Of a stretch of 64,000 bases of DNA, positions 1 to 64,000 are shown in pieces. The translations under genes were made by a program, and so were the position numbers. This DNA is from a virus. Lineage: Duplodnaviria > Caudoviricetes. How positions within the stretch are numbered: the stretch's first letter is position 1; every line of letters begins with the position of its first letter. Under the pieces are notes generated by a model that was not told the origin of the DNA, did not search any database, and saw only the letters and a program-made list of their open reading frames with translations. The stretch spans positions 339-64,338 of IMG/VR virus record IMGVR_UViG_3300006919_000052. One strand, written 5' to 3'.

Positions 1-30
1 TAAAAGTATAAACGTTATAAATGATTTAAT

Positions 31-174
31 ATGATCAAAGCAAACGATTGGGTTGTATTTAATAATAAAAGAAAAAAGTGTTTTGGTATACACTTTAATA
101 ATAATATTTTAATAAAAATGAACGGCACCTTAGTACAGGTACCAAAATCAAAAGTAGAGTTATGGCAAAAATAG
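31..174 (+). CDS. hypothetical protein (47 aa, below ORF-track cutoff)
   Basis: ATG at 31, open to TAG at 172-174 (MIKANDWVVFNNKRKKCFG...), overlaps the next start. Confidence 0.55.
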   Translation: MIKANDWVVFNNKRKKCFGIHFNNNILIKMNGTLVQVPKSKVELWQK

Positions 175-392
175 AAAAACAAGTTTTACATCATTGCTTG
201 GATAAGGCAAAAGAATTTTTTAAATTAGGTGAGAGGGATAAGGCTAGAGACTATTGTGATATGGGAATTGGTTATGTTGCATCCAAAAAAGAAATGGGTG
301 CTGATGGAGAAGATTTAATTGAAGACGTTAAAATTAATTTATGGTTAGAACGTTTTTGGATGTTTTTAGAAAATAAAAATTTAATGTTATGA
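162..392 (+). CDS. hypothetical protein
   Basis: 76 aa ORF, ATGA-coupled to the next gene. Confidence 0.75.
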   Translation: MAKIEKQVLHHCLDKAKEFFKLGERDKARDYCDMGIGYVASKKEMGADGEDLIEDVKINLWLERFWMFLENKNLML

Positions 393-598
393 TAAGATAT
401 GATAGCGACCACTCAGAAAAATGGTGGGAATTACTATTTGGATGGAAATGGCCCCACCAAGGGTTAACATTTGGATATGATTTAGTAGAACCCCAAGACC
501 AACCAGAAAATGGATTATATTACCACACAGTATTAGTTTATTTAGGCCCTTTATCCATTATATATAATTTTGGTAACCATAAACACGATTCAGAATGA
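389..598 (+). CDS. hypothetical protein
   Basis: 69 aa ORF, ATGA overlaps at both ends. Confidence 0.7.
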   Translation: MIRYDSDHSEKWWELLFGWKWPHQGLTFGYDLVEPQDQPENGLYYHTVLVYLGPLSIIYNFGNHKHDSE

Positions 599-945
599 AA
601 TTAGATAGTTTATTATTAGGAGTAATTTATTTTGCTATTGGGCATATATTAGTATGGTTTCAATTAAATGGTCAGTTTTTTAAAATGGATTGGTTTAGAA
701 AAAATGAAATAATTGTAGCAGCACTTGGGTTTGTTATTTCATTCTTCTATATATGGGCTACTAAATATACAGTCGAATCATTTAATGGTTTATTATGGCC
801 TGCCCGATTTATTGGTTTTGCTATTGGGATTGCAATTTATGCTTTATTTGTAGCAATATTTTTTAATGAAGGTATTAGTGTAAAAACATTTATTAGTTTA
901 ATGTTATGTATAATATTAATATGTATCCAAGTATTTGGTAAGTAA
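595..945 (+). CDS. small 4-TM membrane protein (SMR/DMT-like size and topology)
   Basis: 116 aa with four hydrophobic segments. Confidence 0.6.
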   Translation: MKLDSLLLGVIYFAIGHILVWFQLNGQFFKMDWFRKNEIIVAALGFVISFFYIWATKYTVESFNGLLWPARFIGFAIGIAIYALFVAIFFNEGISVKTFISLMLCIILICIQVFGK

Positions 946-960
946 AATAAATAAAATAAA

Positions 961-1995
961 ATGGAAAAATACCTAAAGGATTTACATCCTGTTTTTAAAG
1001 AGACAAAACAATTAGTTTGTTGGGAAAGTTTTAATAAATATATTAATCATTCATCTAAAGTAAACACACTTCACCCTCATACTGAATGGTCTACTAATTT
1101 TTACAGATCAGATTATTTCCAAAAAAATAATTTAATATCTAAATATAAAAAAAAGATTAAGGATTATGATCATAAAGATAGACCAAACTTACTTACAAAT
1201 GAATATAAAATCAATTTAAAGGAACTTGTAAAATATGAAACAAACCAATCACAATTATCTATAGATAAGGTAGAAGATTTTATGTTAAAATCACTTCCTA
1301 TTCATAATAAAATATGGAGTTTAGGAATAAACCATTATAGAGGAGAATTTCAATGGTTATCTAGATTTTCTATGTGTAAAATGAATCATGAACATTTCCC
1401 AAACCAATATAAAGATTTTAAAGCCACAGTTAAAATTATTGAAGAGTATAATAAAACAGGTAAATTAAAAATAACAAAATCACAAGAATATCTTAGAGAT
1501 GGATATCATGATTTGATGAATGTGATGTGGGGATTTGCTGAGGTAGGAATAGGTGATAAAATATTAGATGGTTTAGATGTTTTATTAGAATTTGAAAAAT
1601 TATGTGGGGCACAAAAACGAATGGAAGATCAATTTTGGCCTAAAATAGATTTAGCATCCGGTTCATTAAGAAGAAGATTATCACTACTAATGATTAAGTC
1701 TAGTATTTATAAGGGGTTAGGTGAAGATAAAAAGAGAATTAAAGTTTTAAATGAGATTATAAACATGCATAGTAGTAAATGTAATTTTAGACCAATACAG
1801 TACTATGTAGGAGTAAATAGATTAACTGAAGCAGCTTTAAGTTTATATAAACTCCAACCCACTAAAGAAAATAAACAAAGAATATTAGAATACTATATTT
1901 CAGCTGAACCTCAAACTCATGACTATTATGAGTCCCCTAGAGAAAGAGCATTAATTACATTTGAAATATTAAAAACATTTGGACATATTGAATAA
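961..1995 (+). CDS. hypothetical helical protein, overlaps the radical SAM gene
   Basis: 344 aa ORF with A-rich leader; no motif recognised. Confidence 0.75.
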   Translation: MEKYLKDLHPVFKETKQLVCWESFNKYINHSSKVNTLHPHTEWSTNFYRSDYFQKNNLISKYKKKIKDYDHKDRPNLLTNEYKINLKELVKYETNQSQLSIDKVEDFMLKSLPIHNKIWSLGINHYRGEFQWLSRFSMCKMNHEHFPNQYKDFKATVKIIEEYNKTGKLKITKSQEYLRDGYHDLMNVMWGFAEVGIGDKILDGLDVLLEFEKLCGAQKRMEDQFWPKIDLASGSLRRRLSLLMIKSSIYKGLGEDKKRIKVLNEIINMHSSKCNFRPIQYYVGVNRLTEAALSLYKLQPTKENKQRILEYYISAEPQTHDYYESPRERALITFEILKTFGHIE

Positions 1996-2953
1996 TATAA
2001 TAAAACCATACATTGAACGTGCTGTTATCGAAATAAATGGGGGGTGTAATTACACTTGCCAAATGTGCCCTCAAACTAACCCAGGTAGACATAAGGGGTT
2101 TTTAAAACAAATGCCCTTAGATGAATTTGAGGGTTATGTTTTACAATGTGTAGATAAAGGAGTTAAAGTAGTTAATTTAGAAGGTTCAGGTGAAGCAACA
2201 TTAGTAAGAAAATTACCTGAATATATTAAAATATTAACTAAACATAATATTTTATCTTACATATTTTCAAATGGTTTTAAGTTTAAAGGGGACTATATGA
2301 AAAAATGTGTTGATGAGGGATTAAGCCGTATTCGTTTTTCAATTATAGGTTATGATAACGAAACATATAAAAAATGGATGAATAGAGATGCATTAGACTT
2401 AGTTAAAAATAATGCAATTCAAGCCCAGGAATATATATCAAAAACTAATGGTGTAACCGAAATAGCATCATATCATTTAATTACGGATAATGATCAAATT
2501 GATTATGAAATAGAACAATATAAGAAAAATTGGATTGAACCTACTAATGCATTAGCTGAAATTTGGAAAATGCATAATTGGTCAGGTGTGTATGAAAACC
2601 CTAATGAAAGAAAAGGTATAGTTAAAACTTGTGGTAGACCATTTGCACCTGAAATTACAATTAGAGCAGGTGGGTTAGATGGTAAAACAGGAGCAATACA
2701 TCCTTGTTGTCAAGTGCTAGGTAGAGATGAAGAGGCTGTACTAGGACATTTATCAGAAAACACATTTGATGAAATTTGGAATGGAGAAGAATATCAGAAA
2801 TTAAGACAAGGTCATATAACAGGGGATTATCCATCATACTGTAAAGGATGTGATTTTTTAATTGATGACCCCGAAGTATTAGTTTATACTAACCACAATA
2901 GAAGTGTTCATACACTTCCAGGAACTAATTTTACATTAGAAAATTATAGATAA
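1979..2953 (+). CDS. radical SAM enzyme with SPASM/twitch C-terminal domain
   Basis: CNYTCQMC (CxxxCxxC), GSGEAT, then CGRPF...HPCC...LGHL...IWNG...CKGC. Confidence 0.9.
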   Translation: MDILNNIIKPYIERAVIEINGGCNYTCQMCPQTNPGRHKGFLKQMPLDEFEGYVLQCVDKGVKVVNLEGSGEATLVRKLPEYIKILTKHNILSYIFSNGFKFKGDYMKKCVDEGLSRIRFSIIGYDNETYKKWMNRDALDLVKNNAIQAQEYISKTNGVTEIASYHLITDNDQIDYEIEQYKKNWIEPTNALAEIWKMHNWSGVYENPNERKGIVKTCGRPFAPEITIRAGGLDGKTGAIHPCCQVLGRDEEAVLGHLSENTFDEIWNGEEYQKLRQGHITGDYPSYCKGCDFLIDDPEVLVYTNHNRSVHTLPGTNFTLENYR

Positions 2954-3231
2954 TGAAAAAAACACTATTTAATAGACACTGGAGAAGAGCCATATTAAAA
3001 ACCATGGTTAGAGATAAAAGACTATCACCAATTGAAAGATTAGGAACCAGAATTGGTTATATGGGAGCTGGTTTTTTAATAGCTGGTCAATGGACTATAA
3101 ATCCAATTCTATTTATAATGGGATTCATTTGTGTACTAATACAAGTTAGTATTCGTAGACAATGGAATCTTGTAATACTACAATTAAACGGTTTAGTAGC
3201 GTGGACCATACATTTTATAAATTCATTATGA
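2953..3231 (+). CDS. small membrane protein
   Basis: 92 aa, basic N-terminus plus hydrophobic segments. Confidence 0.65.
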   Translation: MKKTLFNRHWRRAILKTMVRDKRLSPIERLGTRIGYMGAGFLIAGQWTINPILFIMGFICVLIQVSIRRQWNLVILQLNGLVAWTIHFINSL

Positions 3232-3386
3232 TAAAACAAACTAAAATAGAAGAAGCAAGAGCTATAATGGGTATGATTCTTCATTTAAAATCTCAAACTT
3301 CAACAGTAGAAACAAAAAAAACAATACAAACCTTACAACAAAAATTAGGAGAATTAAATCAACATATAGATGAGACCCATTTGTAA
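3228..3386 (+). CDS. hypothetical protein (start moved from 3162 to the ATGA-coupled ATG at 3228)
   Basis: MIKQTKIEEARAIMG..., coiled-coil-like. Confidence 0.55.
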   Translation: MIKQTKIEEARAIMGMILHLKSQTSTVETKKTIQTLQQKLGELNQHIDETHL

Positions 3387-3585
3387 TATAATTTATAAAG
3401 GTAATGTAGCATATAAAATACTTGATGTAATTGGTATCCATCATTTTTTAAATAGTGATGATAGTATTAATAAACAAGTATTAGGGTTATATGTACATGA
3501 AATAGGAGGTGGTCATGTTTTACAACGTGATAATGATTTTCTTATATGTAATGAAATTGAAGAAGCAATTATAATAAATGAATAG
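3370..3585 (+). CDS. hypothetical protein
   Basis: 71 aa ORF overlapping both neighbours. Confidence 0.65.
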   Translation: MRPICNIIYKGNVAYKILDVIGIHHFLNSDDSINKQVLGLYVHEIGGGHVLQRDNDFLICNEIEEAIIINE

Positions 3586-4330
3586 TATACCAGTTTTAGG
3601 AGTCGCTATTGTTAATGGTGTATATTGGTTAACAAAACAAGTAGCATCAATAGATTATCCAGTTGATAATTATATTGTAATTAACAATAATGGTAAAGGT
3701 GAAATTGATGATGATTTAAAAGCATTATCAAAAATTAAACATCCCTATATTAAAAATTTTAAAATAGTAAATTTACCCTCTAATTTGGGTTGTGGTGGTG
3801 CTTGGAATTTAATAATAAAAAGTTATATAACATCACCAGGATGGCTTATTACATCACATGATGTTAGTTTTACACCTGGATTTTTAGAAGAATTAAGTAT
3901 TAAATCTAATAATGAAGATATAGGATTAATATTTGGTCATGGGGGTGATTTTGGTTTAGGTTCATTTGATTTATTTTATATTAAAGATTGGGCGGTAAAT
4001 AATATAGGTTTATTTGATGAAAATTTATACCCAGCATATTGTGAAGATTGGGATTATATGATACGATTAAAACAAAATCCAATTAAAACCATATATAACT
4101 TAGAACATAAATATTATCATGGTGAAACATTTGATTATAATATATCAGGTAAACAAACATTAAAGCATGATAAACACTTATCTAAATTAATAATAGATGC
4201 TTGGGAACAGAATAAAGAATATATGCGATTAAAATGGGGTGATGGATGGGAAACATTTAATATATCAGATAGTCGAATAAATAAACCATTTGATTTAACA
4301 TTTAGACGAAAGAAATATTTAGGTTTCTAG
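3578..4330 (+). CDS. GT2-like glycosyltransferase
   Basis: IVINNNG, NLGCGGAWN, SHD, IGLFDENLYPAYCEDWDY motifs of GT-A/GT2 enzymes. Confidence 0.85.
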   Translation: MNSIPVLGVAIVNGVYWLTKQVASIDYPVDNYIVINNNGKGEIDDDLKALSKIKHPYIKNFKIVNLPSNLGCGGAWNLIIKSYITSPGWLITSHDVSFTPGFLEELSIKSNNEDIGLIFGHGGDFGLGSFDLFYIKDWAVNNIGLFDENLYPAYCEDWDYMIRLKQNPIKTIYNLEHKYYHGETFDYNISGKQTLKHDKHLSKLIIDAWEQNKEYMRLKWGDGWETFNISDSRINKPFDLTFRRKKYLGF

Positions 4331-4337
4331 CGAAACA

Positions 4338-4367
4338 TTTGGTTACCCGAGATAGGGTTCGTATATT
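4338..4367 (+). promoter_or_regulatory. class I (early/middle) promoter TTTGG-N17-CGTATATT
   Basis: TTTGG 4338-4342, CGTATATT 4360-4367; same 17-nt spacing at several other intergenic sites. Confidence 0.8.
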
Positions 4368-4400
4368 CACGGTATATTAATAAATAAAACAATAAAGGTT

Positions 4401-5144
4401 ATGTCAAATTTAGAAAATCAATTAGATTTATTTCAAGGAATATTATTAACAACTGAGCAAGAACAAGAAGTTGCTACTTGGATTGAAAATCAAGCTAAAA
4501 GAGCAGTTAAATCTCAAGATGAGGTTAACACAATAGCGTTAATGTTAGATAGAGCAGGTTTTGTTCAAAATAGAGATTATAAATGTAATTTTGAAGTTTT
4601 TGAAGTAACTCAAGAAAGAGAATTTGGTTATTCATATAATAATACAAATTTTACTAAAGAAGTTACTTATATGAATGCTGTAGGTAATGTTCATTTAATT
4701 ACTAATTGTATTCATGAAGGTGAAATGAAAAAATATAAGGCTAGTGTAAGTAGAGATGGTAATAAATTAATGTGTACTAGTATTACTGAGCAGTATAGAT
4801 ATTATATTCCAAGTTCATTATATACTAAATTTAAAGAACACAATGAGCGTAAAATAAATGAATTAGCACATACTAAAAAACAAGCAATTGCTTTAGATAT
4901 TATAGTTGCTAAATACCAGGAATTATATCCAAAAGCTGAGGTTGTTGTAGGTACAGATTACTATAGAAGATCTTATTCTTCATTTCCAATTGTTAAAGTT
5001 AAATTTGAATCGGGTAGTGAAATTAGTTTTACTTTAGGTTATGGTAATGAAATGGAAAAAGAAAGATTCCATAAAAAATATGATGCTGTAAAAGAAACTA
5101 CTGAAGCATTATTAGAAAGATTTAATAACCAAAAAGCTAAATAA
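4401..5144 (+). CDS. hypothetical early protein
   Basis: 247 aa ORF directly after the class I promoter and AATAAAGGTTATG leader. Confidence 0.85.
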   Translation: MSNLENQLDLFQGILLTTEQEQEVATWIENQAKRAVKSQDEVNTIALMLDRAGFVQNRDYKCNFEVFEVTQEREFGYSYNNTNFTKEVTYMNAVGNVHLITNCIHEGEMKKYKASVSRDGNKLMCTSITEQYRYYIPSSLYTKFKEHNERKINELAHTKKQAIALDIIVAKYQELYPKAEVVVGTDYYRRSYSSFPIVKVKFESGSEISFTLGYGNEMEKERFHKKYDAVKETTEALLERFNNQKAK

Positions 5145-5275
5145 TGAAAAAAAATAGACAATATAGATCAAATCAAGGACGTAGTCCAAAACAAATGGAA
5201 GGTTCATATAAAGTATTATTTATTTCATTTGTAGGAATGGTAATAACATTATTTTTAAGTTGTTTATTTTCATAA
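5144..5275 (+). CDS. small single-TM protein (43 aa)
   Basis: MKKNRQYRSNQGRSPKQMEGSYK plus hydrophobic tail; TAATG coupling. Confidence 0.65.
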   Translation: MKKNRQYRSNQGRSPKQMEGSYKVLFISFVGMVITLFLSCLFS

Positions 5276-5276
5276 T

Positions 5277-5366
5277 ATGATTGAATTAATAGAACATTTA
5301 TATCAAACAAACCAAATTAGTGTAGAAGTAAAACACCAATTAATTGATAAGTATTACAATAAATAG
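5277..5366 (+). CDS. hypothetical peptide (29 aa)
   Basis: MIELIEHLYQTNQISVEVKHQLIDKYYNK; fills the gap between neighbours. Confidence 0.5.
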   Translation: MIELIEHLYQTNQISVEVKHQLIDKYYNK

Positions 5367-5368
5367 AT

Positions 5369-5503
5369 ATGCAAGGTAAAGAGATTATTGAACGATTAAA
5401 GGACATAAAAAAAGATGTGTTAAATGTTGAATCAAAAAAGGCTATGTTAAAGATAGATTATTTAATTGATGATATTTATATGTACAAAAGTCAATCGTTA
5501 TGA
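5369..5503 (+). CDS. hypothetical protein (44 aa)
   Basis: MQGKEIIERLKDIKKD...; ATGA overlap with next ORF. Confidence 0.55.
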   Translation: MQGKEIIERLKDIKKDVLNVESKKAMLKIDYLIDDIYMYKSQSL

Positions 5504-5655
5504 GAAAAAAAAGGGCGTATTATGGGTGTGAAATAGAGTCACCTATCTATAGACAAATAGTAGCAGAAAAACGGGACAATAATGGATTACATTCCACAAT
5601 GAGCATGCCAATTAATGAATATAAAACAAAAAGAGGTAAACGAAGCTCTTTATAA
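5500..5655 (+). CDS. hypothetical protein (51 aa)
   Basis: MRKKRAYYGCEIESPIYRQIV... Confidence 0.55.
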   Translation: MRKKRAYYGCEIESPIYRQIVAEKRDNNGLHSTMSMPINEYKTKRGKRSSL

Positions 5656-5687
5656 CACAACATAATAATTTAATACGTATATACAAT

Positions 5688-5864
5688 ATGAGTGATAAAG
5701 CAAAAGCATGGTACAAAATTGAGGTTACACCGGGAGAAGAAGACGGTAGGGAACCATATGTGTTTAAAGTTGAGACTAAAGATATTGAATGGACAATGGA
5801 ACAATATCAACGTAACAGAGAACCGTTTGAATGGAAAATGTTAAATTGGAATATTAGAGTATAA
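5688..5864 (+). CDS. hypothetical protein (58 aa)
   Basis: MSDKAKAWYKIEV...ETKDIEWTMEQYQRNREPF; TAATG coupling. Confidence 0.65.
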   Translation: MSDKAKAWYKIEVTPGEEDGREPYVFKVETKDIEWTMEQYQRNREPFEWKMLNWNIRV

Positions 5865-6040
5865 TGTCTAAGAAATATCAATTTACATTCAAGGGAATAA
5901 AATATGAATGCATAGGTGAGAATAAGGAATTTGATATATTCCAGTTTAAATTTGCTATTAAAGATAAGCAATGGAATACAGTTAGAAACAGGATAACAAA
6001 TCAATTGAAATGGGGGCCAAATATAAAGATAGTGAAATAA
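5864..6040 (+). CDS. hypothetical protein (58 aa)
   Basis: MSKKYQFTFKGIKYEC...; coupled to the previous stop. Confidence 0.55.
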   Translation: MSKKYQFTFKGIKYECIGENKEFDIFQFKFAIKDKQWNTVRNRITNQLKWGPNIKIVK

Positions 6041-6351
6041 ATTATTGTTCGTGGTGTGGGTGTCCTACTATAATGGAAAAAATGCAATTAGCAGAATCGC
6101 CAATATTGGAGTTCATGGAACATAAAATTGATAAATTGGGGAGAGAACGTGTATGGAGTAATGGAGCGAATTGGAGCGAATTGGATTTAGATTCAGACGA
6201 TGAAGCGGAATTGTTAGTGTACGATGAGATGTTAAACAGTATATCATTAAAGCATGTGTGTGAACAATGTATATTGACTGATAATGAATTATGGAAAAAA
6301 TATTATAACGATGATAACGAAAATGAAATTAGGTTTGACGCTGATTTTTAA
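6010..6351 (+). CDS. hypothetical protein with two CxxC pairs (possible Zn ribbon)
   Basis: CSWC and CEQC, acidic. Confidence 0.65.
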   Translation: MGAKYKDSEINYCSWCGCPTIMEKMQLAESPILEFMEHKIDKLGRERVWSNGANWSELDLDSDDEAELLVYDEMLNSISLKHVCEQCILTDNELWKKYYNDDNENEIRFDADF

Positions 6352-6438
6352 GCGTCTAAATAGACTGAATAGTATAATGGTAAAAGGATTATATAAAACG
6401 AGTTGGGGCAAATTTTAAACAATTAAATAAGTAAATAT

Positions 6439-6543
6439 ATGAGTAGAAAATTAGTTAAACATTTATTGGAAACAAACTTTATGAGCATAGGTGATAAAGT
6501 TAAGCATTTAAGGAAACCGTTTAAACGTAAACCAAAAAAGTAA
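6439..6543 (+). CDS. basic peptide (34 aa)
   Basis: MSRKLVKHLLETNFMSIGDKVKHLRKPFKRKPKK; TAATG coupling. Confidence 0.45.
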   Translation: MSRKLVKHLLETNFMSIGDKVKHLRKPFKRKPKK

Positions 6544-6824
6544 TGGCATTAATAGAAAAAAGTATAGCACTAGCTAGTGTTGATGGTTATCAATCTGATG
6601 GTACAATCATAGTTGATATTACTGTAGATGAATTTCTGAGTAATATGAGTGTTGATGATAAAAAACAATTGATTGAATGGGTAAATGGAGCGACACCTAA
6701 AATATCATTTAAGGGTAATAATGTAGTACCGTTTGATGAGTTACCTAAACCTGAACCACCTAAGATGCATAAGTTAACTGATAAGGAAGTTAAGCAATTG
6801 AAGCAGCAAGGTAAAATCAAATAA
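6543..6824 (+). CDS. hypothetical protein
   Basis: 93 aa ORF. Confidence 0.65.
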   Translation: MALIEKSIALASVDGYQSDGTIIVDITVDEFLSNMSVDDKKQLIEWVNGATPKISFKGNNVVPFDELPKPEPPKMHKLTDKEVKQLKQQGKIK

Positions 6825-6923
6825 TAATCACTGTGGGTAAAGCGAGCCATAAACAACGGTACATGCAATTGATGGAGTGGTTAACTACATTGAAATACAA
6901 ACGTAATAAACATAATAAAACGT

Positions 6924-7055
6924 ATGACAACAAACCAACTAGTTAATATGCTTAGGCAATTAATGCGTGATGAACCAAATGATATGTCGTTTGGGGAATT
7001 GGCGAGACAAATAATTGGCAAGTATGAGCAACAACAATCAACGTCTGATCTATAA
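6924..7055 (+). CDS. hypothetical protein (43 aa)
   Basis: MTTNQLVNMLRQLMRDEPNDMSFGELAR..., A-rich leader. Confidence 0.55.
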   Translation: MTTNQLVNMLRQLMRDEPNDMSFGELARQIIGKYEQQQSTSDL

Positions 7056-7191
7056 TATTTGGATATTGAAACATATGTAGATTCATATAGTAGTATATGT
7101 TCAAATGTGGGTTAGGATATGATATAAGAGCGAGGTGGTGTTAACCCCTGTGCAGCGCAAGCCAACCTATTTCGACTCGAACAGTATATAC

Positions 7192-7308
7192 TTGTGAACA
7201 AATGAGAATAATGCAATTGCCACACGTGAACATCTTATGAACAATGAGGTATATTCAATAAACATATGTTTAAATTGGGCATATGACAATTCCAAATGGT
7301 GTTCACAA
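7192..7308. repeat. TGAACA/TGTTCA motif cluster with 9-bp inverted repeat and 14-bp palindrome
   Basis: TTGTGAACA 7192-7200 and TGTTCACAA 7300-7308; GTGAACA 7226-7232; TGAACA 7238-7243; TAAACATATGTTTA 7259-7272. Confidence 0.6.
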
Positions 7309-7335
7309 CGATTCATAACGGCTTATGCTTAAACA

Positions 7336-7365
7336 TTTGGCTACCGCAATAAATTTTCGTATATT
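7336..7365 (+). promoter_or_regulatory. class I promoter TTTGG-N17-CGTATATT
   Basis: TTTGG 7336-7340, CGTATATT 7358-7365, followed by AATAAAGGTTATG. Confidence 0.8.
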
Positions 7366-7396
7366 TAGATATAATAATTAATAAACAATAAAGGTT

Positions 7397-7534
7397 ATGA
7401 TGTATTTAATGGTAGATAATGGAGATAACATGGAAACGATATATAAATCAGATAATATCGATGACATGAATGTATATCAGAATAAAGCAATTGCATTGTG
7501 GGGTGCCGACAATGTGATGGTAACTACCAAATAA
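7397..7534 (+). CDS. hypothetical early peptide (45 aa)
   Basis: MMYLMVDNGDNMETIYKSDNIDD...; own promoter and conserved leader. Confidence 0.65.
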   Translation: MMYLMVDNGDNMETIYKSDNIDDMNVYQNKAIALWGADNVMVTTK

Positions 7535-7776
7535 CTTAATTTACATATAATAATGTTCACCGTGGTACTCCTTACCGCGGTGATACTCCTATACGCCATA
7601 CTGAATACTATATTATCCCCCATGCATGCGTACGTATGTACATTGATAATACCATACGCGTTAATATCCATATAGCGTGTATATGCGAGGGAAAGGATGT
7701 AGCACAATTTATAGCTCGTACACGATCTTACACCATCGATTGTATATACTTATATAGTGTATATTAATATATAGTG

Positions 7777-7802
7777 AAGCCCCCAATTAAGGGGGCTTTT
7801 TT
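7777..7802 (+). terminator. intrinsic terminator
   Basis: AAGCCCCC-AATTAA-GGGGGCTT followed by TTTT; lies between convergent transcription units. Confidence 0.85.
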
Positions 7803-7890
7803 CCATTAAATACCAAAATTTAGAAAACAGTAAAATGGCAACCTTCTTTTTTCAAAACTTTTTTGGCATCGAGGAAAATATATACTTATA

Positions 7891-8268
7891 TTATTTACTT
7901 CGTTTAAAATATTTTATTAATATAGAAGCAGTTCTATAATTAGTTGCCAGTGGTACATCATGCACATCACATAACCTCATTAACATACTAATATCTACAT
8001 CATGGGGGTGTTTATCTAATGGGTCTCTCATGAATACTACTCCAGTTATCTCACCTCTTACCACCATAGCAGCAATTTCTGCATCCCCACCTAATGGACC
8101 TGAATTTACTGTCTCAACGTTATCTATCCCCGCATGCTTTACTTTCTTCCCCGTTGTACCTGTTGTAATAATTTTTACATCTTTTCGGTTAAAGAATGGT
8201 AAACGTTTAGATACAAACGCGACCATGTCTGCTTTTTTGTTATCGTGTGCTATTAATGCAAATTTCAT
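7891..8268 (-). CDS. mgsA: methylglyoxal synthase
   Basis: ALIAHDNKK, TGTTG, SGPLGGD, DPL..HPHDVD, LRLCDVHDVPLATN-like signature. Confidence 0.95.
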   Translation of the reverse strand: MKFALIAHDNKKADMVAFVSKRLPFFNRKDVKIITTGTTGKKVKHAGIDNVETVNSGPLGGDAEIAAMVVRGEITGVVFMRDPLDKHPHDVDISMLMRLCDVHDVPLATNYRTASILIKYFKRSK

Positions 8269-8676
8269 TTAAAATCTATCAATTACATTAGGGTCTTGAC
8301 CCAATATTTTAATATTAGTTTTTATTTGTTGTATTTCTCTTAAAACATCATTTACATTTTTATTAAATACTTGATTCGATTCTCCTAGTTTATTATTAGT
8401 TGCATTAGCCAATTTCCTTACCATACCTAATTCCTTATTTATTTCAGCCACCGAACTATATTGATCCTTTTCTAACTTTGATAATAAATCATTTGATACA
8501 TCTTTTAAATTTTTTAAATCTTCATCTAATTCCCTATGTCTAATAGAGGAGATATTTTGGAATGACTGTAAGCGCGCCAGTGCATCGTGATAATTTGATT
8601 GATTTTTACGCAATAATACAATTGCATATACGGTACCTATTGATAAGACCCCACTAATAAAGTATAATAATTCCAT
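8269..8676 (-). CDS. N-terminally anchored coiled-coil membrane protein
   Basis: N-terminal TM then heptad-like region; directly upstream of mgsA. Confidence 0.75.
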   Translation of the reverse strand: MELLYFISGVLSIGTVYAIVLLRKNQSNYHDALARLQSFQNISSIRHRELDEDLKNLKDVSNDLLSKLEKDQYSSVAEINKELGMVRKLANATNNKLGESNQVFNKNVNDVLREIQQIKTNIKILGQDPNVIDRF

Positions 8677-8707
8677 TTTAATGTTTTATGTGTTTTATAT
8701 TGTGTCC

Positions 8708-8737
8708 AATATACGAACTCTAATCCACCATATCACA
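8708..8737 (-). promoter_or_regulatory. class I promoter variant TGTGA-N17-CGTATATT driving the mgsA pair
   Basis: + strand AATATACG 8708-8715 and TCACA 8733-8737. Confidence 0.55.
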
Positions 8738-8825
8738 TAATTTTATAAAGTAATTGTAAATAATATGATATATACGTATAGATGGATGTGAATATGTAAG
8801 AGAGAAAGAGTCGTTTTTCCCCTAT

Positions 8826-8834
8826 ATATTTATA
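8826..8834 (+). promoter_or_regulatory. class II (late-type) promoter motif ATATTTATA
   Basis: 13 nt upstream of the ATG at 8848; motif recurs before many structural genes; another copy at 9411-9419. Confidence 0.6.
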
Positions 8835-8847
8835 ATAAAGATTAGTT

Positions 8848-9420
8848 ATGAAACATACTTTAAGATATAATCCTCTCCCTCAATGGAGACCTAATTTTAG
8901 CTTTAATTTTTATTTTTTCGGTTTAGTTGATTTATGCTTTGAATTAAGTAGTAGACTTGATATACCTAAACCAATGACTATGGTTGAAATAGGAAGTTAT
9001 AAAGGAGAATCTACTTCTATATTTGCTTCTTCGGGGATTTTTGAAAAAATTACTTGTATAGACCCCTTTGAAGGTGAAGAAGAAGCACTTATTTTACTTA
9101 ATGATGATTGGAGTAGGGTAAAAAAAGAATATTGGACTAATACTCGCCATTGGGATTTTATTAATTTAATTCAAGATTATAGTTATAAAGTAGTTAACCA
9201 ATTTAAAGATAATAGTTTAGATTTTGTTTACATAGATGGTAGCCATGAATATTTAGATGTTAAAAAAGATATTGAATTATATTTGCCTAAATGTAAAAAA
9301 GTAATTGGAGGGCATGATTATGATAGAAATGGAAATGTTGAAGTTTGTGATGCTGTAGATAAAGTTTTAGGGGGTCCTGATGTAGTTTTTAAAGATAGTA
9401 GTTGGGTTAAATATTTATAA
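8848..9420 (+). CDS. class I SAM-dependent methyltransferase (Methyltransf_24-like)
   Basis: VEIGSYKGEST, CIDPF, LDFVYIDGSHEY..VKKDI, IGGHDY. Confidence 0.9.
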   Translation: MKHTLRYNPLPQWRPNFSFNFYFFGLVDLCFELSSRLDIPKPMTMVEIGSYKGESTSIFASSGIFEKITCIDPFEGEEEALILLNDDWSRVKKEYWTNTRHWDFINLIQDYSYKVVNQFKDNSLDFVYIDGSHEYLDVKKDIELYLPKCKKVIGGHDYDRNGNVEVCDAVDKVLGGPDVVFKDSSWVKYL

Positions 9421-9435
9421 TTAGAATATGATTTT

Positions 9436-10134
9436 ATGAAAATACTGTTATTAACATACCCTTACCATTCTGTTCATTATTTTGGGAAAACTTTAGCTCA
9501 AGTTATGAACTATGATTTTATACAAGATCCTATGGACATTTCTTTATCTATATCTTCTTCATATTGGGAGGGGGATGGATATCATGAAGGTGTACGTCCT
9601 AGACCTTATATTTTTCCTAATAGTATCAATGATAATACCATTGTTACACATAATGTCAAATGGCATAAACTCCCAGGTAATAGAACGGAGAATACGTTTT
9701 TAAATGATTGGACTGGCTCATTCGATAAAGTTATAGCTTTAACTACTAATAATTTATCTTCCAGTGCTGAAGTTTATTTTACTACTGATTATTACACCAA
9801 TGTAAATAATACTGCTTATAAAGAATTTATAAGAAATAACTCGGGATATTATAGAAATAATTTGGCATATCAAGATGATATTGATGTTTGGGATGAAGCT
9901 AAGTTAAATAAATTAGAAGAATGCCATGAGTTCTTAGATGATTATATTTTATATAATAATATTACTTCTTCGGTAACAGATGATTTTATTGGTACAGAAA
10001 AAGGTAAAGATAATATCAATAATGTAATAAATACATGGGGATTAGATGATTGGGTTCCTATAGAAACTGATAATTTAGATAAGTATGCAGGTTTAATAGA
10101 TCATTGTTCTAATTGGGAAAGGAATATGTATTAA
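9436..10134 (+). CDS. hypothetical protein, possibly degenerate sulfotransferase-like fold
   Basis: 232 aa ORF; N-terminus only loosely resembles sulfotransferases, function uncertain. Confidence 0.5.
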   Translation: MKILLLTYPYHSVHYFGKTLAQVMNYDFIQDPMDISLSISSSYWEGDGYHEGVRPRPYIFPNSINDNTIVTHNVKWHKLPGNRTENTFLNDWTGSFDKVIALTTNNLSSSAEVYFTTDYYTNVNNTAYKEFIRNNSGYYRNNLAYQDDIDVWDEAKLNKLEECHEFLDDYILYNNITSSVTDDFIGTEKGKDNINNVINTWGLDDWVPIETDNLDKYAGLIDHCSNWERNMY

Positions 10135-10149
10135 AAATTATAATTAGTT

Positions 10150-10983
10150 ATGTTTTTGGGAGTTGATAAAATATATGTTATAAATTTACGCAGACATTCT
10201 TTAAGAAAAGAAAGAATAATCCAAAATTTAAATCCACTTAATATTAATTATAAGTTTATAGAGGCTATAGATTGGGTTAACTATAAAGATAATTTATCCT
10301 TTTTCCATAAATGTTTAGATAAATATTTTTTTGACCCTAATGCTTGGTTTAGTTATGGAATTATATGTTGTGCCTTATCTCATAGAAAAGCTTATAAAGA
10401 ATTTTTAGATTCAGGTGAAGAAACCGCTTTATTTTTGGAAGATGATGTAGAACCTACTAAATATTTCTCTAAATTTAATTTTCAAAGATTAAATAATGAT
10501 ATTAAAACATTAAATTGGGGAGTATGTTGGTTAGGAAAAAACCCAGAAACCATAGATACTTTATCTCATGTTAAAAATGATTTATATGAATATAATACTT
10601 TTAATAATCAACAATTTTCAGCACATGCCTATATTTTAAATAGGAAAAGTGCTCAATGGTTTTATGATAATACCAAAAAGTTAAAATATGCCGCCGATAT
10701 AAGATTAGAAATATGTCCCTTTAAAAATTTAACAGTTAAAGAATCATTATTTGTTCAAAGACATAAACTTTTATATAAAGATTATCAGTTTTTAAAGAAT
10801 AATAATTTAGTAGAATTTTTCCATAGTACTACAGAAGATGTAATTGGAGATACTAAAAGAGATGTAAATAAAATTATTAACAGTTACGTACATAAAGAAT
10901 TACCTATTAAAGAAATAAAACAAGAAAAAATATATTTTAATAACAAACCCCAAAAAGGGTATAAATTTTACTTAAATGAATAA
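10150..10983 (+). CDS. GT25 family glycosyltransferase
   Basis: IYVINLRR..LRKERI, FIEAID, CCALSH, LFLEDD, AHAYIL. Confidence 0.88.
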   Translation: MFLGVDKIYVINLRRHSLRKERIIQNLNPLNINYKFIEAIDWVNYKDNLSFFHKCLDKYFFDPNAWFSYGIICCALSHRKAYKEFLDSGEETALFLEDDVEPTKYFSKFNFQRLNNDIKTLNWGVCWLGKNPETIDTLSHVKNDLYEYNTFNNQQFSAHAYILNRKSAQWFYDNTKKLKYAADIRLEICPFKNLTVKESLFVQRHKLLYKDYQFLKNNNLVEFFHSTTEDVIGDTKRDVNKIINSYVHKELPIKEIKQEKIYFNNKPQKGYKFYLNE

Positions 10984-11809
10984 TACAATAATATATACTA
11001 CCTTTTACGTTAAAAACCCTGGATATGAATCACTAATATGGGAATGGTTAATTAGTTTAAGGACATTAGGGAAATATAAAGGAAAAATAATTATATTTGA
11101 TTACGGTATGCCTGAAGATTTAGTTACTAGATTAAATGGTTTTAAATTAGGAGCCCCTATTATTATACCTATAGAAGACCCGGCGGATTCTGGAACTATT
11201 TCTAATTGGAGAAATATAGATGTTATTCCACACCTAAAAAAATACAAAAATCATATGTTTGCTCATTTTGATGCTGATATATGGTTTCAAGAAGATGTTA
11301 ATTTACTATGGGAAGAATTAGAAGATACTAAAGGATGTTATGTTGGGGTTGAAATGGGTAGATCATGTAGATACAGAGGCCCAGAAGATAATATTGTTTT
11401 AGAAAAATATAACAATAATCAACATAAATTAGGAGGGTTTGTTTTTGGTGGATGGATTGGAGGAAAGTATAATTCATATCTTAATAAATTAAATCAAATG
11501 AAAGATTTATGGGATAATGATTGGGGAATTAGAGAGTGGGGAACAGACCAATGTATGATAACATATTTAGCGGATTTTGAAAAAGATAATTTAAATGGTA
11601 TTAAATATGGTTGTAGCTGGTATTTTTGTGATATAAGAGAGGATGGGATTTATGTTGATATGAGTAAATATCCAAACGAATCTCATGGAAAAAAAGTTAT
11701 TGGTGTACATATAATAGCATTTAATACTGTAGGAAATGAAAAAGAAGATGAATTTTTAAAATATAGATTTAAAACAAGATATCCAGAATTATGGAAAAAA
11801 CACCAGTAG
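10976..11809 (+). CDS. GT-A fold glycosyltransferase-like protein
   Basis: SLRTLG..IIIFDYG, HFDADIWFQ (DxD), WGTDQ. Confidence 0.7.
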   Translation: MNNTIIYTTFYVKNPGYESLIWEWLISLRTLGKYKGKIIIFDYGMPEDLVTRLNGFKLGAPIIIPIEDPADSGTISNWRNIDVIPHLKKYKNHMFAHFDADIWFQEDVNLLWEELEDTKGCYVGVEMGRSCRYRGPEDNIVLEKYNNNQHKLGGFVFGGWIGGKYNSYLNKLNQMKDLWDNDWGIREWGTDQCMITYLADFEKDNLNGIKYGCSWYFCDIREDGIYVDMSKYPNESHGKKVIGVHIIAFNTVGNEKEDEFLKYRFKTRYPELWKKHQ

Positions 11810-12810
11810 ATTTACAAAATAAATTATTTTATCATCCAGATAAATTAATAGAATTTTTCCAAACTGGTGATACTACACCTGTAACCTGGGAGTTAGATCC
11901 TACTAATCGTTGTAATCACAACTGTATAGGTTGCTATGCAGCAGGTGCTGGGGGTCGTACTAATGATGATTCATTAACGTGGGAACAGGCTAAATCTTAT
12001 GTAGATCAAGTATATGATTTAGGAGCTAAAGCTATAAACTTAACAGGAGGAGGAGATCCTATGGTTAATAAAATTACTCCACGTTTAATAGAATATATTA
12101 AATCTCTAGGAATGGATGTTGGTATGATTACTAATGGAACCATATTTACTGATAAATCTATTGATATAGTAGTTAAAAATTGTACATGGGTTAGAGTTAG
12201 TATGGATGGAGGTACACCTCATGTATATACAGAAATAAGAAAAGTACCAGAACGTCATTTTTATTTAGCTCTAGAAAATATGGCTAAATTAATAAAGAGG
12301 AGGAATGAATTAGGTACTAATTTAACTGTGGGTTCTGGGTTTTTAACTAGTGAATTAACAACACCTACATTAGTTAAATATGCTGAATTATGTAAAGAAG
12401 CAGGAATTAATTACATTCAAGTTAGACCTTTTCATAATGATTTTTCTATTCCATATAATATTGAAGAAACTTTAGCCTTACAAGATAGTAATTTTAAAGT
12501 ATATTATTCTAAACACAAGTATGATTCTTCATATGAAAAACAATATCCTAAATGTTTAGCCCAAACTTTAAGTGGTGTAATTAATGTACATTCTGTTTAT
12601 TTGTGTTGTCATTTTAGAGGCATAGAAACTAAAAAATTAGGGGATTTAAGAGAAAAAAATCTTTTAGAGATTTGGGCTGGTCGAAAAAGGCAAAATATAC
12701 TTGAAGAATTAAATCTTGACAAATGTATAGCCCATTGTAGATTAGATCTTGTTAATCGCCAATTAGATGAATTAGTTAATAAGCCTGCTGAACATAAAAA
12801 TTTTATCTAG
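11791..12810 (+). CDS. radical SAM enzyme with twitch/SPASM-like C-terminus
   Basis: CNHNCIGC, LTGGGDP, ITNG, VRVSMDG, YLCC...LGDL...EIW...CIAHC. Confidence 0.9.
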   Translation: MEKTPVDLQNKLFYHPDKLIEFFQTGDTTPVTWELDPTNRCNHNCIGCYAAGAGGRTNDDSLTWEQAKSYVDQVYDLGAKAINLTGGGDPMVNKITPRLIEYIKSLGMDVGMITNGTIFTDKSIDIVVKNCTWVRVSMDGGTPHVYTEIRKVPERHFYLALENMAKLIKRRNELGTNLTVGSGFLTSELTTPTLVKYAELCKEAGINYIQVRPFHNDFSIPYNIEETLALQDSNFKVYYSKHKYDSSYEKQYPKCLAQTLSGVINVHSVYLCCHFRGIETKKLGDLREKNLLEIWAGRKRQNILEELNLDKCIAHCRLDLVNRQLDELVNKPAEHKNFI

Positions 12811-13676
12811 CAACTTTGAATATAAGATATTTTTCCATCATTTTGGATTTGTATTACTCCAATTGGTTGTGCATTTGATGTATCTCTATATCCATAATAA
12901 AATCCTCCCCCAATAAATATTTGAGTTAGTTCTGGATCAGTATAAACAAAATTTCCAATTGATACATTAGACCAAAAATCATTTAAATAATAAGATGTTG
13001 CCGTTGTTAATGAGTTGCAAGCATCAGAAACTTTTGTTGCTGGAGCTGTTAGAGAATTTTTACGTGTTTGACCACTTGATATGGATGGTGTAATAGATGG
13101 TGTAATAGATGGAGTTATCGAAATAGAAGGTAATGGAGTATTTGAAATTGATATACTAGGTGTTATACTAGGTGTTAAAGATGGTGATATACTAATTGAT
13201 GGTGATATTGATGGAGTTAAACTAGGTGTCACAGACATTGTCTTAGTAGGAGATGGAGTTGGACTCACCCCTGTACTATCAGGTAATACTGTCATTTCAT
13301 AATCTCCTACACATCTAAAATATACTGATCCTACTGGAACATTTTGATTTGGAGTCCATTCAAATGTTGAAGTTTCTCCATATAAAATATATGAAAAAAT
13401 ATAATTACCATATCCACTTTCAGAAGAACTAATTAAACTGTGTAAATCAACTGGATTAGCATGAGTTCCTGAGGCATATTTAGGTGCTCCTTGATCGTAA
13501 AAACCCTTAGTATTTCTTACGGTTTCATATGTAAATGCACCTGAACCTGATAATCTAGTTTCACTAGAACTATTTGGTGGTCTTAAAAGTGTAAAAGTAT
13601 AAGTTTGTCCTGATACAAAACTGTAATCATTTAAACTACCAGATCCCCTTAATGCGGGTGCAGAATAATCAGCCAT
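12807..13676 (-). CDS. putative virion protein: beta-rich domain, Ser/Thr/Pro stalk, two-Cys tip domain
   Basis: TPSISPSISISPSLTPSITPS tract, then SDAC...IGNFVY...GFYY...IQNDGKISYIQSC; class II motif upstream. Confidence 0.8.
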   Translation of the reverse strand: MADYSAPALRGSGSLNDYSFVSGQTYTFTLLRPPNSSSETRLSGSGAFTYETVRNTKGFYDQGAPKYASGTHANPVDLHSLISSSESGYGNYIFSYILYGETSTFEWTPNQNVPVGSVYFRCVGDYEMTVLPDSTGVSPTPSPTKTMSVTPSLTPSISPSISISPSLTPSITPSISISNTPLPSISITPSITPSITPSISSGQTRKNSLTAPATKVSDACNSLTTATSYYLNDFWSNVSIGNFVYTDPELTQIFIGGGFYYGYRDTSNAQPIGVIQIQNDGKISYIQSC

Positions 13677-13689
13677 ATTTAAATTTTGT

Positions 13690-13698
13690 TATAAATAT
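13690..13698 (-). promoter_or_regulatory. class II promoter motif ATATTTATA
   Basis: + strand TATAAATAT, 13 nt upstream of the minus-strand start at 13676. Confidence 0.65.
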
Positions 13699-13730
13699 AT
13701 AAAAAAAAAACAAAGACGATGCACAGGAGA

Positions 13731-13760
13731 CTTGGCTACCCAGGATAGGGTTCGTATATT
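13731..13760 (+). promoter_or_regulatory. class I promoter CTTGG-N17-CGTATATT
   Basis: near-identical to 4338-4403 including GATAGGGTTCGTATATTCACGGTATATTAATAA. Confidence 0.85.
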
Positions 13761-13791
13761 CACGGTATATTAATAATTAAAAATAAAGGTT

Positions 13792-14082
13792 ATGGTAAAT
13801 TTAAAAGAAGTATTAGATTTTATTAAGAGTGCAGATCAATCAGAAATTAATGCAATTAAAAATGCAGTTGCTATTAAAAGATCAGAATTAGCTTATGATG
13901 CTAAAGTATCATTTAGAGTAGGTGATATAGTAGGTATTAATCATAAGAAAATTGATCCTAAGCAAAATTTTAGAGTTATTAAAATTAATAGTAAGAATAT
14001 TAAAGTTCAAGCTAGTGATGTTGGTGATGGTAGAATAGGTGGTCAATATACAGTTTCTCCAAGTTTATTAGTTAAAAAATAA
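13792..14082 (+). CDS. hypothetical early protein (SH3/KOW-like C-terminus)
   Basis: FRVGDIV...RVIKINSKNIKV...YTVSPSLL. Confidence 0.75.
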   Translation: MVNLKEVLDFIKSADQSEINAIKNAVAIKRSELAYDAKVSFRVGDIVGINHKKIDPKQNFRVIKINSKNIKVQASDVGDGRIGGQYTVSPSLLVKK

Positions 14083-14103
14083 TTGAAAGTAATGCACAGG
14101 TAG

Positions 14104-14133
14104 CTTGGCTCCCCAGGCTACCTTTCGTATATT
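14104..14133 (+). promoter_or_regulatory. class I promoter CTTGG-N17-CGTATATT
   Basis: shares ATGCACAGG upstream and CACGGTATATTAATAATTAAAAAT downstream with the 13731 copy. Confidence 0.85.
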
Positions 14134-14166
14134 CACGGTATATTAATAATTAAAAATCAAGGTCAT

Positions 14167-14976
14167 ATGTTAAATTTAGAATCAAGTAAGTTTTTAGGAA
14201 AAAAAGAGTTAAGTGAAATCGCTCCAAGTATTTTCACAATGAAACCAGCAAATACTGTTTCGGATAAGTACACACATATTCCAACTGAAAGAGTAATTGA
14301 TGATATGGAATTAATGGGTTGGAAGCCTGTTGATGCCAAAGAAGTTAAAGCAAGAACTGAAGATACACGAGGTGTTCAAAAGCATTTAGTTGTTTTTAGA
14401 AATAATGATGTTGTTATTAATGGTGAAGATGGAGATACAGTTTTTCCTCAAATATTAATTACTAATTCTCATGATGGTAAGAATGCTTTCCAATTTACAG
14501 CTGGGTTATTTAGAATGATTTGTGAAAATGGTTTAGTTATAGCTACAGATGAATTTGAAGATTTGAAAATGCGTCATATGGGTTATACGTTTGAAGATTT
14601 GCAAATACTAATTAGAGGTATGGTTGAGAAATTACCTTTAACAGTAGAAGCAATGAATAAAATGAAAGAAGTAGAATTACAAGAAGAGCAAATGTTTAAT
14701 CTTGCTAAATCATTTCTAGATATTAGAGTAGAAGGTACGAAAAATACTTTTGATAACCAAGCAATTGAGGATGTTTTAGAATCTCAACGTAAAAAAGATG
14801 AAGGTAATATGCTTTGGGAAGTATTTAATAGAGTTCAAGAAAATATTATTGAAGGTAATTTTGAATATAGAACCCCTTCAGGAAAATTACGTCAAGCTAG
14901 AATTATTAAGAATTTTAAGCAAGATCAAGAAGTAAATAAAAAAATGTTTAGTAAAGCATTGGAATTAGTAGCATAA
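14167..14976 (+). CDS. DUF932/DUF945 family protein
   Basis: APSIF...SDKYTHIPT, KHLVVFR, ITNSHDG, AGLFRMICENGL, LWEVFNRVQENII. Confidence 0.85.
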   Translation: MLNLESSKFLGKKELSEIAPSIFTMKPANTVSDKYTHIPTERVIDDMELMGWKPVDAKEVKARTEDTRGVQKHLVVFRNNDVVINGEDGDTVFPQILITNSHDGKNAFQFTAGLFRMICENGLVIATDEFEDLKMRHMGYTFEDLQILIRGMVEKLPLTVEAMNKMKEVELQEEQMFNLAKSFLDIRVEGTKNTFDNQAIEDVLESQRKKDEGNMLWEVFNRVQENIIEGNFEYRTPSGKLRQARIIKNFKQDQEVNKKMFSKALELVA

Positions 14977-15611
14977 TGAGAAAGTTAATTTACATAACCT
15001 TAATAAGTTTCCTTTGGGCATGTAGCCCAGAGGAGCTTATTTCACCTTATCCTTGTTTAGGAGGTGATTGTGAAACCTTTTTTGAAATAGACCCACTTGT
15101 ATCGCCTGGTGTATACCAGGATAATAATGGTTATTGGCACATTACGCATAATGATATTCAGTATTTTACTATAAAAGGAATTACTAGCGAATTACACCCT
15201 GATTATATGGTAAATGGGGTTCCTCAGATTGAAACTATATTTGATTCTGATTATTGGGTGTGGATTGATGGTTTAACTTTCACAGTACCGTTATATAGCG
15301 TTTTAGGATTTTTTACCAGTGGAGATTACACAAACCCAATTCCTGTTGGTAATTTAACGTATACTATACAGGATATGGCTATAAATCACCCACCACTAAA
15401 TATAGTAGGTTATTCAATTAACCCAGATGTTTGCTTGGATTGTCCTTATTTTGAAACATTAATTGGTACTAGAAGTAAATATAATACTCATCCAAAGCAA
15501 CAAATATTTTTTGATAATCAAATGGCAGGTGATACTACTAAAGTTTTTGTTAAAACTATATTTAATGGAGATATTGAAATAGAAAAAGAATTTAAAATTA
15601 TATTCGAATGA
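14976..15611 (+). CDS. putative lipoprotein
   Basis: MRKLIYITLISFLWA-C signal II lipobox. Confidence 0.7.
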   Translation: MRKLIYITLISFLWACSPEELISPYPCLGGDCETFFEIDPLVSPGVYQDNNGYWHITHNDIQYFTIKGITSELHPDYMVNGVPQIETIFDSDYWVWIDGLTFTVPLYSVLGFFTSGDYTNPIPVGNLTYTIQDMAINHPPLNIVGYSINPDVCLDCPYFETLIGTRSKYNTHPKQQIFFDNQMAGDTTKVFVKTIFNGDIEIEKEFKIIFE

Positions 15612-16078
15612 AAAAATTAACAGTCCAAGAAGCTAAAAAATTTATTCCATTAAAAGAAAACTATGGAAACACGGATTTAGAACACGCTAAATATTTTACA
15701 TTAACATCCAGTAAAAGAGGTGAGGGATGGGAAGATGTAACGTATTATACGGATAAAAAATATGGTTTATACGCGGATAAAGGAAATGGAGATCAATGGG
15801 TATATGTTTTATCTAATCCTTCATCTCCGGGTTTATTAAAAATAGGATATACTAAAAAACTACCAGAAGAGAGAGCTAAGCAAATATCCTCAGCAACAGG
15901 TGTTGCTTTACCTTATAAAGTAGAATGGGCTTATCAATGTTTTAATGGTGAGACTGTTGAAAGAGAAGTACATCATAAATTAAAATCACAAAGAGTAAAT
16001 AATAATAAAGAATTTTTTCAAATTAATTTGGAAGAAGCAAAAGAAGTAATTAACTTAATTGGAAATAAATTTAAATAA
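15608..16078 (+). CDS. T5orf172/MUG113-type GIY-YIG domain protein
   Basis: WVYVLSNPS.PGLLKIGYT..PEERAKQ..TGV..P, EREVH..L..RV...KEFF. Confidence 0.88.
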   Translation: MKKLTVQEAKKFIPLKENYGNTDLEHAKYFTLTSSKRGEGWEDVTYYTDKKYGLYADKGNGDQWVYVLSNPSSPGLLKIGYTKKLPEERAKQISSATGVALPYKVEWAYQCFNGETVEREVHHKLKSQRVNNNKEFFQINLEEAKEVINLIGNKFK

Positions 16079-16079
16079 C

Positions 16080-16286
16080 ATGAAAGAATTAAAATTAACA
16101 AAAGAGCAAATTCAAAATAATAGAAAATCAGATTTAATTCAGGATTTAATGGCTACAGGTACCGTAATGGATGAACTATGGAATTACCACCCAGAAAACC
16201 CTAATAAAAAAGATATTGTTGATGAGTATAATGTTCTTAAGGCAATTCAAACACAAATAGAAGATGAATTAGCAGAATTAAAATAA
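16080..16286 (+). CDS. hypothetical protein (likely start 16080)
   Basis: MKELKLTKEQ...ELWNYHPENPNK. Confidence 0.7.
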   Translation: MKELKLTKEQIQNNRKSDLIQDLMATGTVMDELWNYHPENPNKKDIVDEYNVLKAIQTQIEDELAELK

Positions 16287-16308
16287 ATTATCTACATATG
16301 TATAATTG

Positions 16309-16482
16309 ATGAAAGAATTTAATGCCAAATTAGTAGAAGAATATGGTTATAAAGCTCATAGGAGTGGGTTTTTTAGAGAATGGCAAAGATTGACATCATC
16401 TATTAGTGAAAATGAAGACATTAACTATGCCGATGCTGCTGAAAAAGCATTTAATCATTTAAAATTGGTAGGGAGTGAATAA
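16309..16482 (+). CDS. hypothetical protein (57 aa)
   Basis: MKEFNAKLVEEYGYKAH...; preceded by ATATGTATA at 16296-16304. Confidence 0.6.
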   Translation: MKEFNAKLVEEYGYKAHRSGFFREWQRLTSSISENEDINYADAAEKAFNHLKLVGSE

Positions 16483-16894
16483 AGATAAAATTTTTGAATT
16501 ATTCGATGATGAAACTATTATTGAAAAAGATAATAAAGATTTGGCTTCCTTTAATGCTAGTCCATATCATAAATTAGGTATGTTTACTAAATTAATAGTT
16601 AACCATTTTGTTTTTCATCATAAATTAGAAAAATTTCTCCAAAAAGAACAACCATCATACAACTCAGAATCAACACGTGAGGCATCTTCATTTGTAGTAT
16701 TTAATAGAGCTTGGAATTACCTTAAACAAGTTAATATAGAAGATAAAAACCACCAACGTGCTGTATTGGATTTTAATCCTAAAATATTAAATAAAACTTT
16801 GGAAAGTGCACTCTTATATTTCCAAGATAGTGAAGAATACAGGAAATGTGCACATATTTTCAAGATACAACAAATTATAAGAGAAAGAAAATAA
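16475..16894 (+). CDS. hypothetical protein (GTG start)
   Basis: 139 aa; C-terminal ALLYFQDSEEYRKCAHI helix. Confidence 0.75.
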   Translation: MNKDKIFELFDDETIIEKDNKDLASFNASPYHKLGMFTKLIVNHFVFHHKLEKFLQKEQPSYNSESTREASSFVVFNRAWNYLKQVNIEDKNHQRAVLDFNPKILNKTLESALLYFQDSEEYRKCAHIFKIQQIIRERK

Positions 16895-16897
16895 TAG

Positions 16898-16927
16898 CTA
16901 GGCTATACTATCCCTTCTACGTACCTT
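16898..16927 (+). promoter_or_regulatory. class I promoter variant CTAGG-N17-CGTACCTT
   Basis: exact 17-nt spacing; followed by a G-rich leader. Confidence 0.55.
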
Positions 16928-17024
16928 AATATCACAGGGTTTTAGAAAAATGGGATAATAGGGGTAGGAATAAAGGCATAATAATTAGGGTTAAGGGATA
17001 CCCTGTTTTAAATATAAATAAGTC

Positions 17025-17222
17025 ATGAGAAATAGAAAATTAGCACACAAAAAATTAGATAGATTAGATACAATTCTAATTACTCTCCAACAAATTGTAA
17101 ATCGCCAATCTCCAATTGAACAGTACAAAATTAATATTGGAAAAGCTCAGGGTATAATTGAGGATTTAAGGGATATGGTAGAAAGAGAACCAATGTCTCC
17201 AGACGAAATGAATAAAATATAA
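17025..17222 (+). CDS. hypothetical helical protein
   Basis: 65 aa ORF after the structured leader. Confidence 0.75.
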   Translation: MRNRKLAHKKLDRLDTILITLQQIVNRQSPIEQYKINIGKAQGIIEDLRDMVEREPMSPDEMNKI

Positions 17223-17235
17223 ATAAATAAAGGTT

Positions 17236-18012
17236 ATGAAATTAACAGCAGAACAAATCCAACAAAATTGGATAGAATTTTTATCAAACATTGAACAACA
17301 TATTACTGGTGATAGAAAAGATAAATTACTAGAATTTTATAAGAAATATGAGGAGCGTATTATATTAATGCCAGCGGCTCATAAGAAAGAATACCACAAT
17401 GCTTTCCCAGGGGGTTATGTAGAACACGTAAATAGAGTAGTAAAAGCCTCATTATCATTTAGTGCATTATGGGAGGGATTTGGCGCAGATATGTCTACTT
17501 TTACTCAGGAAGAACTTGTTTTTTCTGCTATTAATCATGATTTAGGAAAAATGGGAGATGAAGTAAACGAATCTTATATACCCCAGACTGATCAATGGAG
17601 GAAAGATAAATTAGGGGAAGATTATATGTTTAATAAAAAAGTACCATTTGCAGCAGTTCCAGATCGTGGGTTATTTTTATTACAATCCCATGGTATACAG
17701 TATACATTTAATGAAATGTTAGCTATTCAAACCCATGATGGGTTATATGATGAGGGGAATAAGAAGTATCTATTCGCTTTTATGCCAGAACAAAAACCAC
17801 GTACCAGCTTACCATTTATTTTACACCAAGCAGATTTAATGGCCGCCCGTATAGAGTTTGAAAAGGAATGGTTACCTAAATTAAATGGACAAAATAGCGT
17901 GGATACCAAAAAGAAGAATTATACATTGAAGGGGAACATAAAGTCATCCAAATCCAAGGCACTAAATACAATTTCAAGTCCTGGATTAAAGAATATGTTA
18001 GATAGTTTATGA
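17236..18012 (+). CDS. HD-domain phosphohydrolase (YhaM-like)
   Basis: PAAH..YHNAFPGGYVEH, NHDLGK, AIQTHDG, ILHQAD. Confidence 0.88.
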   Translation: MKLTAEQIQQNWIEFLSNIEQHITGDRKDKLLEFYKKYEERIILMPAAHKKEYHNAFPGGYVEHVNRVVKASLSFSALWEGFGADMSTFTQEELVFSAINHDLGKMGDEVNESYIPQTDQWRKDKLGEDYMFNKKVPFAAVPDRGLFLLQSHGIQYTFNEMLAIQTHDGLYDEGNKKYLFAFMPEQKPRTSLPFILHQADLMAARIEFEKEWLPKLNGQNSVDTKKKNYTLKGNIKSSKSKALNTISSPGLKNMLDSL

Positions 18013-18284
18013 TAACAGAAATAATAATAGGAATTTTAGGTTTTTTAGTCGTTGTCTTAGGATATACGACTTTTAACCTTTTGAGAAAAAATGAACAAGC
18101 AGAAGATATTATTGTTTCTCAATCCGATTTTTTAAATAAATTATCATCTCACTTAGATGAATCCCAAAAACGTTTAGATGAAATTGATGAAAAGGGAGCA
18201 TTTAAAAGTGACGATGAAATAGGTTGGTTTTTTAATGAAATAAAGGTTTTACAAAAAGGTTTATCTCAATTTAAAATTGACTAA
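18009..18284 (+). CDS. single-TM coiled-coil protein
   Basis: N-terminal TM, then FKSDDEIGWFF. Confidence 0.75.
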   Translation: MITEIIIGILGFLVVVLGYTTFNLLRKNEQAEDIIVSQSDFLNKLSSHLDESQKRLDEIDEKGAFKSDDEIGWFFNEIKVLQKGLSQFKID

Positions 18285-18290
18285 TAATTT

Positions 18291-18998
18291 ATGGCCCCAC
18301 GAAAAAGAAGAAAAAAAAGTAAAAATTACTTTACCCAAGATACTGAAGATGCTATAGTGTTATATAATAATACTAAAGATTCAGAAATTAGATCTAAAAT
18401 ATACGAACGTGATATCCATTTCGCGTTTTTTAAACTTACCCAGAATATAATTCATACTTTTAAGTTTTACCATACTGAAGTAACAGAATTAGAACATTTA
18501 CAACATGAGATAATTACATTTTTATTATCTAAGATGCATTTATTTGATCCAACTCGTGGTGCGAAAGCATATTCATACTTTGGAACTATTGTTAAAAGGT
18601 GGTTAATATTATATAATACTAAAAATTATAAAAAGAAAATAAATAAAGTAGGTGTAGATGAATTATCTAAAGAAGGATCATCCCATATTTACAGTATAGG
18701 AGATGATAGAATAAAAAGTGATTTAGATAAGTATGTTGATATTTATGTAAATCATGTTGAAAATAACATATTTGATTTATTCCCAAAAAAGAATGATGCT
18801 CAAATAGCAGATGCTATACTTGAGTTATTTAGAAAAAGAGAAGATTTAGAGGTATTTAATAAAAAGGCACTTTATATCTACATAAGAGAAATGGTAGACG
18901 TAAAAACCCCTAAAATTACTAAAATAGCTGATCAACTTCATGATATATTTAAATCACAATATATATTCTTTTTAGAAAACGGTTATACTAGATTCTAA
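18291..18998 (+). CDS. phage sigma factor, T4 gp55-like (putative late sigma)
   Basis: KNYFT..AI.LYN and FDPTRGAKAYSYFGTI resemble sigma region 2 of gp55-like proteins; precedes the structural module. Confidence 0.65.
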   Translation: MAPRKRRKKSKNYFTQDTEDAIVLYNNTKDSEIRSKIYERDIHFAFFKLTQNIIHTFKFYHTEVTELEHLQHEIITFLLSKMHLFDPTRGAKAYSYFGTIVKRWLILYNTKNYKKKINKVGVDELSKEGSSHIYSIGDDRIKSDLDKYVDIYVNHVENNIFDLFPKKNDAQIADAILELFRKREDLEVFNKKALYIYIREMVDVKTPKITKIADQLHDIFKSQYIFFLENGYTRF

Positions 18999-19013
18999 AC
19001 CCTTTCTATATCC

Positions 19014-19022
19014 ATATTTATA
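19014..19022 (+). promoter_or_regulatory. class II promoter motif ATATTTATA
   Basis: 12 nt upstream of the ATG at 19035, start of the structural module. Confidence 0.65.
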
Positions 19023-19034
19023 ACCAAAAATATT

Positions 19035-19388
19035 ATGGGAGCATTAGACAATGTAGTATTTGGAAAGAAGAAATTCTCGGATATCCTTAGTGAAATCTAC
19101 GACAACCAAAAAAAGAAAGATAAACAAATAACAGGTTTAATTTCAGAATTAAAACCACTTATAAATGATATAGGTGATGCCACTTTAATTGTTCCACTCA
19201 TAAAGGAATATATGGAAATTGGCGTTCGTAACGATGAACAATTAATTAAAATGGCTACTATAGTACAGCGTGCGCTTAATAATAGTTCTAGCGATGATTC
19301 AATGGGTATTACCGATGCCGAAAAAGAAGAATTAATGGCTGAATTAGATAAGCTTAACGAAAACTACGAAGAAAACAAGGATGAATAA
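19035..19388 (+). CDS. helical late protein of unknown function
   Basis: 117 aa ORF. Confidence 0.75.
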   Translation: MGALDNVVFGKKKFSDILSEIYDNQKKKDKQITGLISELKPLINDIGDATLIVPLIKEYMEIGVRNDEQLIKMATIVQRALNNSSSDDSMGITDAEKEELMAELDKLNENYEENKDE

Positions 19389-20640
19389 GAAAGGTTTTGC
19401 TGCTTTAAATAATACTTTAAATCCAACACAAGGATCTCAATTACCTACTATAAATGGGTTAATCACTAGTGTTAGAGTAGTAGATATTATATTAGATAAC
19501 CAACACCCTCAATTTGAAGATTATGGTGAATGGAATGGGATTGGTACTATTATGTGCGAAGATGTTACTATAAATCAATTTGATAAAAAAGATTTAACTA
19601 TAGCTACCCCTTTATTGCCCTATTTAAAAAATTTTCCTTTAGTTAATGAAGTAGTATTATTATTTAGTCTACCTAGTAGAAATATGGGTTCTGGTGGTAA
19701 AAAACAAGAATATTACTATTTAAATCCAATTAATCTTTGGAACCACCCCCACCATAATGCATATCCAAGTTCAATAAAAACTAGTGAATTACCTAACCAA
19801 CAACAAAAAAGTTATCAAAGTATAGAAGCAGGATCTGTTAGAAGAATAACAGATGAATCTACAGAAATAAATTTAAATTCTCCTGTAGCTGAACCTGGTA
19901 CTAATGGCGGAACTTTTGTTGAAGAATTAAATGTTCACCCTTTATTACCTTTTACAGGAGATAACATATATGAGGGCAGATTTGGTAATTCTATACGTTT
20001 AGGGAGTACCATAAAGACTAAAAATATTTTATATCAAAATAATTGGTCAGAATTTGGTAAAAATGGTAACCCAATCACAATCCTTAGAAACGGACAATCC
20101 CCAGATAGTTCAGATGAAGGTTGGTTACCTGTGATTGAAAATATAAATAAAGATTTATCTTCTATATATTTAACCTCTAATCAAAAAATTCCATTATCAT
20201 CTGATTTTAGATCATATCCATCTATTACTGGAATTCAACCTGAAACTTTAGGTACTTATAAAAATCCTCAAATTATATTAAACTCAGGACGTTTAGTATT
20301 TAATACTAATTTAGATAGTATTTTAATAAATTCTCATGTTCATGTTGGAATATCTGCTGTTGAAGATATAGGTTTATTTTCTAGAAAAGGGAATATAAAT
20401 ATTAGAGGTAATAATGTAAAATTAGGTGGAGTAAATGCTACAGAATCTTTAATATTAGGAGATACATTTATGATGCAGTTTGGAGCATTATTAGACGCCT
20501 TAAATTTTTTAGCTGAGGCTATTATAGAAGAACCTAATTTAGCTGTAAGTGCTCCTATGGCCGATAATTTAAAATTAATAATTGAAGGATTTAAAGGTCA
20601 ATTAGGGATAATGTTATCAAAAACTGTTCAAACTACATAG
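19381..20640 (+). CDS. baseplate hub/central spike protein (gp5/VgrG/gpV-like)
   Basis: OB-fold-like PLVNEVVLL, then GDNIYEGRFGNSIRLG and beta-helix-like IILNSGRLVFN...; baseplate context. Confidence 0.6.
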   Translation: MNKKGFAALNNTLNPTQGSQLPTINGLITSVRVVDIILDNQHPQFEDYGEWNGIGTIMCEDVTINQFDKKDLTIATPLLPYLKNFPLVNEVVLLFSLPSRNMGSGGKKQEYYYLNPINLWNHPHHNAYPSSIKTSELPNQQQKSYQSIEAGSVRRITDESTEINLNSPVAEPGTNGGTFVEELNVHPLLPFTGDNIYEGRFGNSIRLGSTIKTKNILYQNNWSEFGKNGNPITILRNGQSPDSSDEGWLPVIENINKDLSSIYLTSNQKIPLSSDFRSYPSITGIQPETLGTYKNPQIILNSGRLVFNTNLDSILINSHVHVGISAVEDIGLFSRKGNINIRGNNVKLGGVNATESLILGDTFMMQFGALLDALNFLAEAIIEEPNLAVSAPMADNLKLIIEGFKGQLGIMLSKTVQTT

Positions 20641-20642
20641 AA

Positions 20643-22943
20643 ATGGCAAGTGAAGCATTTATATTAAAATTAGCAGAAGAATTTTTGGGTAGTGCCAAAG
20701 GTAAAAAAATTTTTGGACAGGAACTTCCAACATCTGCTATAAATAAACAAATACAATCTATAGCCAATAAAGCAGAATTAACTGAATCTGAATTAATGAA
20801 TTTAGGTTTCGTAACAGCAGCTCAACAAGGTATAGCAAAAGCTAAAAGTCTAGGAGCAACAGCTAATACAATTAAATCCACAACTAATTCATTACCTAAT
20901 GAAGAATTAAAAGCAATAGGACTACAATATGCTCAAAATCAAGGGATTGAAATTGATTCACTTTCAGAAGAAGATTTAATATCATATGGAAAACAAAATT
21001 TTGAATCCTTTGTTCAAGGTTATACTGATGATATAGATTTTGCTAATTTAAATATAGATTTACCAAATTTATCACTCCAATTCCCAGAATTAAATTTAGA
21101 TTTTTTTGGTGAAGGTTTATCTAGAGAAGAAAGAGCTGCCAGAAGACAAAGTAGAAGGGATAGAAGAAGACAAAGAAGAGATGATGCTCGTGATGCAATT
21201 GAAAATGCTAAAGCGGAAATTAGAGCTTTAATTCGTAAACAACAACGAGATTATACTCCTACACTCAAAACATTTGTTATTAGTGGTAAGGTATATGGTG
21301 AATCTGTACAGATAGAAGAAAAATGGAAAAAAATTGATGAAAATCAAACACTATCTGAATCAGAAAAAAGAACAAGAAAATTAGAAGTTACTACAAGTGA
21401 AACTGATGGGTCCTTTGGTGGTGTAAGAATATCTGCTGCTTACCTTCAAATGCCAGATAACCCAAATTCTTTAGATGACCAATTAAACGAAAGAGTAAAT
21501 ATTAATTCCCCAGACCCAGATTATAATAGTGAAACATTTTCATCTGAAGATGTTTTACCTGTTGTAAATGCTGATGTTAGAGAAATTAATCCTCTAGACA
21601 TAGCAGAAGGAGTAGAATATTTCCCTTATCCTAATATGTTAATATTACCTCCATTTCGTAGTGATGGTAGTAAATTTATGGATATAAGTTTATATACATT
21701 AAAATTAGAAAATCTAACAGCTAAAGAAATTCAAGCTTTATCACCTAAAGAAAGAAGAGAATTTAAAAGAGCAGAAGGTAACCAATTAAGAGAAGCTAGA
21801 AAAGAAGAAAGAAAAGAACTTAAAAAAATAAATTTTGATGCTACAACAAGCCCAATAGATGGAAGTTTTAATATTAGTATAAGAGTACCTGTTTTACCCG
21901 TAAATGAACGAGCTTTACTTAATTTATATTTAGTATATACTAAACCAGGTCATGTTCCTAAATATCAACCTATATTAAACAGGGATAGAACTGTAAAAAG
22001 TGATTTATCTACAGTTAAAATTACTTCTATTGATGTTGAAGTAGAAAGAGCTAAGTTGCTTTATCAAAATGCCTCTAATATGGTATTAAATAAAGCAAAA
22101 GTATTAGGTTTATCTGTAATAGAAGCAGCATTAATACAAAGAAGAAAATCTGTATTAAGAATAACTAATATTATTAAACGTACCTTATTCCCTGTACTTT
22201 TAGGATTACTTATAGAATTTGGTATAACATCTCTTCTCCAAGCAAAACAAAAAACTTGTCCTACTCCTAGTAGATTAAAAGATGTAATTAAAAGAAGAAA
22301 CAAAGTAGTTAGACAATTAAATAATATATATAAAGGAATAGCAGTAAATACAGGAATAGCAGCTGCTGCTCTAGCATTAGGTGCCGCACTTAAATCAGGT
22401 AGAATTTCAATTCAAAGTTTACCTATTCCACAAGCAATTGGTATCCCACCTGCTAAAGATTTTGGAGGTTTAATATCATCACAAACAACAGCATTTCAAA
22501 ATAAATTTACAAACATAATTACTTTATTAAGACAATTAGAAGAAGAAAATAAGGAATTAAATAGAGAATTATTAGTAGCTTTATTATTCGCAGTTGCTGG
22601 ATCTATATCGGCACTAGCTCTTTTAAATGCTATTGATAAACTAACTGAAGAGTGTACTACAGATGATAATCTTCAATTTGAGGCTTTATCACAAGAATTA
22701 ATAGACCTTACACAAGAACAAGAAGAAGATGGAGAACCTATAATATCAAGTATAAACGGATTTGAACTTGCCGTAGAAACAGAAGCTAATGGGTTAGGAG
22801 ATTTAAAAAGAAGATTTGCAGTTGCAAAAGATTCTAGAGGAATAACATTATTAAAAGGAGAACCATCATTTAGTTCAGTAGATCAAATTTTAATAGATGA
22901 ATTAGTATTCTATATACAACAAAACGATTTAAAAGCAGTTTAA
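20643..22943 (+). CDS. large tail-associated protein with Arg-rich coils and C-terminal hydrophobic helices
   Basis: 766 aa; RRQSRRDRRRQRR; LFPVLLGLLIEFGI, GIAAAALALGAAL, LLVALLFAVAGSISALALL. Confidence 0.6.
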   Translation: MASEAFILKLAEEFLGSAKGKKIFGQELPTSAINKQIQSIANKAELTESELMNLGFVTAAQQGIAKAKSLGATANTIKSTTNSLPNEELKAIGLQYAQNQGIEIDSLSEEDLISYGKQNFESFVQGYTDDIDFANLNIDLPNLSLQFPELNLDFFGEGLSREERAARRQSRRDRRRQRRDDARDAIENAKAEIRALIRKQQRDYTPTLKTFVISGKVYGESVQIEEKWKKIDENQTLSESEKRTRKLEVTTSETDGSFGGVRISAAYLQMPDNPNSLDDQLNERVNINSPDPDYNSETFSSEDVLPVVNADVREINPLDIAEGVEYFPYPNMLILPPFRSDGSKFMDISLYTLKLENLTAKEIQALSPKERREFKRAEGNQLREARKEERKELKKINFDATTSPIDGSFNISIRVPVLPVNERALLNLYLVYTKPGHVPKYQPILNRDRTVKSDLSTVKITSIDVEVERAKLLYQNASNMVLNKAKVLGLSVIEAALIQRRKSVLRITNIIKRTLFPVLLGLLIEFGITSLLQAKQKTCPTPSRLKDVIKRRNKVVRQLNNIYKGIAVNTGIAAAALALGAALKSGRISIQSLPIPQAIGIPPAKDFGGLISSQTTAFQNKFTNIITLLRQLEEENKELNRELLVALLFAVAGSISALALLNAIDKLTEECTTDDNLQFEALSQELIDLTQEQEEDGEPIISSINGFELAVETEANGLGDLKRRFAVAKDSRGITLLKGEPSFSSVDQILIDELVFYIQQNDLKAV

Positions 22944-22947
22944 GTTA

Positions 22948-22956
22948 ATATTTATA
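22948..22956 (+). promoter_or_regulatory. class II promoter motif ATATTTATA
   Basis: intergenic, 14 nt upstream of the ATG at 22971. Confidence 0.65.
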
Positions 22957-22970
22957 ATAAATCATTATAT

Positions 22971-23312
22971 ATGAAAATCAGTCAATTAAAAACAATAGTT
23001 AAAGAAGCCGTAAAAGAAGCAATTCAAGATGAATTAAAAGATATTCTTTTAGAGGCTGTACGTGCACCAAAACAAGTAATTGAATCATCAATCCCACAAA
23101 CTAAATTACCTAAACAGGATAAAGTAAAGCTAAGAGAAAATATGATGGGTGTTTTAAATAGCATGAGACCAGGAACTGGAGGTACAATGTCTGCTAATAC
23201 AAATGATATTCCTTTACAGGTAACAAATGCTGATACAGCAAGTCCTAATGGTCAATTACCCCAGGGAAATGTAAGCATGGATCAAATTATGGGATTAATG
23301 AATAAAAGATAA
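22971..23312 (+). CDS. hypothetical late protein
   Basis: MKISQLKTIVKEAVKEAIQDELKDILLEAV N-terminus. Confidence 0.75.
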   Translation: MKISQLKTIVKEAVKEAIQDELKDILLEAVRAPKQVIESSIPQTKLPKQDKVKLRENMMGVLNSMRPGTGGTMSANTNDIPLQVTNADTASPNGQLPQGNVSMDQIMGLMNKR

Positions 23313-23316
23313 TTAA

Positions 23317-23724
23317 ATGGCATTTGGAGAAAGAAGAATATTTCCTGTTGATTTAAACACTAGAAGAGCTGTAGGTATAAACCTCCCTCTTAATGGAGAT
23401 GCTGTCTTTGATCCAAATTATACTACTAAAGAGGCATTAAAAAGCAATTTAATTAATTATTTATTAACTAACCCCGGAGAAAGAATAGCAAATCCACTTT
23501 TTGGTGCTGGTTTAAGACAGTTTATATTTACTCAAATTGCTAAAGACAATTTAGACTTTTTAAGGGAAGATATACAAGATAAAGTAAGTAGGGAATTTAG
23601 TGAAATACAATTAGATAATATATTAGTAACTGAAGAAATAGATGCTAATACTATAAAAGTACAAATTGATTATTCAGTCCCTAATACTAATATCAATGAT
23701 AATTTAATATTAAATTTTGCATAA
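23317..23724 (+). CDS. baseplate wedge protein, gp25/GPW family
   Basis: LKSNLINYLLTNPGERIANPLFGAGLRQFIF. Confidence 0.9.
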   Translation: MAFGERRIFPVDLNTRRAVGINLPLNGDAVFDPNYTTKEALKSNLINYLLTNPGERIANPLFGAGLRQFIFTQIAKDNLDFLREDIQDKVSREFSEIQLDNILVTEEIDANTIKVQIDYSVPNTNINDNLILNFA

Positions 23725-23726
23725 TA

Positions 23727-25568
23727 ATGGCAATTAACAGAAACATAAATTATATTAATAAAGATTTTGCAGATTATAGATCTCAACTTATTAATTTCTC
23801 TCAAACATATTTCCCTAACACTTACTCAGATTTTGATCAGAGTTCTATAGGAATGATGTTTATAGAACAAGCTTCTTATGTAGGGGATGTTCTTTCATTC
23901 TATCTTGATAATCAAGTACAAGAAACTTATTTACAATATGCTAGACAAAATAATAATATATTTGAACTAGCTTATATGTTTAACTATAAACCTAAAGTAA
24001 CATCTTTAGCTACAGTAGATATTGATTTTTATCAATTACTCCCAGCTAAAACTTTACCTAGTACAGAAATTGTCCCAGATTATGATTATGCTTTATTTGT
24101 AGGAGCAAACACTACGGTATCTACTAGATTAGGTGGTAATTATATTATTGAAGACCCTGTAGATTTTACAGTTTCTAGTTCTCAGGATGATACTGATGTT
24201 AGTATAGCTCAAATATCAAATGGAGATCCAACTTATTATTTAATTAAAAAAACTAGAAAAGCAACATCAGGAACTATTCAATCAGAAACTTTTACATTTG
24301 GTGATTTTCAAGAATTTCCAACAGTAAATATTAATAATGGTAATATATCCCATGTAGTAGATATATTTGATTCAAATGGAAATGAATATTTTGAAGTAGA
24401 TCATTTAGGACAAGAATTAGTTTATCAACCAATTAAAAATGATAATGCTAATGATCCTAATAATTATCAAGAAAGTGATGATACTCCTTATTTACTTCAA
24501 ACTAAACAAGTTCAACGTAGATTTACAACTAGATTTAAATCAGATACCCAATTACAAATCCAATTTGGTTCAGGTAACCCATCAGACACTGATGAAGAAG
24601 TTACACCAAACCCAACAAATATAGGTTTAGGGTTGCCTTTTGAAAGAAATAAATTAACAACAGCATATAGTCCAACTAATTTTATTTTTACAAATACTTA
24701 TGGTGTTGCTCCTACTAATACAACATTAACTGTAAGATATTTAACAGGGGGTGGAGTTACATCTAATGTACCTGCTAATTCATTAGTAGTTCCAATTACA
24801 AATGGGGTTAAATTTTTAGCAAGTAGTTTAAATTCAACTACGGCTCAATATATATTTGATTCGTTTGCAACAAATAACCCAAATGCAGCTACTGGAGGAC
24901 AAAATGGAGATACACTTTTAGAAATTAGAGAAAATTCATTATCTAATTATGGAACTCAACTTAGAAATGTTACTGCTGATGATTATTTAATTAGAGCTTT
25001 AAGTATGCCCCCTAAGTATGGTGGTATAAGCAAAGCCTTTATACAAAAACCTCTAGTAAATAATACGGGAGCTGATTTAGATTTATATGTTTTAACATCT
25101 AATACTAATGGTAATTTAATTACAACTTCAACTGCTTTAAAAAATAACTTAAAAGGATATTTAAACCAATATAGAATGATAGGAGATACTATTTCTATAA
25201 AAGATGGTTTTGTAGTTAATATAGGTGTTGAATTTGAAGTAATTATTTCACCTAATTATAATAACAATGAAGTATTAAATGCATGTATTTCTCGATTAAT
25301 TCAATTTTTCCAAATAGAAAATTGGCAAATAAATCAACCAATTATTATAAGAGACTTATATAGTATAATAGATAATGTCCCAGGTACACAAAGTGTTAAA
25401 AATGTTATAATTGTAAATAAAACAGGAACAAATACCGGATATTCTGAATATGCTTATGATATTGATGGAGCAACTCAAAATGGAGTAGTATACCCATCAT
25501 TAGACCCTTGTATATTTGAGGTTAAATACCCAACAGATGATATTAAAGGTAGAATAGTAACATTATAA
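23727..25568 (+). CDS. baseplate wedge subunit (T4 gp6/baseplate J-like)
   Basis: NKDFADYR..L, YSDF..S.GMMFIE..SYVGDVLSFYLD, IQFGSG, GGQNGDT..EIR, RNVTADDY. Confidence 0.9.
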   Translation: MAINRNINYINKDFADYRSQLINFSQTYFPNTYSDFDQSSIGMMFIEQASYVGDVLSFYLDNQVQETYLQYARQNNNIFELAYMFNYKPKVTSLATVDIDFYQLLPAKTLPSTEIVPDYDYALFVGANTTVSTRLGGNYIIEDPVDFTVSSSQDDTDVSIAQISNGDPTYYLIKKTRKATSGTIQSETFTFGDFQEFPTVNINNGNISHVVDIFDSNGNEYFEVDHLGQELVYQPIKNDNANDPNNYQESDDTPYLLQTKQVQRRFTTRFKSDTQLQIQFGSGNPSDTDEEVTPNPTNIGLGLPFERNKLTTAYSPTNFIFTNTYGVAPTNTTLTVRYLTGGGVTSNVPANSLVVPITNGVKFLASSLNSTTAQYIFDSFATNNPNAATGGQNGDTLLEIRENSLSNYGTQLRNVTADDYLIRALSMPPKYGGISKAFIQKPLVNNTGADLDLYVLTSNTNGNLITTSTALKNNLKGYLNQYRMIGDTISIKDGFVVNIGVEFEVIISPNYNNNEVLNACISRLIQFFQIENWQINQPIIIRDLYSIIDNVPGTQSVKNVIIVNKTGTNTGYSEYAYDIDGATQNGVVYPSLDPCIFEVKYPTDDIKGRIVTL

Positions 25569-25571
25569 AAA

Positions 25572-26726
25572 ATGGCAGTATACAAATTATTTCCAATCCA
25601 AGATGCAGCTTTATATTCATTTTATCCCTTTATGAATACAGGGATAGATGCTATTATAGAAGCTGGAAACTTAAATGTAAACTACAATCCAGTACCACAA
25701 GTACAAAGGTTTGTAGTTCAATTTGATCAAGACCAAATTACAAATATTATTAATACTGAAGTAGGTAATACTAAAGCATTTTCTAGTGATTTAAAGTGTT
25801 TTATAGCTCAAGCTCAAGGGGTAGTAATGAAAACAGATATGCATGCATATGCAGTATCAGGTTCATGGGATAATGGATCAGGTACATACTTAGATTCACC
25901 AATAACTACAAATGGTGTAAGTTGGGTATCTAGAAACTTTTCAGGAAGTGGTAATTGGCTTACATCTGGGTGGGATACTTATGTAACTGCTTCATGGTCT
26001 GGAAGTAACAATTCAGGTGGTGGTAATTGGTTTACAGGGTCAAATGATCCTAATAATACTAATTTAACTCCATATCAAACTTTTAATTTAAGAACTGAAA
26101 AAGATATAAAATTAGATGTAACAGATATTGTTAATGTTTGGTACTCTAGTTCAAATTCTATAGGTGGTTATACTAATATTGCAAATGAAGGCTTTATAGT
26201 AAAATGGGAAGATGCAGTTGAATTTAGCACAGCAGACGCTATTCAACCTATAATGCAATTTTATTCAGTAGATACCAATACAATATATCCTCCTGTCTTA
26301 GAAATAAAATGGGATGATCAATCATTTGAAACAGGTAGTTTAAATGAAATAGATTCTACTGATGTATATATAGCATTAGATAGTAATCCTGGAGTATTCT
26401 ATTCAGAAAGCATAAATAGATTTAGATTAAATGTACGCCCTGAATTTCCACCTCGTACTTATCAAACAGGATCTATATTTACAACTAATAATTATTTAAA
26501 TAGTAGTTCATTATATGCTGTAAAAGACTTGGATACTAATGAATTTGTTATTAATTTCGATGATGAATATACAAAAATAAGTTGTGATGAAATTGGAAAT
26601 TATTTTACTATATACATGAATGGTTTAGAACCCGAAAGATATTATAAAATTTTAATACAAACTACTATTAGTGGTAGTACAATAGTAAAAGATGATCAAT
26701 ATTATTTTAAAGTAGTTAATGGATAA
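25572..26726 (+). CDS. structural protein of the baseplate module
   Basis: beta-rich, FYSVDTNTIYPPVLEIKWDD, SGS/TGS-rich; position in operon. Confidence 0.7.
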   Translation: MAVYKLFPIQDAALYSFYPFMNTGIDAIIEAGNLNVNYNPVPQVQRFVVQFDQDQITNIINTEVGNTKAFSSDLKCFIAQAQGVVMKTDMHAYAVSGSWDNGSGTYLDSPITTNGVSWVSRNFSGSGNWLTSGWDTYVTASWSGSNNSGGGNWFTGSNDPNNTNLTPYQTFNLRTEKDIKLDVTDIVNVWYSSSNSIGGYTNIANEGFIVKWEDAVEFSTADAIQPIMQFYSVDTNTIYPPVLEIKWDDQSFETGSLNEIDSTDVYIALDSNPGVFYSESINRFRLNVRPEFPPRTYQTGSIFTTNNYLNSSSLYAVKDLDTNEFVINFDDEYTKISCDEIGNYFTIYMNGLEPERYYKILIQTTISGSTIVKDDQYYFKVVNG

Positions 26727-27238
26727 TGGCTAATACAGAAAGAAAAGTAAATCTTCTTAAATCAGTATTTGGTAAATCTGAATACCAGAAAACAATAGAT
26801 ACTTCTTTTAAAGAATTGGGAGTTACAACTATTGCTCAAGAAATTGAAGAACAGCCAAATGTAGAAGAGTTTTTTGATATGTACAATACCCTTTTTTATG
26901 ACATACCAGCTGAAGGTGCAACTAATTCACATCAATTTTTAGTAGAACAAAGTGGTGAATATATTAATTTTCAAGATAAAACAGAAGAAATACAAGCTTT
27001 AAGAGCTGAAATAGCAAATTTAAGAAGAGAAAATTTAAATTTACAAGTAAATAATTTAAAAGATTTAGGTGGTGAAGGTTTAGAAAAAGATATTGCTAAA
27101 TTAGAAGACCAAATTAATGCTGTTAATGATCAACAATTAGAAGCAGCAAATAAAATACAAACTACTGCTAATTCATTAGCAACATCAACCGCAGAACCAG
27201 AAAATAAACAAGCAAATGCTGTAGGGTATTTTGATTAA
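26726..27238 (+). CDS. coiled-coil structural protein
   Basis: EIQALRAEIANLRRENLNL; TAATG coupling. Confidence 0.7.
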   Translation: MANTERKVNLLKSVFGKSEYQKTIDTSFKELGVTTIAQEIEEQPNVEEFFDMYNTLFYDIPAEGATNSHQFLVEQSGEYINFQDKTEEIQALRAEIANLRRENLNLQVNNLKDLGGEGLEKDIAKLEDQINAVNDQQLEAANKIQTTANSLATSTAEPENKQANAVGYFD

Positions 27239-27240
27239 AT

Positions 27241-30200
27241 ATGGAAGAAGAAAACATTGAAATATACCAAGTAGATTCTACTACTTTTGAAAAAGAAACA
27301 TATTCAGTTTCTGATACTAGTTTAATGTTACAAATTAGTCAGGATACTGATTTTGATTTAGATAGAGATTATATTGAATTTTATGTATATGATGAAAATA
27401 AAAAATTATTATATCCTGAAGATGTAATCCCATTAAATAGTTTTAATGTAAGGCAAGGAGACATATTACTTGATCCTGAAAATGATCTAAAGTCTTTTGG
27501 ATTTGATATAGGAAGATATTACATATCCTATAATTTTTATAGAAAAAGAGTATCATCCGATCCTATTCTTAAATATTATATTAAAGAAATATCATCTGAT
27601 AGAACCGAAATTAGATTAGCTAGTAATACCATATCTAATGAAGCAATATCAACAGGTGCTGAAACATTTACTGCTTATAGAAACTTAGCATCTTATTTTG
27701 TAGATTTTGCTTTAAACTTTGGAGGTAATAATACTATTATTGCTAATAATTTACAATTAGATACTTCTAATGCTGGGGATACTAGTTTATTAATTAAATT
27801 ATATGAACCCTTACCCGCTCAATATACTACAAAAAGTCAATGTTGGATAGTAGAAAAATTATCTAAAAGCCAATCATATGAGGTATTTTTTCCATTTATT
27901 CCCGTTTCTAATGATTCATCAATATTTCTATCAGGTCCTAATCTTAATTTAAACATAATAGGAGAATCAGCTGAAGCAGGTCAATTATATTCTTATAATA
28001 CCCTCTTAAATTCAGATGTTACAAGTTCAATTAACCAACTAAAAAATTTATTAGATTCAAAAGAAATTAATATTAATGTTGATTATGAAAATTATGGAGA
28101 ATTTGTAAATTTTAGTTCTGCCCAAACACGATTAGAAAATTTTTATTATAAAGTTGGGCTAATTGAATCTGCTAGTATCCAATTATCTTTAAATCTTGGA
28201 AATATAGCAGGATCAACTACTACTACAGCAGCTTATAGTTCTAGTAAAGCATCATTAACTTCCATTATTGATAATACAATAAATAATTTTGATGGATATG
28301 AATATTTCCTTTATTTTAATAGTGGATCTAAATACTCATACCCAAAATCTAATACAGAACCACCATTTACTTTATATAGTACAGGAAGTACAGAAGTATT
28401 ACAATGGATAGGTAGTGCAGATTCAACTTCTACATATTATGGAGGCCAAGCACTATCAGCCTCTAATTATGATCAAGATAACCAAGATTGGTTATATTGG
28501 TCAATACCTGAATATTTAAGAAATGATTCAGATAATGTTAGATATGAATTATATTTAGATATGATTGGTCAGCATTTTGATAATGTTTGGCTATATACAA
28601 AAGATATTACTGAAAAGTATAATACGGATAATAGAATTAATTTTGGGGTATCAAAGGATTTAGTAGCTCAAGCTATCAGAGATTTTGGAATTAAATTATA
28701 TTCAAATAATTTTAATACTGACGACTTATTTACTGCCTTTTTAGGATTAACTCCATCAGGTAGTTTATTCCCCTTCCCTAATATAACGGGTTCAATAGGT
28801 GGGCAAGTTAATACACCTACGGGGTATGAGTACATAGATACTAAAATATCATCTTCGAATGATGTAATACCCTTAGACGATACTAATAAGCGTTTATATA
28901 AACGTATTTACCACAACATACCTTACTTATTAAAAACAAAAGGTACAATAGCAGGTTTAAGAGCATTAATTACTTCTTATGGTATCCCTGATACTATGTT
29001 AAGAATTAATGAATTTGGGGGTAAAGATAAAAATGAGAATACTAATTGGGATTTTAGTCAAAATGTATTTAATTATGCTTTTAACACCGGCCCAAACTCA
29101 TTAAATACACTTACATCTTCTTTTAATATTAATGCTAATTTTGGATCAGAAGTACCTTCAGTAAAGTCAGTAGGTACAGTACAACTGAGATTTAAACCAA
29201 ATACAATCCCTGAAATAGTATCAGATAATACACCTAACCCTAAGATTAGATATTCTCAATCTCTATGGGCAATAGATAATGATTTAACTAACCCATTTGA
29301 TAATCCTTCAGCTGCTGTAGTTTTAGAATACACAGGTTCAGGTTTTATAACCGGTTCTTATTCTGGATCTTCACCTAGTGAATATGATACTTGGGGTACT
29401 TTAAAATTCTTTCCAGATGTACTTTATAACCCATCTGTTAGTTGTAGTGTATATGCTCCCTTCTTTAATAACGATTGGTGGTCATTTCAACTAGGATATA
29501 CAGGAGAAGGACCAGCCGGAGCTTCCTCTACTGTTACTGCATCTTTATATGTAGGTAATGAAATTAATGGGGAATTAGGATTTAATTTATCATCCTCAGT
29601 AACAGCTACGGATGGTAGATCATGGACTAGAGGTGATATTTCAACTGTAAATCATAAAGATTTAATTAATATAAATTTAAAATCATATCTACCATTCTCA
29701 GGTTCTTACCAAGAATACAGATTATGGGGACCAGAACTTAGTCAAAGTGTTTTTTATGATTATGTAGTTAATCCTTATTCTGACCAAGGTAACAATGTTA
29801 ATTCTACACCTAATGAATTAGCTTTTAGGGCTGATTTAGGTACAGAATTAAATACTGGAAGTAGAGTTTCTATTCATCCTAGAGTAACAGGTTCCGCTGT
29901 TCAGATTACCCAATCATTTAATGAAATAGGTAATATTGGTAGTAGCTTTTTAATTAATCAAAATAATTCTGATTTATTATTTGTTACTAATGTAGAAAAA
30001 ATATATGAAAATCAAGTAATTGCAGGTATAAAAAATAGAGTATCAGATAATATACAATTACATTCATTAAACATGCCTGAACCACCTTCAGGTTCTGATG
30101 CTGACGTTGTTGTATTATCTCCATTAGAATCTATCCAACAAGAAACATTTGAAAGTGGAAGTTATAGCCCAAAAGCTGATTATTTAGAAGTTGCTTTTTC

Positions 30201-33200
30201 TCCTGCAAATCAAATAAATGATGATATTAATGCTCAACTTGGGTATTTTAATATAGGTGATTATATAGGAGATCCTAGACAAATATTATCATCATCATTA
30301 AGTTACCCTGATTTAGATACTTTAAGTAATGCATATTTTGAAAAATATATTCAAAATTATAATGTTAATGACTTTGTTCGTTTAATAAAATTCTTTGATA
30401 ATTCATTATTTCAAATGATTAAAGATTTTACCCCTGCTAGAACTAGTTTATCTTCTGGTATTGTAATTAAACAACATATTTTAGAAAGAAACAGACAAAG
30501 ACAAGCTTTAGTAAGCCAATCATTTCATGATTATTCAGGTTCAATAAAACCTTTTCCAAGAGATTATAATACAGGATCAGGTGATACTGGTGCATATGAA
30601 TATATTAGTGGATCATCAATATATAGATTTAGTGGAGGACCTGGAGGTTCAACTAATAGATATAATGGATTAAATACCTCTCCTTCACAATCAGCTTATG
30701 GTTTATCTAATAAATACTTTTTAACACAAAGTTACAGTGAATCAATAGAAGGATCAGTTGCTAATACTATAAATAATAGTGGTTCATTTGTAGGATTTGG
30801 AAATACAATAATAGATTCTCAACATGAATTTTATGATGGTGAATTTAGTGGTTCAAATATTCAAGCAACAACACAATCATTAAACCCGGGATGTGACCCT
30901 TATTTAAGAGTAGTAGATACACCCGTAAATTTATACCCATTATTTTTCTCATTAGATGAAGATCGAAGAAATGGAACAGTTTCTAGTACTACATTTGCTG
31001 ATAGAAATAATTATCCTTTAGAGGGATATGTTTGGATAGGATACCAATTTAATGATACTACAAATCAAACTGAAGTAACAGGAATTAAATTCCCTACAAC
31101 TGATTTAAATGGTAATTTTATACGAGATTATATAGATGATTCTAGTACAATTGAATTTTTCTTTCAAGATGGTATTACTACTTATTACATTAATGGTGTA
31201 GATGTTTTTGCAAATGGAGTATATGTAACTATTGATAATACGCAAGGAGACTTTACTACTTTTTTTGACCCAAATGGTGGATCAGAAAATTGGAGTTTAG
31301 AAGTTAATGGGGATTATAATACTCGTAATACAGTAAATACTGAAAGTTCAAATGATACACAACAAGGTGTATTTTTAAATCCTACCCTTTTATTTCAAAA
31401 TCAACCAATATATTACTGGAATGGAACTCCAGTAAATGATGCATTAGGTTATTTTGATACGGGGTCAATAAGTTCTAATTCTAGTGTAATATTAGGACCT
31501 AATGGTAATATATCTTCTGGTTCTTATACTATACCTAATTCTTCTAATATACCTTTATTTTTTAGTGCCTCTATAGTTATAAGTTCTTCAAATACTAGTT
31601 TTGATGGAGAAGGAGTAGTAATGGGAACTTACCATTCAGGAAATACACATCCAGGAGCAGCTGCAGACCAATCCGTAGTATTATCTTCGACAGTAGAAAG
31701 TGCGGTATTCCGACCAGTTCCAACTCAAATAGATTTAAATGAAACAGTATTTCAGACTAGTTATAATGTTTTAATTCCAGGTGATTCAGGATCAGGTGAT
31801 CCAACTTTTTTACCACTTATAAATCCAGGAGGTCATCCTAAATTTAGATTAGCATCCTCATCTTCATTAGATTTTCATTTTCCTTCATTTCAATTAGATG
31901 GAACTATCCCAATTGAATCACAAAATTTACTTTGGACTCCATATTCAGGTAGTACCCTTGATGCTTCAAATTCAAGTTTTGTTACAGCAACTCCAGGAAA
32001 TGGCATAGCTAAGTTATCATCCTATTCTTCTTCAAGAGATGGAACAATAGGTATTTACTATAATCAAATGGAACTTTATGCTACATTAAATCCACAAAAT
32101 TCTGGTAATATTGATGAAGTAACAATTAGAGATGTTTATATTAGACCAAGAATTAAATTTACAGCAGATTCAAACTTACATATAACATCTTCATGGCAAT
32201 ATTTAGCTTCTCCTCCAGTTACTAATGCATTTTGGCAAACAATCCCTAGTAAGTTTGGAAACGCAGATACTGGAACTAATGGAACTTGGTATGTAAATCC
32301 AAGTGGTTATACTACTATTGCTAGTATTCTCCAACCTGCAGATGGGGTTTTATATTTTAGACCTGTTATTAAAAGTCCTGAAACAGAGTATGAATATACT
32401 ATGACTGAATTAGATTTAGATGTTAGATTTGATGTTTCAGCCCAATATGATGGAGGTACAATATATGACGAAACTCATACCTTTAATAACCTTATTAGTA
32501 CTACAGGTCAAAATGGAATAAATAACGATATGTTCCCACAATCTTTTGTTCTAGGTTTATTAGGAACTGGAGATATACAAGTACATTTAAAAGTAACTGG
32601 ATCAGACTCTTCAGGTGTAGGGTATGAAAGAATAATTACAAGTTCAAATCCTTTAACAGCAGTAACCATGGGTCCAGGAGTTGAATTTTCATTTCCTGAT
32701 AGTCCTATTTTAGATATATCTCATCAAACTGCAGGTGCAACTTCTTCTATAACAACAGAAGGAGATATGTATTTTATAGAATATTCCGCAAGTAATTACA
32801 CCCCAGGATTTGGAGGAGCTGGATTTAGTTTCTTTACAGCAGACTTAAGTGATGGAATGGAACCAAATACTAAATTATTTATAACTTCTTCATTTAAAGA
32901 TGCTGTTGTAGGATATGATTTAACAGGAAGTTTATATATTGCTAAAGGTAATGAATTACAGAATAATAGTAGTTTTGGTAGTTTTATATTATCTAATCAA
33001 TTTATAATTGATAATGAAGCCCAAAATGGAGTTAGATTCCATGTATCTGGAAGTTATAATTATGAATATTTAAATAGTGATTCATTTAGATTAGGAGTAG
33101 AAGTTAATAAGAATTTTGGATCTGGGTTTGAAATTCTTGAATACTCTATGAGTATATACCCAACACAATCAGATAATGCAAGATTACTTCCAGGAATAGG

Positions 33201-35448
33201 ATATAATAGTTTTAGAGCCCCAGTATCAACAGGGCTATCTATTCCTACTTTCTTTGGATCAGGTGTTATACCTTTTAATAAAGCACTTGATTGTCAACCT
33301 TTATTAAATAATTATAATGCCCAAAGAGATAATAGCTTTATAATGGAAGTTGATTATTCTAATGTTACAGGATCAATCTTACCATCAAATATAAATCAAA
33401 TATTAAATAATACAGCTGCTAAAGCATCTCTGCCAGATTCTAATTATACTTCACCTAAAGTAATAAACCCAAGATATGATGGTGTAAAATCTACGTGTGC
33501 TGAAATAAATGAATGGCATATAAAAGATACGGGTACTTATGGTAAATTACCTAATATAGAATTACGGGATGCATTTTTTGGATACTTTAATGATCTATCA
33601 GATGATTACCCAAATATAAATGGTTTAACTAGAGTTAATTTAAATTATTTAGTAGATGAACAAAGTAATGCTTTACCACCTTCTCTGCCTTCTATAGGTA
33701 TACCAACTCTAAAATCAGTATTCCCTATAGAGGAATTAACTTCTATAGCAGTACAATCTGGAAGTTCACAATATAAAGTATTAGGAGATAATGTTGAAGT
33801 AAAACAATTATTAACATATTATGAACCTATAATGTACTCTCAAAATTCAGGAGATAATTATACTAATAAAATTCAACTTTCGGGTTCAGGGTTTGTTTCT
33901 AGATATGATAATGATGATGAAAACTCTCAAATATTTCAACAGTTTAAAGCACAAGGAACAGCTTCTGTAGATACTAGCTCACCAGTCCAAAATGTAGATT
34001 ATTACATTGACCCCTCTCAGCAAGTAACAGGAAATCCACAAAATACAAATTCAACTAATCCATGGGTACAAGGAGGAAACAACTCAGCTTTATATCCATC
34101 TAGTGTTTGGGGTGGAAGTAATGGAAATGATTTACCAAATGCACAAGTTGTAAGTATGAAACATTCAATATTCACAACTTATGTTTCTGAAACAAGGGGA
34201 ACAAGAGATGAATTAAGATTTGAAGTGCATGCATATACAGGAAGTAATGATAATACTGAAATATCATTTAATTTAGAAGATATAGAATGTAATGTATATA
34301 CTGAAGATGGAAAAGTAACTAGTATTGGAAGTGCTCTAGATTATGGATGGTTTGATGTTAAAAATATTGTTGAATGGAGAAAAAGAAAAACAAGTCTTAA
34401 GTCATTAAGAGATGCTTATTCATCTAGAAATAGATGGAGAACTACAAGAATACCAATACCTACCGGAGGAATTAAAGTTACAGCTGATTGGGAAATGTTT
34501 GATACTCTTTTTGATAGAGGATTAATGAGAGAAAGAAAACCTAAAAATGGTTCAGGAGTAATAGCATTAGAGTGGATAATTACATTAAATACGGGTAATC
34601 ACACTATTAAAGTTGGAGATGATATTAGATTTAGAATAAATGGTTCATTTAAAAATGCTAGAGGTGGACATAGACAAGGTTACTTCTTCCCAGATTCTGG
34701 AGATTTCTTACAAACACCAACAAGAATTCAAGGAATGGGTGTTTATGATCATTTATTACAAGAATCTAATGTAGCTGCAGCACCTTTTTGGATGGTAACT
34801 GGATCAGGAGAACCAACTTATTTAGTTATGTCCTCCTCAAATATGAATGAAGCATATGGTCAAGAATTTAAACAAGGAGATTTAGAATATTTCCCTGGTC
34901 CATCAGAATACTTTCCTGGAGGAATAGAACCTGCTAACACATCATTTGATACAATAAAATATTCACTACAATTATTTACAAACGATCAAATTAGATTTTC
35001 TAATAATGAAAACTTTACATACGATATTATTAGAGTATGGGGACCAGATGAAAATATAGAAGGTGACGGAATAGGAAAATTAAAAATTGAACTATCTGAA
35101 CCTATAGATGAATCAATAAATAAAGATTTCTTTTTAGTAAGAAGACCAATTGATAGTCCTAATTCACTATATTTAGATACTCCATTTCCTTATGAAACAT
35201 TAGGAAGTGCAAGTATAAGTACAGGAGTAGTAGAATATTCAGGATCTAGATTTGCTTTATCAGGAAGTATAGATTCAGGTTCCGGTGGTAATTCAGATCT
35301 AAGTGGTTCTTACTCTGCTTCATTTAGTTCCTTGGAGTCGCAAATGACCCCTGGTATATTGTACCCGAATTATCCGACAGATTATTTAATTCAAAGTGCT
35401 TCTATAATAGTAAATGATTTAATTAGTAAAGGAGTAATACAATCTTAA
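27241..35448 (+). CDS. giant baseplate/tail protein (2735 aa; wedge-like N-terminal region, beta-rich C-terminal domains)
   Basis: IYHNIPYLLKTKGTIAGLRALITSYG resembles the KGT motif of gp7/tail I-type wedge proteins; position in operon. Confidence 0.7.
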   Translation: MEEENIEIYQVDSTTFEKETYSVSDTSLMLQISQDTDFDLDRDYIEFYVYDENKKLLYPEDVIPLNSFNVRQGDILLDPENDLKSFGFDIGRYYISYNFYRKRVSSDPILKYYIKEISSDRTEIRLASNTISNEAISTGAETFTAYRNLASYFVDFALNFGGNNTIIANNLQLDTSNAGDTSLLIKLYEPLPAQYTTKSQCWIVEKLSKSQSYEVFFPFIPVSNDSSIFLSGPNLNLNIIGESAEAGQLYSYNTLLNSDVTSSINQLKNLLDSKEININVDYENYGEFVNFSSAQTRLENFYYKVGLIESASIQLSLNLGNIAGSTTTTAAYSSSKASLTSIIDNTINNFDGYEYFLYFNSGSKYSYPKSNTEPPFTLYSTGSTEVLQWIGSADSTSTYYGGQALSASNYDQDNQDWLYWSIPEYLRNDSDNVRYELYLDMIGQHFDNVWLYTKDITEKYNTDNRINFGVSKDLVAQAIRDFGIKLYSNNFNTDDLFTAFLGLTPSGSLFPFPNITGSIGGQVNTPTGYEYIDTKISSSNDVIPLDDTNKRLYKRIYHNIPYLLKTKGTIAGLRALITSYGIPDTMLRINEFGGKDKNENTNWDFSQNVFNYAFNTGPNSLNTLTSSFNINANFGSEVPSVKSVGTVQLRFKPNTIPEIVSDNTPNPKIRYSQSLWAIDNDLTNPFDNPSAAVVLEYTGSGFITGSYSGSSPSEYDTWGTLKFFPDVLYNPSVSCSVYAPFFNNDWWSFQLGYTGEGPAGASSTVTASLYVGNEINGELGFNLSSSVTATDGRSWTRGDISTVNHKDLININLKSYLPFSGSYQEYRLWGPELSQSVFYDYVVNPYSDQGNNVNSTPNELAFRADLGTELNTGSRVSIHPRVTGSAVQITQSFNEIGNIGSSFLINQNNSDLLFVTNVEKIYENQVIAGIKNRVSDNIQLHSLNMPEPPSGSDADVVVLSPLESIQQETFESGSYSPKADYLEVAFSPANQINDDINAQLGYFNIGDYIGDPRQILSSSLSYPDLDTLSNAYFEKYIQNYNVNDFVRLIKFFDNSLFQMIKDFTPARTSLSSGIVIKQHILERNRQRQALVSQSFHDYSGSIKPFPRDYNTGSGDTGAYEYISGSSIYRFSGGPGGSTNRYNGLNTSPSQSAYGLSNKYFLTQSYSESIEGSVANTINNSGSFVGFGNTIIDSQHEFYDGEFSGSNIQATTQSLNPGCDPYLRVVDTPVNLYPLFFSLDEDRRNGTVSSTTFADRNNYPLEGYVWIGYQFNDTTNQTEVTGIKFPTTDLNGNFIRDYIDDSSTIEFFFQDGITTYYINGVDVFANGVYVTIDNTQGDFTTFFDPNGGSENWSLEVNGDYNTRNTVNTESSNDTQQGVFLNPTLLFQNQPIYYWNGTPVNDALGYFDTGSISSNSSVILGPNGNISSGSYTIPNSSNIPLFFSASIVISSSNTSFDGEGVVMGTYHSGNTHPGAAADQSVVLSSTVESAVFRPVPTQIDLNETVFQTSYNVLIPGDSGSGDPTFLPLINPGGHPKFRLASSSSLDFHFPSFQLDGTIPIESQNLLWTPYSGSTLDASNSSFVTATPGNGIAKLSSYSSSRDGTIGIYYNQMELYATLNPQNSGNIDEVTIRDVYIRPRIKFTADSNLHITSSWQYLASPPVTNAFWQTIPSKFGNADTGTNGTWYVNPSGYTTIASILQPADGVLYFRPVIKSPETEYEYTMTELDLDVRFDVSAQYDGGTIYDETHTFNNLISTTGQNGINNDMFPQSFVLGLLGTGDIQVHLKVTGSDSSGVGYERIITSSNPLTAVTMGPGVEFSFPDSPILDISHQTAGATSSITTEGDMYFIEYSASNYTPGFGGAGFSFFTADLSDGMEPNTKLFITSSFKDAVVGYDLTGSLYIAKGNELQNNSSFGSFILSNQFIIDNEAQNGVRFHVSGSYNYEYLNSDSFRLGVEVNKNFGSGFEILEYSMSIYPTQSDNARLLPGIGYNSFRAPVSTGLSIPTFFGSGVIPFNKALDCQPLLNNYNAQRDNSFIMEVDYSNVTGSILPSNINQILNNTAAKASLPDSNYTSPKVINPRYDGVKSTCAEINEWHIKDTGTYGKLPNIELRDAFFGYFNDLSDDYPNINGLTRVNLNYLVDEQSNALPPSLPSIGIPTLKSVFPIEELTSIAVQSGSSQYKVLGDNVEVKQLLTYYEPIMYSQNSGDNYTNKIQLSGSGFVSRYDNDDENSQIFQQFKAQGTASVDTSSPVQNVDYYIDPSQQVTGNPQNTNSTNPWVQGGNNSALYPSSVWGGSNGNDLPNAQVVSMKHSIFTTYVSETRGTRDELRFEVHAYTGSNDNTEISFNLEDIECNVYTEDGKVTSIGSALDYGWFDVKNIVEWRKRKTSLKSLRDAYSSRNRWRTTRIPIPTGGIKVTADWEMFDTLFDRGLMRERKPKNGSGVIALEWIITLNTGNHTIKVGDDIRFRINGSFKNARGGHRQGYFFPDSGDFLQTPTRIQGMGVYDHLLQESNVAAAPFWMVTGSGEPTYLVMSSSNMNEAYGQEFKQGDLEYFPGPSEYFPGGIEPANTSFDTIKYSLQLFTNDQIRFSNNENFTYDIIRVWGPDENIEGDGIGKLKIELSEPIDESINKDFFLVRRPIDSPNSLYLDTPFPYETLGSASISTGVVEYSGSRFALSGSIDSGSGGNSDLSGSYSASFSSLESQMTPGILYPNYPTDYLIQSASIIVNDLISKGVIQS

Positions 35449-35456
35449 TAAGATGC

Positions 35457-35482
35457 ATATTTATAAGCATATAATATTTATA
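35457..35482 (+). promoter_or_regulatory. two tandem class II motifs ATATTTATA
   Basis: 35457-35465 and 35474-35482 before the ATG at 35496. Confidence 0.65.
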
Positions 35483-35495
35483 TAAAAACACAACA

Positions 35496-36161
35496 ATGGG
35501 ATATTTAAACAATTCAGTAATAACAGTTGATGCTATTCTTACTAAAAAAGGTAGAGAGCTGTTAGCAAGAAACGATGGTTCATTTAGAATCACTCAATTT
35601 GCATTATCTGATGATGAAATAGATTATACACTTTATAATCCAACACATCCATCAGGTTCAGCATATTATGGTGAAGCAATTGATAACATGCCTCTATTAG
35701 AAGCATTTCCGGATGAACAACAAATAATGAAGTACAAATTAACTACTTTACCAAGAGGTACAGCTAGACTACCAGTACTTGATTTAGGATACGCTTCAAT
35801 AAACTTAAAACAAGGTGCTCAGTTAGCAATAACTCCACAAACTTTAAACTATTTAAGTCAAAATCAAACATTCGAAACTAGTGGTTATGTAGCTACTATT
35901 GGAGATGTTCGTTTATTTAGTAACTTTAATGGTATAGGAATTAATACGGATGTTGCAACTAATGCAAATTCAACAACTACAATTGGTACTAATGTATCCA
36001 AAACAGTTATTGGTACTCAAATTAATCTAACAGCAACAACCGTTAATACTTTATTTGGTACTCAAAATACTTTAAAAACTACTTTAACAGTAACAGGTTT
36101 AGATAGTGGAGCAAGAATAACAATCCCAGTAACAATAACACAAAACCAACTAACTTCATAA
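35496..36161 (+). CDS. structural protein (tail collar/fibre-attachment-like)
   Basis: DAILTKKGRELLA...ITQFALSDDEIDY. Confidence 0.65.
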   Translation: MGYLNNSVITVDAILTKKGRELLARNDGSFRITQFALSDDEIDYTLYNPTHPSGSAYYGEAIDNMPLLEAFPDEQQIMKYKLTTLPRGTARLPVLDLGYASINLKQGAQLAITPQTLNYLSQNQTFETSGYVATIGDVRLFSNFNGIGINTDVATNANSTTTIGTNVSKTVIGTQINLTATTVNTLFGTQNTLKTTLTVTGLDSGARITIPVTITQNQLTS

Positions 36162-36164
36162 GAT

Positions 36165-37220
36165 ATGGGCTTTAAAAGATTCGATCCACAAGATTTTGTA
36201 GTAAGTGCTGATACAGTTACTTCTACAGTATGGTCTAATAATAGTGTATCACTTAACACGTATGCAACCTCTTCAACACAAAGAGAAGGATCATCTGGTC
36301 CTTATTATTTAAATGTTTATCAAACAGCATCTGACCTACCAGAAGCAGCAGTACAATTTGGAATTGCTTATGCTAATGATACAGGAGGAGGAAGCTTATT
36401 GTTCGATCCCGCAGTAAGTGGTAAATCACCTTCAAGAACTTCATATGGTCAATATAGAACTTTAGTTTTAGAAGATGAAAATTCACAGTTTGTATTTGGT
36501 TCTAGTTTTTCAGGAAGCCAGTTTATAGCTTTAAGTATTGAAAGAGCAAGATATAAAGAAAAATTATTCCCAAGTTCATTTAATTTAGTATTATCAAGTA
36601 GTAATGTTAACTTAACACAGTTAAGTTTAACTGATAACTCAAAATTACAATCAATCCCCACTTATTATGGTGCTCAAAGAGCATATCAAGTAATTAGTGG
36701 ATCAGATGGTACTTCATATGATGGAGGAATTGGATACACAGAAGTATCTGGATCATATGGTTTATTCCTTCCAGACATTTCTACAGTATTATTAAATGTA
36801 GCTGCTTTATGTGATAAAACATCAATAGGTATTGGTTTAAATATTGTAAGTGCTTCAAATGATAATGACAATTCAGCTGGTCTTTCTAATGCAACGGAAT
36901 TATATAATCATATTTCAAGTTCAACAGGTGATACAGATGGAGAAATATTTAAATTAAATTCCCAAGAAACAATAACATCAGATTTTGTATTTGTTAGAGC
37001 AAGAAACGCAGAATTTAATTATTCAGAAAATCCAAGTTTTATATCAGGATCAACAGGAGAAGTAATTTATAGTTATTTTATTGATAATCCCCAGACATAT
37101 GCAACAACGGTTGGAATGTATAATGATAGTAATGAACTTTTAGCTGTAGCTAAATTATCAAAACCTTTACTAAAAGACTTTACAAAAGAGGCATTAGTTA
37201 GGGTTAAATTAGATTTTTAA
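36165..37220 (+). CDS. structural protein; intact paralog of the split gene downstream
   Basis: C-terminal TTVGMYNDSNELLAVAKLSKPL resembles tail collar/fibre-attachment proteins. Confidence 0.7.
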   Translation: MGFKRFDPQDFVVSADTVTSTVWSNNSVSLNTYATSSTQREGSSGPYYLNVYQTASDLPEAAVQFGIAYANDTGGGSLLFDPAVSGKSPSRTSYGQYRTLVLEDENSQFVFGSSFSGSQFIALSIERARYKEKLFPSSFNLVLSSSNVNLTQLSLTDNSKLQSIPTYYGAQRAYQVISGSDGTSYDGGIGYTEVSGSYGLFLPDISTVLLNVAALCDKTSIGIGLNIVSASNDNDNSAGLSNATELYNHISSSTGDTDGEIFKLNSQETITSDFVFVRARNAEFNYSENPSFISGSTGEVIYSYFIDNPQTYATTVGMYNDSNELLAVAKLSKPLLKDFTKEALVRVKLDF

Positions 37221-37226
37221 TAATGA

Positions 37227-37871
37227 ATGGCTACTTTCAAACAATTCAAAGCGCAAGATATAATAATATCTCCACTAGAGGTAAATAAGGGATTTAGGTT
37301 TGTTGCAAATTCTCCAACACCTACTATCTCACCAACACCTAGTGCTACACCTAGTGTTAGTGTTACCCCTAGTATTAGTATAACTCCTAGTACTAGTATT
37401 TCAGTAACACCTAGTATAACACCTAGTATAACACCTAGTATTAGTATAACACCAAGTGTAAGTATAAGTAGAACACCTAGTATAACACCTACTATATCTG
37501 TTAGTGGACCAGCTAATGTTACAGTTACACCATCCCCTAGTATTAGTATTACACCTAGTATTAGTATTACACCTAGTATTAGTATTACACCTACTAGAAG
37601 TGTGACACCTTCTACATCATCAACTCTATTTTCAGAAACAAATTATGGTTATGATACTTTAGATGCACAAGATGCTTGTGATGATCAAGGAACTAACCCA
37701 ACAATTTATTCAAATATAGAATGGACAAATACTTCAACTCCAATCTTATATTTTAATTCTAGTGGTGGTAAACGTGCTGCAGCAGGATGGTATGCAAGAA
37801 ATAATGTAGTTAAATATTATGGTACTACAGGTACTTGGGGAAGTAGTGGACAAATTTGTAGTCTTTCATAA
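37227..37871 (+). CDS. split structural protein part 1 with Ser/Thr/Pro stalk and two-Cys tip domain
   Basis: MATFKQFKAQDIIIS matches the 36165 N-terminus; about 105 aa of TPSISI repeats; DAC...ILY...AGWY...QIC. Confidence 0.8.
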   Translation: MATFKQFKAQDIIISPLEVNKGFRFVANSPTPTISPTPSATPSVSVTPSISITPSTSISVTPSITPSITPSISITPSVSISRTPSITPTISVSGPANVTVTPSPSISITPSISITPSISITPTRSVTPSTSSTLFSETNYGYDTLDAQDACDDQGTNPTIYSNIEWTNTSTPILYFNSSGGKRAAAGWYARNNVVKYYGTTGTWGSSGQICSLS

Positions 37872-37890
37872 TAATAAAAATATAAAATAA

Positions 37891-40800
37891 ATGGCGTTTT
37901 TTAACGATGATAATGTAGGAATAGATAGATACTTTGGGAAACCAGGGAACTACCTTAATTCCCAATCTTTATCAAGTACTGATTCTGTTTATTTTGTACC
38001 TGAAGTGTTAGTTTATGCTAATGCTTCTCAACTATATTATACAAATTATATATCAGGAAGTTATGGAGAGATTTCGGATGCAATTGTACCTACAGAAAAT
38101 CTAGATGGTACTCTTACTCCACCTTCAGGTTCAGATAATATATATAATACAACATATTACAATTATGAGGAAACAACATTAAATCCTCAAAAATCATTCC
38201 CAACATCCCAAAGTATTGGAGTAATAACTGTACCCTCAAAATTGTATGGAGATTATATTCAACCAGGAACAGTTAAAATAGAAAGCCCAAATAGTGGAAC
38301 AATAACAGATGATGGAAATGGTAGATTAAGAATTACGGGAAGTAGTGGAAATTCTCTTTTTGTTGGTAATGTAATTTACGAACATGGGATGATTATATTA
38401 GCTAACACTTTAACAGATGCTGATTATGATACATTATCAATTCAACCCTCACCTTCAATAACACCAACAACAACCCCTTCATCAACCCCTTCTATTAGTA
38501 TAACTAGAACTCCTAGTATTACACCAACAGTTACACCTAGTATAACAGTTAGTAAATCAGTTAGTGCTACTCCTAGTATGAGTATAAGTGCTACACCAAG
38601 TGTAAGTATAAGTTCAACACCTAGTATTAGTATAAGTACAACTCCTTCAGTATCTATTAGTAAATCAATAACACCAACTACTAGTAAAAGTGTATCAGTA
38701 ACTAGAACACCTAGTGTATCAATTAGTAAATCTGTAAGTGTAACACCTAGTATTACTATTAGTAAATCTATAACTAGAACTCCAACAAGTACAACTACAC
38801 CTTCTACAACACCTAGTATTAGTATAACACCTAGTATTAGTATAAGTGCTACTCCAAGTAATACTCCAAGTATTAGTATTTCTAAATCTATAAGTGCTAC
38901 TCCAAGTATTAGTATTTCTAAATCTATAAGTGCTACTCCAAGTACTAGTGTAACACCAAGTAATAGTGTAAGTAAATCTATAAGTGCAACTAGAACCCCT
39001 TCAGTAACACCTAGTATTACAATAAGTAAATCAGTAAGTGTTACACCAAGTATTAGTATAACATCTTCTACTACTCCAAGTCCTAGTATTACTATTAGTA
39101 AATCTATCACTAGAACACCTACTAGAACTCCAAGTATTAGTATAAGTAAAACACCTAGTATAACACCTAGTATTACTATAAGTAAAACACCTAGTATAAC
39201 AATTAGTAAGTCTATTAGTAATACCCCAAGTATTAGTATAACACCATCTACCTCAGTTACACCTAGTGTTAGTTTTAGTGTTACACCTAGTATTAGTATA
39301 AGTAAAACTCCAAGTATTTCTATTACACCTAGTATTTCTATTACACCTAGTATTAGTATAAGTGCTACACCAAGTATTACACCTAGTATTACTGTAAGTA
39401 AATCGATAAGTGCTACACCTAGTATTAGTATAACACCTAGTATTACAGTAAGTAAATCTATTTCTAAAACCCCAAGTGTAACAATAAGTAAATCAATAAG
39501 TGCTACCCCAAGTGTTAGTATAAGTAAGTCTATAACCCCAAGTATTAGTATTAGTAAGACACCTAGTATAACGGTTAGTAAATCAATTACTAGAACACCA
39601 AGTGTTACCCCTAGTAAATCAATATCAAGAACACCTAGTGTAACTAGAACACCTTCTATAACACCTAGTATTTCTATTTCACCAACACCTGAATCATCAG
39701 TTACACCTTCTGCTTCAATAACTAGAACACCTTCTATAACCCCAAGTATTAGTATAAGTAGAACACCTAGTATAACAGTTAGTAAATCTATAAGTAGAAC
39801 ACCTACTGTAACTATAACACCTAGTATAACGATAAGTAAATCAATAAGCGCTACACCTAGTGTAAGTATAAGTAAAACACCTAGTATAACGATTAGTAAA
39901 TCTATAAGTGCTACTCCTAGTATTAGTATAACACCAAGTATAACAGTTAGTCCTTCTAGAACTCCAAGTGTTACACCTAGTATTTCTATAAGTAGAACAC
40001 CTAGTGTAACTAGAACAAGTTCAGTAACACCTAGTATTACTATTAGTAAATCTATCACTAGAACACCTACTAGAACTCCAAGTATTAGTATAACAGCTTC
40101 TACTACACCATCACCTAGTATAACAATTAGTAAGTCAATTACAAGGACTCCTTCTAGAACACCTAGTATTACTATATCTAAATCAATTACTAGAACACCA
40201 AGTGTTACTGCAACAAGAACAGTAACACCTACTAGAACAGCAACAACCACTAGAACACCATCTACTACTAGAACACCTTCTATAACACCAACAAGGACTT
40301 TTACACCTACTAGAACACCTAGTAAATCAATCACCAGAACACCTTCTGTAACACCTAGTATTACTATTAGTAAGTCAATAACTAGAACACCATCTAAAAC
40401 ACCTAGTAAATCAATAACTAGAACACCATCTATAACAGCAACCACTACTAGAACACCATCTAGAACACCTAGTAAATCAATAACTAGAACGCCATCTAGA
40501 ACACCTAGTAAATCAATAACTAGAACGCCATCTAAAACACCTAGTATAACAATTAGTAAATCTATAAGTAGAACACCTACTGTAACTAGAACACCTAGTA
40601 TAACAATTAGTAAGTCTATTAGTAGAACACCAACACCTACACCATCTAGAAAATTATCTGATATAGATATTTTCATAGCTGTTTCTAGTTGGAGTGCAAC
40701 TAAAGATATGGATGCATTCTCATATAACTCTTGTAATGTAATTGGATTTGGAGCTAATCAATATTCTGTAGATTTAATCAAATCAGTAGCAAATGGTGCG

Positions 40801-41679
40801 GGTAATGCTTATCCAGAAGTAGGTGATGAAATAAGAGTATCGGGAAGTCTTGTAGCAGGTAGTGGATTCTTTGGGTATGTAGATACCTCAGGAACTTTAG
40901 GTGCAGGACCACAAAATGTTTATGTAGGAGTTAACGCAGCAGGAATTGTTTCTACTGGAATGACATTATGTACTAGTATTACACCAACACCTACTAGAAC
41001 GATTAGTATAACACCTTCAAAATCTATAACACCTAGTTATACACCTACTAAAACCCCATCTAGAACACCTTCTAGAACACCTAGTAGAACAGTAACACCT
41101 TCAAGTACACCAACTTTATTCCAATACCAATCAGTTAGTTCAGAAGGTTCAGGTGCAACGACAATTTCAACAGCTTGTGGTACATTTTCAAACCAAACTT
41201 CATTCTGGGTTGCTCGTCCATCATTATCTCAAATTCAAGTAGGAGATGAAATTTATAAAAACTCAGCAGGTACTGTAACATGGGTAGGAGGTTTATATTA
41301 TTATGGTATCCATGAAGTTGATGGATTTGGTGCTACAAGATATATGAGAGTAAACAATGCAGGTGAAGTTACTAGCACTGGTACTTGTACTTCTCCAACA
41401 CCAACACCAACAAGAACCCCTTCATCAACACCAGCTGGTTTAAATGCCTTATCATTAGGTTATAATGTTGATGATGGAGATGATGCTTGTATAGATCATA
41501 CTTTCAGTCCAACAACATTCTATTCAAATTGTTCATCATTTGGTAGTGGATGTACCATATACTTTAATTCAACAGGTACTAAACATGCTCCTGCAGGATA
41601 TTATGCAGATGGAACATCAGCTGGGTCTAAAACAGCAACAGGAACAATTACTTTAACACAATTATGTAATCAATTTTAG
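37891..41679 (+). CDS. split structural protein part 2 with long mucin-like stalk and three two-Cys tip domains
   Basis: IGVITVPSKLYGDYIQPG...ITDDG...GNVIYEHG core, then a very long S/T/P/I/K/R repeat. Confidence 0.85.
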   Translation: MAFFNDDNVGIDRYFGKPGNYLNSQSLSSTDSVYFVPEVLVYANASQLYYTNYISGSYGEISDAIVPTENLDGTLTPPSGSDNIYNTTYYNYEETTLNPQKSFPTSQSIGVITVPSKLYGDYIQPGTVKIESPNSGTITDDGNGRLRITGSSGNSLFVGNVIYEHGMIILANTLTDADYDTLSIQPSPSITPTTTPSSTPSISITRTPSITPTVTPSITVSKSVSATPSMSISATPSVSISSTPSISISTTPSVSISKSITPTTSKSVSVTRTPSVSISKSVSVTPSITISKSITRTPTSTTTPSTTPSISITPSISISATPSNTPSISISKSISATPSISISKSISATPSTSVTPSNSVSKSISATRTPSVTPSITISKSVSVTPSISITSSTTPSPSITISKSITRTPTRTPSISISKTPSITPSITISKTPSITISKSISNTPSISITPSTSVTPSVSFSVTPSISISKTPSISITPSISITPSISISATPSITPSITVSKSISATPSISITPSITVSKSISKTPSVTISKSISATPSVSISKSITPSISISKTPSITVSKSITRTPSVTPSKSISRTPSVTRTPSITPSISISPTPESSVTPSASITRTPSITPSISISRTPSITVSKSISRTPTVTITPSITISKSISATPSVSISKTPSITISKSISATPSISITPSITVSPSRTPSVTPSISISRTPSVTRTSSVTPSITISKSITRTPTRTPSISITASTTPSPSITISKSITRTPSRTPSITISKSITRTPSVTATRTVTPTRTATTTRTPSTTRTPSITPTRTFTPTRTPSKSITRTPSVTPSITISKSITRTPSKTPSKSITRTPSITATTTRTPSRTPSKSITRTPSRTPSKSITRTPSKTPSITISKSISRTPTVTRTPSITISKSISRTPTPTPSRKLSDIDIFIAVSSWSATKDMDAFSYNSCNVIGFGANQYSVDLIKSVANGAGNAYPEVGDEIRVSGSLVAGSGFFGYVDTSGTLGAGPQNVYVGVNAAGIVSTGMTLCTSITPTPTRTISITPSKSITPSYTPTKTPSRTPSRTPSRTVTPSSTPTLFQYQSVSSEGSGATTISTACGTFSNQTSFWVARPSLSQIQVGDEIYKNSAGTVTWVGGLYYYGIHEVDGFGATRYMRVNNAGEVTSTGTCTSPTPTPTRTPSSTPAGLNALSLGYNVDDGDDACIDHTFSPTTFYSNCSSFGSGCTIYFNSTGTKHAPAGYYADGTSAGSKTATGTITLTQLCNQF
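38446..40650 (+). repeat. degenerate coding tandem repeat (TPSISI / SKSITR / TPSITI units)
   Basis: recurring ACACCTAGTATTAGTATA, AGTAAATCWAT and ACTAGAACACC; in frame with synonymous variation. Confidence 0.95.
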
Positions 41680-41699
41680 ATAATTTTAAAAAATAAAAT

Positions 41700-42224
41700 A
41701 TGGGGTTATTAAATATAAATCATAATCAATTACATTATTATAACGGTAATAATATTAGTGTTTTACTTGATCACATGGGTAATGTAAAAATGCTTTATAC
41801 AAATACAGGAAAACATATAGATGATTGTCCTAGCTATATAAATAGTTTTGCCCGAAAATTAAAAACTTTAGAGTTTGATTCTATTTTAATAGGTGGAGCA
41901 GGTTTAGGAATATTAGCTCATTGGGTAGATACAAATACTTCTTGTTCTAAAATAGATGTAATTGAAAATGAAAATGAAGTAATTACTTGGCTAAGTGAAA
42001 GTAATCACTTATCTTCAGATATTAATATTATAGAGGGAGATGCCTTTAAATATAATATAACTTCAAGTTATGATTTAATATTAATGGATTTATGGTGGGA
42101 CACATCAGGTAATTATAATAATGATGAATTAGAATTAATAACAAAATATTCTAGTAGTTTAAATGAAAGTGGATCTTTATATTTTCCAATTAATAGTAAA
42201 GTATTAAACTTAGAATCAATATAA
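41700..42224 (+). CDS. class I SAM-dependent methyltransferase (spermidine synthase-like fold)
   Basis: ILIGGAGLG, IDVIE, IIEGDAF, YDLILMDLW. Confidence 0.8.
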   Translation: MGLLNINHNQLHYYNGNNISVLLDHMGNVKMLYTNTGKHIDDCPSYINSFARKLKTLEFDSILIGGAGLGILAHWVDTNTSCSKIDVIENENEVITWLSESNHLSSDINIIEGDAFKYNITSSYDLILMDLWWDTSGNYNNDELELITKYSSSLNESGSLYFPINSKVLNLESI

Positions 42225-42242
42225 TATTTATTATAAAATAAC

Positions 42243-42569
42243 ATGGGTACAAGAGATAGTTTTTTACAAGCTTTTATAGGTGAAATGGATGTGACTATGT
42301 CATTTTCTAGTTCCTATGAAATTTTTGAAACTCAATATAAATGTACAATAGGTTCTGAAGAATATAATTATACTAATAACCCAACTGTTCTATCAGGAAG
42401 TCAAGGGCAACCTTATGATTATGCAACTGGATCATTTTTCTCTCCTTATGTTACTTGTGTAGGACTATATGATGAAGCTTATAATTTATTAGCAGTAGGA
42501 AAATTAGCACAACCATTACCAACATCTCGTACAACAGATACTACAATTTTGGTTAATATAGATAGATAA
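42243..42569 (+). CDS. split structural protein part 3 (C-terminal domain)
   Basis: EYNYTNNPTVLSGS...YVTCVGLYDEAYNLLAVGKLAQPL aligns with the C-terminus of 36165; ATATTTATT upstream at 42224. Confidence 0.8.
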   Translation: MGTRDSFLQAFIGEMDVTMSFSSSYEIFETQYKCTIGSEEYNYTNNPTVLSGSQGQPYDYATGSFFSPYVTCVGLYDEAYNLLAVGKLAQPLPTSRTTDTTILVNIDR

Positions 42570-42574
42570 AATTA

Positions 42575-42604
42575 TTTGGTTATTAAGTAAAATGGTCGTA
42601 TATT
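42575..42604 (+). promoter_or_regulatory. class I promoter TTTGG-N17-CGTATATT for the GT60 operon
   Basis: TTTGG 42575-42579, CGTATATT 42597-42604. Confidence 0.8.
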
Positions 42605-42623
42605 ATAATAAAAGTTATATCCA

Positions 42624-44054
42624 ATGTCAAAATCTAAAGGGCTGGGTGATACAGTAGCCAAAATCACTAAATTTTTTAAAATAGATAAACTTGTTAAATC
42701 CATAGATGAAGATTGTGGGTGTGATAAAAGGCAAGAGTATTTAAATAAAATAGTACCTTATAAATCGTCTAAAAAAGACGAAAGTATTTTTGTACAAATA
42801 GCATCATATAGAGACCCCGAATTAAATAATACTTTAGAAGATTTATTTAAAAATGCTCAAAACCCAGATAATCTTAAAGTTTGTATTGCTTGGCAACATG
42901 ATGATAAAGATAAATGGGATCAATTAGATAAATATCAAAATGATAGTAGGGTTTTAATTTTAGATATTCCTTATAAAGAATCAAATGGTGTATGTTGGGC
43001 TAGAAATATGATTCAACAATATTATACTGATGAAACTTATACTTTACAATTAGATTCCCATCATAGATTTATTAAAAACTGGGATACAGAATTAATTAAA
43101 ATGTATAAAGGCCTTCAGAAAAAAGGACATAAAAAACCTTTAATAACTAGTTATTTACCCTCATACTTCCCAGAAAAAGATCCTAAAGATAGAACACAAG
43201 AGTGTTGGCAACAAGATTTTAATAGATTTACTCCTGAAGGTTATATATTTACTTTTCCTTCCCTAATTTCAGGGTGGGAAAATTTAGATTCTCCTGTTCC
43301 AGGAAGATTTTATTCTGCCCATTTTGCTTTTGCAGGAGGAGCATTTTGTAATGAGGTACAACATGATCCCGAAATGTATTTTCATGGTGAAGAACCTAGT
43401 ATAGCTGCTAGAGCTTTTACTTGGGGTTATGATATTTTTCACCCTCATAAAATTATAGCATGGCATTTTTATAGTAGAAACGGTTTTATAAAACATTGGG
43501 ATGATCATAGTAATTGGAACGACATTGATGAACATTCCCATTTAAGATATCGAACTTTACATGAAATGGACGGACATAAATGTACACCATGTGCTAAAAA
43601 TGCTTTGGGAAAATATTATTTTGGGGAAGTAAGAACCCTAGAAGAATATGAGCGTTATGCTGGATTAAAATTTGGAGATAGAACAGTAACCCAATTTACT
43701 TTAGATAGAAATGTACCTCCTAATCCACCAGATAAATATGAAGGTATGTTAAGACCTCATTTTAAACATTGTATTGATGTACATCAAGACCATTTTAATG
43801 AAGATGATTATGATTTTTGGGTAGTTTCTTTTGAAATGGAAGATGGTACAGTAGTAGATAGACAAGATGCAGATGCTAATGAATTAAAAAGATTATTAGA
43901 GCAAGCTAAAGGAGATGATGGTTGGGTTAGAATTTGGAGAGAATTTTTTGGACAAAAACCTGATAAATGGGTTATATGGCCTCATTCCGAATCTAAGGGA
44001 TATATTGAAAGATATGAAGTAAAATTAAATAAAGGAATAGAACCACCTCAATGA
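42624..44054 (+). CDS. GT60 family (polypeptide/hydroxyproline alpha-GlcNAc transferase-like) glycosyltransferase with N-terminal GLGD/CGC domain
   Basis: IFVQIASYRDPEL, GVCWAR, LQLDSHHRF..WD (DSH), YFHGEE..AARAFTWGYDIFHP, WHFYSR. Confidence 0.88.
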   Translation: MSKSKGLGDTVAKITKFFKIDKLVKSIDEDCGCDKRQEYLNKIVPYKSSKKDESIFVQIASYRDPELNNTLEDLFKNAQNPDNLKVCIAWQHDDKDKWDQLDKYQNDSRVLILDIPYKESNGVCWARNMIQQYYTDETYTLQLDSHHRFIKNWDTELIKMYKGLQKKGHKKPLITSYLPSYFPEKDPKDRTQECWQQDFNRFTPEGYIFTFPSLISGWENLDSPVPGRFYSAHFAFAGGAFCNEVQHDPEMYFHGEEPSIAARAFTWGYDIFHPHKIIAWHFYSRNGFIKHWDDHSNWNDIDEHSHLRYRTLHEMDGHKCTPCAKNALGKYYFGEVRTLEEYERYAGLKFGDRTVTQFTLDRNVPPNPPDKYEGMLRPHFKHCIDVHQDHFNEDDYDFWVVSFEMEDGTVVDRQDADANELKRLLEQAKGDDGWVRIWREFFGQKPDKWVIWPHSESKGYIERYEVKLNKGIEPPQ

Positions 44055-45316
44055 GAAAAATAATGCTACATCTCCCTGCTTATAGGGAACCCGAATTAAT
44101 ACCTACTATTAAAGATGCATTAGCCCAAGCTAAAAATCCTAAAAGAATACATTTTGGTATTTGTAGGCAATATAATCCTGAGGATGGTTTTGATAATTTA
44201 GATGAATTTAGGGATGATCCTAGATTTAAAATATCAGATATCCCTTATGAAGAAGCTAAAGGTTTACCCTATGCTAGAGCTATTATAAATGAAGAGTTAT
44301 TAGATGATGAAGATTTTGTTTTACAGTTAGATGCTCATCATAGATTTGCAAAAGACTGGGATGCAACTTTAATTAAATGGTATGATAAATTAAAAAAGAA
44401 GGGTAAAAATCCTTTAATATGTGGTTATTTACCATATTATAACCCATTTAATGACCCAGCAGAAAGAGTAAATGAGCCATGGTTTAGTGAAGCAGCATGT
44501 TTTTATCCACATGGTACTATATTTATTCGCCCTACAGGATATCATCATGTAGACTATAAAACATTAAAAGAACCAGTACCAGCTAGATTTATTTCAGGTC
44601 ATTTTTGTTTTGGTCCAAATAAATGGGCTAAAACAGTAAAACATGATCCTGAAATATATTTTTCAGGAGAAGAATTAAATTTATCGGTTAGAAGTTTTAC
44701 ACATGGTTATGATTTATTCCACCCCCACCAAGTAGTTGTTTGGCATGCTACAATGAGAGAAGAAAGGGATAATATGTTAATATGGGATGATCAATCTAAG
44801 CGTGGGGATGATATGTGGTGGAGACAACAAGATATAGGGAGAGCTAGAATTAGACAACTTATAGGAGTTGAAGATAATGGTTATGATTTAGGTGAATATG
44901 GTTTAGGTAATGTTCGTACTATAAGAGATTATGAAAAATATGCTGGTATTCATTTTAAGAAAAAATCATTCCAAAAATATACTAGAGACAATAAATTCCC
45001 TCCAAACCCTATAATTGAAGATGAACAAGAATGGGAGGATAGTTTTATGTTTTCATTTTATCATTTAGTAAATGTTACTCCTGACCAACTACCAGCTAAA
45101 GATTATAATTTTATTTTAATAGCATATGATGATAAAGATGGAAATAGTATTGATAGTGAATATATAGATGATTATAGATTAAAACAATTTTTAGAAGAAG
45201 GTAAACCTATCCATTATGAAAAAATGTTTATGACAGATGAAAATCCTGCAAGGGTAGTATATTGGGGACACAGTGAAAAAAGAGGATGGGTTGAAAGAAT
45301 AGAATCAAAAATCTAA
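44051..45316 (+). CDS. second GT60 family glycosyltransferase
   Basis: LPAYREPEL, GLPYAR, LQLDAHHRF..WD, YFSGEE..SVRSFTHGYDLFHP; paralog of the upstream gene. Confidence 0.85.
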   Translation: MRKIMLHLPAYREPELIPTIKDALAQAKNPKRIHFGICRQYNPEDGFDNLDEFRDDPRFKISDIPYEEAKGLPYARAIINEELLDDEDFVLQLDAHHRFAKDWDATLIKWYDKLKKKGKNPLICGYLPYYNPFNDPAERVNEPWFSEAACFYPHGTIFIRPTGYHHVDYKTLKEPVPARFISGHFCFGPNKWAKTVKHDPEIYFSGEELNLSVRSFTHGYDLFHPHQVVVWHATMREERDNMLIWDDQSKRGDDMWWRQQDIGRARIRQLIGVEDNGYDLGEYGLGNVRTIRDYEKYAGIHFKKKSFQKYTRDNKFPPNPIIEDEQEWEDSFMFSFYHLVNVTPDQLPAKDYNFILIAYDDKDGNSIDSEYIDDYRLKQFLEEGKPIHYEKMFMTDENPARVVYWGHSEKRGWVERIESKI

Positions 45317-46299
45317 TGATAGTATACCATTTAGAAACTCCATGTCATTGGCTTGGGTGGCATGACGTATTTAATCAATTATCTAACCATATAAACAATA
45401 AGTATAATGCTACTTATTACCATAAACTTCCAATTATATCAAAAGATAATGATCATCTTTATATAGATAAATTTAATTTAAAACAAAAAGATTGTGAATT
45501 AATAATTTATGATGAAAAAAATGATATTTTAAAAGCTGTTACTTGGTGTGAGGTCCATAACTGTGGAGGTGAAGAAGAATGTTTATTAGATCTATTTAAA
45601 AAAAGAAACAATAAAAATGATATTCTTTTAATAACCCATCAAAGTACATGGTTTTATGAATTAGAAGAACAAAAAACATATTTAAAAGGGAATTGGAATT
45701 TTACAATTGAATCAACCCCCTTTTATACTTTTTCAAGTCCTATAGATCATGATGTTTTTTATGAAAAAAGAAAATTAATAAATTATAAAGATTTAAATGA
45801 TCAGATGTTTTGGTTATCTACTACTCGTAGAGAAGACCCATTTAAATTAAGAGAATTAGGTTTATGTAATAAAGGAGAAAAATCTTTAAAAATTGAAGAA
45901 TATTTAGATTTATCAATTAATTACAAAGTAGGATTATCCATTTCAAGCTTAGCTGAAATATGTTATAGAGACATAGAATACATGGCTACAGGAATCCCAA
46001 TGTTAAGATTAGAATATAAAGGAGAATATACACCTCAATTAATACCTAATTACCATTATATAGCAATTAACAGAGAAAAATATAACTTCCCAGGATCTAA
46101 AAATAACAAAAATTGGACTACTAATGACGATAGGATAGGAGGAGATATTTATGTACAAGCATATAAAGAAAGATTTTTAGAAGTAAAAGATGATTTTGAG
46201 TTTTTAAATCAAATATCTATAAATGCTAGAAAATATTATGAGGATTATTGTAAACCCTCTACTAGAGTTAATTATTTATTATCACGTTTAAAATTATAG
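45316..46299 (+). CDS. putative glycosyltransferase (GT-B-like C-terminus)
   Basis: YKVGLSI...EICYRDIEYMATGIP...LIPNYHYI...QISINARKYYE. Confidence 0.6.
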   Translation: MIVYHLETPCHWLGWHDVFNQLSNHINNKYNATYYHKLPIISKDNDHLYIDKFNLKQKDCELIIYDEKNDILKAVTWCEVHNCGGEEECLLDLFKKRNNKNDILLITHQSTWFYELEEQKTYLKGNWNFTIESTPFYTFSSPIDHDVFYEKRKLINYKDLNDQMFWLSTTRREDPFKLRELGLCNKGEKSLKIEEYLDLSINYKVGLSISSLAEICYRDIEYMATGIPMLRLEYKGEYTPQLIPNYHYIAINREKYNFPGSKNNKNWTTNDDRIGGDIYVQAYKERFLEVKDDFEFLNQISINARKYYEDYCKPSTRVNYLLSRLKL

Positions 46300-46301
46300 A
46301 T

Positions 46302-47177
46302 ATGCCTTTAATAAAAGATAAATTAGCTATTTGTTATACATGCTTTGGGGAAACTTTTAGAGAAAGTACTATAAACAAATTACAAAATTTATACATTGAT
46401 GATGAAAACCTTTTTTATTTTATATTAACTGATGATAAAAAATATTTTAAAAATATTAAAAGGAAAAATTTAATAGTAAACGAAATTAAAGATTTTTATA
46501 AAGAATATCCTCATATAGAAGAATATGAACCCATAATAGAAGCAAAAGATAAAAATGAATATGCTAAAATTTTTACAGAGAAAAACTATTTATTTCCTTT
46601 TTCTTTAATGAGATTTCATTTTTTACAAGCAATAAAATATAATATTAGTAATATATCTTTGATTTGTACTGATACTAGAATTAATTTAGATTTTTTACCT
46701 TTAATGGAATTAGAACCTAATACCATAATTAATACTATATCAGAATGGGATGAAAGTACTAGTAAATTTGGTATGAATGTTATTAGTGACTTTCTAAAAA
46801 AAGAATATAATCACCAAATAGACCAAAAGGTAAGAGTATTAGATGCAGCAGCTAGGATTTTTTGTTTTAGAGATATTAAACAAGCAAAAGATTTTTTTGA
46901 TGTTTGGGATAAAGTTATGCTTTATTTATATGAATCTAATCAAATTAATATATTTAAAGGATCTTATGTAATAAATGATGAATATATTTTGGCTCCCATA
47001 TATAGGATGTTTAAATTGAATAATAAACATTGTCATTCTTGTTCATCTCATCGTTTATTTGAAGTAAAACATAATGTTAAAAAAGAAAGATTTTGGAAAA
47101 CATTAGGTTATGATGGGTTACAAGAACATACTAATTACGAAGAATTTTTAAAACTAAATAATTTAAATAATGGCTAA
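46302..47177 (+). CDS. putative GT-A-like transferase
   Basis: FILTDD, CTDT, NDEYIL; operon context. Confidence 0.45.
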   Translation: MPLIKDKLAICYTCFGETFRESTINKLQNLYIDDENLFYFILTDDKKYFKNIKRKNLIVNEIKDFYKEYPHIEEYEPIIEAKDKNEYAKIFTEKNYLFPFSLMRFHFLQAIKYNISNISLICTDTRINLDFLPLMELEPNTIINTISEWDESTSKFGMNVISDFLKKEYNHQIDQKVRVLDAAARIFCFRDIKQAKDFFDVWDKVMLYLYESNQINIFKGSYVINDEYILAPIYRMFKLNNKHCHSCSSHRLFEVKHNVKKERFWKTLGYDGLQEHTNYEEFLKLNNLNNG

Positions 47178-48849
47178 TATAAGTTTTTACGGATCACATA
47201 ATGGCTCTTTAATAATTGAAGATAAAGGAGAAATATTATGTGTAATTGAAATAGAAAGGTTTTTAAATGCTAAAAATATGGGTCTAACCCAATATTTTAC
47301 TCCTAGATATATAATGATAACTTTAGAAGAAATTTTAAAGTGGGTTAAATCTGAATATGGAATAACAAAATTTGAAAATTGTTATTTTGCAAGTACAGAC
47401 TTTATAGGAGAAAATTGGAAAGGAGAACATATAACTTTTCAAACTAATACTCTTATAAATGCTAAAAACTTTATTCATTCTACACATCATGAATCACATG
47501 CTAATGGAGTATTTTATCAATCCCCTTATAAAAAAGCTTTAATATTTTCATTTGATGGTGGTGGAGATGATGGTAAATTTAATGTTTATTTAGGAGATAA
47601 AGAAAAAGGGGTTGAATTAATAGAAGTATTAAAAAACCCATTTGAACATCCTTCACGTCCTTTCTATGATTTAGGATTTGCCTATATGGTATTTGGTCAT
47701 TATTTTAAAGATATATCTTTTAATGATCTATCCCATGGTAATTTAGTATACCCAGGTAAAATAATGGGGTTAGTATCTTATGGTAATTATAGACAAGAAT
47801 GGTTAGATGATTTTATCACTTTCTTTAAAAGTGACCCTGAGGGATCAAATGATGATTATGTTAATAAAATAAATAAATTAGGAGATAAAATAGGTGTTAA
47901 ATTTAGTATAACTGAAAGATTAGAAGGACAAATAGCTTATGACATAGCTGCTACAGCTCAAAAGGCATTTGAAGAGTGTTTCCTAGAAGTTGCAGTTCCT
48001 TATTTTAAAAAATATCCTGATTTACCAGTGTGTATTACAGGAGGATGTGCTTTAAATATTATTTTAAATACTAGAGTAAAAACTGAGTTTAATAAAGAAG
48101 TATTTGTTGGACCAAATCCAAATGATTGTGGTATTGGTTTAGGTTTAATGTTAAAACATTTAAAACCCCAAACACCAATTGATATAACATATAAAGGTTT
48201 ACCTATATTAGATCAATCTACTATAGCAAGAACACTACCAGAATATCCTCATGTTAAAAAATTAATGGAAGATGATGGTTATTATCACCCATTTGAACAA
48301 TATCCACCTTCAATTTTAGTTGATGACTTAGAAAAAGGTAAAATATTAGGGATAGTAAGAGGTCAAGCAGAACATGGTCCTAGAGCTTTAGGAAATAGAA
48401 GTATTTTATGTAATCCCTCTATAGCTGAAATGAAGGATATTTTAAATGAAAAAGTAAAACATAGAGAATGGTATAGACCATTTGCACCTGTTGTTAGATT
48501 AGAAGATGTTTCTAAATATTTTGATTGGGAGGATGAAGCAAGATGGATGAGTTTCTGCCCTACAGTTAAAGAAGAATGGAGAGAAAAATTACCATCTATT
48601 ACCCATATTGATAACACAGCTAGAGTCCAAACAGTAACAAAAGAACAAAATGAATGGTTATATAATTTACTTACTGAATTTGATAAAAGAACAGGTGTAG
48701 GAGTTTTATTAAATACTTCATTTAATGTAAATGGTAAACCAATTTTATCCACTTATAGAGATGCATTCCAAATATTTGATAACGAACAATTAGAATGTTT
48801 ATTACTAGAAAATTATTATATTAGAAAAGAAGAATTTCCAAAGTTATGA
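47170..48849 (+). CDS. O-carbamoyltransferase (NodU/CmcH/TobZ family)
   Basis: SHNG, EIERF, HHESHA, FDGGGD, PGKIMGL, TGGCALN, EHGPRALGNRSIL, KHREWYRPFAP, HIDNTARVQTV, LLNTSFN. Confidence 0.95.
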   Translation: MANISFYGSHNGSLIIEDKGEILCVIEIERFLNAKNMGLTQYFTPRYIMITLEEILKWVKSEYGITKFENCYFASTDFIGENWKGEHITFQTNTLINAKNFIHSTHHESHANGVFYQSPYKKALIFSFDGGGDDGKFNVYLGDKEKGVELIEVLKNPFEHPSRPFYDLGFAYMVFGHYFKDISFNDLSHGNLVYPGKIMGLVSYGNYRQEWLDDFITFFKSDPEGSNDDYVNKINKLGDKIGVKFSITERLEGQIAYDIAATAQKAFEECFLEVAVPYFKKYPDLPVCITGGCALNIILNTRVKTEFNKEVFVGPNPNDCGIGLGLMLKHLKPQTPIDITYKGLPILDQSTIARTLPEYPHVKKLMEDDGYYHPFEQYPPSILVDDLEKGKILGIVRGQAEHGPRALGNRSILCNPSIAEMKDILNEKVKHREWYRPFAPVVRLEDVSKYFDWEDEARWMSFCPTVKEEWREKLPSITHIDNTARVQTVTKEQNEWLYNLLTEFDKRTGVGVLLNTSFNVNGKPILSTYRDAFQIFDNEQLECLLLENYYIRKEEFPKL

Positions 48850-50543
48850 AAAATTATACAATAGTTTCAGGTTTATGGGATCTAAACCGAGAAGGTAGAA
48901 AGTTTGAAGAACATTACATTCCCAGATTTAAAGAATTTTTAAAGATAGAAGCAAATATGATTTTATTTGTTCCTGCTTCATTAGAAAAACTTGTATGGGA
49001 ACATAGAAACCCAGATAATACTTTTGTTAAAGTATTTGAATTAGAGGATATAAAACAATTATACGCCCCACACTGGGATAAAACACAAGAAATTAGAAAG
49101 AACCCAGATTGGTATAATTTAACAGGTAAAGGAGGATGGTTACCTAATAGTCCTCAAGCATCATTAGAGTATTATAATCCTATAGTACAGTCTAAAATGT
49201 TTATGTTGCATGATGCTGTATGTTATAATAACTTTGAAACTGATTATTATTTTTGGGTTGATGCAGGTTTAACCAATACAGTTCCTGCTACACATCTAGG
49301 TGAAAACAATTGTTTAGATTATTTAACCGAATGTTCAAATCCCTTTTTATTTTTATCATACCCTTATGATGCAACCGATGAAATACATGGGTTTAAATAC
49401 CCTGAAATGAATGAAATTGCAGGGGAAAAAGTAAAATACGTTTGTAGAGGAGGTTTATTTGGTGGGCATAAAGAACAAATCAGAGAAGCTAACTCAACTT
49501 ACTATGCATTATTAACTCAAACCTTAGAAAGGGGCTTAATGGGTACAGAAGAAAGTATTTTTTCTATTATGGCTCATAAAGAACCAAATTTATATAGAAG
49601 ATTTGAATTAGATGGAAATGGTTTAGTAGTAAAATTTACAGAAGCTTTAGTAAATAAAGATGTTAAATTAGTTGATATTCCTAAAAATTCTAAACTTAAT
49701 AAAAAAATATCTATATGGGATCTAAAAAACCTAAAAACAAATTTATATATTTTAACATTTAATTTTCCAAAACAGTTGGAATTTACATTAAAAACAATGG
49801 AAAAAACTCCTGAATGGTTGGAGAAACCCCATTTAGTATTATTAGATAATTCTACAGACGAAAAAGCTAAAGCTAAAAATAAAAAAATAGCAAAAAAATA
49901 TAAATTTGAATATATTGATAATGGAGGTAATATAGGAATATGTGGAGGAAGACAAGCAGCAGCAGACCATTTTGATAAATCAGATGCTGATTATTATTTC
50001 TTTTTTGAAGATGATATGACATCAAATCCACCTTCAATGGAGGGGCAATTTTGTAGAAATGGCTTAAGAAAATTTATTCCTGATTTATATAATATATTAC
50101 ATACAATTATGTTAAAGGAAGACTTTGATTTTCTAAAATTATCATTTACAGAAGTATATTGGGATAATAATATTCAAACTAGTTGGTATAATGTTCCACA
50201 AGACATAAGAACTAGAGATTGGCCTAATTATGATAAATTACCTACCACTGGTAATGATCCTAATGCCCCTAGAACTATTTTTAATAAAATAAACACTTTA
50301 AGTGGAGTAGCTTATATAGATGGAGAAATTACTTATACAAATTGGCCTATGATTGTTTCTAAAAAAGGCAATAAAAAAATGTTTATAGATACAAAATGGG
50401 ATCATCCTTATGAACAAACTTGGATGTCCTATATGTACCAAGAAACTAAAAAAGGCAATTTACATCCTGCAGTTTTATTAGCTTCTCCTATATGGCATGA
50501 ACGTATTCATTATTACAAACCTGAGGAACGAAGAGAAAATTAA
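48846..50543 (+). CDS. HtrL/YibB (WlaTC)-like domain fused to a GT2-like domain
   Basis: TIVSGLWDL.R, YNPIVQSKMFML, YYFWVDAG, GGLFGG; second half LLDNS, NIGICGGR, FFEDD. Confidence 0.75.
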   Translation: MKNYTIVSGLWDLNREGRKFEEHYIPRFKEFLKIEANMILFVPASLEKLVWEHRNPDNTFVKVFELEDIKQLYAPHWDKTQEIRKNPDWYNLTGKGGWLPNSPQASLEYYNPIVQSKMFMLHDAVCYNNFETDYYFWVDAGLTNTVPATHLGENNCLDYLTECSNPFLFLSYPYDATDEIHGFKYPEMNEIAGEKVKYVCRGGLFGGHKEQIREANSTYYALLTQTLERGLMGTEESIFSIMAHKEPNLYRRFELDGNGLVVKFTEALVNKDVKLVDIPKNSKLNKKISIWDLKNLKTNLYILTFNFPKQLEFTLKTMEKTPEWLEKPHLVLLDNSTDEKAKAKNKKIAKKYKFEYIDNGGNIGICGGRQAAADHFDKSDADYYFFFEDDMTSNPPSMEGQFCRNGLRKFIPDLYNILHTIMLKEDFDFLKLSFTEVYWDNNIQTSWYNVPQDIRTRDWPNYDKLPTTGNDPNAPRTIFNKINTLSGVAYIDGEITYTNWPMIVSKKGNKKMFIDTKWDHPYEQTWMSYMYQETKKGNLHPAVLLASPIWHERIHYYKPEERREN

Positions 50544-50551
50544 TATTTATA
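50543..50551 (+). promoter_or_regulatory. class II promoter motif ATATTTATA
   Basis: 14 nt upstream of the ATG at 50566. Confidence 0.6.
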
Positions 50552-50565
50552 TTAAATCATAAATT

Positions 50566-51051
50566 ATGAGTTGGACCTATAAAACACACAAAATAGGAGA
50601 CATTACTCAATTCCCAGAAAATACATTCGGTTTCGTTTATATTACAACACACAAACCTACGGGTAAGTCTTATATTGGGAAAAAGGTATTGTTTCATAAT
50701 AAAAAAAAGAGACTCGGAAAAAAAGAGTTAGCTGCCTTAACTGGAATTGTTGGTCGTCGCCCTACATACAAATTAGAAGTTAAAGAATCAGATTGGAAAA
50801 AATATTATGGTTCTCAAAAAGATATTAAACAATTACTTTTAGAAGGTAAAAAAGATGAATTTGAACGTATAATTTTAAGAATGTGTCCTGATAAAAAATC
50901 AATGACATATTTTGAAACTAAGTATCAAATGATATATCAAGTTTTAGAAAAACCAGATGAATTTTTTAATGATAATATTTTAGGTAAATTTTTTACAAAA
51001 GACTTAAAAGATATTAACTACGAAGATCCTTTGGAAATTAAAATACATTAG
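50566..51051 (+). CDS. GIY-YIG family endonuclease (Seg-like)
   Basis: GFVYITTHKPTGKSYIGKK...DWKKYYGS...FER.IL...E...FNDNI. Confidence 0.8.
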   Translation: MSWTYKTHKIGDITQFPENTFGFVYITTHKPTGKSYIGKKVLFHNKKKRLGKKELAALTGIVGRRPTYKLEVKESDWKKYYGSQKDIKQLLLEGKKDEFERIILRMCPDKKSMTYFETKYQMIYQVLEKPDEFFNDNILGKFFTKDLKDINYEDPLEIKIH

Positions 51052-51059
51052 TGTATATT
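51030..51059 (+). promoter_or_regulatory. class I promoter variant TTTGG-N17-TGTATATT for primase
   Basis: TTTGG 51030-51034, TGTATATT 51052-51059. Confidence 0.65.
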
Positions 51060-51066
51060 ACCCCAT

Positions 51067-51996
51067 ATGGTAAACCAGTTATTAGTTACATTAGTAAACT
51101 CTGTAATGGGTTCAGGCAAGGCAACTGCTAGAAACAATTATGCCTATCACTGTCCATTCTGTCACCATCATAAACCTAAAATGGAGGTTAATCTAACAGA
51201 AAATCGTGAAGGTAAAAATCCTTGGCATTGTTGGGCTTGTGATGTAAGAGGTACTACTATATATTCTTTATTTAAACAATTAAAAGTAGATGTAAGTAAA
51301 TTTACAGAACTTAAATCATTAGTAAAAACTTCTAAATCAATAAAAGAAACACAAGTTGCATCTAATGTTGTATTACCTAATGAATATATTGGCCTAAATA
51401 ACGTTGATAACAGCGGAATTATGGCTAGGCACGCGCTTGCGTACCTAAAAAAAAGACACATTAGTAAATACGATATAATAAAGTACAATATAGGATATTG
51501 TAAAGAAGGATTATATAAAAATATGATTATAATCCCAACATATGATGCTGAGGGTAGATTAAATTATTTTACTGCTCGTTCCTTTGAAAAAGAACCATAC
51601 ATTAAATATCGTAACCCATCAGCAAGTAGAGATGTAGTACCTAATGAACATTTAATTAATTGGAATATACCAATTATTTTATGTGAAGGATTATTTGATG
51701 CTATTGCTATAAAAAGAAACGCAATCCCACTATTAGGGAAAAACATACAGAGTAGCTTAATGAAAAAAATAGTTACCTCTGTAGTAGATAAAATTTATAT
51801 TGCATTAGATAGGGATGCAATTAAACAAGCTTTAAAATTCTGTGAAAAATTAATGGCAGAAGGTAAAGAAGTCTATCTTGTAGATTTACAAGATAAGGAC
51901 CCGAGTGAAATGGGTTTCGAAAATTTCACTAGACTTATTCAAAACACAGTACCATTAACCTACTATGATTTAATGGAACACAAACTAGCTATATGA
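51067..51996 (+). CDS. DNA primase (Zn finger plus TOPRIM)
   Basis: CPFC..WHCWAC, YLKKR, IIIP, LCEGLFDA, ALDRDA, KDPSE. Confidence 0.9.
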   Translation: MVNQLLVTLVNSVMGSGKATARNNYAYHCPFCHHHKPKMEVNLTENREGKNPWHCWACDVRGTTIYSLFKQLKVDVSKFTELKSLVKTSKSIKETQVASNVVLPNEYIGLNNVDNSGIMARHALAYLKKRHISKYDIIKYNIGYCKEGLYKNMIIIPTYDAEGRLNYFTARSFEKEPYIKYRNPSASRDVVPNEHLINWNIPIILCEGLFDAIAIKRNAIPLLGKNIQSSLMKKIVTSVVDKIYIALDRDAIKQALKFCEKLMAEGKEVYLVDLQDKDPSEMGFENFTRLIQNTVPLTYYDLMEHKLAI

Positions 51997-52772
51997 TCAA
52001 AAAATCATACAATAGAATACTAGAGATCTCAGATGATCACAAACAAATTACTTTACCTGATTCAAGGTATTACAGACGTAATGGAGAATATTATCCTTCA
52101 ATTACTTATGTTTTAAATGCTTATCCAAAAGGCAAATATTTTGAAGATTGGCTTAAAAAAGTTGGATACAGTGCAGAATGGATTGTAAAAAAAGCAGGTG
52201 AAGAAGGTACAGCAGTACACGAAATGATTGAAGAATATTTTGAAGGTAAAGAATTAAAGTATTTAAATGATAATGGTCATCCCAAAATGCCCCCTCATGT
52301 TTGGCAAATGTTTTTACGTTTTGTTGATTTTTGGGAAACCTATAAACCAACATTAGTTGAAACAGAAGTATCGTTATTTTCAGATAAACTTAAAGTAGCA
52401 GGTACTTGTGATTTAGTATGTGAAATTGAAATAGATGGTAAAACAGAAAGATGGGTAATTGATTTTAAAACATCTAATCATTTACAAACAACTTACGATT
52501 TACAAGGAGCTGTTTACGCCCAATGTTATGAAGAATGCTATGGTATGCCTGTAGATAGAGTAGGTGTATTATGGTTAAAATCTAAATCTAGAGGTGCAGA
52601 TAAAGCAGGTAAACGTTTAAAAGGTAAAAATTGGGAAGTTTATGAATCACCTCGTACACAAGATCAAAATATAGATATATTCCAATCAGTAAAAAAATTA
52701 TTTGATCTAGAAAATCCAAAGCATAAACCTGCGACACAAAAATTTGAAACCATAGTAAAAAGAACCGTTTAA
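51993..52772 (+). CDS. PD-(D/E)XK exonuclease
   Basis: YPSIT.VL, GTAVH, AGTCDLV, IDFKTS, QGAVYA. Confidence 0.88.
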   Translation: MIKKSYNRILEISDDHKQITLPDSRYYRRNGEYYPSITYVLNAYPKGKYFEDWLKKVGYSAEWIVKKAGEEGTAVHEMIEEYFEGKELKYLNDNGHPKMPPHVWQMFLRFVDFWETYKPTLVETEVSLFSDKLKVAGTCDLVCEIEIDGKTERWVIDFKTSNHLQTTYDLQGAVYAQCYEECYGMPVDRVGVLWLKSKSRGADKAGKRLKGKNWEVYESPRTQDQNIDIFQSVKKLFDLENPKHKPATQKFETIVKRTV

Positions 52773-52780
52773 TATTTATA
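52772..52780 (+). promoter_or_regulatory. class II promoter motif ATATTTATA
   Basis: 12 nt upstream of the LamG cassette. Confidence 0.65.
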
Positions 52781-52792
52781 ACAAAATATCAA

Positions 52793-53482
52793 ATGGGATT
52801 CTATAGAGGACCAAATATAGTAAAAGATGATTTAGCATTAGCCCTTGACTTTGCTTCCCCAAGATGTTGGACAGCAGGCTCGACAACAGCATATGACCTT
52901 ACTGCTAATAATAATAATGCAACGGTTAATGGTTCACCCGCTACCCAAGATGCGGGAACTCCAGCTCAAAATATGTATTTTGATGGTAGTAATGATTATT
53001 TGCAAATATCAGCGAATGAAACCTCTTTAAGTTTTAAACCTGGTCAGACCATAGGAATGTGGGTTTACCACCCGGGTATTAGCGGAAGAAGAAATTTATG
53101 GGATCAAGCATATGGGGGCTATGGTACTTGGACTCATGAACAAGGAGGAACTATTAGTTATTATTATGGGAGTAATGGGGGTAATGCACAATCATATAAG
53201 GGGTTTAGTAGTATGGATGTACCAGAAAATGGATGGCAATATATAACAAGTACAAGATACACAGGAGGAGCAAAATGGTATTTAAATGGCTCGCTAGAAG
53301 TAACAACAACAGATAGCTACACTCCCATGAGTGCAACTACAACAAACAATATTAGAATAGGACTAGGATATACTGGAGTATATTTTCAAGGGAATATAGC
53401 ATTAATACATGCCTACACTAGAGGACTTTCTGATAGTGAGGTTTTACAAAATTATAACGCGTTAAAAGGAAGATTTATATAA
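52793..53482 (+). CDS. LamG/concanavalin A-like lectin domain protein
   Basis: GPNIV.DDL.LALD, FDGSNDY, WQYI, YLNG, AYTRGLSDSEVLQNYNA. Confidence 0.88.
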   Translation: MGFYRGPNIVKDDLALALDFASPRCWTAGSTTAYDLTANNNNATVNGSPATQDAGTPAQNMYFDGSNDYLQISANETSLSFKPGQTIGMWVYHPGISGRRNLWDQAYGGYGTWTHEQGGTISYYYGSNGGNAQSYKGFSSMDVPENGWQYITSTRYTGGAKWYLNGSLEVTTTDSYTPMSATTTNNIRIGLGYTGVYFQGNIALIHAYTRGLSDSEVLQNYNALKGRFI

Positions 53483-54222
53483 TGGGGGTATTTTCAGGAC
53501 ATTACACAAGCGTAGATCAAGTAAAAGGACCATCTGGTTTTTATAACATTTATACTAGCGAAGGCCCCGTTTGTACTTATGTAGACCAAGATTATGATGG
53601 TGGTGGTTGGGCTATGGTTTTAGCCAATAGAGGAGGTACAGCGGGTATGAACAATCTTAGTTATAGTGATGCTATAAATAAATCTAATTATAGAACAGAA
53701 CCATCATCAGATGATTCAACAAATACGGTACATGGTGTTAACCCATCTTTAACAAATTTAGGTTTAAGTGATGTTAATACTTTTATAGGTTTAAAATTTT
53801 GGTTTGAATTAGCTGGTAGAGTAGTAACAGATAAAGTAACTATAGTACAATTTGTATCATCAACACACGGAACAGCTTTAAGTGCTACAAGTTCACATAA
53901 TCATAGATATAGATGGCGTTTTGATGGTTGGGGAACCGGTTATTCATTTACTAATTCCGTTGCAGTTACTGATGAAACAGGTACTGGTTCTCCTGGTTTT
54001 TATAGTTACCATTCAAAAGGTAGCCGTAAGTTAACTACTTATGATAATGACCAAGATTCAAATGGTGGAAATTGTTCTACGTATTATAATAATAATCCTT
54101 TTTGGTATGGCAGTTGTTGGTCAGGAAATTATTTTGCTGGGGGAGGATATAACGATAGACCTTACTGGACTAGTTCTAATTCAGCTAATTCTCACATCTA
54201 TGGTGCAGTTTATATAAAATAA
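53482..54222 (+). CDS. fibrinogen-related domain (FReD) protein
   Basis: SGFYNI...YVDQDYDGGGW, FIGL, TTYDNDQD..GNCS...FWYGSCWSGN. Confidence 0.8.
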   Translation: MGVFSGHYTSVDQVKGPSGFYNIYTSEGPVCTYVDQDYDGGGWAMVLANRGGTAGMNNLSYSDAINKSNYRTEPSSDDSTNTVHGVNPSLTNLGLSDVNTFIGLKFWFELAGRVVTDKVTIVQFVSSTHGTALSATSSHNHRYRWRFDGWGTGYSFTNSVAVTDETGTGSPGFYSYHSKGSRKLTTYDNDQDSNGGNCSTYYNNNPFWYGSCWSGNYFAGGGYNDRPYWTSSNSANSHIYGAVYIK

Positions 54223-54227
54223 AAAAT

Positions 54228-54437
54228 ATGGCAATAGAAATAAAACCAATGAAATTAATTTTTTCAAGAACTGAAACTACTTGGAAAAAAGTAGTAGAAG
54301 ATCTAAATGGTCTTTTAATATACGAAGAAATAAATCCAATAATAGAAGAACCAACAGAGGAGGAATTTGATGCTTGGGAAACACAAACGTGTTCCCTACC
54401 ACAATGGAATATAGTTGAAGTAATAAGATTTATATAA
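54228..54437 (+). CDS. hypothetical protein
   Basis: 69 aa ORF inside the lectin cassette. Confidence 0.6.
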   Translation: MAIEIKPMKLIFSRTETTWKKVVEDLNGLLIYEEINPIIEEPTEEEFDAWETQTCSLPQWNIVEVIRFI

Positions 54438-55132
54438 TGGCATTTTTTAGAGGACCAAATGTAGTTCAGGACAATTTAATAGTATCTTTAGATGCCGCAT
54501 CTTCCAGATCATACCCAGGTAGTGGAACAGTTTGGTATGACTTAAGTGGTAAGGGTGTTAATCTTAACAGTTCAGGTTCCCCTACTTTAACTACACTAGG
54601 AGGAGCAACTTGTTTTAATTTTGATCAAGATGGGGATGTATTTTCAGGACCCACTGGAGGTATACCTTCTACTGTTAATACTAATACTACCCAAAGAACA
54701 TTAGAAGCATGGTTATATCCTGCATCTTCTGAAGTAACAAGTGGTGATAGAGGAACTATAATTCTATTAAATGGGGGAAGTGGGAATTATATGTCTATAA
54801 CTAAAAGTAGTAGACAATTATCTAGTTATTGGTATGGAAAAAACAATAATGGATACCATCAAGGAGCACCTGCAATTACAAATCAAACATGGAATCATTG
54901 GTGTACTGTATGGACTGGGAGTGAACTTAAACAATGGCAAAATGGAACAAAATATACTACTAATAATATTACAGGTACTAGTACTCGTAATACTAATTTA
55001 ATAATAGGTAGAGAATCCTCAGGTAGACAATATGCAGGAGGAATTGCTATAATACGTATTTATAATAGTGCATTAACTGATAGTCAAGTAGAACAAAATT
55101 GGAATGCACAAAAATCAAGATTCGGAAGATAA
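54437..55132 (+). CDS. LamG/concanavalin A-like lectin domain protein
   Basis: LDAASSRSYPGSGTVWYDLSG, WNH, IYNSALTDSQVEQNWNA. Confidence 0.9.
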   Translation: MAFFRGPNVVQDNLIVSLDAASSRSYPGSGTVWYDLSGKGVNLNSSGSPTLTTLGGATCFNFDQDGDVFSGPTGGIPSTVNTNTTQRTLEAWLYPASSEVTSGDRGTIILLNGGSGNYMSITKSSRQLSSYWYGKNNNGYHQGAPAITNQTWNHWCTVWTGSELKQWQNGTKYTTNNITGTSTRNTNLIIGRESSGRQYAGGIAIIRIYNSALTDSQVEQNWNAQKSRFGR

Positions 55133-55782
55133 TGTATTCAGGACCACACACAGTAACAAACGGTTTAGTTTTTGCAGCAGAACCAACTTCAGTCAGATCT
55201 TATCCTAGAACAGGAACAGTTTGGAAAGATATAAGTAAAGAACGCCACAATACAACAATCCCATCAGGTGCTTGGACAAATAGCTTTAATGGTTATATGA
55301 ATTATACAAGCGATCAAACTTCTATAATATCTCCTAGTGCGTGGAGGGGCACTGATGAGTTAACAATAGAAATGTGGTATAGACCAGCAACTAATGGTAT
55401 ACACACTGGATGTTGTGATACAATATTTGGTAGGTATGATTTTAGATTTTTCCAAATAAATGCTAATCTTTATACAATGATAAGTTTTAATAATGGGGGT
55501 AGATATTATCAACACCCTTCTTTTAGTGTGGCTTATGATCAATGGCATCATATAGTTGGGGCTCGTAGAGATAATAGGTTTATTATTTGGGCTGATGGGG
55601 TACAAAAACACAATTCAACTTTTGGAACTGGGCTACCTTTATATGATACCAGCGCCACATGGTATATTAGTACTACAAGACAATCAAATGTTGACTTTGG
55701 TAGCCTTAGAATATACAATAGAGGATTAACAGACTCAGAAATTTTACAAAACTTTAATGCTAGAAAAAACCTATATATATAA
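55132..55782 (+). CDS. LamG/concanavalin A-like lectin domain protein (start moved to the coupled ATG at 55132)
   Basis: MYSGP...SYPRTGTVWKDIS, TIEMW, WHHIVG, IYNRGLTDSEILQNFNA. Confidence 0.88.
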   Translation: MYSGPHTVTNGLVFAAEPTSVRSYPRTGTVWKDISKERHNTTIPSGAWTNSFNGYMNYTSDQTSIISPSAWRGTDELTIEMWYRPATNGIHTGCCDTIFGRYDFRFFQINANLYTMISFNNGGRYYQHPSFSVAYDQWHHIVGARRDNRFIIWADGVQKHNSTFGTGLPLYDTSATWYISTTRQSNVDFGSLRIYNRGLTDSEILQNFNARKNLYI

Positions 55783-55783
55783 T

Positions 55784-55942
55784 ATGGCAAATTTTATAAT
55801 AATTGAAGTCCCAGAAGACAAAATAGGAACCGATATATTACATAGTAATAAATATATGGTTGAAAATACCAGAGATTTAAGTAGATGGTTTGGTGCAAAT
55901 ACTAGACAAGAATGTACAGATTATATAAATAATTATACTTAA
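55784..55942 (+). CDS. hypothetical protein (52 aa)
   Basis: MANFIIIEVPEDK..., starts 1 nt after the previous stop. Confidence 0.55.
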   Translation: MANFIIIEVPEDKIGTDILHSNKYMVENTRDLSRWFGANTRQECTDYINNYT

Positions 55943-55943
55943 A

Positions 55944-55973
55944 TTTGGTTACCGGTAAAACTTTTCGTATATT
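55944..55973 (+). promoter_or_regulatory. class I promoter TTTGG-N17-CGTATATT
   Basis: TTTGG 55944-55948, CGTATATT 55966-55973; a class II variant ATATGTATA follows at 55993. Confidence 0.75.
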
Positions 55974-56013
55974 CATATCGTAAAATTCACTCATATGTAT
56001 AATAAAATATAGA

Positions 56014-56814
56014 ATGATAAAATTGTATAACTTAATAAAAGAACAATTAGAAAGACCAAAAGCTATTATCCTAGCTGGCGCTCCTGGAGCAGGTAAGGGA
56101 TATGTTTTACGTGGTTTAGACATTGATGGTATTAAGACACTTAATGTAGATAATACTTATATTAATTTATTAAAAAAAGCTAATGTATCATTAGATTTAA
56201 AAAATGCTGGTCCTAGAGATAGAAGTGAAGCAGCTAAAGCAATGGCATCAGCTAATAAAGAATTTAAAGGAAAAGTAGCAGCTACAATAGAAGGTAAAGA
56301 ACCTTTTATATTAGATGGAACAGCAGCATCAATTAAACAAACAGCTAATTTAAAAAAAGAATTAGAAGAAGCTGGATATGAAGTATTTATGCTTTATGTT
56401 TATACTGATTTAGAACGTTCACTTAAACAAAATCAAGATAGATTTGAAAAATCAGGTGGTGAAGATAGAAGTTTAGCCCCAGCTATAGTAATGAGAACAT
56501 GGGCCTCGGTTACTGATAATTATAAAGCATATGAAGCAATGTTTAAAAACAATTTTGTTTCCGTTGCTAATACATTAGAAGATAAAAAATTAAGTGATGT
56601 AGAGGATATAATAAAAAAATATTTAGATCCTTTTAAACCACAAGGAACAAAACCAAAAGATGCTAAGGCACAAGCAAGATCAGATAAATCAAAAGCTGCT
56701 TTAAATGCTAAATTAAAAGAACTAATCGCAGATGAAAATGTTCAAAATATAATAAATAATTCAGTTTCAAAAGAACAAGCACAAGAAGTATTAAGACAAT
56801 TTTTATCTAAATGA
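56014..56814 (+). CDS. P-loop kinase (zeta toxin/AAA_33-like)
   Basis: AIILAGAPGAGK, NVD, FILDGT, GYEVFMLYV.TDLE.SL.QN..R. Confidence 0.8.
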   Translation: MIKLYNLIKEQLERPKAIILAGAPGAGKGYVLRGLDIDGIKTLNVDNTYINLLKKANVSLDLKNAGPRDRSEAAKAMASANKEFKGKVAATIEGKEPFILDGTAASIKQTANLKKELEEAGYEVFMLYVYTDLERSLKQNQDRFEKSGGEDRSLAPAIVMRTWASVTDNYKAYEAMFKNNFVSVANTLEDKKLSDVEDIIKKYLDPFKPQGTKPKDAKAQARSDKSKAALNAKLKELIADENVQNIINNSVSKEQAQEVLRQFLSK

Positions 56815-58526
56815 GTTTAACAAGTTACTTAACAGAAGGATTATTACCTGAAGAGGAAAAAAAACAAACTACAGCAGTATATGCTGGCGGTTTTAAACCT
56901 CCTACTGCTGGACATTTTGAAGTAGTTGAAGAGGCATTAAAACAAAATCCTGAAATAGATGAATTTATTATCTTTATAGGTACTAAAGAAAGAAATGGAA
57001 TATCTCAGGATGAGTCTTTATTAATTTGGGAAGTATACAATAATTATCTCCCATTTAAAGTTAAATTAGAACCAACATCTATACCACCTGTTAAAGCAGT
57101 ATATGATTTTGCTAAAAATCACCCAACAAGAGAAGTATTATGGATTATAGGTGCTAGAGAAGGTAATGATGAAGATTTTAAAGATATTTCTGCTAGAACA
57201 ACTTCTATTTCTAAATATCCAAATTTAGAACTTCGTACTATTATAACACAAGGTGGAGTTTCAGGTACTGCTGCTAGAAATGCTTCTAAAGTATCATTAG
57301 AAAAATTTATACCTTTTCTACCAACAATGCTTAATCCAGAAGAACAAGAAGAAGTATACAATATAGTAGCAGATAAAATATCTGAAAACGATCCTGAAGA
57401 TGGTAAAGCTGCTCCCTATGGTTCAGGATATAAAAAATTAAATGAAAATGCATCTTATTCCCAACATATAGATGTAATGGAAAAAATAGCCCAATTAACT
57501 AATCATATGATTGATAAGGGTATGAATATTGAACCCTTACCTTCAATGGAGTTTGTAGATGGAGATTCAGAAAATGCCAAAGACTTTTTTGGTAAAACAG
57601 CGTATTATGATCCAAATAGACAACATATTGTTTTATACACGGAAGGTAGACATCCTAAAGATATAGTACGTTCGTATGCACATGAAATGATTCATCACAT
57701 ACAGAACTTAGAAGATAGATTAGGAGATATACCTGGTACCGATACAACAAGTTCAGATCATTTAACTAATCTAGAAAAAGAAGCTAATTTAAAGGGTACA
57801 ATGACATTTAGAAATTGGACTGATAGTATATTAAATGAAGCAGTTGTAGGTGATAAAATTGAATGTGATAAATGTGGGTGGAGTTGGAATATAGTAGATG
57901 GTGGTAATGATTTATTTATGTGTCACAAATGTGGACATAATAATGAACCCATAAGTGAAGGTAAGAAAAAAGACCCATTTGGTTTATTAGCATATGCTCA
58001 AGAATTAGGCCGTTTAAGAGAAGATGAAAGCGAATATAAAGTTTATTTAGATATGGACGGAGTATTAGCTGATTTTGACCAACGTTTTAGAGATTTATCT
58101 GGAATGGAACCAAGTGAATTTGAAAATAAATACGGTAGAAAAGCATTTTGGGATTTAATAGATGAAGAACATAAAATTAAATTTTGGGTTGGTATTAAAC
58201 CAATGGATGGTGCATCAGCATTAGTAGATGCTGTTAAAGATTATGATTATGAATTATTAACATCTCCATCAGCAAAAAAACAATCTTATCTAGGAAAAAT
58301 ACTTTGGGTAAAAAATCATACAGGTGACGTGTTTCCTTCAAAACCTCGTATTAACTTTAAGAAAGCAAAAGAAAAACACCTTATTAAACCACAATTAGCA
58401 AAAACAGATATCCTAATAGATGATAGAGAAGATACTATTGGGAGATGGAATGCAGCTGGTGGTACAGGTATAGTATATAAAAGTATAGGTCAAACATTAA
58501 GTGATCTTAAAAAATTAGGTTTATGA
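56811..58526 (+). CDS. multidomain protein: cytidylyltransferase-like, HExxH metallopeptidase-like, Zn ribbon, HAD 5'(3')-deoxynucleotidase-like
   Basis: GGFKPPTAGH...SGTAAR; AHEMIHH..E.EA; CDKC..CHKC; YLDMDGVLADF...ILIDD. Confidence 0.85.
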   Translation: MSLTSYLTEGLLPEEEKKQTTAVYAGGFKPPTAGHFEVVEEALKQNPEIDEFIIFIGTKERNGISQDESLLIWEVYNNYLPFKVKLEPTSIPPVKAVYDFAKNHPTREVLWIIGAREGNDEDFKDISARTTSISKYPNLELRTIITQGGVSGTAARNASKVSLEKFIPFLPTMLNPEEQEEVYNIVADKISENDPEDGKAAPYGSGYKKLNENASYSQHIDVMEKIAQLTNHMIDKGMNIEPLPSMEFVDGDSENAKDFFGKTAYYDPNRQHIVLYTEGRHPKDIVRSYAHEMIHHIQNLEDRLGDIPGTDTTSSDHLTNLEKEANLKGTMTFRNWTDSILNEAVVGDKIECDKCGWSWNIVDGGNDLFMCHKCGHNNEPISEGKKKDPFGLLAYAQELGRLREDESEYKVYLDMDGVLADFDQRFRDLSGMEPSEFENKYGRKAFWDLIDEEHKIKFWVGIKPMDGASALVDAVKDYDYELLTSPSAKKQSYLGKILWVKNHTGDVFPSKPRINFKKAKEKHLIKPQLAKTDILIDDREDTIGRWNAAGGTGIVYKSIGQTLSDLKKLGL

Positions 58527-59095
58527 AAGTAAATGGATTAAAAAGAGAATTTCAAGAAAAAGATGTAGAAAGAATTAGAAATCTTGTTAAAGGTAAACAT
58601 GGAGATAAAACAGGTACTAGTGTAGGATATACTAAACCACAAGAACTCTATGAAGAAGGAGATATATGGGAAAGTGATGGTCGTACTTGGACTATTAAAG
58701 ATGGTATTAAACAAAATATTACAAAATTAGATAAGGCTAAAAAAGCACACGTTATGCCTTTACTTTGCCCTAAATGTAATACAGTAATGAAAAATCGCAA
58801 TGATAAATCTTTTTACAATATACACAAAATGTGTTTTAATTGTGTTGTTGATTTTGAACATAAATTAAAAAAAGAAGGTAAATACGAAGAATACGAACGT
58901 AAAATTAAAAATGATGAATTAGATAATCGTATTAAAGAATTTAAACTTTGGGTAAAAGAAAAATTAAATGAAAGTAATGATGGTTTTGTTTCTGAAGCAG
59001 GTGATGTAGAAAGATGGGTAGGAAAATTAAATCCTGAAAAAGTTGATGATCATTTAAAAGAAGTTGTAGAATATTTGGAATCACTTAAAACTTAA
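58523..59095 (+). CDS. hypothetical protein with CxxC...CxxC Zn finger
   Basis: EGDIWE..GRTWTIKDGIKQN, CPKC, CFNC. Confidence 0.75.
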   Translation: MKVNGLKREFQEKDVERIRNLVKGKHGDKTGTSVGYTKPQELYEEGDIWESDGRTWTIKDGIKQNITKLDKAKKAHVMPLLCPKCNTVMKNRNDKSFYNIHKMCFNCVVDFEHKLKKEGKYEEYERKIKNDELDNRIKEFKLWVKEKLNESNDGFVSEAGDVERWVGKLNPEKVDDHLKEVVEYLESLKT

Positions 59096-59101
59096 TTTTA
59101 T

Positions 59102-59110
59102 ATATTTATA
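59102..59110 (+). promoter_or_regulatory. class II promoter motif ATATTTATA
   Basis: intergenic, upstream of 59127. Confidence 0.65.
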
Positions 59111-59126
59111 ATAAACATATTTTACT

Positions 59127-59858
59127 ATGAAAGATAATTTTGATGTACACTCTTGGAATATAAAAAGATATTTAAATGAGTTAGACATAAATAAACAAGG
59201 AGGAGAAGATGATATAGACCAAGAAGATGTAGCGGGGTCATTAAATGTAACCCATGGGGGTGATGATCCTACTATAGGAGCAGAAGAAGAAGCTGGTGTT
59301 ATAGGTGATAGAGTAGAAGAAAATGAATCATATTTAAATAGTCTTGCATTAAAACTATCATCAAAACACCCAGATTTAGATTTTTATGTTAGAGATGAAC
59401 CTGGTTTTGATAGAATTGATGTAGTAGGATCTGAACGAGATAAATTAATATTTGGCGATGAATTCCATGGTAAAGAATTTGGTGAGTATGAAGTATTCCA
59501 TACAGATGATGATGATAGAGGAGAAATAGTTCGTATTGTTAAATCTGATTCTATAATGAGAAGTAAGAATGAATCCTTACAAGCGGTTGAAGAAACTGTT
59601 AAATTTATAATGGAAGATCTTGAAGGTTATTCTAACTATTTCCCAGATGGTAAAACAAAAGGTTTAACCTCAGATGAAATGTCTACTATCTTAATGCAAA
59701 TTGTTAAAGACATAGAAGAAAACGGAAAACAATTACAAGAAAAACTTTGCAAAAAAGGAGAAGCATATAGAAAAAAAAGAATGGCAGCTGGGGAAAAATC
59801 ATCTGCTTATTTATCAGGTCGTGCTGTAAAAGTATGTAAAGGAGATATGAAAGGATAA
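59127..59858 (+). CDS. acidic late protein with basic C-terminal module (possible internal head protein)
   Basis: acidic body; KLCKKG...SAYLSGRAVKVCKG tail. Confidence 0.7.
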   Translation: MKDNFDVHSWNIKRYLNELDINKQGGEDDIDQEDVAGSLNVTHGGDDPTIGAEEEAGVIGDRVEENESYLNSLALKLSSKHPDLDFYVRDEPGFDRIDVVGSERDKLIFGDEFHGKEFGEYEVFHTDDDDRGEIVRIVKSDSIMRSKNESLQAVEETVKFIMEDLEGYSNYFPDGKTKGLTSDEMSTILMQIVKDIEENGKQLQEKLCKKGEAYRKKRMAAGEKSSAYLSGRAVKVCKGDMKG

Positions 59859-60133
59859 TGACTAAAGAACAATTATCAGAAAGAATACAAGAATCACTCC
59901 GTGATTGGTTTAAAAAAGAAGATTGGGTTAGAATCAATACTTCAGGTAATATTTCTGGTAAGTGTGGTACAATGAAAAAAGGTAAAGCTACAACTAGATG
60001 TTTACCTAAGAAAAAAGCACAATCCTTAACTAAAGCAGAACGTAAAGCTACGGTTGCTAAAAAAGTTAGAGGTGATAAAAAAGGAAAACAATTTGTGAAA
60101 AACACAAAGAAAGCTGAATATAAAAAAAAATAA
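59858..60133 (+). CDS. small basic protein (DUF5872-like)
   Basis: SLRDWFKKEDWV...KCG...RCLPKKKA..LT..ERK...QFV.NT. Confidence 0.65.
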   Translation: MTKEQLSERIQESLRDWFKKEDWVRINTSGNISGKCGTMKKGKATTRCLPKKKAQSLTKAERKATVAKKVRGDKKGKQFVKNTKKAEYKKK

Positions 60134-60137
60134 ACAA

Positions 60138-60824
60138 ATGAAAAAATTATTTACACTATTATTTGCAGTTACTTTATTAATAGGGTGCAAACAAAATCAA
60201 CCAGTAAAAATTCATGAAGGTGCATATGCATTCTGTGGAGCATCAGGAGCAATTCCTACTGGAAATAAAATTATTATACAAGGAGTAGAGTATGATGAAG
60301 GTTGTGCTATTTGTCCTGTATTAGAAGGACAATCAATTGGTAGTTTAGTAATGGAAGGTGTAAGCCCAAGCTGGGGTGAAGTAACTGGTACTAAAGGAAA
60401 ATTTAGTACAAAGAAGTATTTTGAATATCCAGGAAATGATGGCAGTACTGTATGGGATGGAAAATATGTATGGTCTTATTTCTGGTACTTTTCACCAACT
60501 GACACAATTCCTCAATTTAATCCTGATACTAAAAGTTGGGAATGGATGAATCCAAATAACCGAAAGTTTATAATTGATTTAAGTAATCCTGCAACAAGTG
60601 AAAGTAATATGTTTGCTATGCCAGGCGTTATTTTTGATACTACATCAACAGGTATTGTATTAGCTAAAGTTTATGGACCACTTAATGAGGCAGCTGTACC
60701 ATTACGTAAAGCAGTTCCTGTAAAAAATGGACAAACTTCAATAACTGCTGCTAAAGAAGGTTTTCCATACCCTGTAGGAACCCCAGTTTCATTAGTAGAA
60801 TTAAGTAAAGACTTACAAAATTAA
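60138..60824 (+). CDS. putative lipoprotein
   Basis: MKKLFTLLFAVTLLIG-C lipobox. Confidence 0.8.
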   Translation: MKKLFTLLFAVTLLIGCKQNQPVKIHEGAYAFCGASGAIPTGNKIIIQGVEYDEGCAICPVLEGQSIGSLVMEGVSPSWGEVTGTKGKFSTKKYFEYPGNDGSTVWDGKYVWSYFWYFSPTDTIPQFNPDTKSWEWMNPNNRKFIIDLSNPATSESNMFAMPGVIFDTTSTGIVLAKVYGPLNEAAVPLRKAVPVKNGQTSITAAKEGFPYPVGTPVSLVELSKDLQN

Positions 60825-60836
60825 AAAACAATAAAA

Positions 60837-61337
60837 ATGAAAAAATTATTATTATTAATATTATCAATGTTCCTATTTGTAGGATGTAAAAATGGAGTTA
60901 AAAAAGTAGAAAAAGTAGAAACATCACCTGCTAAATTTACTTTAACAGTAATTAATCATACAGATCAAGATATGAAATGGGAACAAAGTTGGGCAATGAC
61001 AGGACCAGATTCTGGAATTGTAGCAGCAGGTGATACTGTTGAATTATCTTCTAATGAAGTTGATTCAGACCATATTAATGTTTACCCAATGCCCCCTAAA
61101 AGTATAGATCAACCAAACCCAGGAAATGGAACTTTTAATATGCAGTATGGTTGGGATGGACATATAGCCCGTGTATATTGCGATAATGTATGTAACAAAG
61201 GTTACCCAACAGCTGATGTACATTATGATGGTACAAATTGGATATACGCAACTGAATGGTTAAAGGATCCATCAGTACAAACTAACACAACAAACACAGT
61301 AACTATAACTACAAAACCTTGGTCTAAAGAAAACTAA
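60837..61337 (+). CDS. putative lipoprotein
   Basis: MKKLLLLILSMFLFVG-C lipobox. Confidence 0.8.
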   Translation: MKKLLLLILSMFLFVGCKNGVKKVEKVETSPAKFTLTVINHTDQDMKWEQSWAMTGPDSGIVAAGDTVELSSNEVDSDHINVYPMPPKSIDQPNPGNGTFNMQYGWDGHIARVYCDNVCNKGYPTADVHYDGTNWIYATEWLKDPSVQTNTTNTVTITTKPWSKEN

Positions 61338-61340
61338 AAT

Positions 61341-62189
61341 ATGAAAAAAATATTATTATTATTGGGGTTATTATTAACAGGATGTTCAACAACATGGCAT
61401 GTAAGTACAACAGGTCACGATCCAATATATGATACAGTTTTAGAAGTACCAGCTAATGTACAAATAGATACATTATCATCTTCACAATTAAGATGGAAAT
61501 TAAGAACTGACTTTAGATTCAGATATGATTTTGCTCAATATGCTTTATCCCAACCTAGATCATTTGATTGGAATAATAGAGTTTTAGGTAATAGATATAA
61601 TGTTTACAACCCATATTATGGATTTGGATATAGTAATTACTGGAGTAGAGACATGATGTGGAATGATTGGGTATGGGGTTATAATTCATATAATATGTGG
61701 TCACCATTTAGATACGATAGATGGGGTTATAATCATTATGGATGGAATAGCTGGGGTTGGAATGGATACTATGGTAATAGCTGGGGTTGGAGACAACAAA
61801 TGAATAATTATGCTTGGCAACATAGAAATAGACCTAATACAGCCTACATTAATGGTAGAAGAGGTTCTAATAATATACAAAGTAGAATTGTTGTTAATAA
61901 TACTAACCGAACAAGAGTTAATGTAAGAGAAGATAAAGTAGATTTATTAGCTAATAAAATACGTAAGAGAGTAAATAATAAGAATATTAGAGTTTATAAT
62001 AACCCAAATAACCCTAATATAAACAATAAATCAAAACCACGAGTTTACGTTAGGCCTAATAATAATAGTAAACCACGAGTTTACGTTAGACCTAATAATA
62101 ATAGTAATAACTCTAGACAAATAGTTAATTCACCTCCAAGATCTAGCAATAATAGTGCGTCAAGGAGTAATATTAGAAGAAAAAATTAA
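61341..62189 (+). CDS. putative lipoprotein with W/Y/G/N-rich and N/R/S-rich low-complexity regions
   Basis: MKKILLLLGLLLTG-C lipobox; YGWNSWGWNGYYG; NNNSKPRVYVRP. Confidence 0.8.
   Translation: MKKILLLLGLLLTGCSTTWHVSTTGHDPIYDTVLEVPANVQIDTLSSSQLRWKLRTDFRFRYDFAQYALSQPRSFDWNNRVLGNRYNVYNPYYGFGYSNYWSRDMMWNDWVWGYNSYNMWSPFRYDRWGYNHYGWNSWGWNGYYGNSWGWRQQMNNYAWQHRNRPNTAYINGRRGSNNIQSRIVVNNTNRTRVNVREDKVDLLANKIRKRVNNKNIRVYNNPNNPNINNKSKPRVYVRPNNNSKPRVYVRPNNNSNNSRQIVNSPPRSSNNSASRSNIRRKN
62034..62105 (+). repeat. 36-bp tandem duplication (KPRVYVRPNNNS x2)
   Basis: 62034-62069 and 62070-62105 differ at one synonymous position. Confidence 0.9.
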
Positions 62190-62197
62190 TATTTATA
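62189..62197 (+). promoter_or_regulatory. class II promoter motif ATATTTATA
   Basis: upstream of 62215. Confidence 0.6.
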
Positions 62198-62214
62198 AAT
62201 AAAAATATATTATA

Positions 62215-63129
62215 ATGAGCGATTTCAATTACCAAAAATACCTAAAAAATAATCCTTTACTTAAAAAAGAAGTAAAAGATACACTACTTACCGAAGCTAA
62301 AGACAAAGAAGTCGAAGAAGTAATGGGGGTAGACAGAAAAGGAAACAAAAAACCTGATACCGATGGAAGCGATGCTTCTAAATTTAAAAGAGCAGCTAAA
62401 GATGTTAAAGAAGTAAGAATTGATCGTGATGTAGCTGAACGTATTGAAGGTTTATTAGATAGATCTATGAAAGCTAAATTTATAGATGCATTTATGGACA
62501 TATACTCAGATTTATTAGAAGAAGATAATTTCTTTCCTGAAGATATAATCAATCACTTAAATAATGAAATGCATGCTGAATTAGCTGGTTATCAAAGACA
62601 AGGTGATAGATTAAATAGTATAGGAGAGGATGCTAGAACGGATGCTGAAGAAGAAGGATATAAAGATGGCATGAAAGACGAAAAAGAAGACATGAAAGAA
62701 GATGCTAGAACAGATGCTGAAGAAGAAGGATATGAAGATGGATTTAAAGATGCTAAATCAGATATGAAAGATGCTATTAGTAAAATGAAAGTATCAGAAC
62801 TTAAAGCAAAAATTAAAGAAGATATTATTTCATTACTTGAAGAAGATAGTTTAGAAGAAGATGCTAGAACAGATGCTGAAGAAGAAGGCTACAAGGACGG
62901 AATGAAAGATGAAAAAGAAGATCTGGAAGGAGAAGATATTGAAATTGATATTGAAGAACCATTAGATGCAGAAACTGCTCAAGGTGGTCTTACTGATGAT
63001 GAAAGAGAAGTTCAAGATGCTCTAAAACTTGCTTATGATAATGCTATTGCAATGGGAGATCAAAAACTAGCTGACCAAATTGGTAATTCAATTACATTCT
63101 TTACTAGGACTCACGTTGTAGAAAGATAA
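62215..63129 (+). CDS. acidic repeat protein (possible scaffold/internal head protein)
   Basis: three EDARTDAEEEGYxDG repeats. Confidence 0.75.
   Translation: MSDFNYQKYLKNNPLLKKEVKDTLLTEAKDKEVEEVMGVDRKGNKKPDTDGSDASKFKRAAKDVKEVRIDRDVAERIEGLLDRSMKAKFIDAFMDIYSDLLEEDNFFPEDIINHLNNEMHAELAGYQRQGDRLNSIGEDARTDAEEEGYKDGMKDEKEDMKEDARTDAEEEGYEDGFKDAKSDMKDAISKMKVSELKAKIKEDIISLLEEDSLEEDARTDAEEEGYKDGMKDEKEDLEGEDIEIDIEEPLDAETAQGGLTDDEREVQDALKLAYDNAIAMGDQKLADQIGNSITFFTRTHVVER
62626..62922 (+). repeat. three copies of the EDARTDAEEEGY(K/E)DG(M/F)KD coding repeat
   Basis: copies start at 62626, 62698 and 62857. Confidence 0.9.
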
Positions 63130-63130
63130 T

Positions 63131-64000
63131 ATGTTAAGCGAACGCAAACTCACTGAAAATGAACTGGAGCAAAGGAAAATCGCTCTCAAGGGTTTGTTAA
63201 AAAACAAACGTGCTTTAGTTCAAAAGTATGGTAAGGATGCCGAAACAGTTATGTATGGAATAGCTACCAAACAGGCAAAGAAAAAAATTGAAAATATGAA
63301 TTTGGACAAATTAAAAGAAATGATCCAGGATGCCCTTATTGTTAAGGAAGCATCCCCTTTTGTACTAGCAGCAGACGCAGCAAAAGATGCGGGTAAAAAA
63401 GAATTTGAGTTTCCTAAAGGTAGTGGTAAAATGCATCCTGTAACTATCAAAAAAGATATTGAAGAAGATTATTTAGATGTAGATGATACAAAAAATAATG
63501 ATACTGGTTTTTCTGGCCGAGCAGATTATGGTGAAGAAGATAAAGCACTAGGTCAAGAAGATGAGCTAGAAATGAAAGGTTTAGAAGAAGATAAGGAGCT
63601 AGAGGATTGGAATAGTGAATTTGGTGATGATGCAGAATCTCAAGATAGAATAGATAATGAAGATTACCCAGGAAAAATAAAAGAAGGTCATGGTTTAGAC
63701 CAAGGTGATATTGATCTTATACAAAGATTTGTTGATGGTGATGATATGAATTATGTCACAGATATAATGCCATTAAAAAAAGTCCTTCAATTCATAATTA
63801 AATCTAATATACTACAAGATAAAACAAAAGATTTATCTAAAGGTAAAGTAGACGAAAGAGTTACTTTTGATGATGTGTTAGATTTAAGAGCTGATAAAGC
63901 AGATTTAGAAGATAGAATTTCACAACTATATAGAGATATGGAGCAGGAAGCTGAACCAGAAGGTGGTGAAGTAGCTGATAGATATGGTAATGAATTAGAA
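63131..64000 (+). CDS. acidic late protein, truncated by the window end
   Basis: MLSERKLTENELEQRK...KYGKDAETVMYGIATK; open to 64000, so missing from the ORF track. Confidence 0.8.
   Translation, partial: MLSERKLTENELEQRKIALKGLLKNKRALVQKYGKDAETVMYGIATKQAKKKIENMNLDKLKEMIQDALIVKEASPFVLAADAAKDAGKKEFEFPKGSGKMHPVTIKKDIEEDYLDVDDTKNNDTGFSGRADYGEEDKALGQEDELEMKGLEEDKELEDWNSEFGDDAESQDRIDNEDYPGKIKEGHGLDQGDIDLIQRFVDGDDMNYVTDIMPLKKVLQFIIKSNILQDKTKDLSKGKVDERVTFDDVLDLRADKADLEDRISQLYRDMEQEAEPEGGEVADRYGNELE

What the first reader, a model, noticed from the sequence alone, without database searches (positions are those of the whole stretch)
36165..42569. A structural paralog split into three genes, with stalks and tip domains added at the new C-termini
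The intact 36165 protein aligns by eye, in order, to three separate downstream ORFs: MGFKRFDPQDFVVS with MATFKQFKAQDIIIS (37227); ALSIERARYKEKLFPSSFNL..LTDN and YGLFLPDISTVLL with VITVPSKLYGDYIQPGTVKI..ITDD and VGNVIYEHGMIIL (37891); EFNYSENPSFISGS..TTVGMYNDSNELLAVAKLSKPL with EYNYTNNPTVLSGS..TCVGLYDEAYNLLAVGKLAQPL (42243). Each of the first two breaks is followed by a stalk, tip domain(s) and a stop; each later fragment has its own ATG and A-rich leader. Inference: gene fission in surface loops created free C-termini for display, and the fold reassembles from three chains, the first contributing only about 27 residues.
Basis: partly seen in the sequence, partly recalled or inferred. Interest (0 to 1): 0.85.

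Follow-up and report, generated by a model that had tools for sequence, protein, structure and literature searches.

The report
Phage baseplate gene split into three
A gene that most related phages keep as one baseplate-region protein is cut here into three still-conserved pieces, and the first two pieces carry long serine/threonine stalks ending in small fast-changing domains, probably sugar-coated fibres on the phage tail.

Summary
The window is a 64-kb fragment of an uncultured phage related to Flavobacterium phage immuto.

- **Collinear pieces.** ORFs 37227, 37891 and 42243 map in order onto one contiguous protein ("B", about 295-370 aa). B follows paralog A (36165) as a single ORF in 67 of 80 related loci.
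- **Independent support.** The same three-way split stands in a second assembly (L002) and in contigs of other sequencing runs. Two-way and three-way splits at the same sites occur in 8 further loci.
- **Selection.** The three core pieces evolve under the same purifying selection as intact A (dN/dS 0, 0.086 and 0.088 against 0.087). The added tip domains evolve fast (0.6-1.7).
- **Break sites.** Both lie where longer intact relatives carry inserted domains.
- **Stalks.** They are register-perfect (S/T)-X dipeptide repeats: 367 of 369 alternate positions over 737 aa.
- **Neighbours.** Two GT60-type (PF11397) glycosyltransferase genes lie just downstream.

No intron, intein or homing-endonuclease signature was found. 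Reassembly of the three chains is inferred from conservation and is not shown.

The parts
35496..36161 (+). 221-aa conserved upstream neighbour, matching in size and position the 220-aa immuto gp107
   Evidence: equal position and size, directly upstream of A. No Pfam or PHROG hit. Sequence similarity to gp107 was not tested.
36165..37220 (+). Paralog A, intact (351 aa)
   Evidence: 48% identity to immuto gp106, E 2e-68. 98% identity to L002. dN/dS 0.087 against L002. Homologous to the B family at 99.6% probability.
37227..37313 (+). Piece 1 of split paralog B: N-terminal 29 residues (predicted long beta-strand)
   Evidence: Matches residues 1-29 of intact B, E 1e-9. Keeps the invariant M1, K5, D11, P16 and K21. 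Corresponds to strand 12-26 of the model. 0 non-synonymous and 2 synonymous differences against L002. 19 of 26 residues identical to the independent split form L022.
37314..37610 (+). Stalk 1: 99-aa (S/T)-X dipeptide repeat
   Evidence: 47 of 49 alternate positions are S/T. Degenerate tandem DNA repeats. dN/dS 0.60. A 189-nt shorter variant occurs in run X16.
37611..37871 (+). Tip domain of piece 1 (86 aa, Cys-bounded), followed by TAA TAA TAA
   Evidence: 47% identical over 51 aa to the last domain of 37891, E 9e-10. 69% identity to L002. dN/dS 1.68 over 83 aligned codons. Stops read.
37891..38418 (+). Piece 2 of split B: middle core (residues 1-176)
   Evidence: Matches residues 35-199 of intact B, E 2e-51. 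Matches immuto gp105 residues 177-236, E 2e-7. 11 invariant columns kept. dN/dS 0.086.
38437..40647 (+). Stalk 2: 737-aa register-perfect (S/T)-X dipeptide repeat
   Evidence: 367 of 369 alternate positions are S/T, reached by 0 of 2000 shuffles; no register slip. The longest perfect run is 414 aa. Composition S 29%, T 23%, I 16%, P 14%.
40651..41679 (+). Three small beta-rich tip domains (residues 921-1035, 1069-1168, 1177-1262) separated by short P/S/T linkers, then a stop
   Evidence: AlphaFold2 model: mean pLDDT 78.4, domains mostly 82-97, linkers below 50. No PDB fold match. Identity to L002 of 78, 91 and 66%. dN/dS 0.62. 42 homologues, none with an informative name; 39 of 42 without a Pfam domain.
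41700..42224 (+). Methyltransferase-like gene (174 aa) lying inside the split
   Evidence: phrog_15480 methyltransferase, E 3.9e-7. Weak Pfam MTS and RrnaAD hits below cut-off. Conserved in L002 with dN/dS 0.25. Also precedes the C-piece in the L004 contig.
42243..42569 (+). Piece 3 of split B: C-terminal 108 residues
   Evidence: Matches residues 224-329 of intact B, E 7e-50. Matches immuto gp105 residues 248-356, E 2e-21. 16 invariant columns kept. dN/dS 0.088. 1828 library hits, mostly at the C-terminus of 280-500-aa proteins.
42624..45316 (+). Two paralogous glycosyltransferase genes (476 and 421 aa) of Pfam family PF11397 'Glycosyltransferase (GlcNAc)'
   Evidence: E 2.4e-68 and 1.5e-49, far above the cut-off of 21 bits. 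phrog_24687 glycosyltransferase. A homologue also follows the C-piece in the L004 contig.

Best explanation
In an ancestor of this phage lineage, the gene for baseplate-region paralog B was broken at two sites.
- Break 1 lies just after the N-terminal beta-strand.
- Break 2 lies in the variable loop after the VGNIIYxHG hairpin.

The three core pieces (29, about 176 and 108 residues) are still made as separate proteins and, by inference, come together without a covalent bond to rebuild the B protein in the tail.

Each break gave the upstream piece a free C-terminus. On it the phage hangs a long, extended (S/T)-X stalk ending in one or three small, fast-evolving, Cys-bounded beta domains. These probably bind something on or around the host cell.

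The stalks are probably O-glycosylated in the host cytoplasm by the two GT60-type enzymes and other sugar-modifying genes next door. That would make them mucin-like or serine-rich-repeat-like fibres.

Shown: fission, collinearity, conservation of the cores, fast evolution of the tips, periodicity of the stalks, and glycosyltransferase neighbours.
Inferred: co-assembly, virion location, glycosylation and binding function.
For: - **Ancestral state.** B is one ORF in 67 of 80 loci found with A, and L021 is also continuous across break 2. It is one ORF in 72 of 77 further loci found with the C-piece, some on contigs of the first set. It is also one ORF in cultured phage immuto.
- **Collinear map.** All three pieces map in order on intact B.
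- **Same architecture elsewhere.** L002 shows it at 95-100% core identity. L022 shows another three-way split. L024, L025 and L027-L030 show two-way splits at break 2. L004 has two tandem N-pieces plus a separate C-piece, with the same order methyltransferase-like gene, C-piece, GT60 gene.
- **Independent contigs.** DNA run X3 covers 37020-37447 and 37564-38440 with 0 differences. DNA run X6 covers 37563-38344 with 1 difference. A contig of RNA-library run X16 bridges the junction between core 1 and its stalk (37283-37434, 0 differences). No joint linking piece 1 directly to piece 2 was listed.
- **Selection, window against L002.** dN/dS is 0.087 for A, 0 for piece 1 (only 2 synonymous changes), 0.086 for piece 2 and 0.088 for piece 3. 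It is 0.60 for stalk 1, 1.68 for tip 1 and 0.62 for the tips of piece 2. Piece 1 keeps 19 of 26 residues against both split L022 and intact L008, with pN 0.14-0.17 against pS 0.35-0.45.
- **Structure of intact B.** pLDDT 81.9 and pTM 0.72, one compact model. Its only stretch below pLDDT 50 (198-218) is break 2. Piece 1 is strand 12-26.
- **Insertion sites.** Of 40 family members of 390 aa or more, 9 carry their extra segment right after the N-terminal strand. 13 carry it after the hairpin, as at break 2, and 9 just before the hairpin. The BFVD fold search also finds longer relatives, two of them named as ConA-like lectin or laminin-G proteins.
- **Stalk periodicity.**
- **Glycosyltransferases.** PF11397 genes lie downstream. 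GT6 and GT2 genes lie between the pieces in L027 and L022.
- **Nothing to re-join the pieces.** No Rfam match in 35000-44000, no Pfam intein or endonuclease domain in the ORFs, and no terminator-like site between 36303 and 42765.
Against: - Co-assembly is not shown.
- Selection on piece 1 rests on few sites: 29 codons and 2 synonymous differences against L002.
- Break 1 lies in a confidently modelled turn, not a disordered loop.
- No solved structure resembles B or the tips. Virion location therefore rests only on gene order next to gp25-like and gp6-like baseplate genes and on tail-fibre annotations in immuto.
- No proteomic evidence was found. A search for 'Mel-JY01' found no paper, and the 5 listed of 7 papers holding 'vB_FspM_immuto' do not deal with virion proteins by title or abstract.
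- The glycosyltransferases could equally modify DNA, host polysaccharide or another protein.
- The tree of A needs 3 changes of split state and the tree of B needs 2. The group holding all split forms has only 85% SH-aLRT support and includes intact L026, so the history is unresolved.
- The L004 state (two complete N-pieces) allows a different origin for the three-way form: complementary loss in two tandem copies rather than a second break.
Confidence: 0.7

Rival explanations
1. This is ordinary fission between domains with no rebuilt fold. The N-part and the 108-aa C-part are independent modules that bind the baseplate (or A) separately. The 29-residue piece is just a short docking peptide for some other partner.
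For: - The C-terminal roughly 100 residues are by far the most conserved part and the part shared most clearly with A, as expected for an autonomous domain.
- Loci L027-L030 have an N-piece that ends cleanly at the break with no extension.
- L004 has two different N-pieces for one C-piece.
- Break 2 is a disordered loop.
Against: - The monomer model has pTM 0.72 for the whole chain, so its parts are placed confidently against each other.
- A 29-residue strand cannot fold alone, yet it stays as conserved as in intact proteins.
- All 9 split loci also hold the C-piece. It was seen in 8 loci as first fetched and, for L004, further along the contig.
Confidence: 0.2
2. The core pieces are decaying remnants of a gene destroyed by insertion of fibre and glycosylation cassettes. 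Only the stalk-and-tip parts matter now.
For: - L058 has a B truncated at 171 aa with no C-piece found.
- L125 has a frameshift at the break-1 site.
- So broken forms of this gene do occur.
Against: - The cores have dN/dS of 0-0.09, equal to intact A, while the cargo has 0.6-1.7.
- All invariant family residues are retained.
- The split state persists across lineages whose synonymous sites are saturated: dS 1.1-2.1 between the window and L022.
Confidence: 0.05
3. The split is not real at the protein level. It is a misassembly across repeats, or the pieces are re-joined by RNA splicing, protein splicing or ribosomal bypass.
For: The region is rich in repeats, where assemblers err.
Against: - Independent assemblies L002, L022 and L004 show the same kinds of junctions.
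- Contigs of other runs bridge the junctions with 0-1 differences.
- There is no Rfam intron and no intein domain.
- The intervening sequence is long open reading frame continuous with the upstream piece and conserved in L002.
- Piece 1's gene ends in three consecutive stop codons.
- Contigs cannot prove the absence of a rare spliced RNA.
Confidence: 0.02

Closest known systems
Split essential genes of T4-like phages (Aeh1 nrdA split by mobE, Aeromonas phage 25 gene 43A/43B, T4 topoisomerase genes 39/60)
   Same: A coding region that is contiguous in relatives is cut into separate polypeptides, which must reassemble. For nrdA and gene 43 the split products were shown to be active or to co-purify (passages read in PMC2988022).
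   Different: Those are enzymes split by a homing endonuclease gene or a short untranslated insert. Here a tail-module protein is split in three and no endonuclease domain was found in the gap. The upstream pieces have also gained large C-terminal cargo, so the break is put to use.
Domain insertions in loops of the same protein family (longer intact relatives)
   Same: Extra domains sit at or next to the same two places: 9 and 13 (+9 adjacent) of 40 long members. Two longer relatives in BFVD are named as ConA-like lectin or laminin-G proteins.
   Different: In those proteins the insert is tied in at both ends within one chain. Here the chain is cut, so the cargo has a free end and can be hundreds of residues of stalk.
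Serine-rich repeat glycoprotein adhesins of Gram-positive bacteria
   Same: A long serine-rich stalk is glycosylated inside the cell on Ser/Thr by dedicated enzymes and carries a binding region (abstracts of PMC6973325 and PMC5578698). That these and the staphylococcal Ser-Asp repeat proteins are dipeptide-periodic is recalled, not taken from a call.
   Different: - Host and context differ: a phage tail rather than a cell wall.
- No accessory Sec system is involved.
- The neighbouring enzymes are PF11397/GT60-type, not GtfA/GtfB.
- Glycosylation here is untested.
GT60 polypeptide alpha-GlcNAc transferases (Skp1 hydroxyproline Gnt1; Trypanosoma cruzi mucin Thr-GlcNAc transferase)
   Same: The two genes after the C-piece match Pfam PF11397 strongly. 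GT60 holds enzymes that put GlcNAc directly on protein, including on threonine of mucins (passage in PMC6939170; abstract of PMC3769586). That PF11397 corresponds to CAZy GT60 is recalled.
   Different: Those are eukaryotic enzymes with known acceptors. The acceptor of the phage enzymes is unknown.
Donor-strand complementation in chaperone-usher pili, and split-GFP strand tags (recalled)
   Same: In those systems a short beta-strand supplied by another chain completes a fold and thereby docks its carrier. This is the role proposed for the 29-residue piece.
   Different: No evidence yet that piece 1 inserts into a sheet of pieces 2 or 3. The resemblance is functional only.
Modular anchoring of tail fibres and tailspikes by short N-terminal adaptor domains, and glycosylated mycobacteriophage virions (both recalled; only lists papers that cite the latter)
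   Same: Interchangeable receptor-binding cargo on a conserved N-terminal anchor, and phage-encoded glycosyltransferases decorating virion proteins.
   Different: Here the anchors are fragments of one ancestral fold rather than autonomous adaptor domains. Neither anchoring nor glycosylation has been tested.

Membership tests
A/B paralog family of the baseplate/fibre module of immuto-like phages (no Pfam or PHROG family) | Collinear sequence match over the whole length of intact members | tested here: met
   The three pieces map to residues 1-29, 35-199 and 224-329 of the L008 B protein. A and B profiles align at 99.6% probability.
A/B paralog family of the baseplate/fibre module of immuto-like phages (no Pfam or PHROG family) | Family-invariant residues kept | tested here: met
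   5, 11 and 16 invariant columns include the window's pieces. One nearly invariant Gly (position 27) is Ala in the window.
A/B paralog family of the baseplate/fibre module of immuto-like phages (no Pfam or PHROG family) | Position directly after paralog A, downstream of gp25-like and gp6-like baseplate genes | tested here: met
A/B paralog family of the baseplate/fibre module of immuto-like phages (no Pfam or PHROG family) | Being a virion (baseplate) component | not testable with these tools
   There is no proteomic or structural record. Foldseek against PDB and a profile against PDB sequences found nothing.
Genes split by a homing endonuclease | An endonuclease ORF (GIY-YIG, HNH, LAGLIDADG) in the gap | tested here: not met
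   Pfam finds none in 37227, 37891 or 41700. The gaps hold cargo, a methyltransferase-like gene or glycosyltransferases.
Group I/II intron or intein interruption | Intron RNA structure, or a Hint/intein domain in frame | tested here: not met
   No Rfam match at E up to 1 in 35000-44000. No Pfam domain of that kind.
Serine-rich-repeat-like glycoprotein stalk | Long Ser/Thr dipeptide-periodic repeat | tested here: met
   367 of 369 alternate positions over 737 aa, and 47 of 49 in the shorter stalk.
Serine-rich-repeat-like glycoprotein stalk | O-glycosylation of the repeat by dedicated enzymes | not testable with these tools
   Only adjacency of PF11397 genes and of GT6 and GT2 genes in relatives.
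Serine-rich-repeat-like glycoprotein stalk | GtfA/GtfB pair and accessory Sec export | not tested
   No dedicated search was made for GtfA/GtfB or accessory Sec genes. The Pfam scan of ten neighbouring window ORFs named other families only. As a membership test this stays open; the resemblance is to how it works.
PF11397 / GT60 glycosyltransferases (for the two downstream genes) | Score above Pfam's curated cut-off | tested here: met
   231.6 and 169.8 bits against a cut-off of 21.
T4 gp10/gp11/gp12-type peripheral baseplate proteins | Shared fold with solved T4 proteins | tested here: inconclusive
   No PDB match at E up to 0.001. The only hint is a BFVD row for a 'baseplate wedge subunit' of phage ACP17, E 3e-3 over 136 columns. 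The more sensitive aligners were not available.

The most novel reading that the evidence does not exclude
The phage uses a natural split-protein docking system. A baseplate protein has been cut so that a 29-residue strand tag and a 176-residue half each plug into the remaining 108-residue piece and so fasten interchangeable fibres to the tail. The fibres are hundreds of residues long and sugar-coated. On this reading the 29-residue tag alone is enough to mount any cargo on the virion, and lineages swap cargo and glycosyltransferase cassettes at these two sockets.
Probability: 0.35. Interest if true: 0.85.

Novelty: new variant of a known kind. Interest (0 to 1): 0.68.

Why it matters
- **Protein evolution.** If the pieces do reassemble, this is a clear natural case of a protein being cut inside its fold so that loops that could only hold tied-in inserts become free ends for very long cargo. 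The intact, loop-inserted, two-piece and three-piece states are all still present in related phages, so the steps can be compared.
- **Phage display.** It would give a ready-made short tag for mounting proteins on a phage tail.
- **Virion glycosylation.** Register-perfect Ser/Thr stalks beside protein-type GlcNAc transferases point to mucin-like glycosylated fibres on aquatic phages. Little is known about virion glycosylation outside mycobacteriophages and giant viruses.
- **Annotation.** Short ORFs such as the 108-aa piece, and the first 29 codons of a "repeat protein", would otherwise be taken for unrelated hypothetical genes.

Tried and rejected
- **Complex prediction.** Run on the three core pieces with alignments, the 35-residue N-piece as partner. 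Scores were 0.33, 0.03 and 0.25 against a mark of 0.32. The verdict was no answer, so it counts neither for nor against binding.
- **Fold searches.**
  - Intact-B model against PDB by Foldseek: nothing at E up to 0.001.
  - Tip-region model against PDB: nothing.
  - The two VIA-align libraries were not on the machine.
- **Sequence and family searches.**
  - B profile against PDB sequences: 0 hits.
  - Pfam on A and the pieces: nothing significant.
  - PHROGs on A and the pieces: only weak or unnamed families.
  - PHROGs on intact B and longer relatives: nothing useful.
  - ESM Atlas on the tip domains: only unnamed viral clusters below 0.9.
  - Homologue search of the tip region: 42 proteins, none with an informative name; 39 of 42 without a Pfam domain.
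- **Other checks.**
  - Megablast of the region against cultured phages: no match.
  - Promoter-like sites are no more frequent than in shuffles.
  - A homing endonuclease as the cause of the split was considered. The 149-aa gene next to the C-piece in the two-way-split loci turned out to be a conserved syntenic neighbour of B in most loci, intact ones included, so it does not mark the split.
- **Literature.** Searches for earlier descriptions found none: 'gene fission/split gene/tail fiber/bacteriophage', 'GT60/polypeptide/phage/O-glycosylation', 'vB_FspM_immuto' and 'Mel-JY01'. Supplementary files of papers were not consulted.
- **Reads.** Parts of the laid stretch without cover in some runs are not evidence.
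Full report
**What the window is.** The window is nearly all of a 64,338-base viral record judged about 39% complete. It has about 30% G+C, and almost all of its ORFs of 100 aa or more lie on the + strand.

The finding lies in a tail gene block:
- a gp25-like gene (PF04965, E 6e-8) and a gp6-like wedge gene (phrog_219) at 23317-25568;
- a 2735-aa protein (27241-35448);
- a 221-aa protein;
- the 351-aa protein "A" (36165);
- the three ORFs of the finding.

The nearest cultured relative is Flavobacterium phage vB_FspM_immuto (A is 48% identical, E 2e-68). There the same block reads baseplate genes, a 1265-aa protein, gp107 (220 aa), gp106 (= A), gp105 (357 aa, "B"), then tail fibre and tailspike genes.

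**The observation.**
- The C-terminal piece matches well (E 6e-13).
- The N-terminal 12 residues match weakly (E 0.045).
- The middle is not found by BLASTP.
- A profile-profile comparison of 71 A sequences with 103 B sequences gives 99.6% probability (E 1.1e-23) over A 92-350.

The better comparator is intact B.
- Immuto gp105 residues 177-236 match 37891 residues 120-174 (E 2e-7). Residues 248-356 match 42243 (E 2e-21).
- On the closer intact B of metagenomic locus L008 (329 aa), the three pieces cover 1-29, 35-199 and 224-329. Identities are 66, 52 and 70%, with E 1e-9, 2e-51 and 7e-50.

The pieces are therefore collinear parts of one gene.

**How common the split is.** A scan of IMG/VR with A gave 246 matching stretches, of which 80 loci were kept. 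Their state is as follows:
- In 67, B is a single ORF of 295-484 aa directly after A.
- L021 is cut by the contig end but is continuous across break 2.
- L023 and L054 are cut too early to tell.
- L058 has a 171-aa truncated B with no C-piece found.
- Nine are split.

The nine split loci are:
- L002: three-way, like the window, with A 98% identical.
- L022: three-way, with a 644-aa protein starting with the N-terminal strand, a bare 167-aa middle piece and a 109-aa C-piece.
- L024 and L025: two-way, with N-parts of 1050 and 635 aa carrying cargo.
- L027-L030: two-way, with a bare 191-aa N-part.
- L004: two tandem N-parts of 877 and more than 2444 aa.

Further along the L004 contig lies a 112-aa C-piece. 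It is preceded by a homologue of the window's methyltransferase-like gene and followed by a PF11397-type gene, the same order as in the window.

A second scan with the C-piece gave 77 further loci, several on contigs of the first set. 72 are intact and one is the L002 contig again. In three the match lies at a contig end. L125 has a frameshift at the break-1 site.

A library-wide search with the C-piece found 1828 proteins at E up to 0.001. Among the best 150, the match is nearly always the C-terminus of a 280-500-aa protein.

**Not an artefact, not re-joined.**
- L002, L022 and L004 are separate assemblies.
- 20 of the 24 listed runs hold the stretch or a part of it, and 16 hold half or more of its sampled words. 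The holders come from 17 studies.
- DNA run X3 has contigs covering 37020-37447 and 37564-38440 with no differences. DNA run X6 covers 37563-38344 with one difference.
- A contig of RNA-library run X16 bridges the junction between core 1 and its stalk.
- The only joints listed lie within the stalk repeats. They include a 189-nt in-frame length variant.
- Contigs show presence only. They show neither transcription nor the absence of rare forms.
- Rfam finds nothing in 35000-44000, and Pfam finds no intein or endonuclease domain.
- Each later piece has its own ATG after an A-rich leader, and 37227 ends in TAA TAA TAA.

**Are the pieces still in use?** Window against L002:

| Part | dN/dS |
|---|---|
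| Intact A | 0.087 |
| Piece 1 | 0 (no non-synonymous, 2 synonymous changes) |
| Piece 2 | 0.086 |
| Piece 3 | 0.088 |
| Methyltransferase-like gene | 0.25 |
| Stalk 1 | 0.60 |
| Tip 1 | 1.68 |
| Tip region of piece 2 | 0.62 |

- Within the other split clade the pieces give 0.16-0.34.
- Piece 1 keeps 19 of 26 residues against split L022 and against intact L008, with pN well below pS.
- The pieces hold all invariant columns of the family alignments.

So the cores are maintained like an intact gene, and the cargo is the fast-changing part.

**Where the breaks fall.** AlphaFold2 on intact L008 B with 103 sequences gives pLDDT 81.9 and pTM 0.72.
- Piece 1 is a 15-residue strand (12-26).
- Break 1 follows it in a well-modelled turn.
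- Break 2 is the only stretch below pLDDT 50 (198-218).

Forty family members of 390 aa or more were compared with the B profile. I sorted the extra segments by the profile coordinates printed in that call, whose edges are fuzzy:
- right after the N-terminal strand in 9;
- after the VGNIIYxHG hairpin, as at break 2, in 13;
- just before that hairpin in 9;
- elsewhere in 9.

Examples are L043 (484 aa) at site 1, and L070 and L077 (about 450 aa) beside site 2.

BFVD also holds longer relatives, two of them named as ConA-like lectin or laminin-G proteins. Microcystis phage Mel-JY01 has five family members in tandem. Three of them are extended to 592-955 aa.

**The cargo.**
- Stalk 2 (residues 183-919 of 37891) is S 29%, T 23%, I 16% and P 14%.
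- 367 of 369 alternate positions are Ser or Thr, with no slip of register over 737 residues. No shuffle of 2000 reaches this.
- Stalk 1 has 47 of 49. Perfect runs of 244-408 residues occur in L002, L004 and L024.
- The end of 37891 folds into three small beta-rich domains separated by disordered linkers (pLDDT 78.4).
- The last of these domains is homologous to the tip of 37227 (E 9e-10).
- No solved fold or named family matches.

**Neighbours.**
- Directly after the C-piece come two PF11397 'Glycosyltransferase (GlcNAc)' genes (E 2.4e-68 and 1.5e-49), two unknown genes, a carbamoyltransferase and an HtrL/GT2-like gene.
- In the two-way-split loci, GT6, GT2 and other genes lie between the N- and C-pieces.
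- A conserved 149-161-aa gene marks the far edge of this variable island. It abuts B in many intact loci and abuts the C-piece in L022, L025 and L027-L030. It lies 8 kb beyond the C-piece in the window.
- So the variable fibre and sugar island, which normally follows B, sits inside B in the split lineages.

GT60, the CAZy family I recall as corresponding to PF11397, holds enzymes that put GlcNAc directly on protein. These include threonines of trypanosome mucins (passage in PMC6939170; abstract of PMC3769586).

**History.** On a tree of A the split state needs three changes. On a tree of B itself all split forms plus intact L026 form one group (SH-aLRT 85), which needs two changes.
- A single origin of break 2, with later exchange between phages and a possible re-fusion in L026, is not excluded. 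Neither are several origins.
- The three-way state appears in two places on the B tree (window with L002, and L022).
- The shared start of the middle piece (MAFFNDDNVGI in the window, MPFFTDSDVGI in L022) hints at common descent.
- The L004 state suggests another route: two tandem N-parts, each losing a different half.

**Conclusion.**
- The fission and the use of the new C-termini for stalk-and-tip cargo are read directly from the sequences and their relatives.
- Reassembly of the fold, virion location, glycosylation and binding are inferences that fit all the data but were not tested here.
- The nearest precedents are split enzymes of T4-like phages, which do reassemble (PMC2988022), and serine-rich repeat glycoproteins of bacteria (abstracts).

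Noticed in passing
window 38442-40676 (- strand): A 744-aa ORF made of L, V, I, G and D runs on the opposite strand of the stalk repeat. It is most likely a shadow frame of the repeat, not a gene.
   Followed up: no
window 27241-35448: A 2735-aa protein directly upstream. It sits where immuto has a 1265-aa protein, so it is about twice as long.
   Followed up: no
window 42624-50543: An 8-kb sugar-modification island: two PF11397 glycosyltransferases, two unknown genes, a carbamoyltransferase (PF16861 and PF02543) and an HtrL/GT2-like gene. It ends at a conserved 161-aa gene (50566-51051) that abuts B in many relatives.
   Followed up: partly
L125 1556-2495: B is interrupted by a frameshift at the same place as break 1. 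A 35-aa N-terminal ORF is followed by the rest of B in another frame with no nearby ATG. It could be a sequencing error, a dying gene or an early stage of a split.
   Followed up: partly
L058 2717-3232: B is truncated at 171 aa and no C-piece is seen. Its A protein is identical to that of L061, which has an intact B.
   Followed up: no
L004 13698 onward and L163 3-737 (same contig): The second N-part protein is open for more than 2444 aa at the end of L004. A P/S/T-rich ORF runs into L163 from its start. If continuous, it would be about 3600 aa; continuity was not checked.
   Followed up: partly
L082 (Microcystis phage Mel-JY01) 7793-16739: Five members of the A/B family lie in tandem (358, 353, 955, 719 and 592 aa). 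The longer ones have large extra N-terminal or internal segments.
   Followed up: partly
window 37351-37541: One contig of RNA-library run X16 skips 189 nt (63 codons) within stalk 1. This is a length variant of the repeat in another population.
   Followed up: no
L022 8183-9373: In this three-way-split locus, a separate 396-aa protein lies between the middle and C-pieces. It has poly-Thr linkers and repeated 'AGTQNAGLAFGG' units and matches phrog_27227 at E 2e-43.
   Followed up: no
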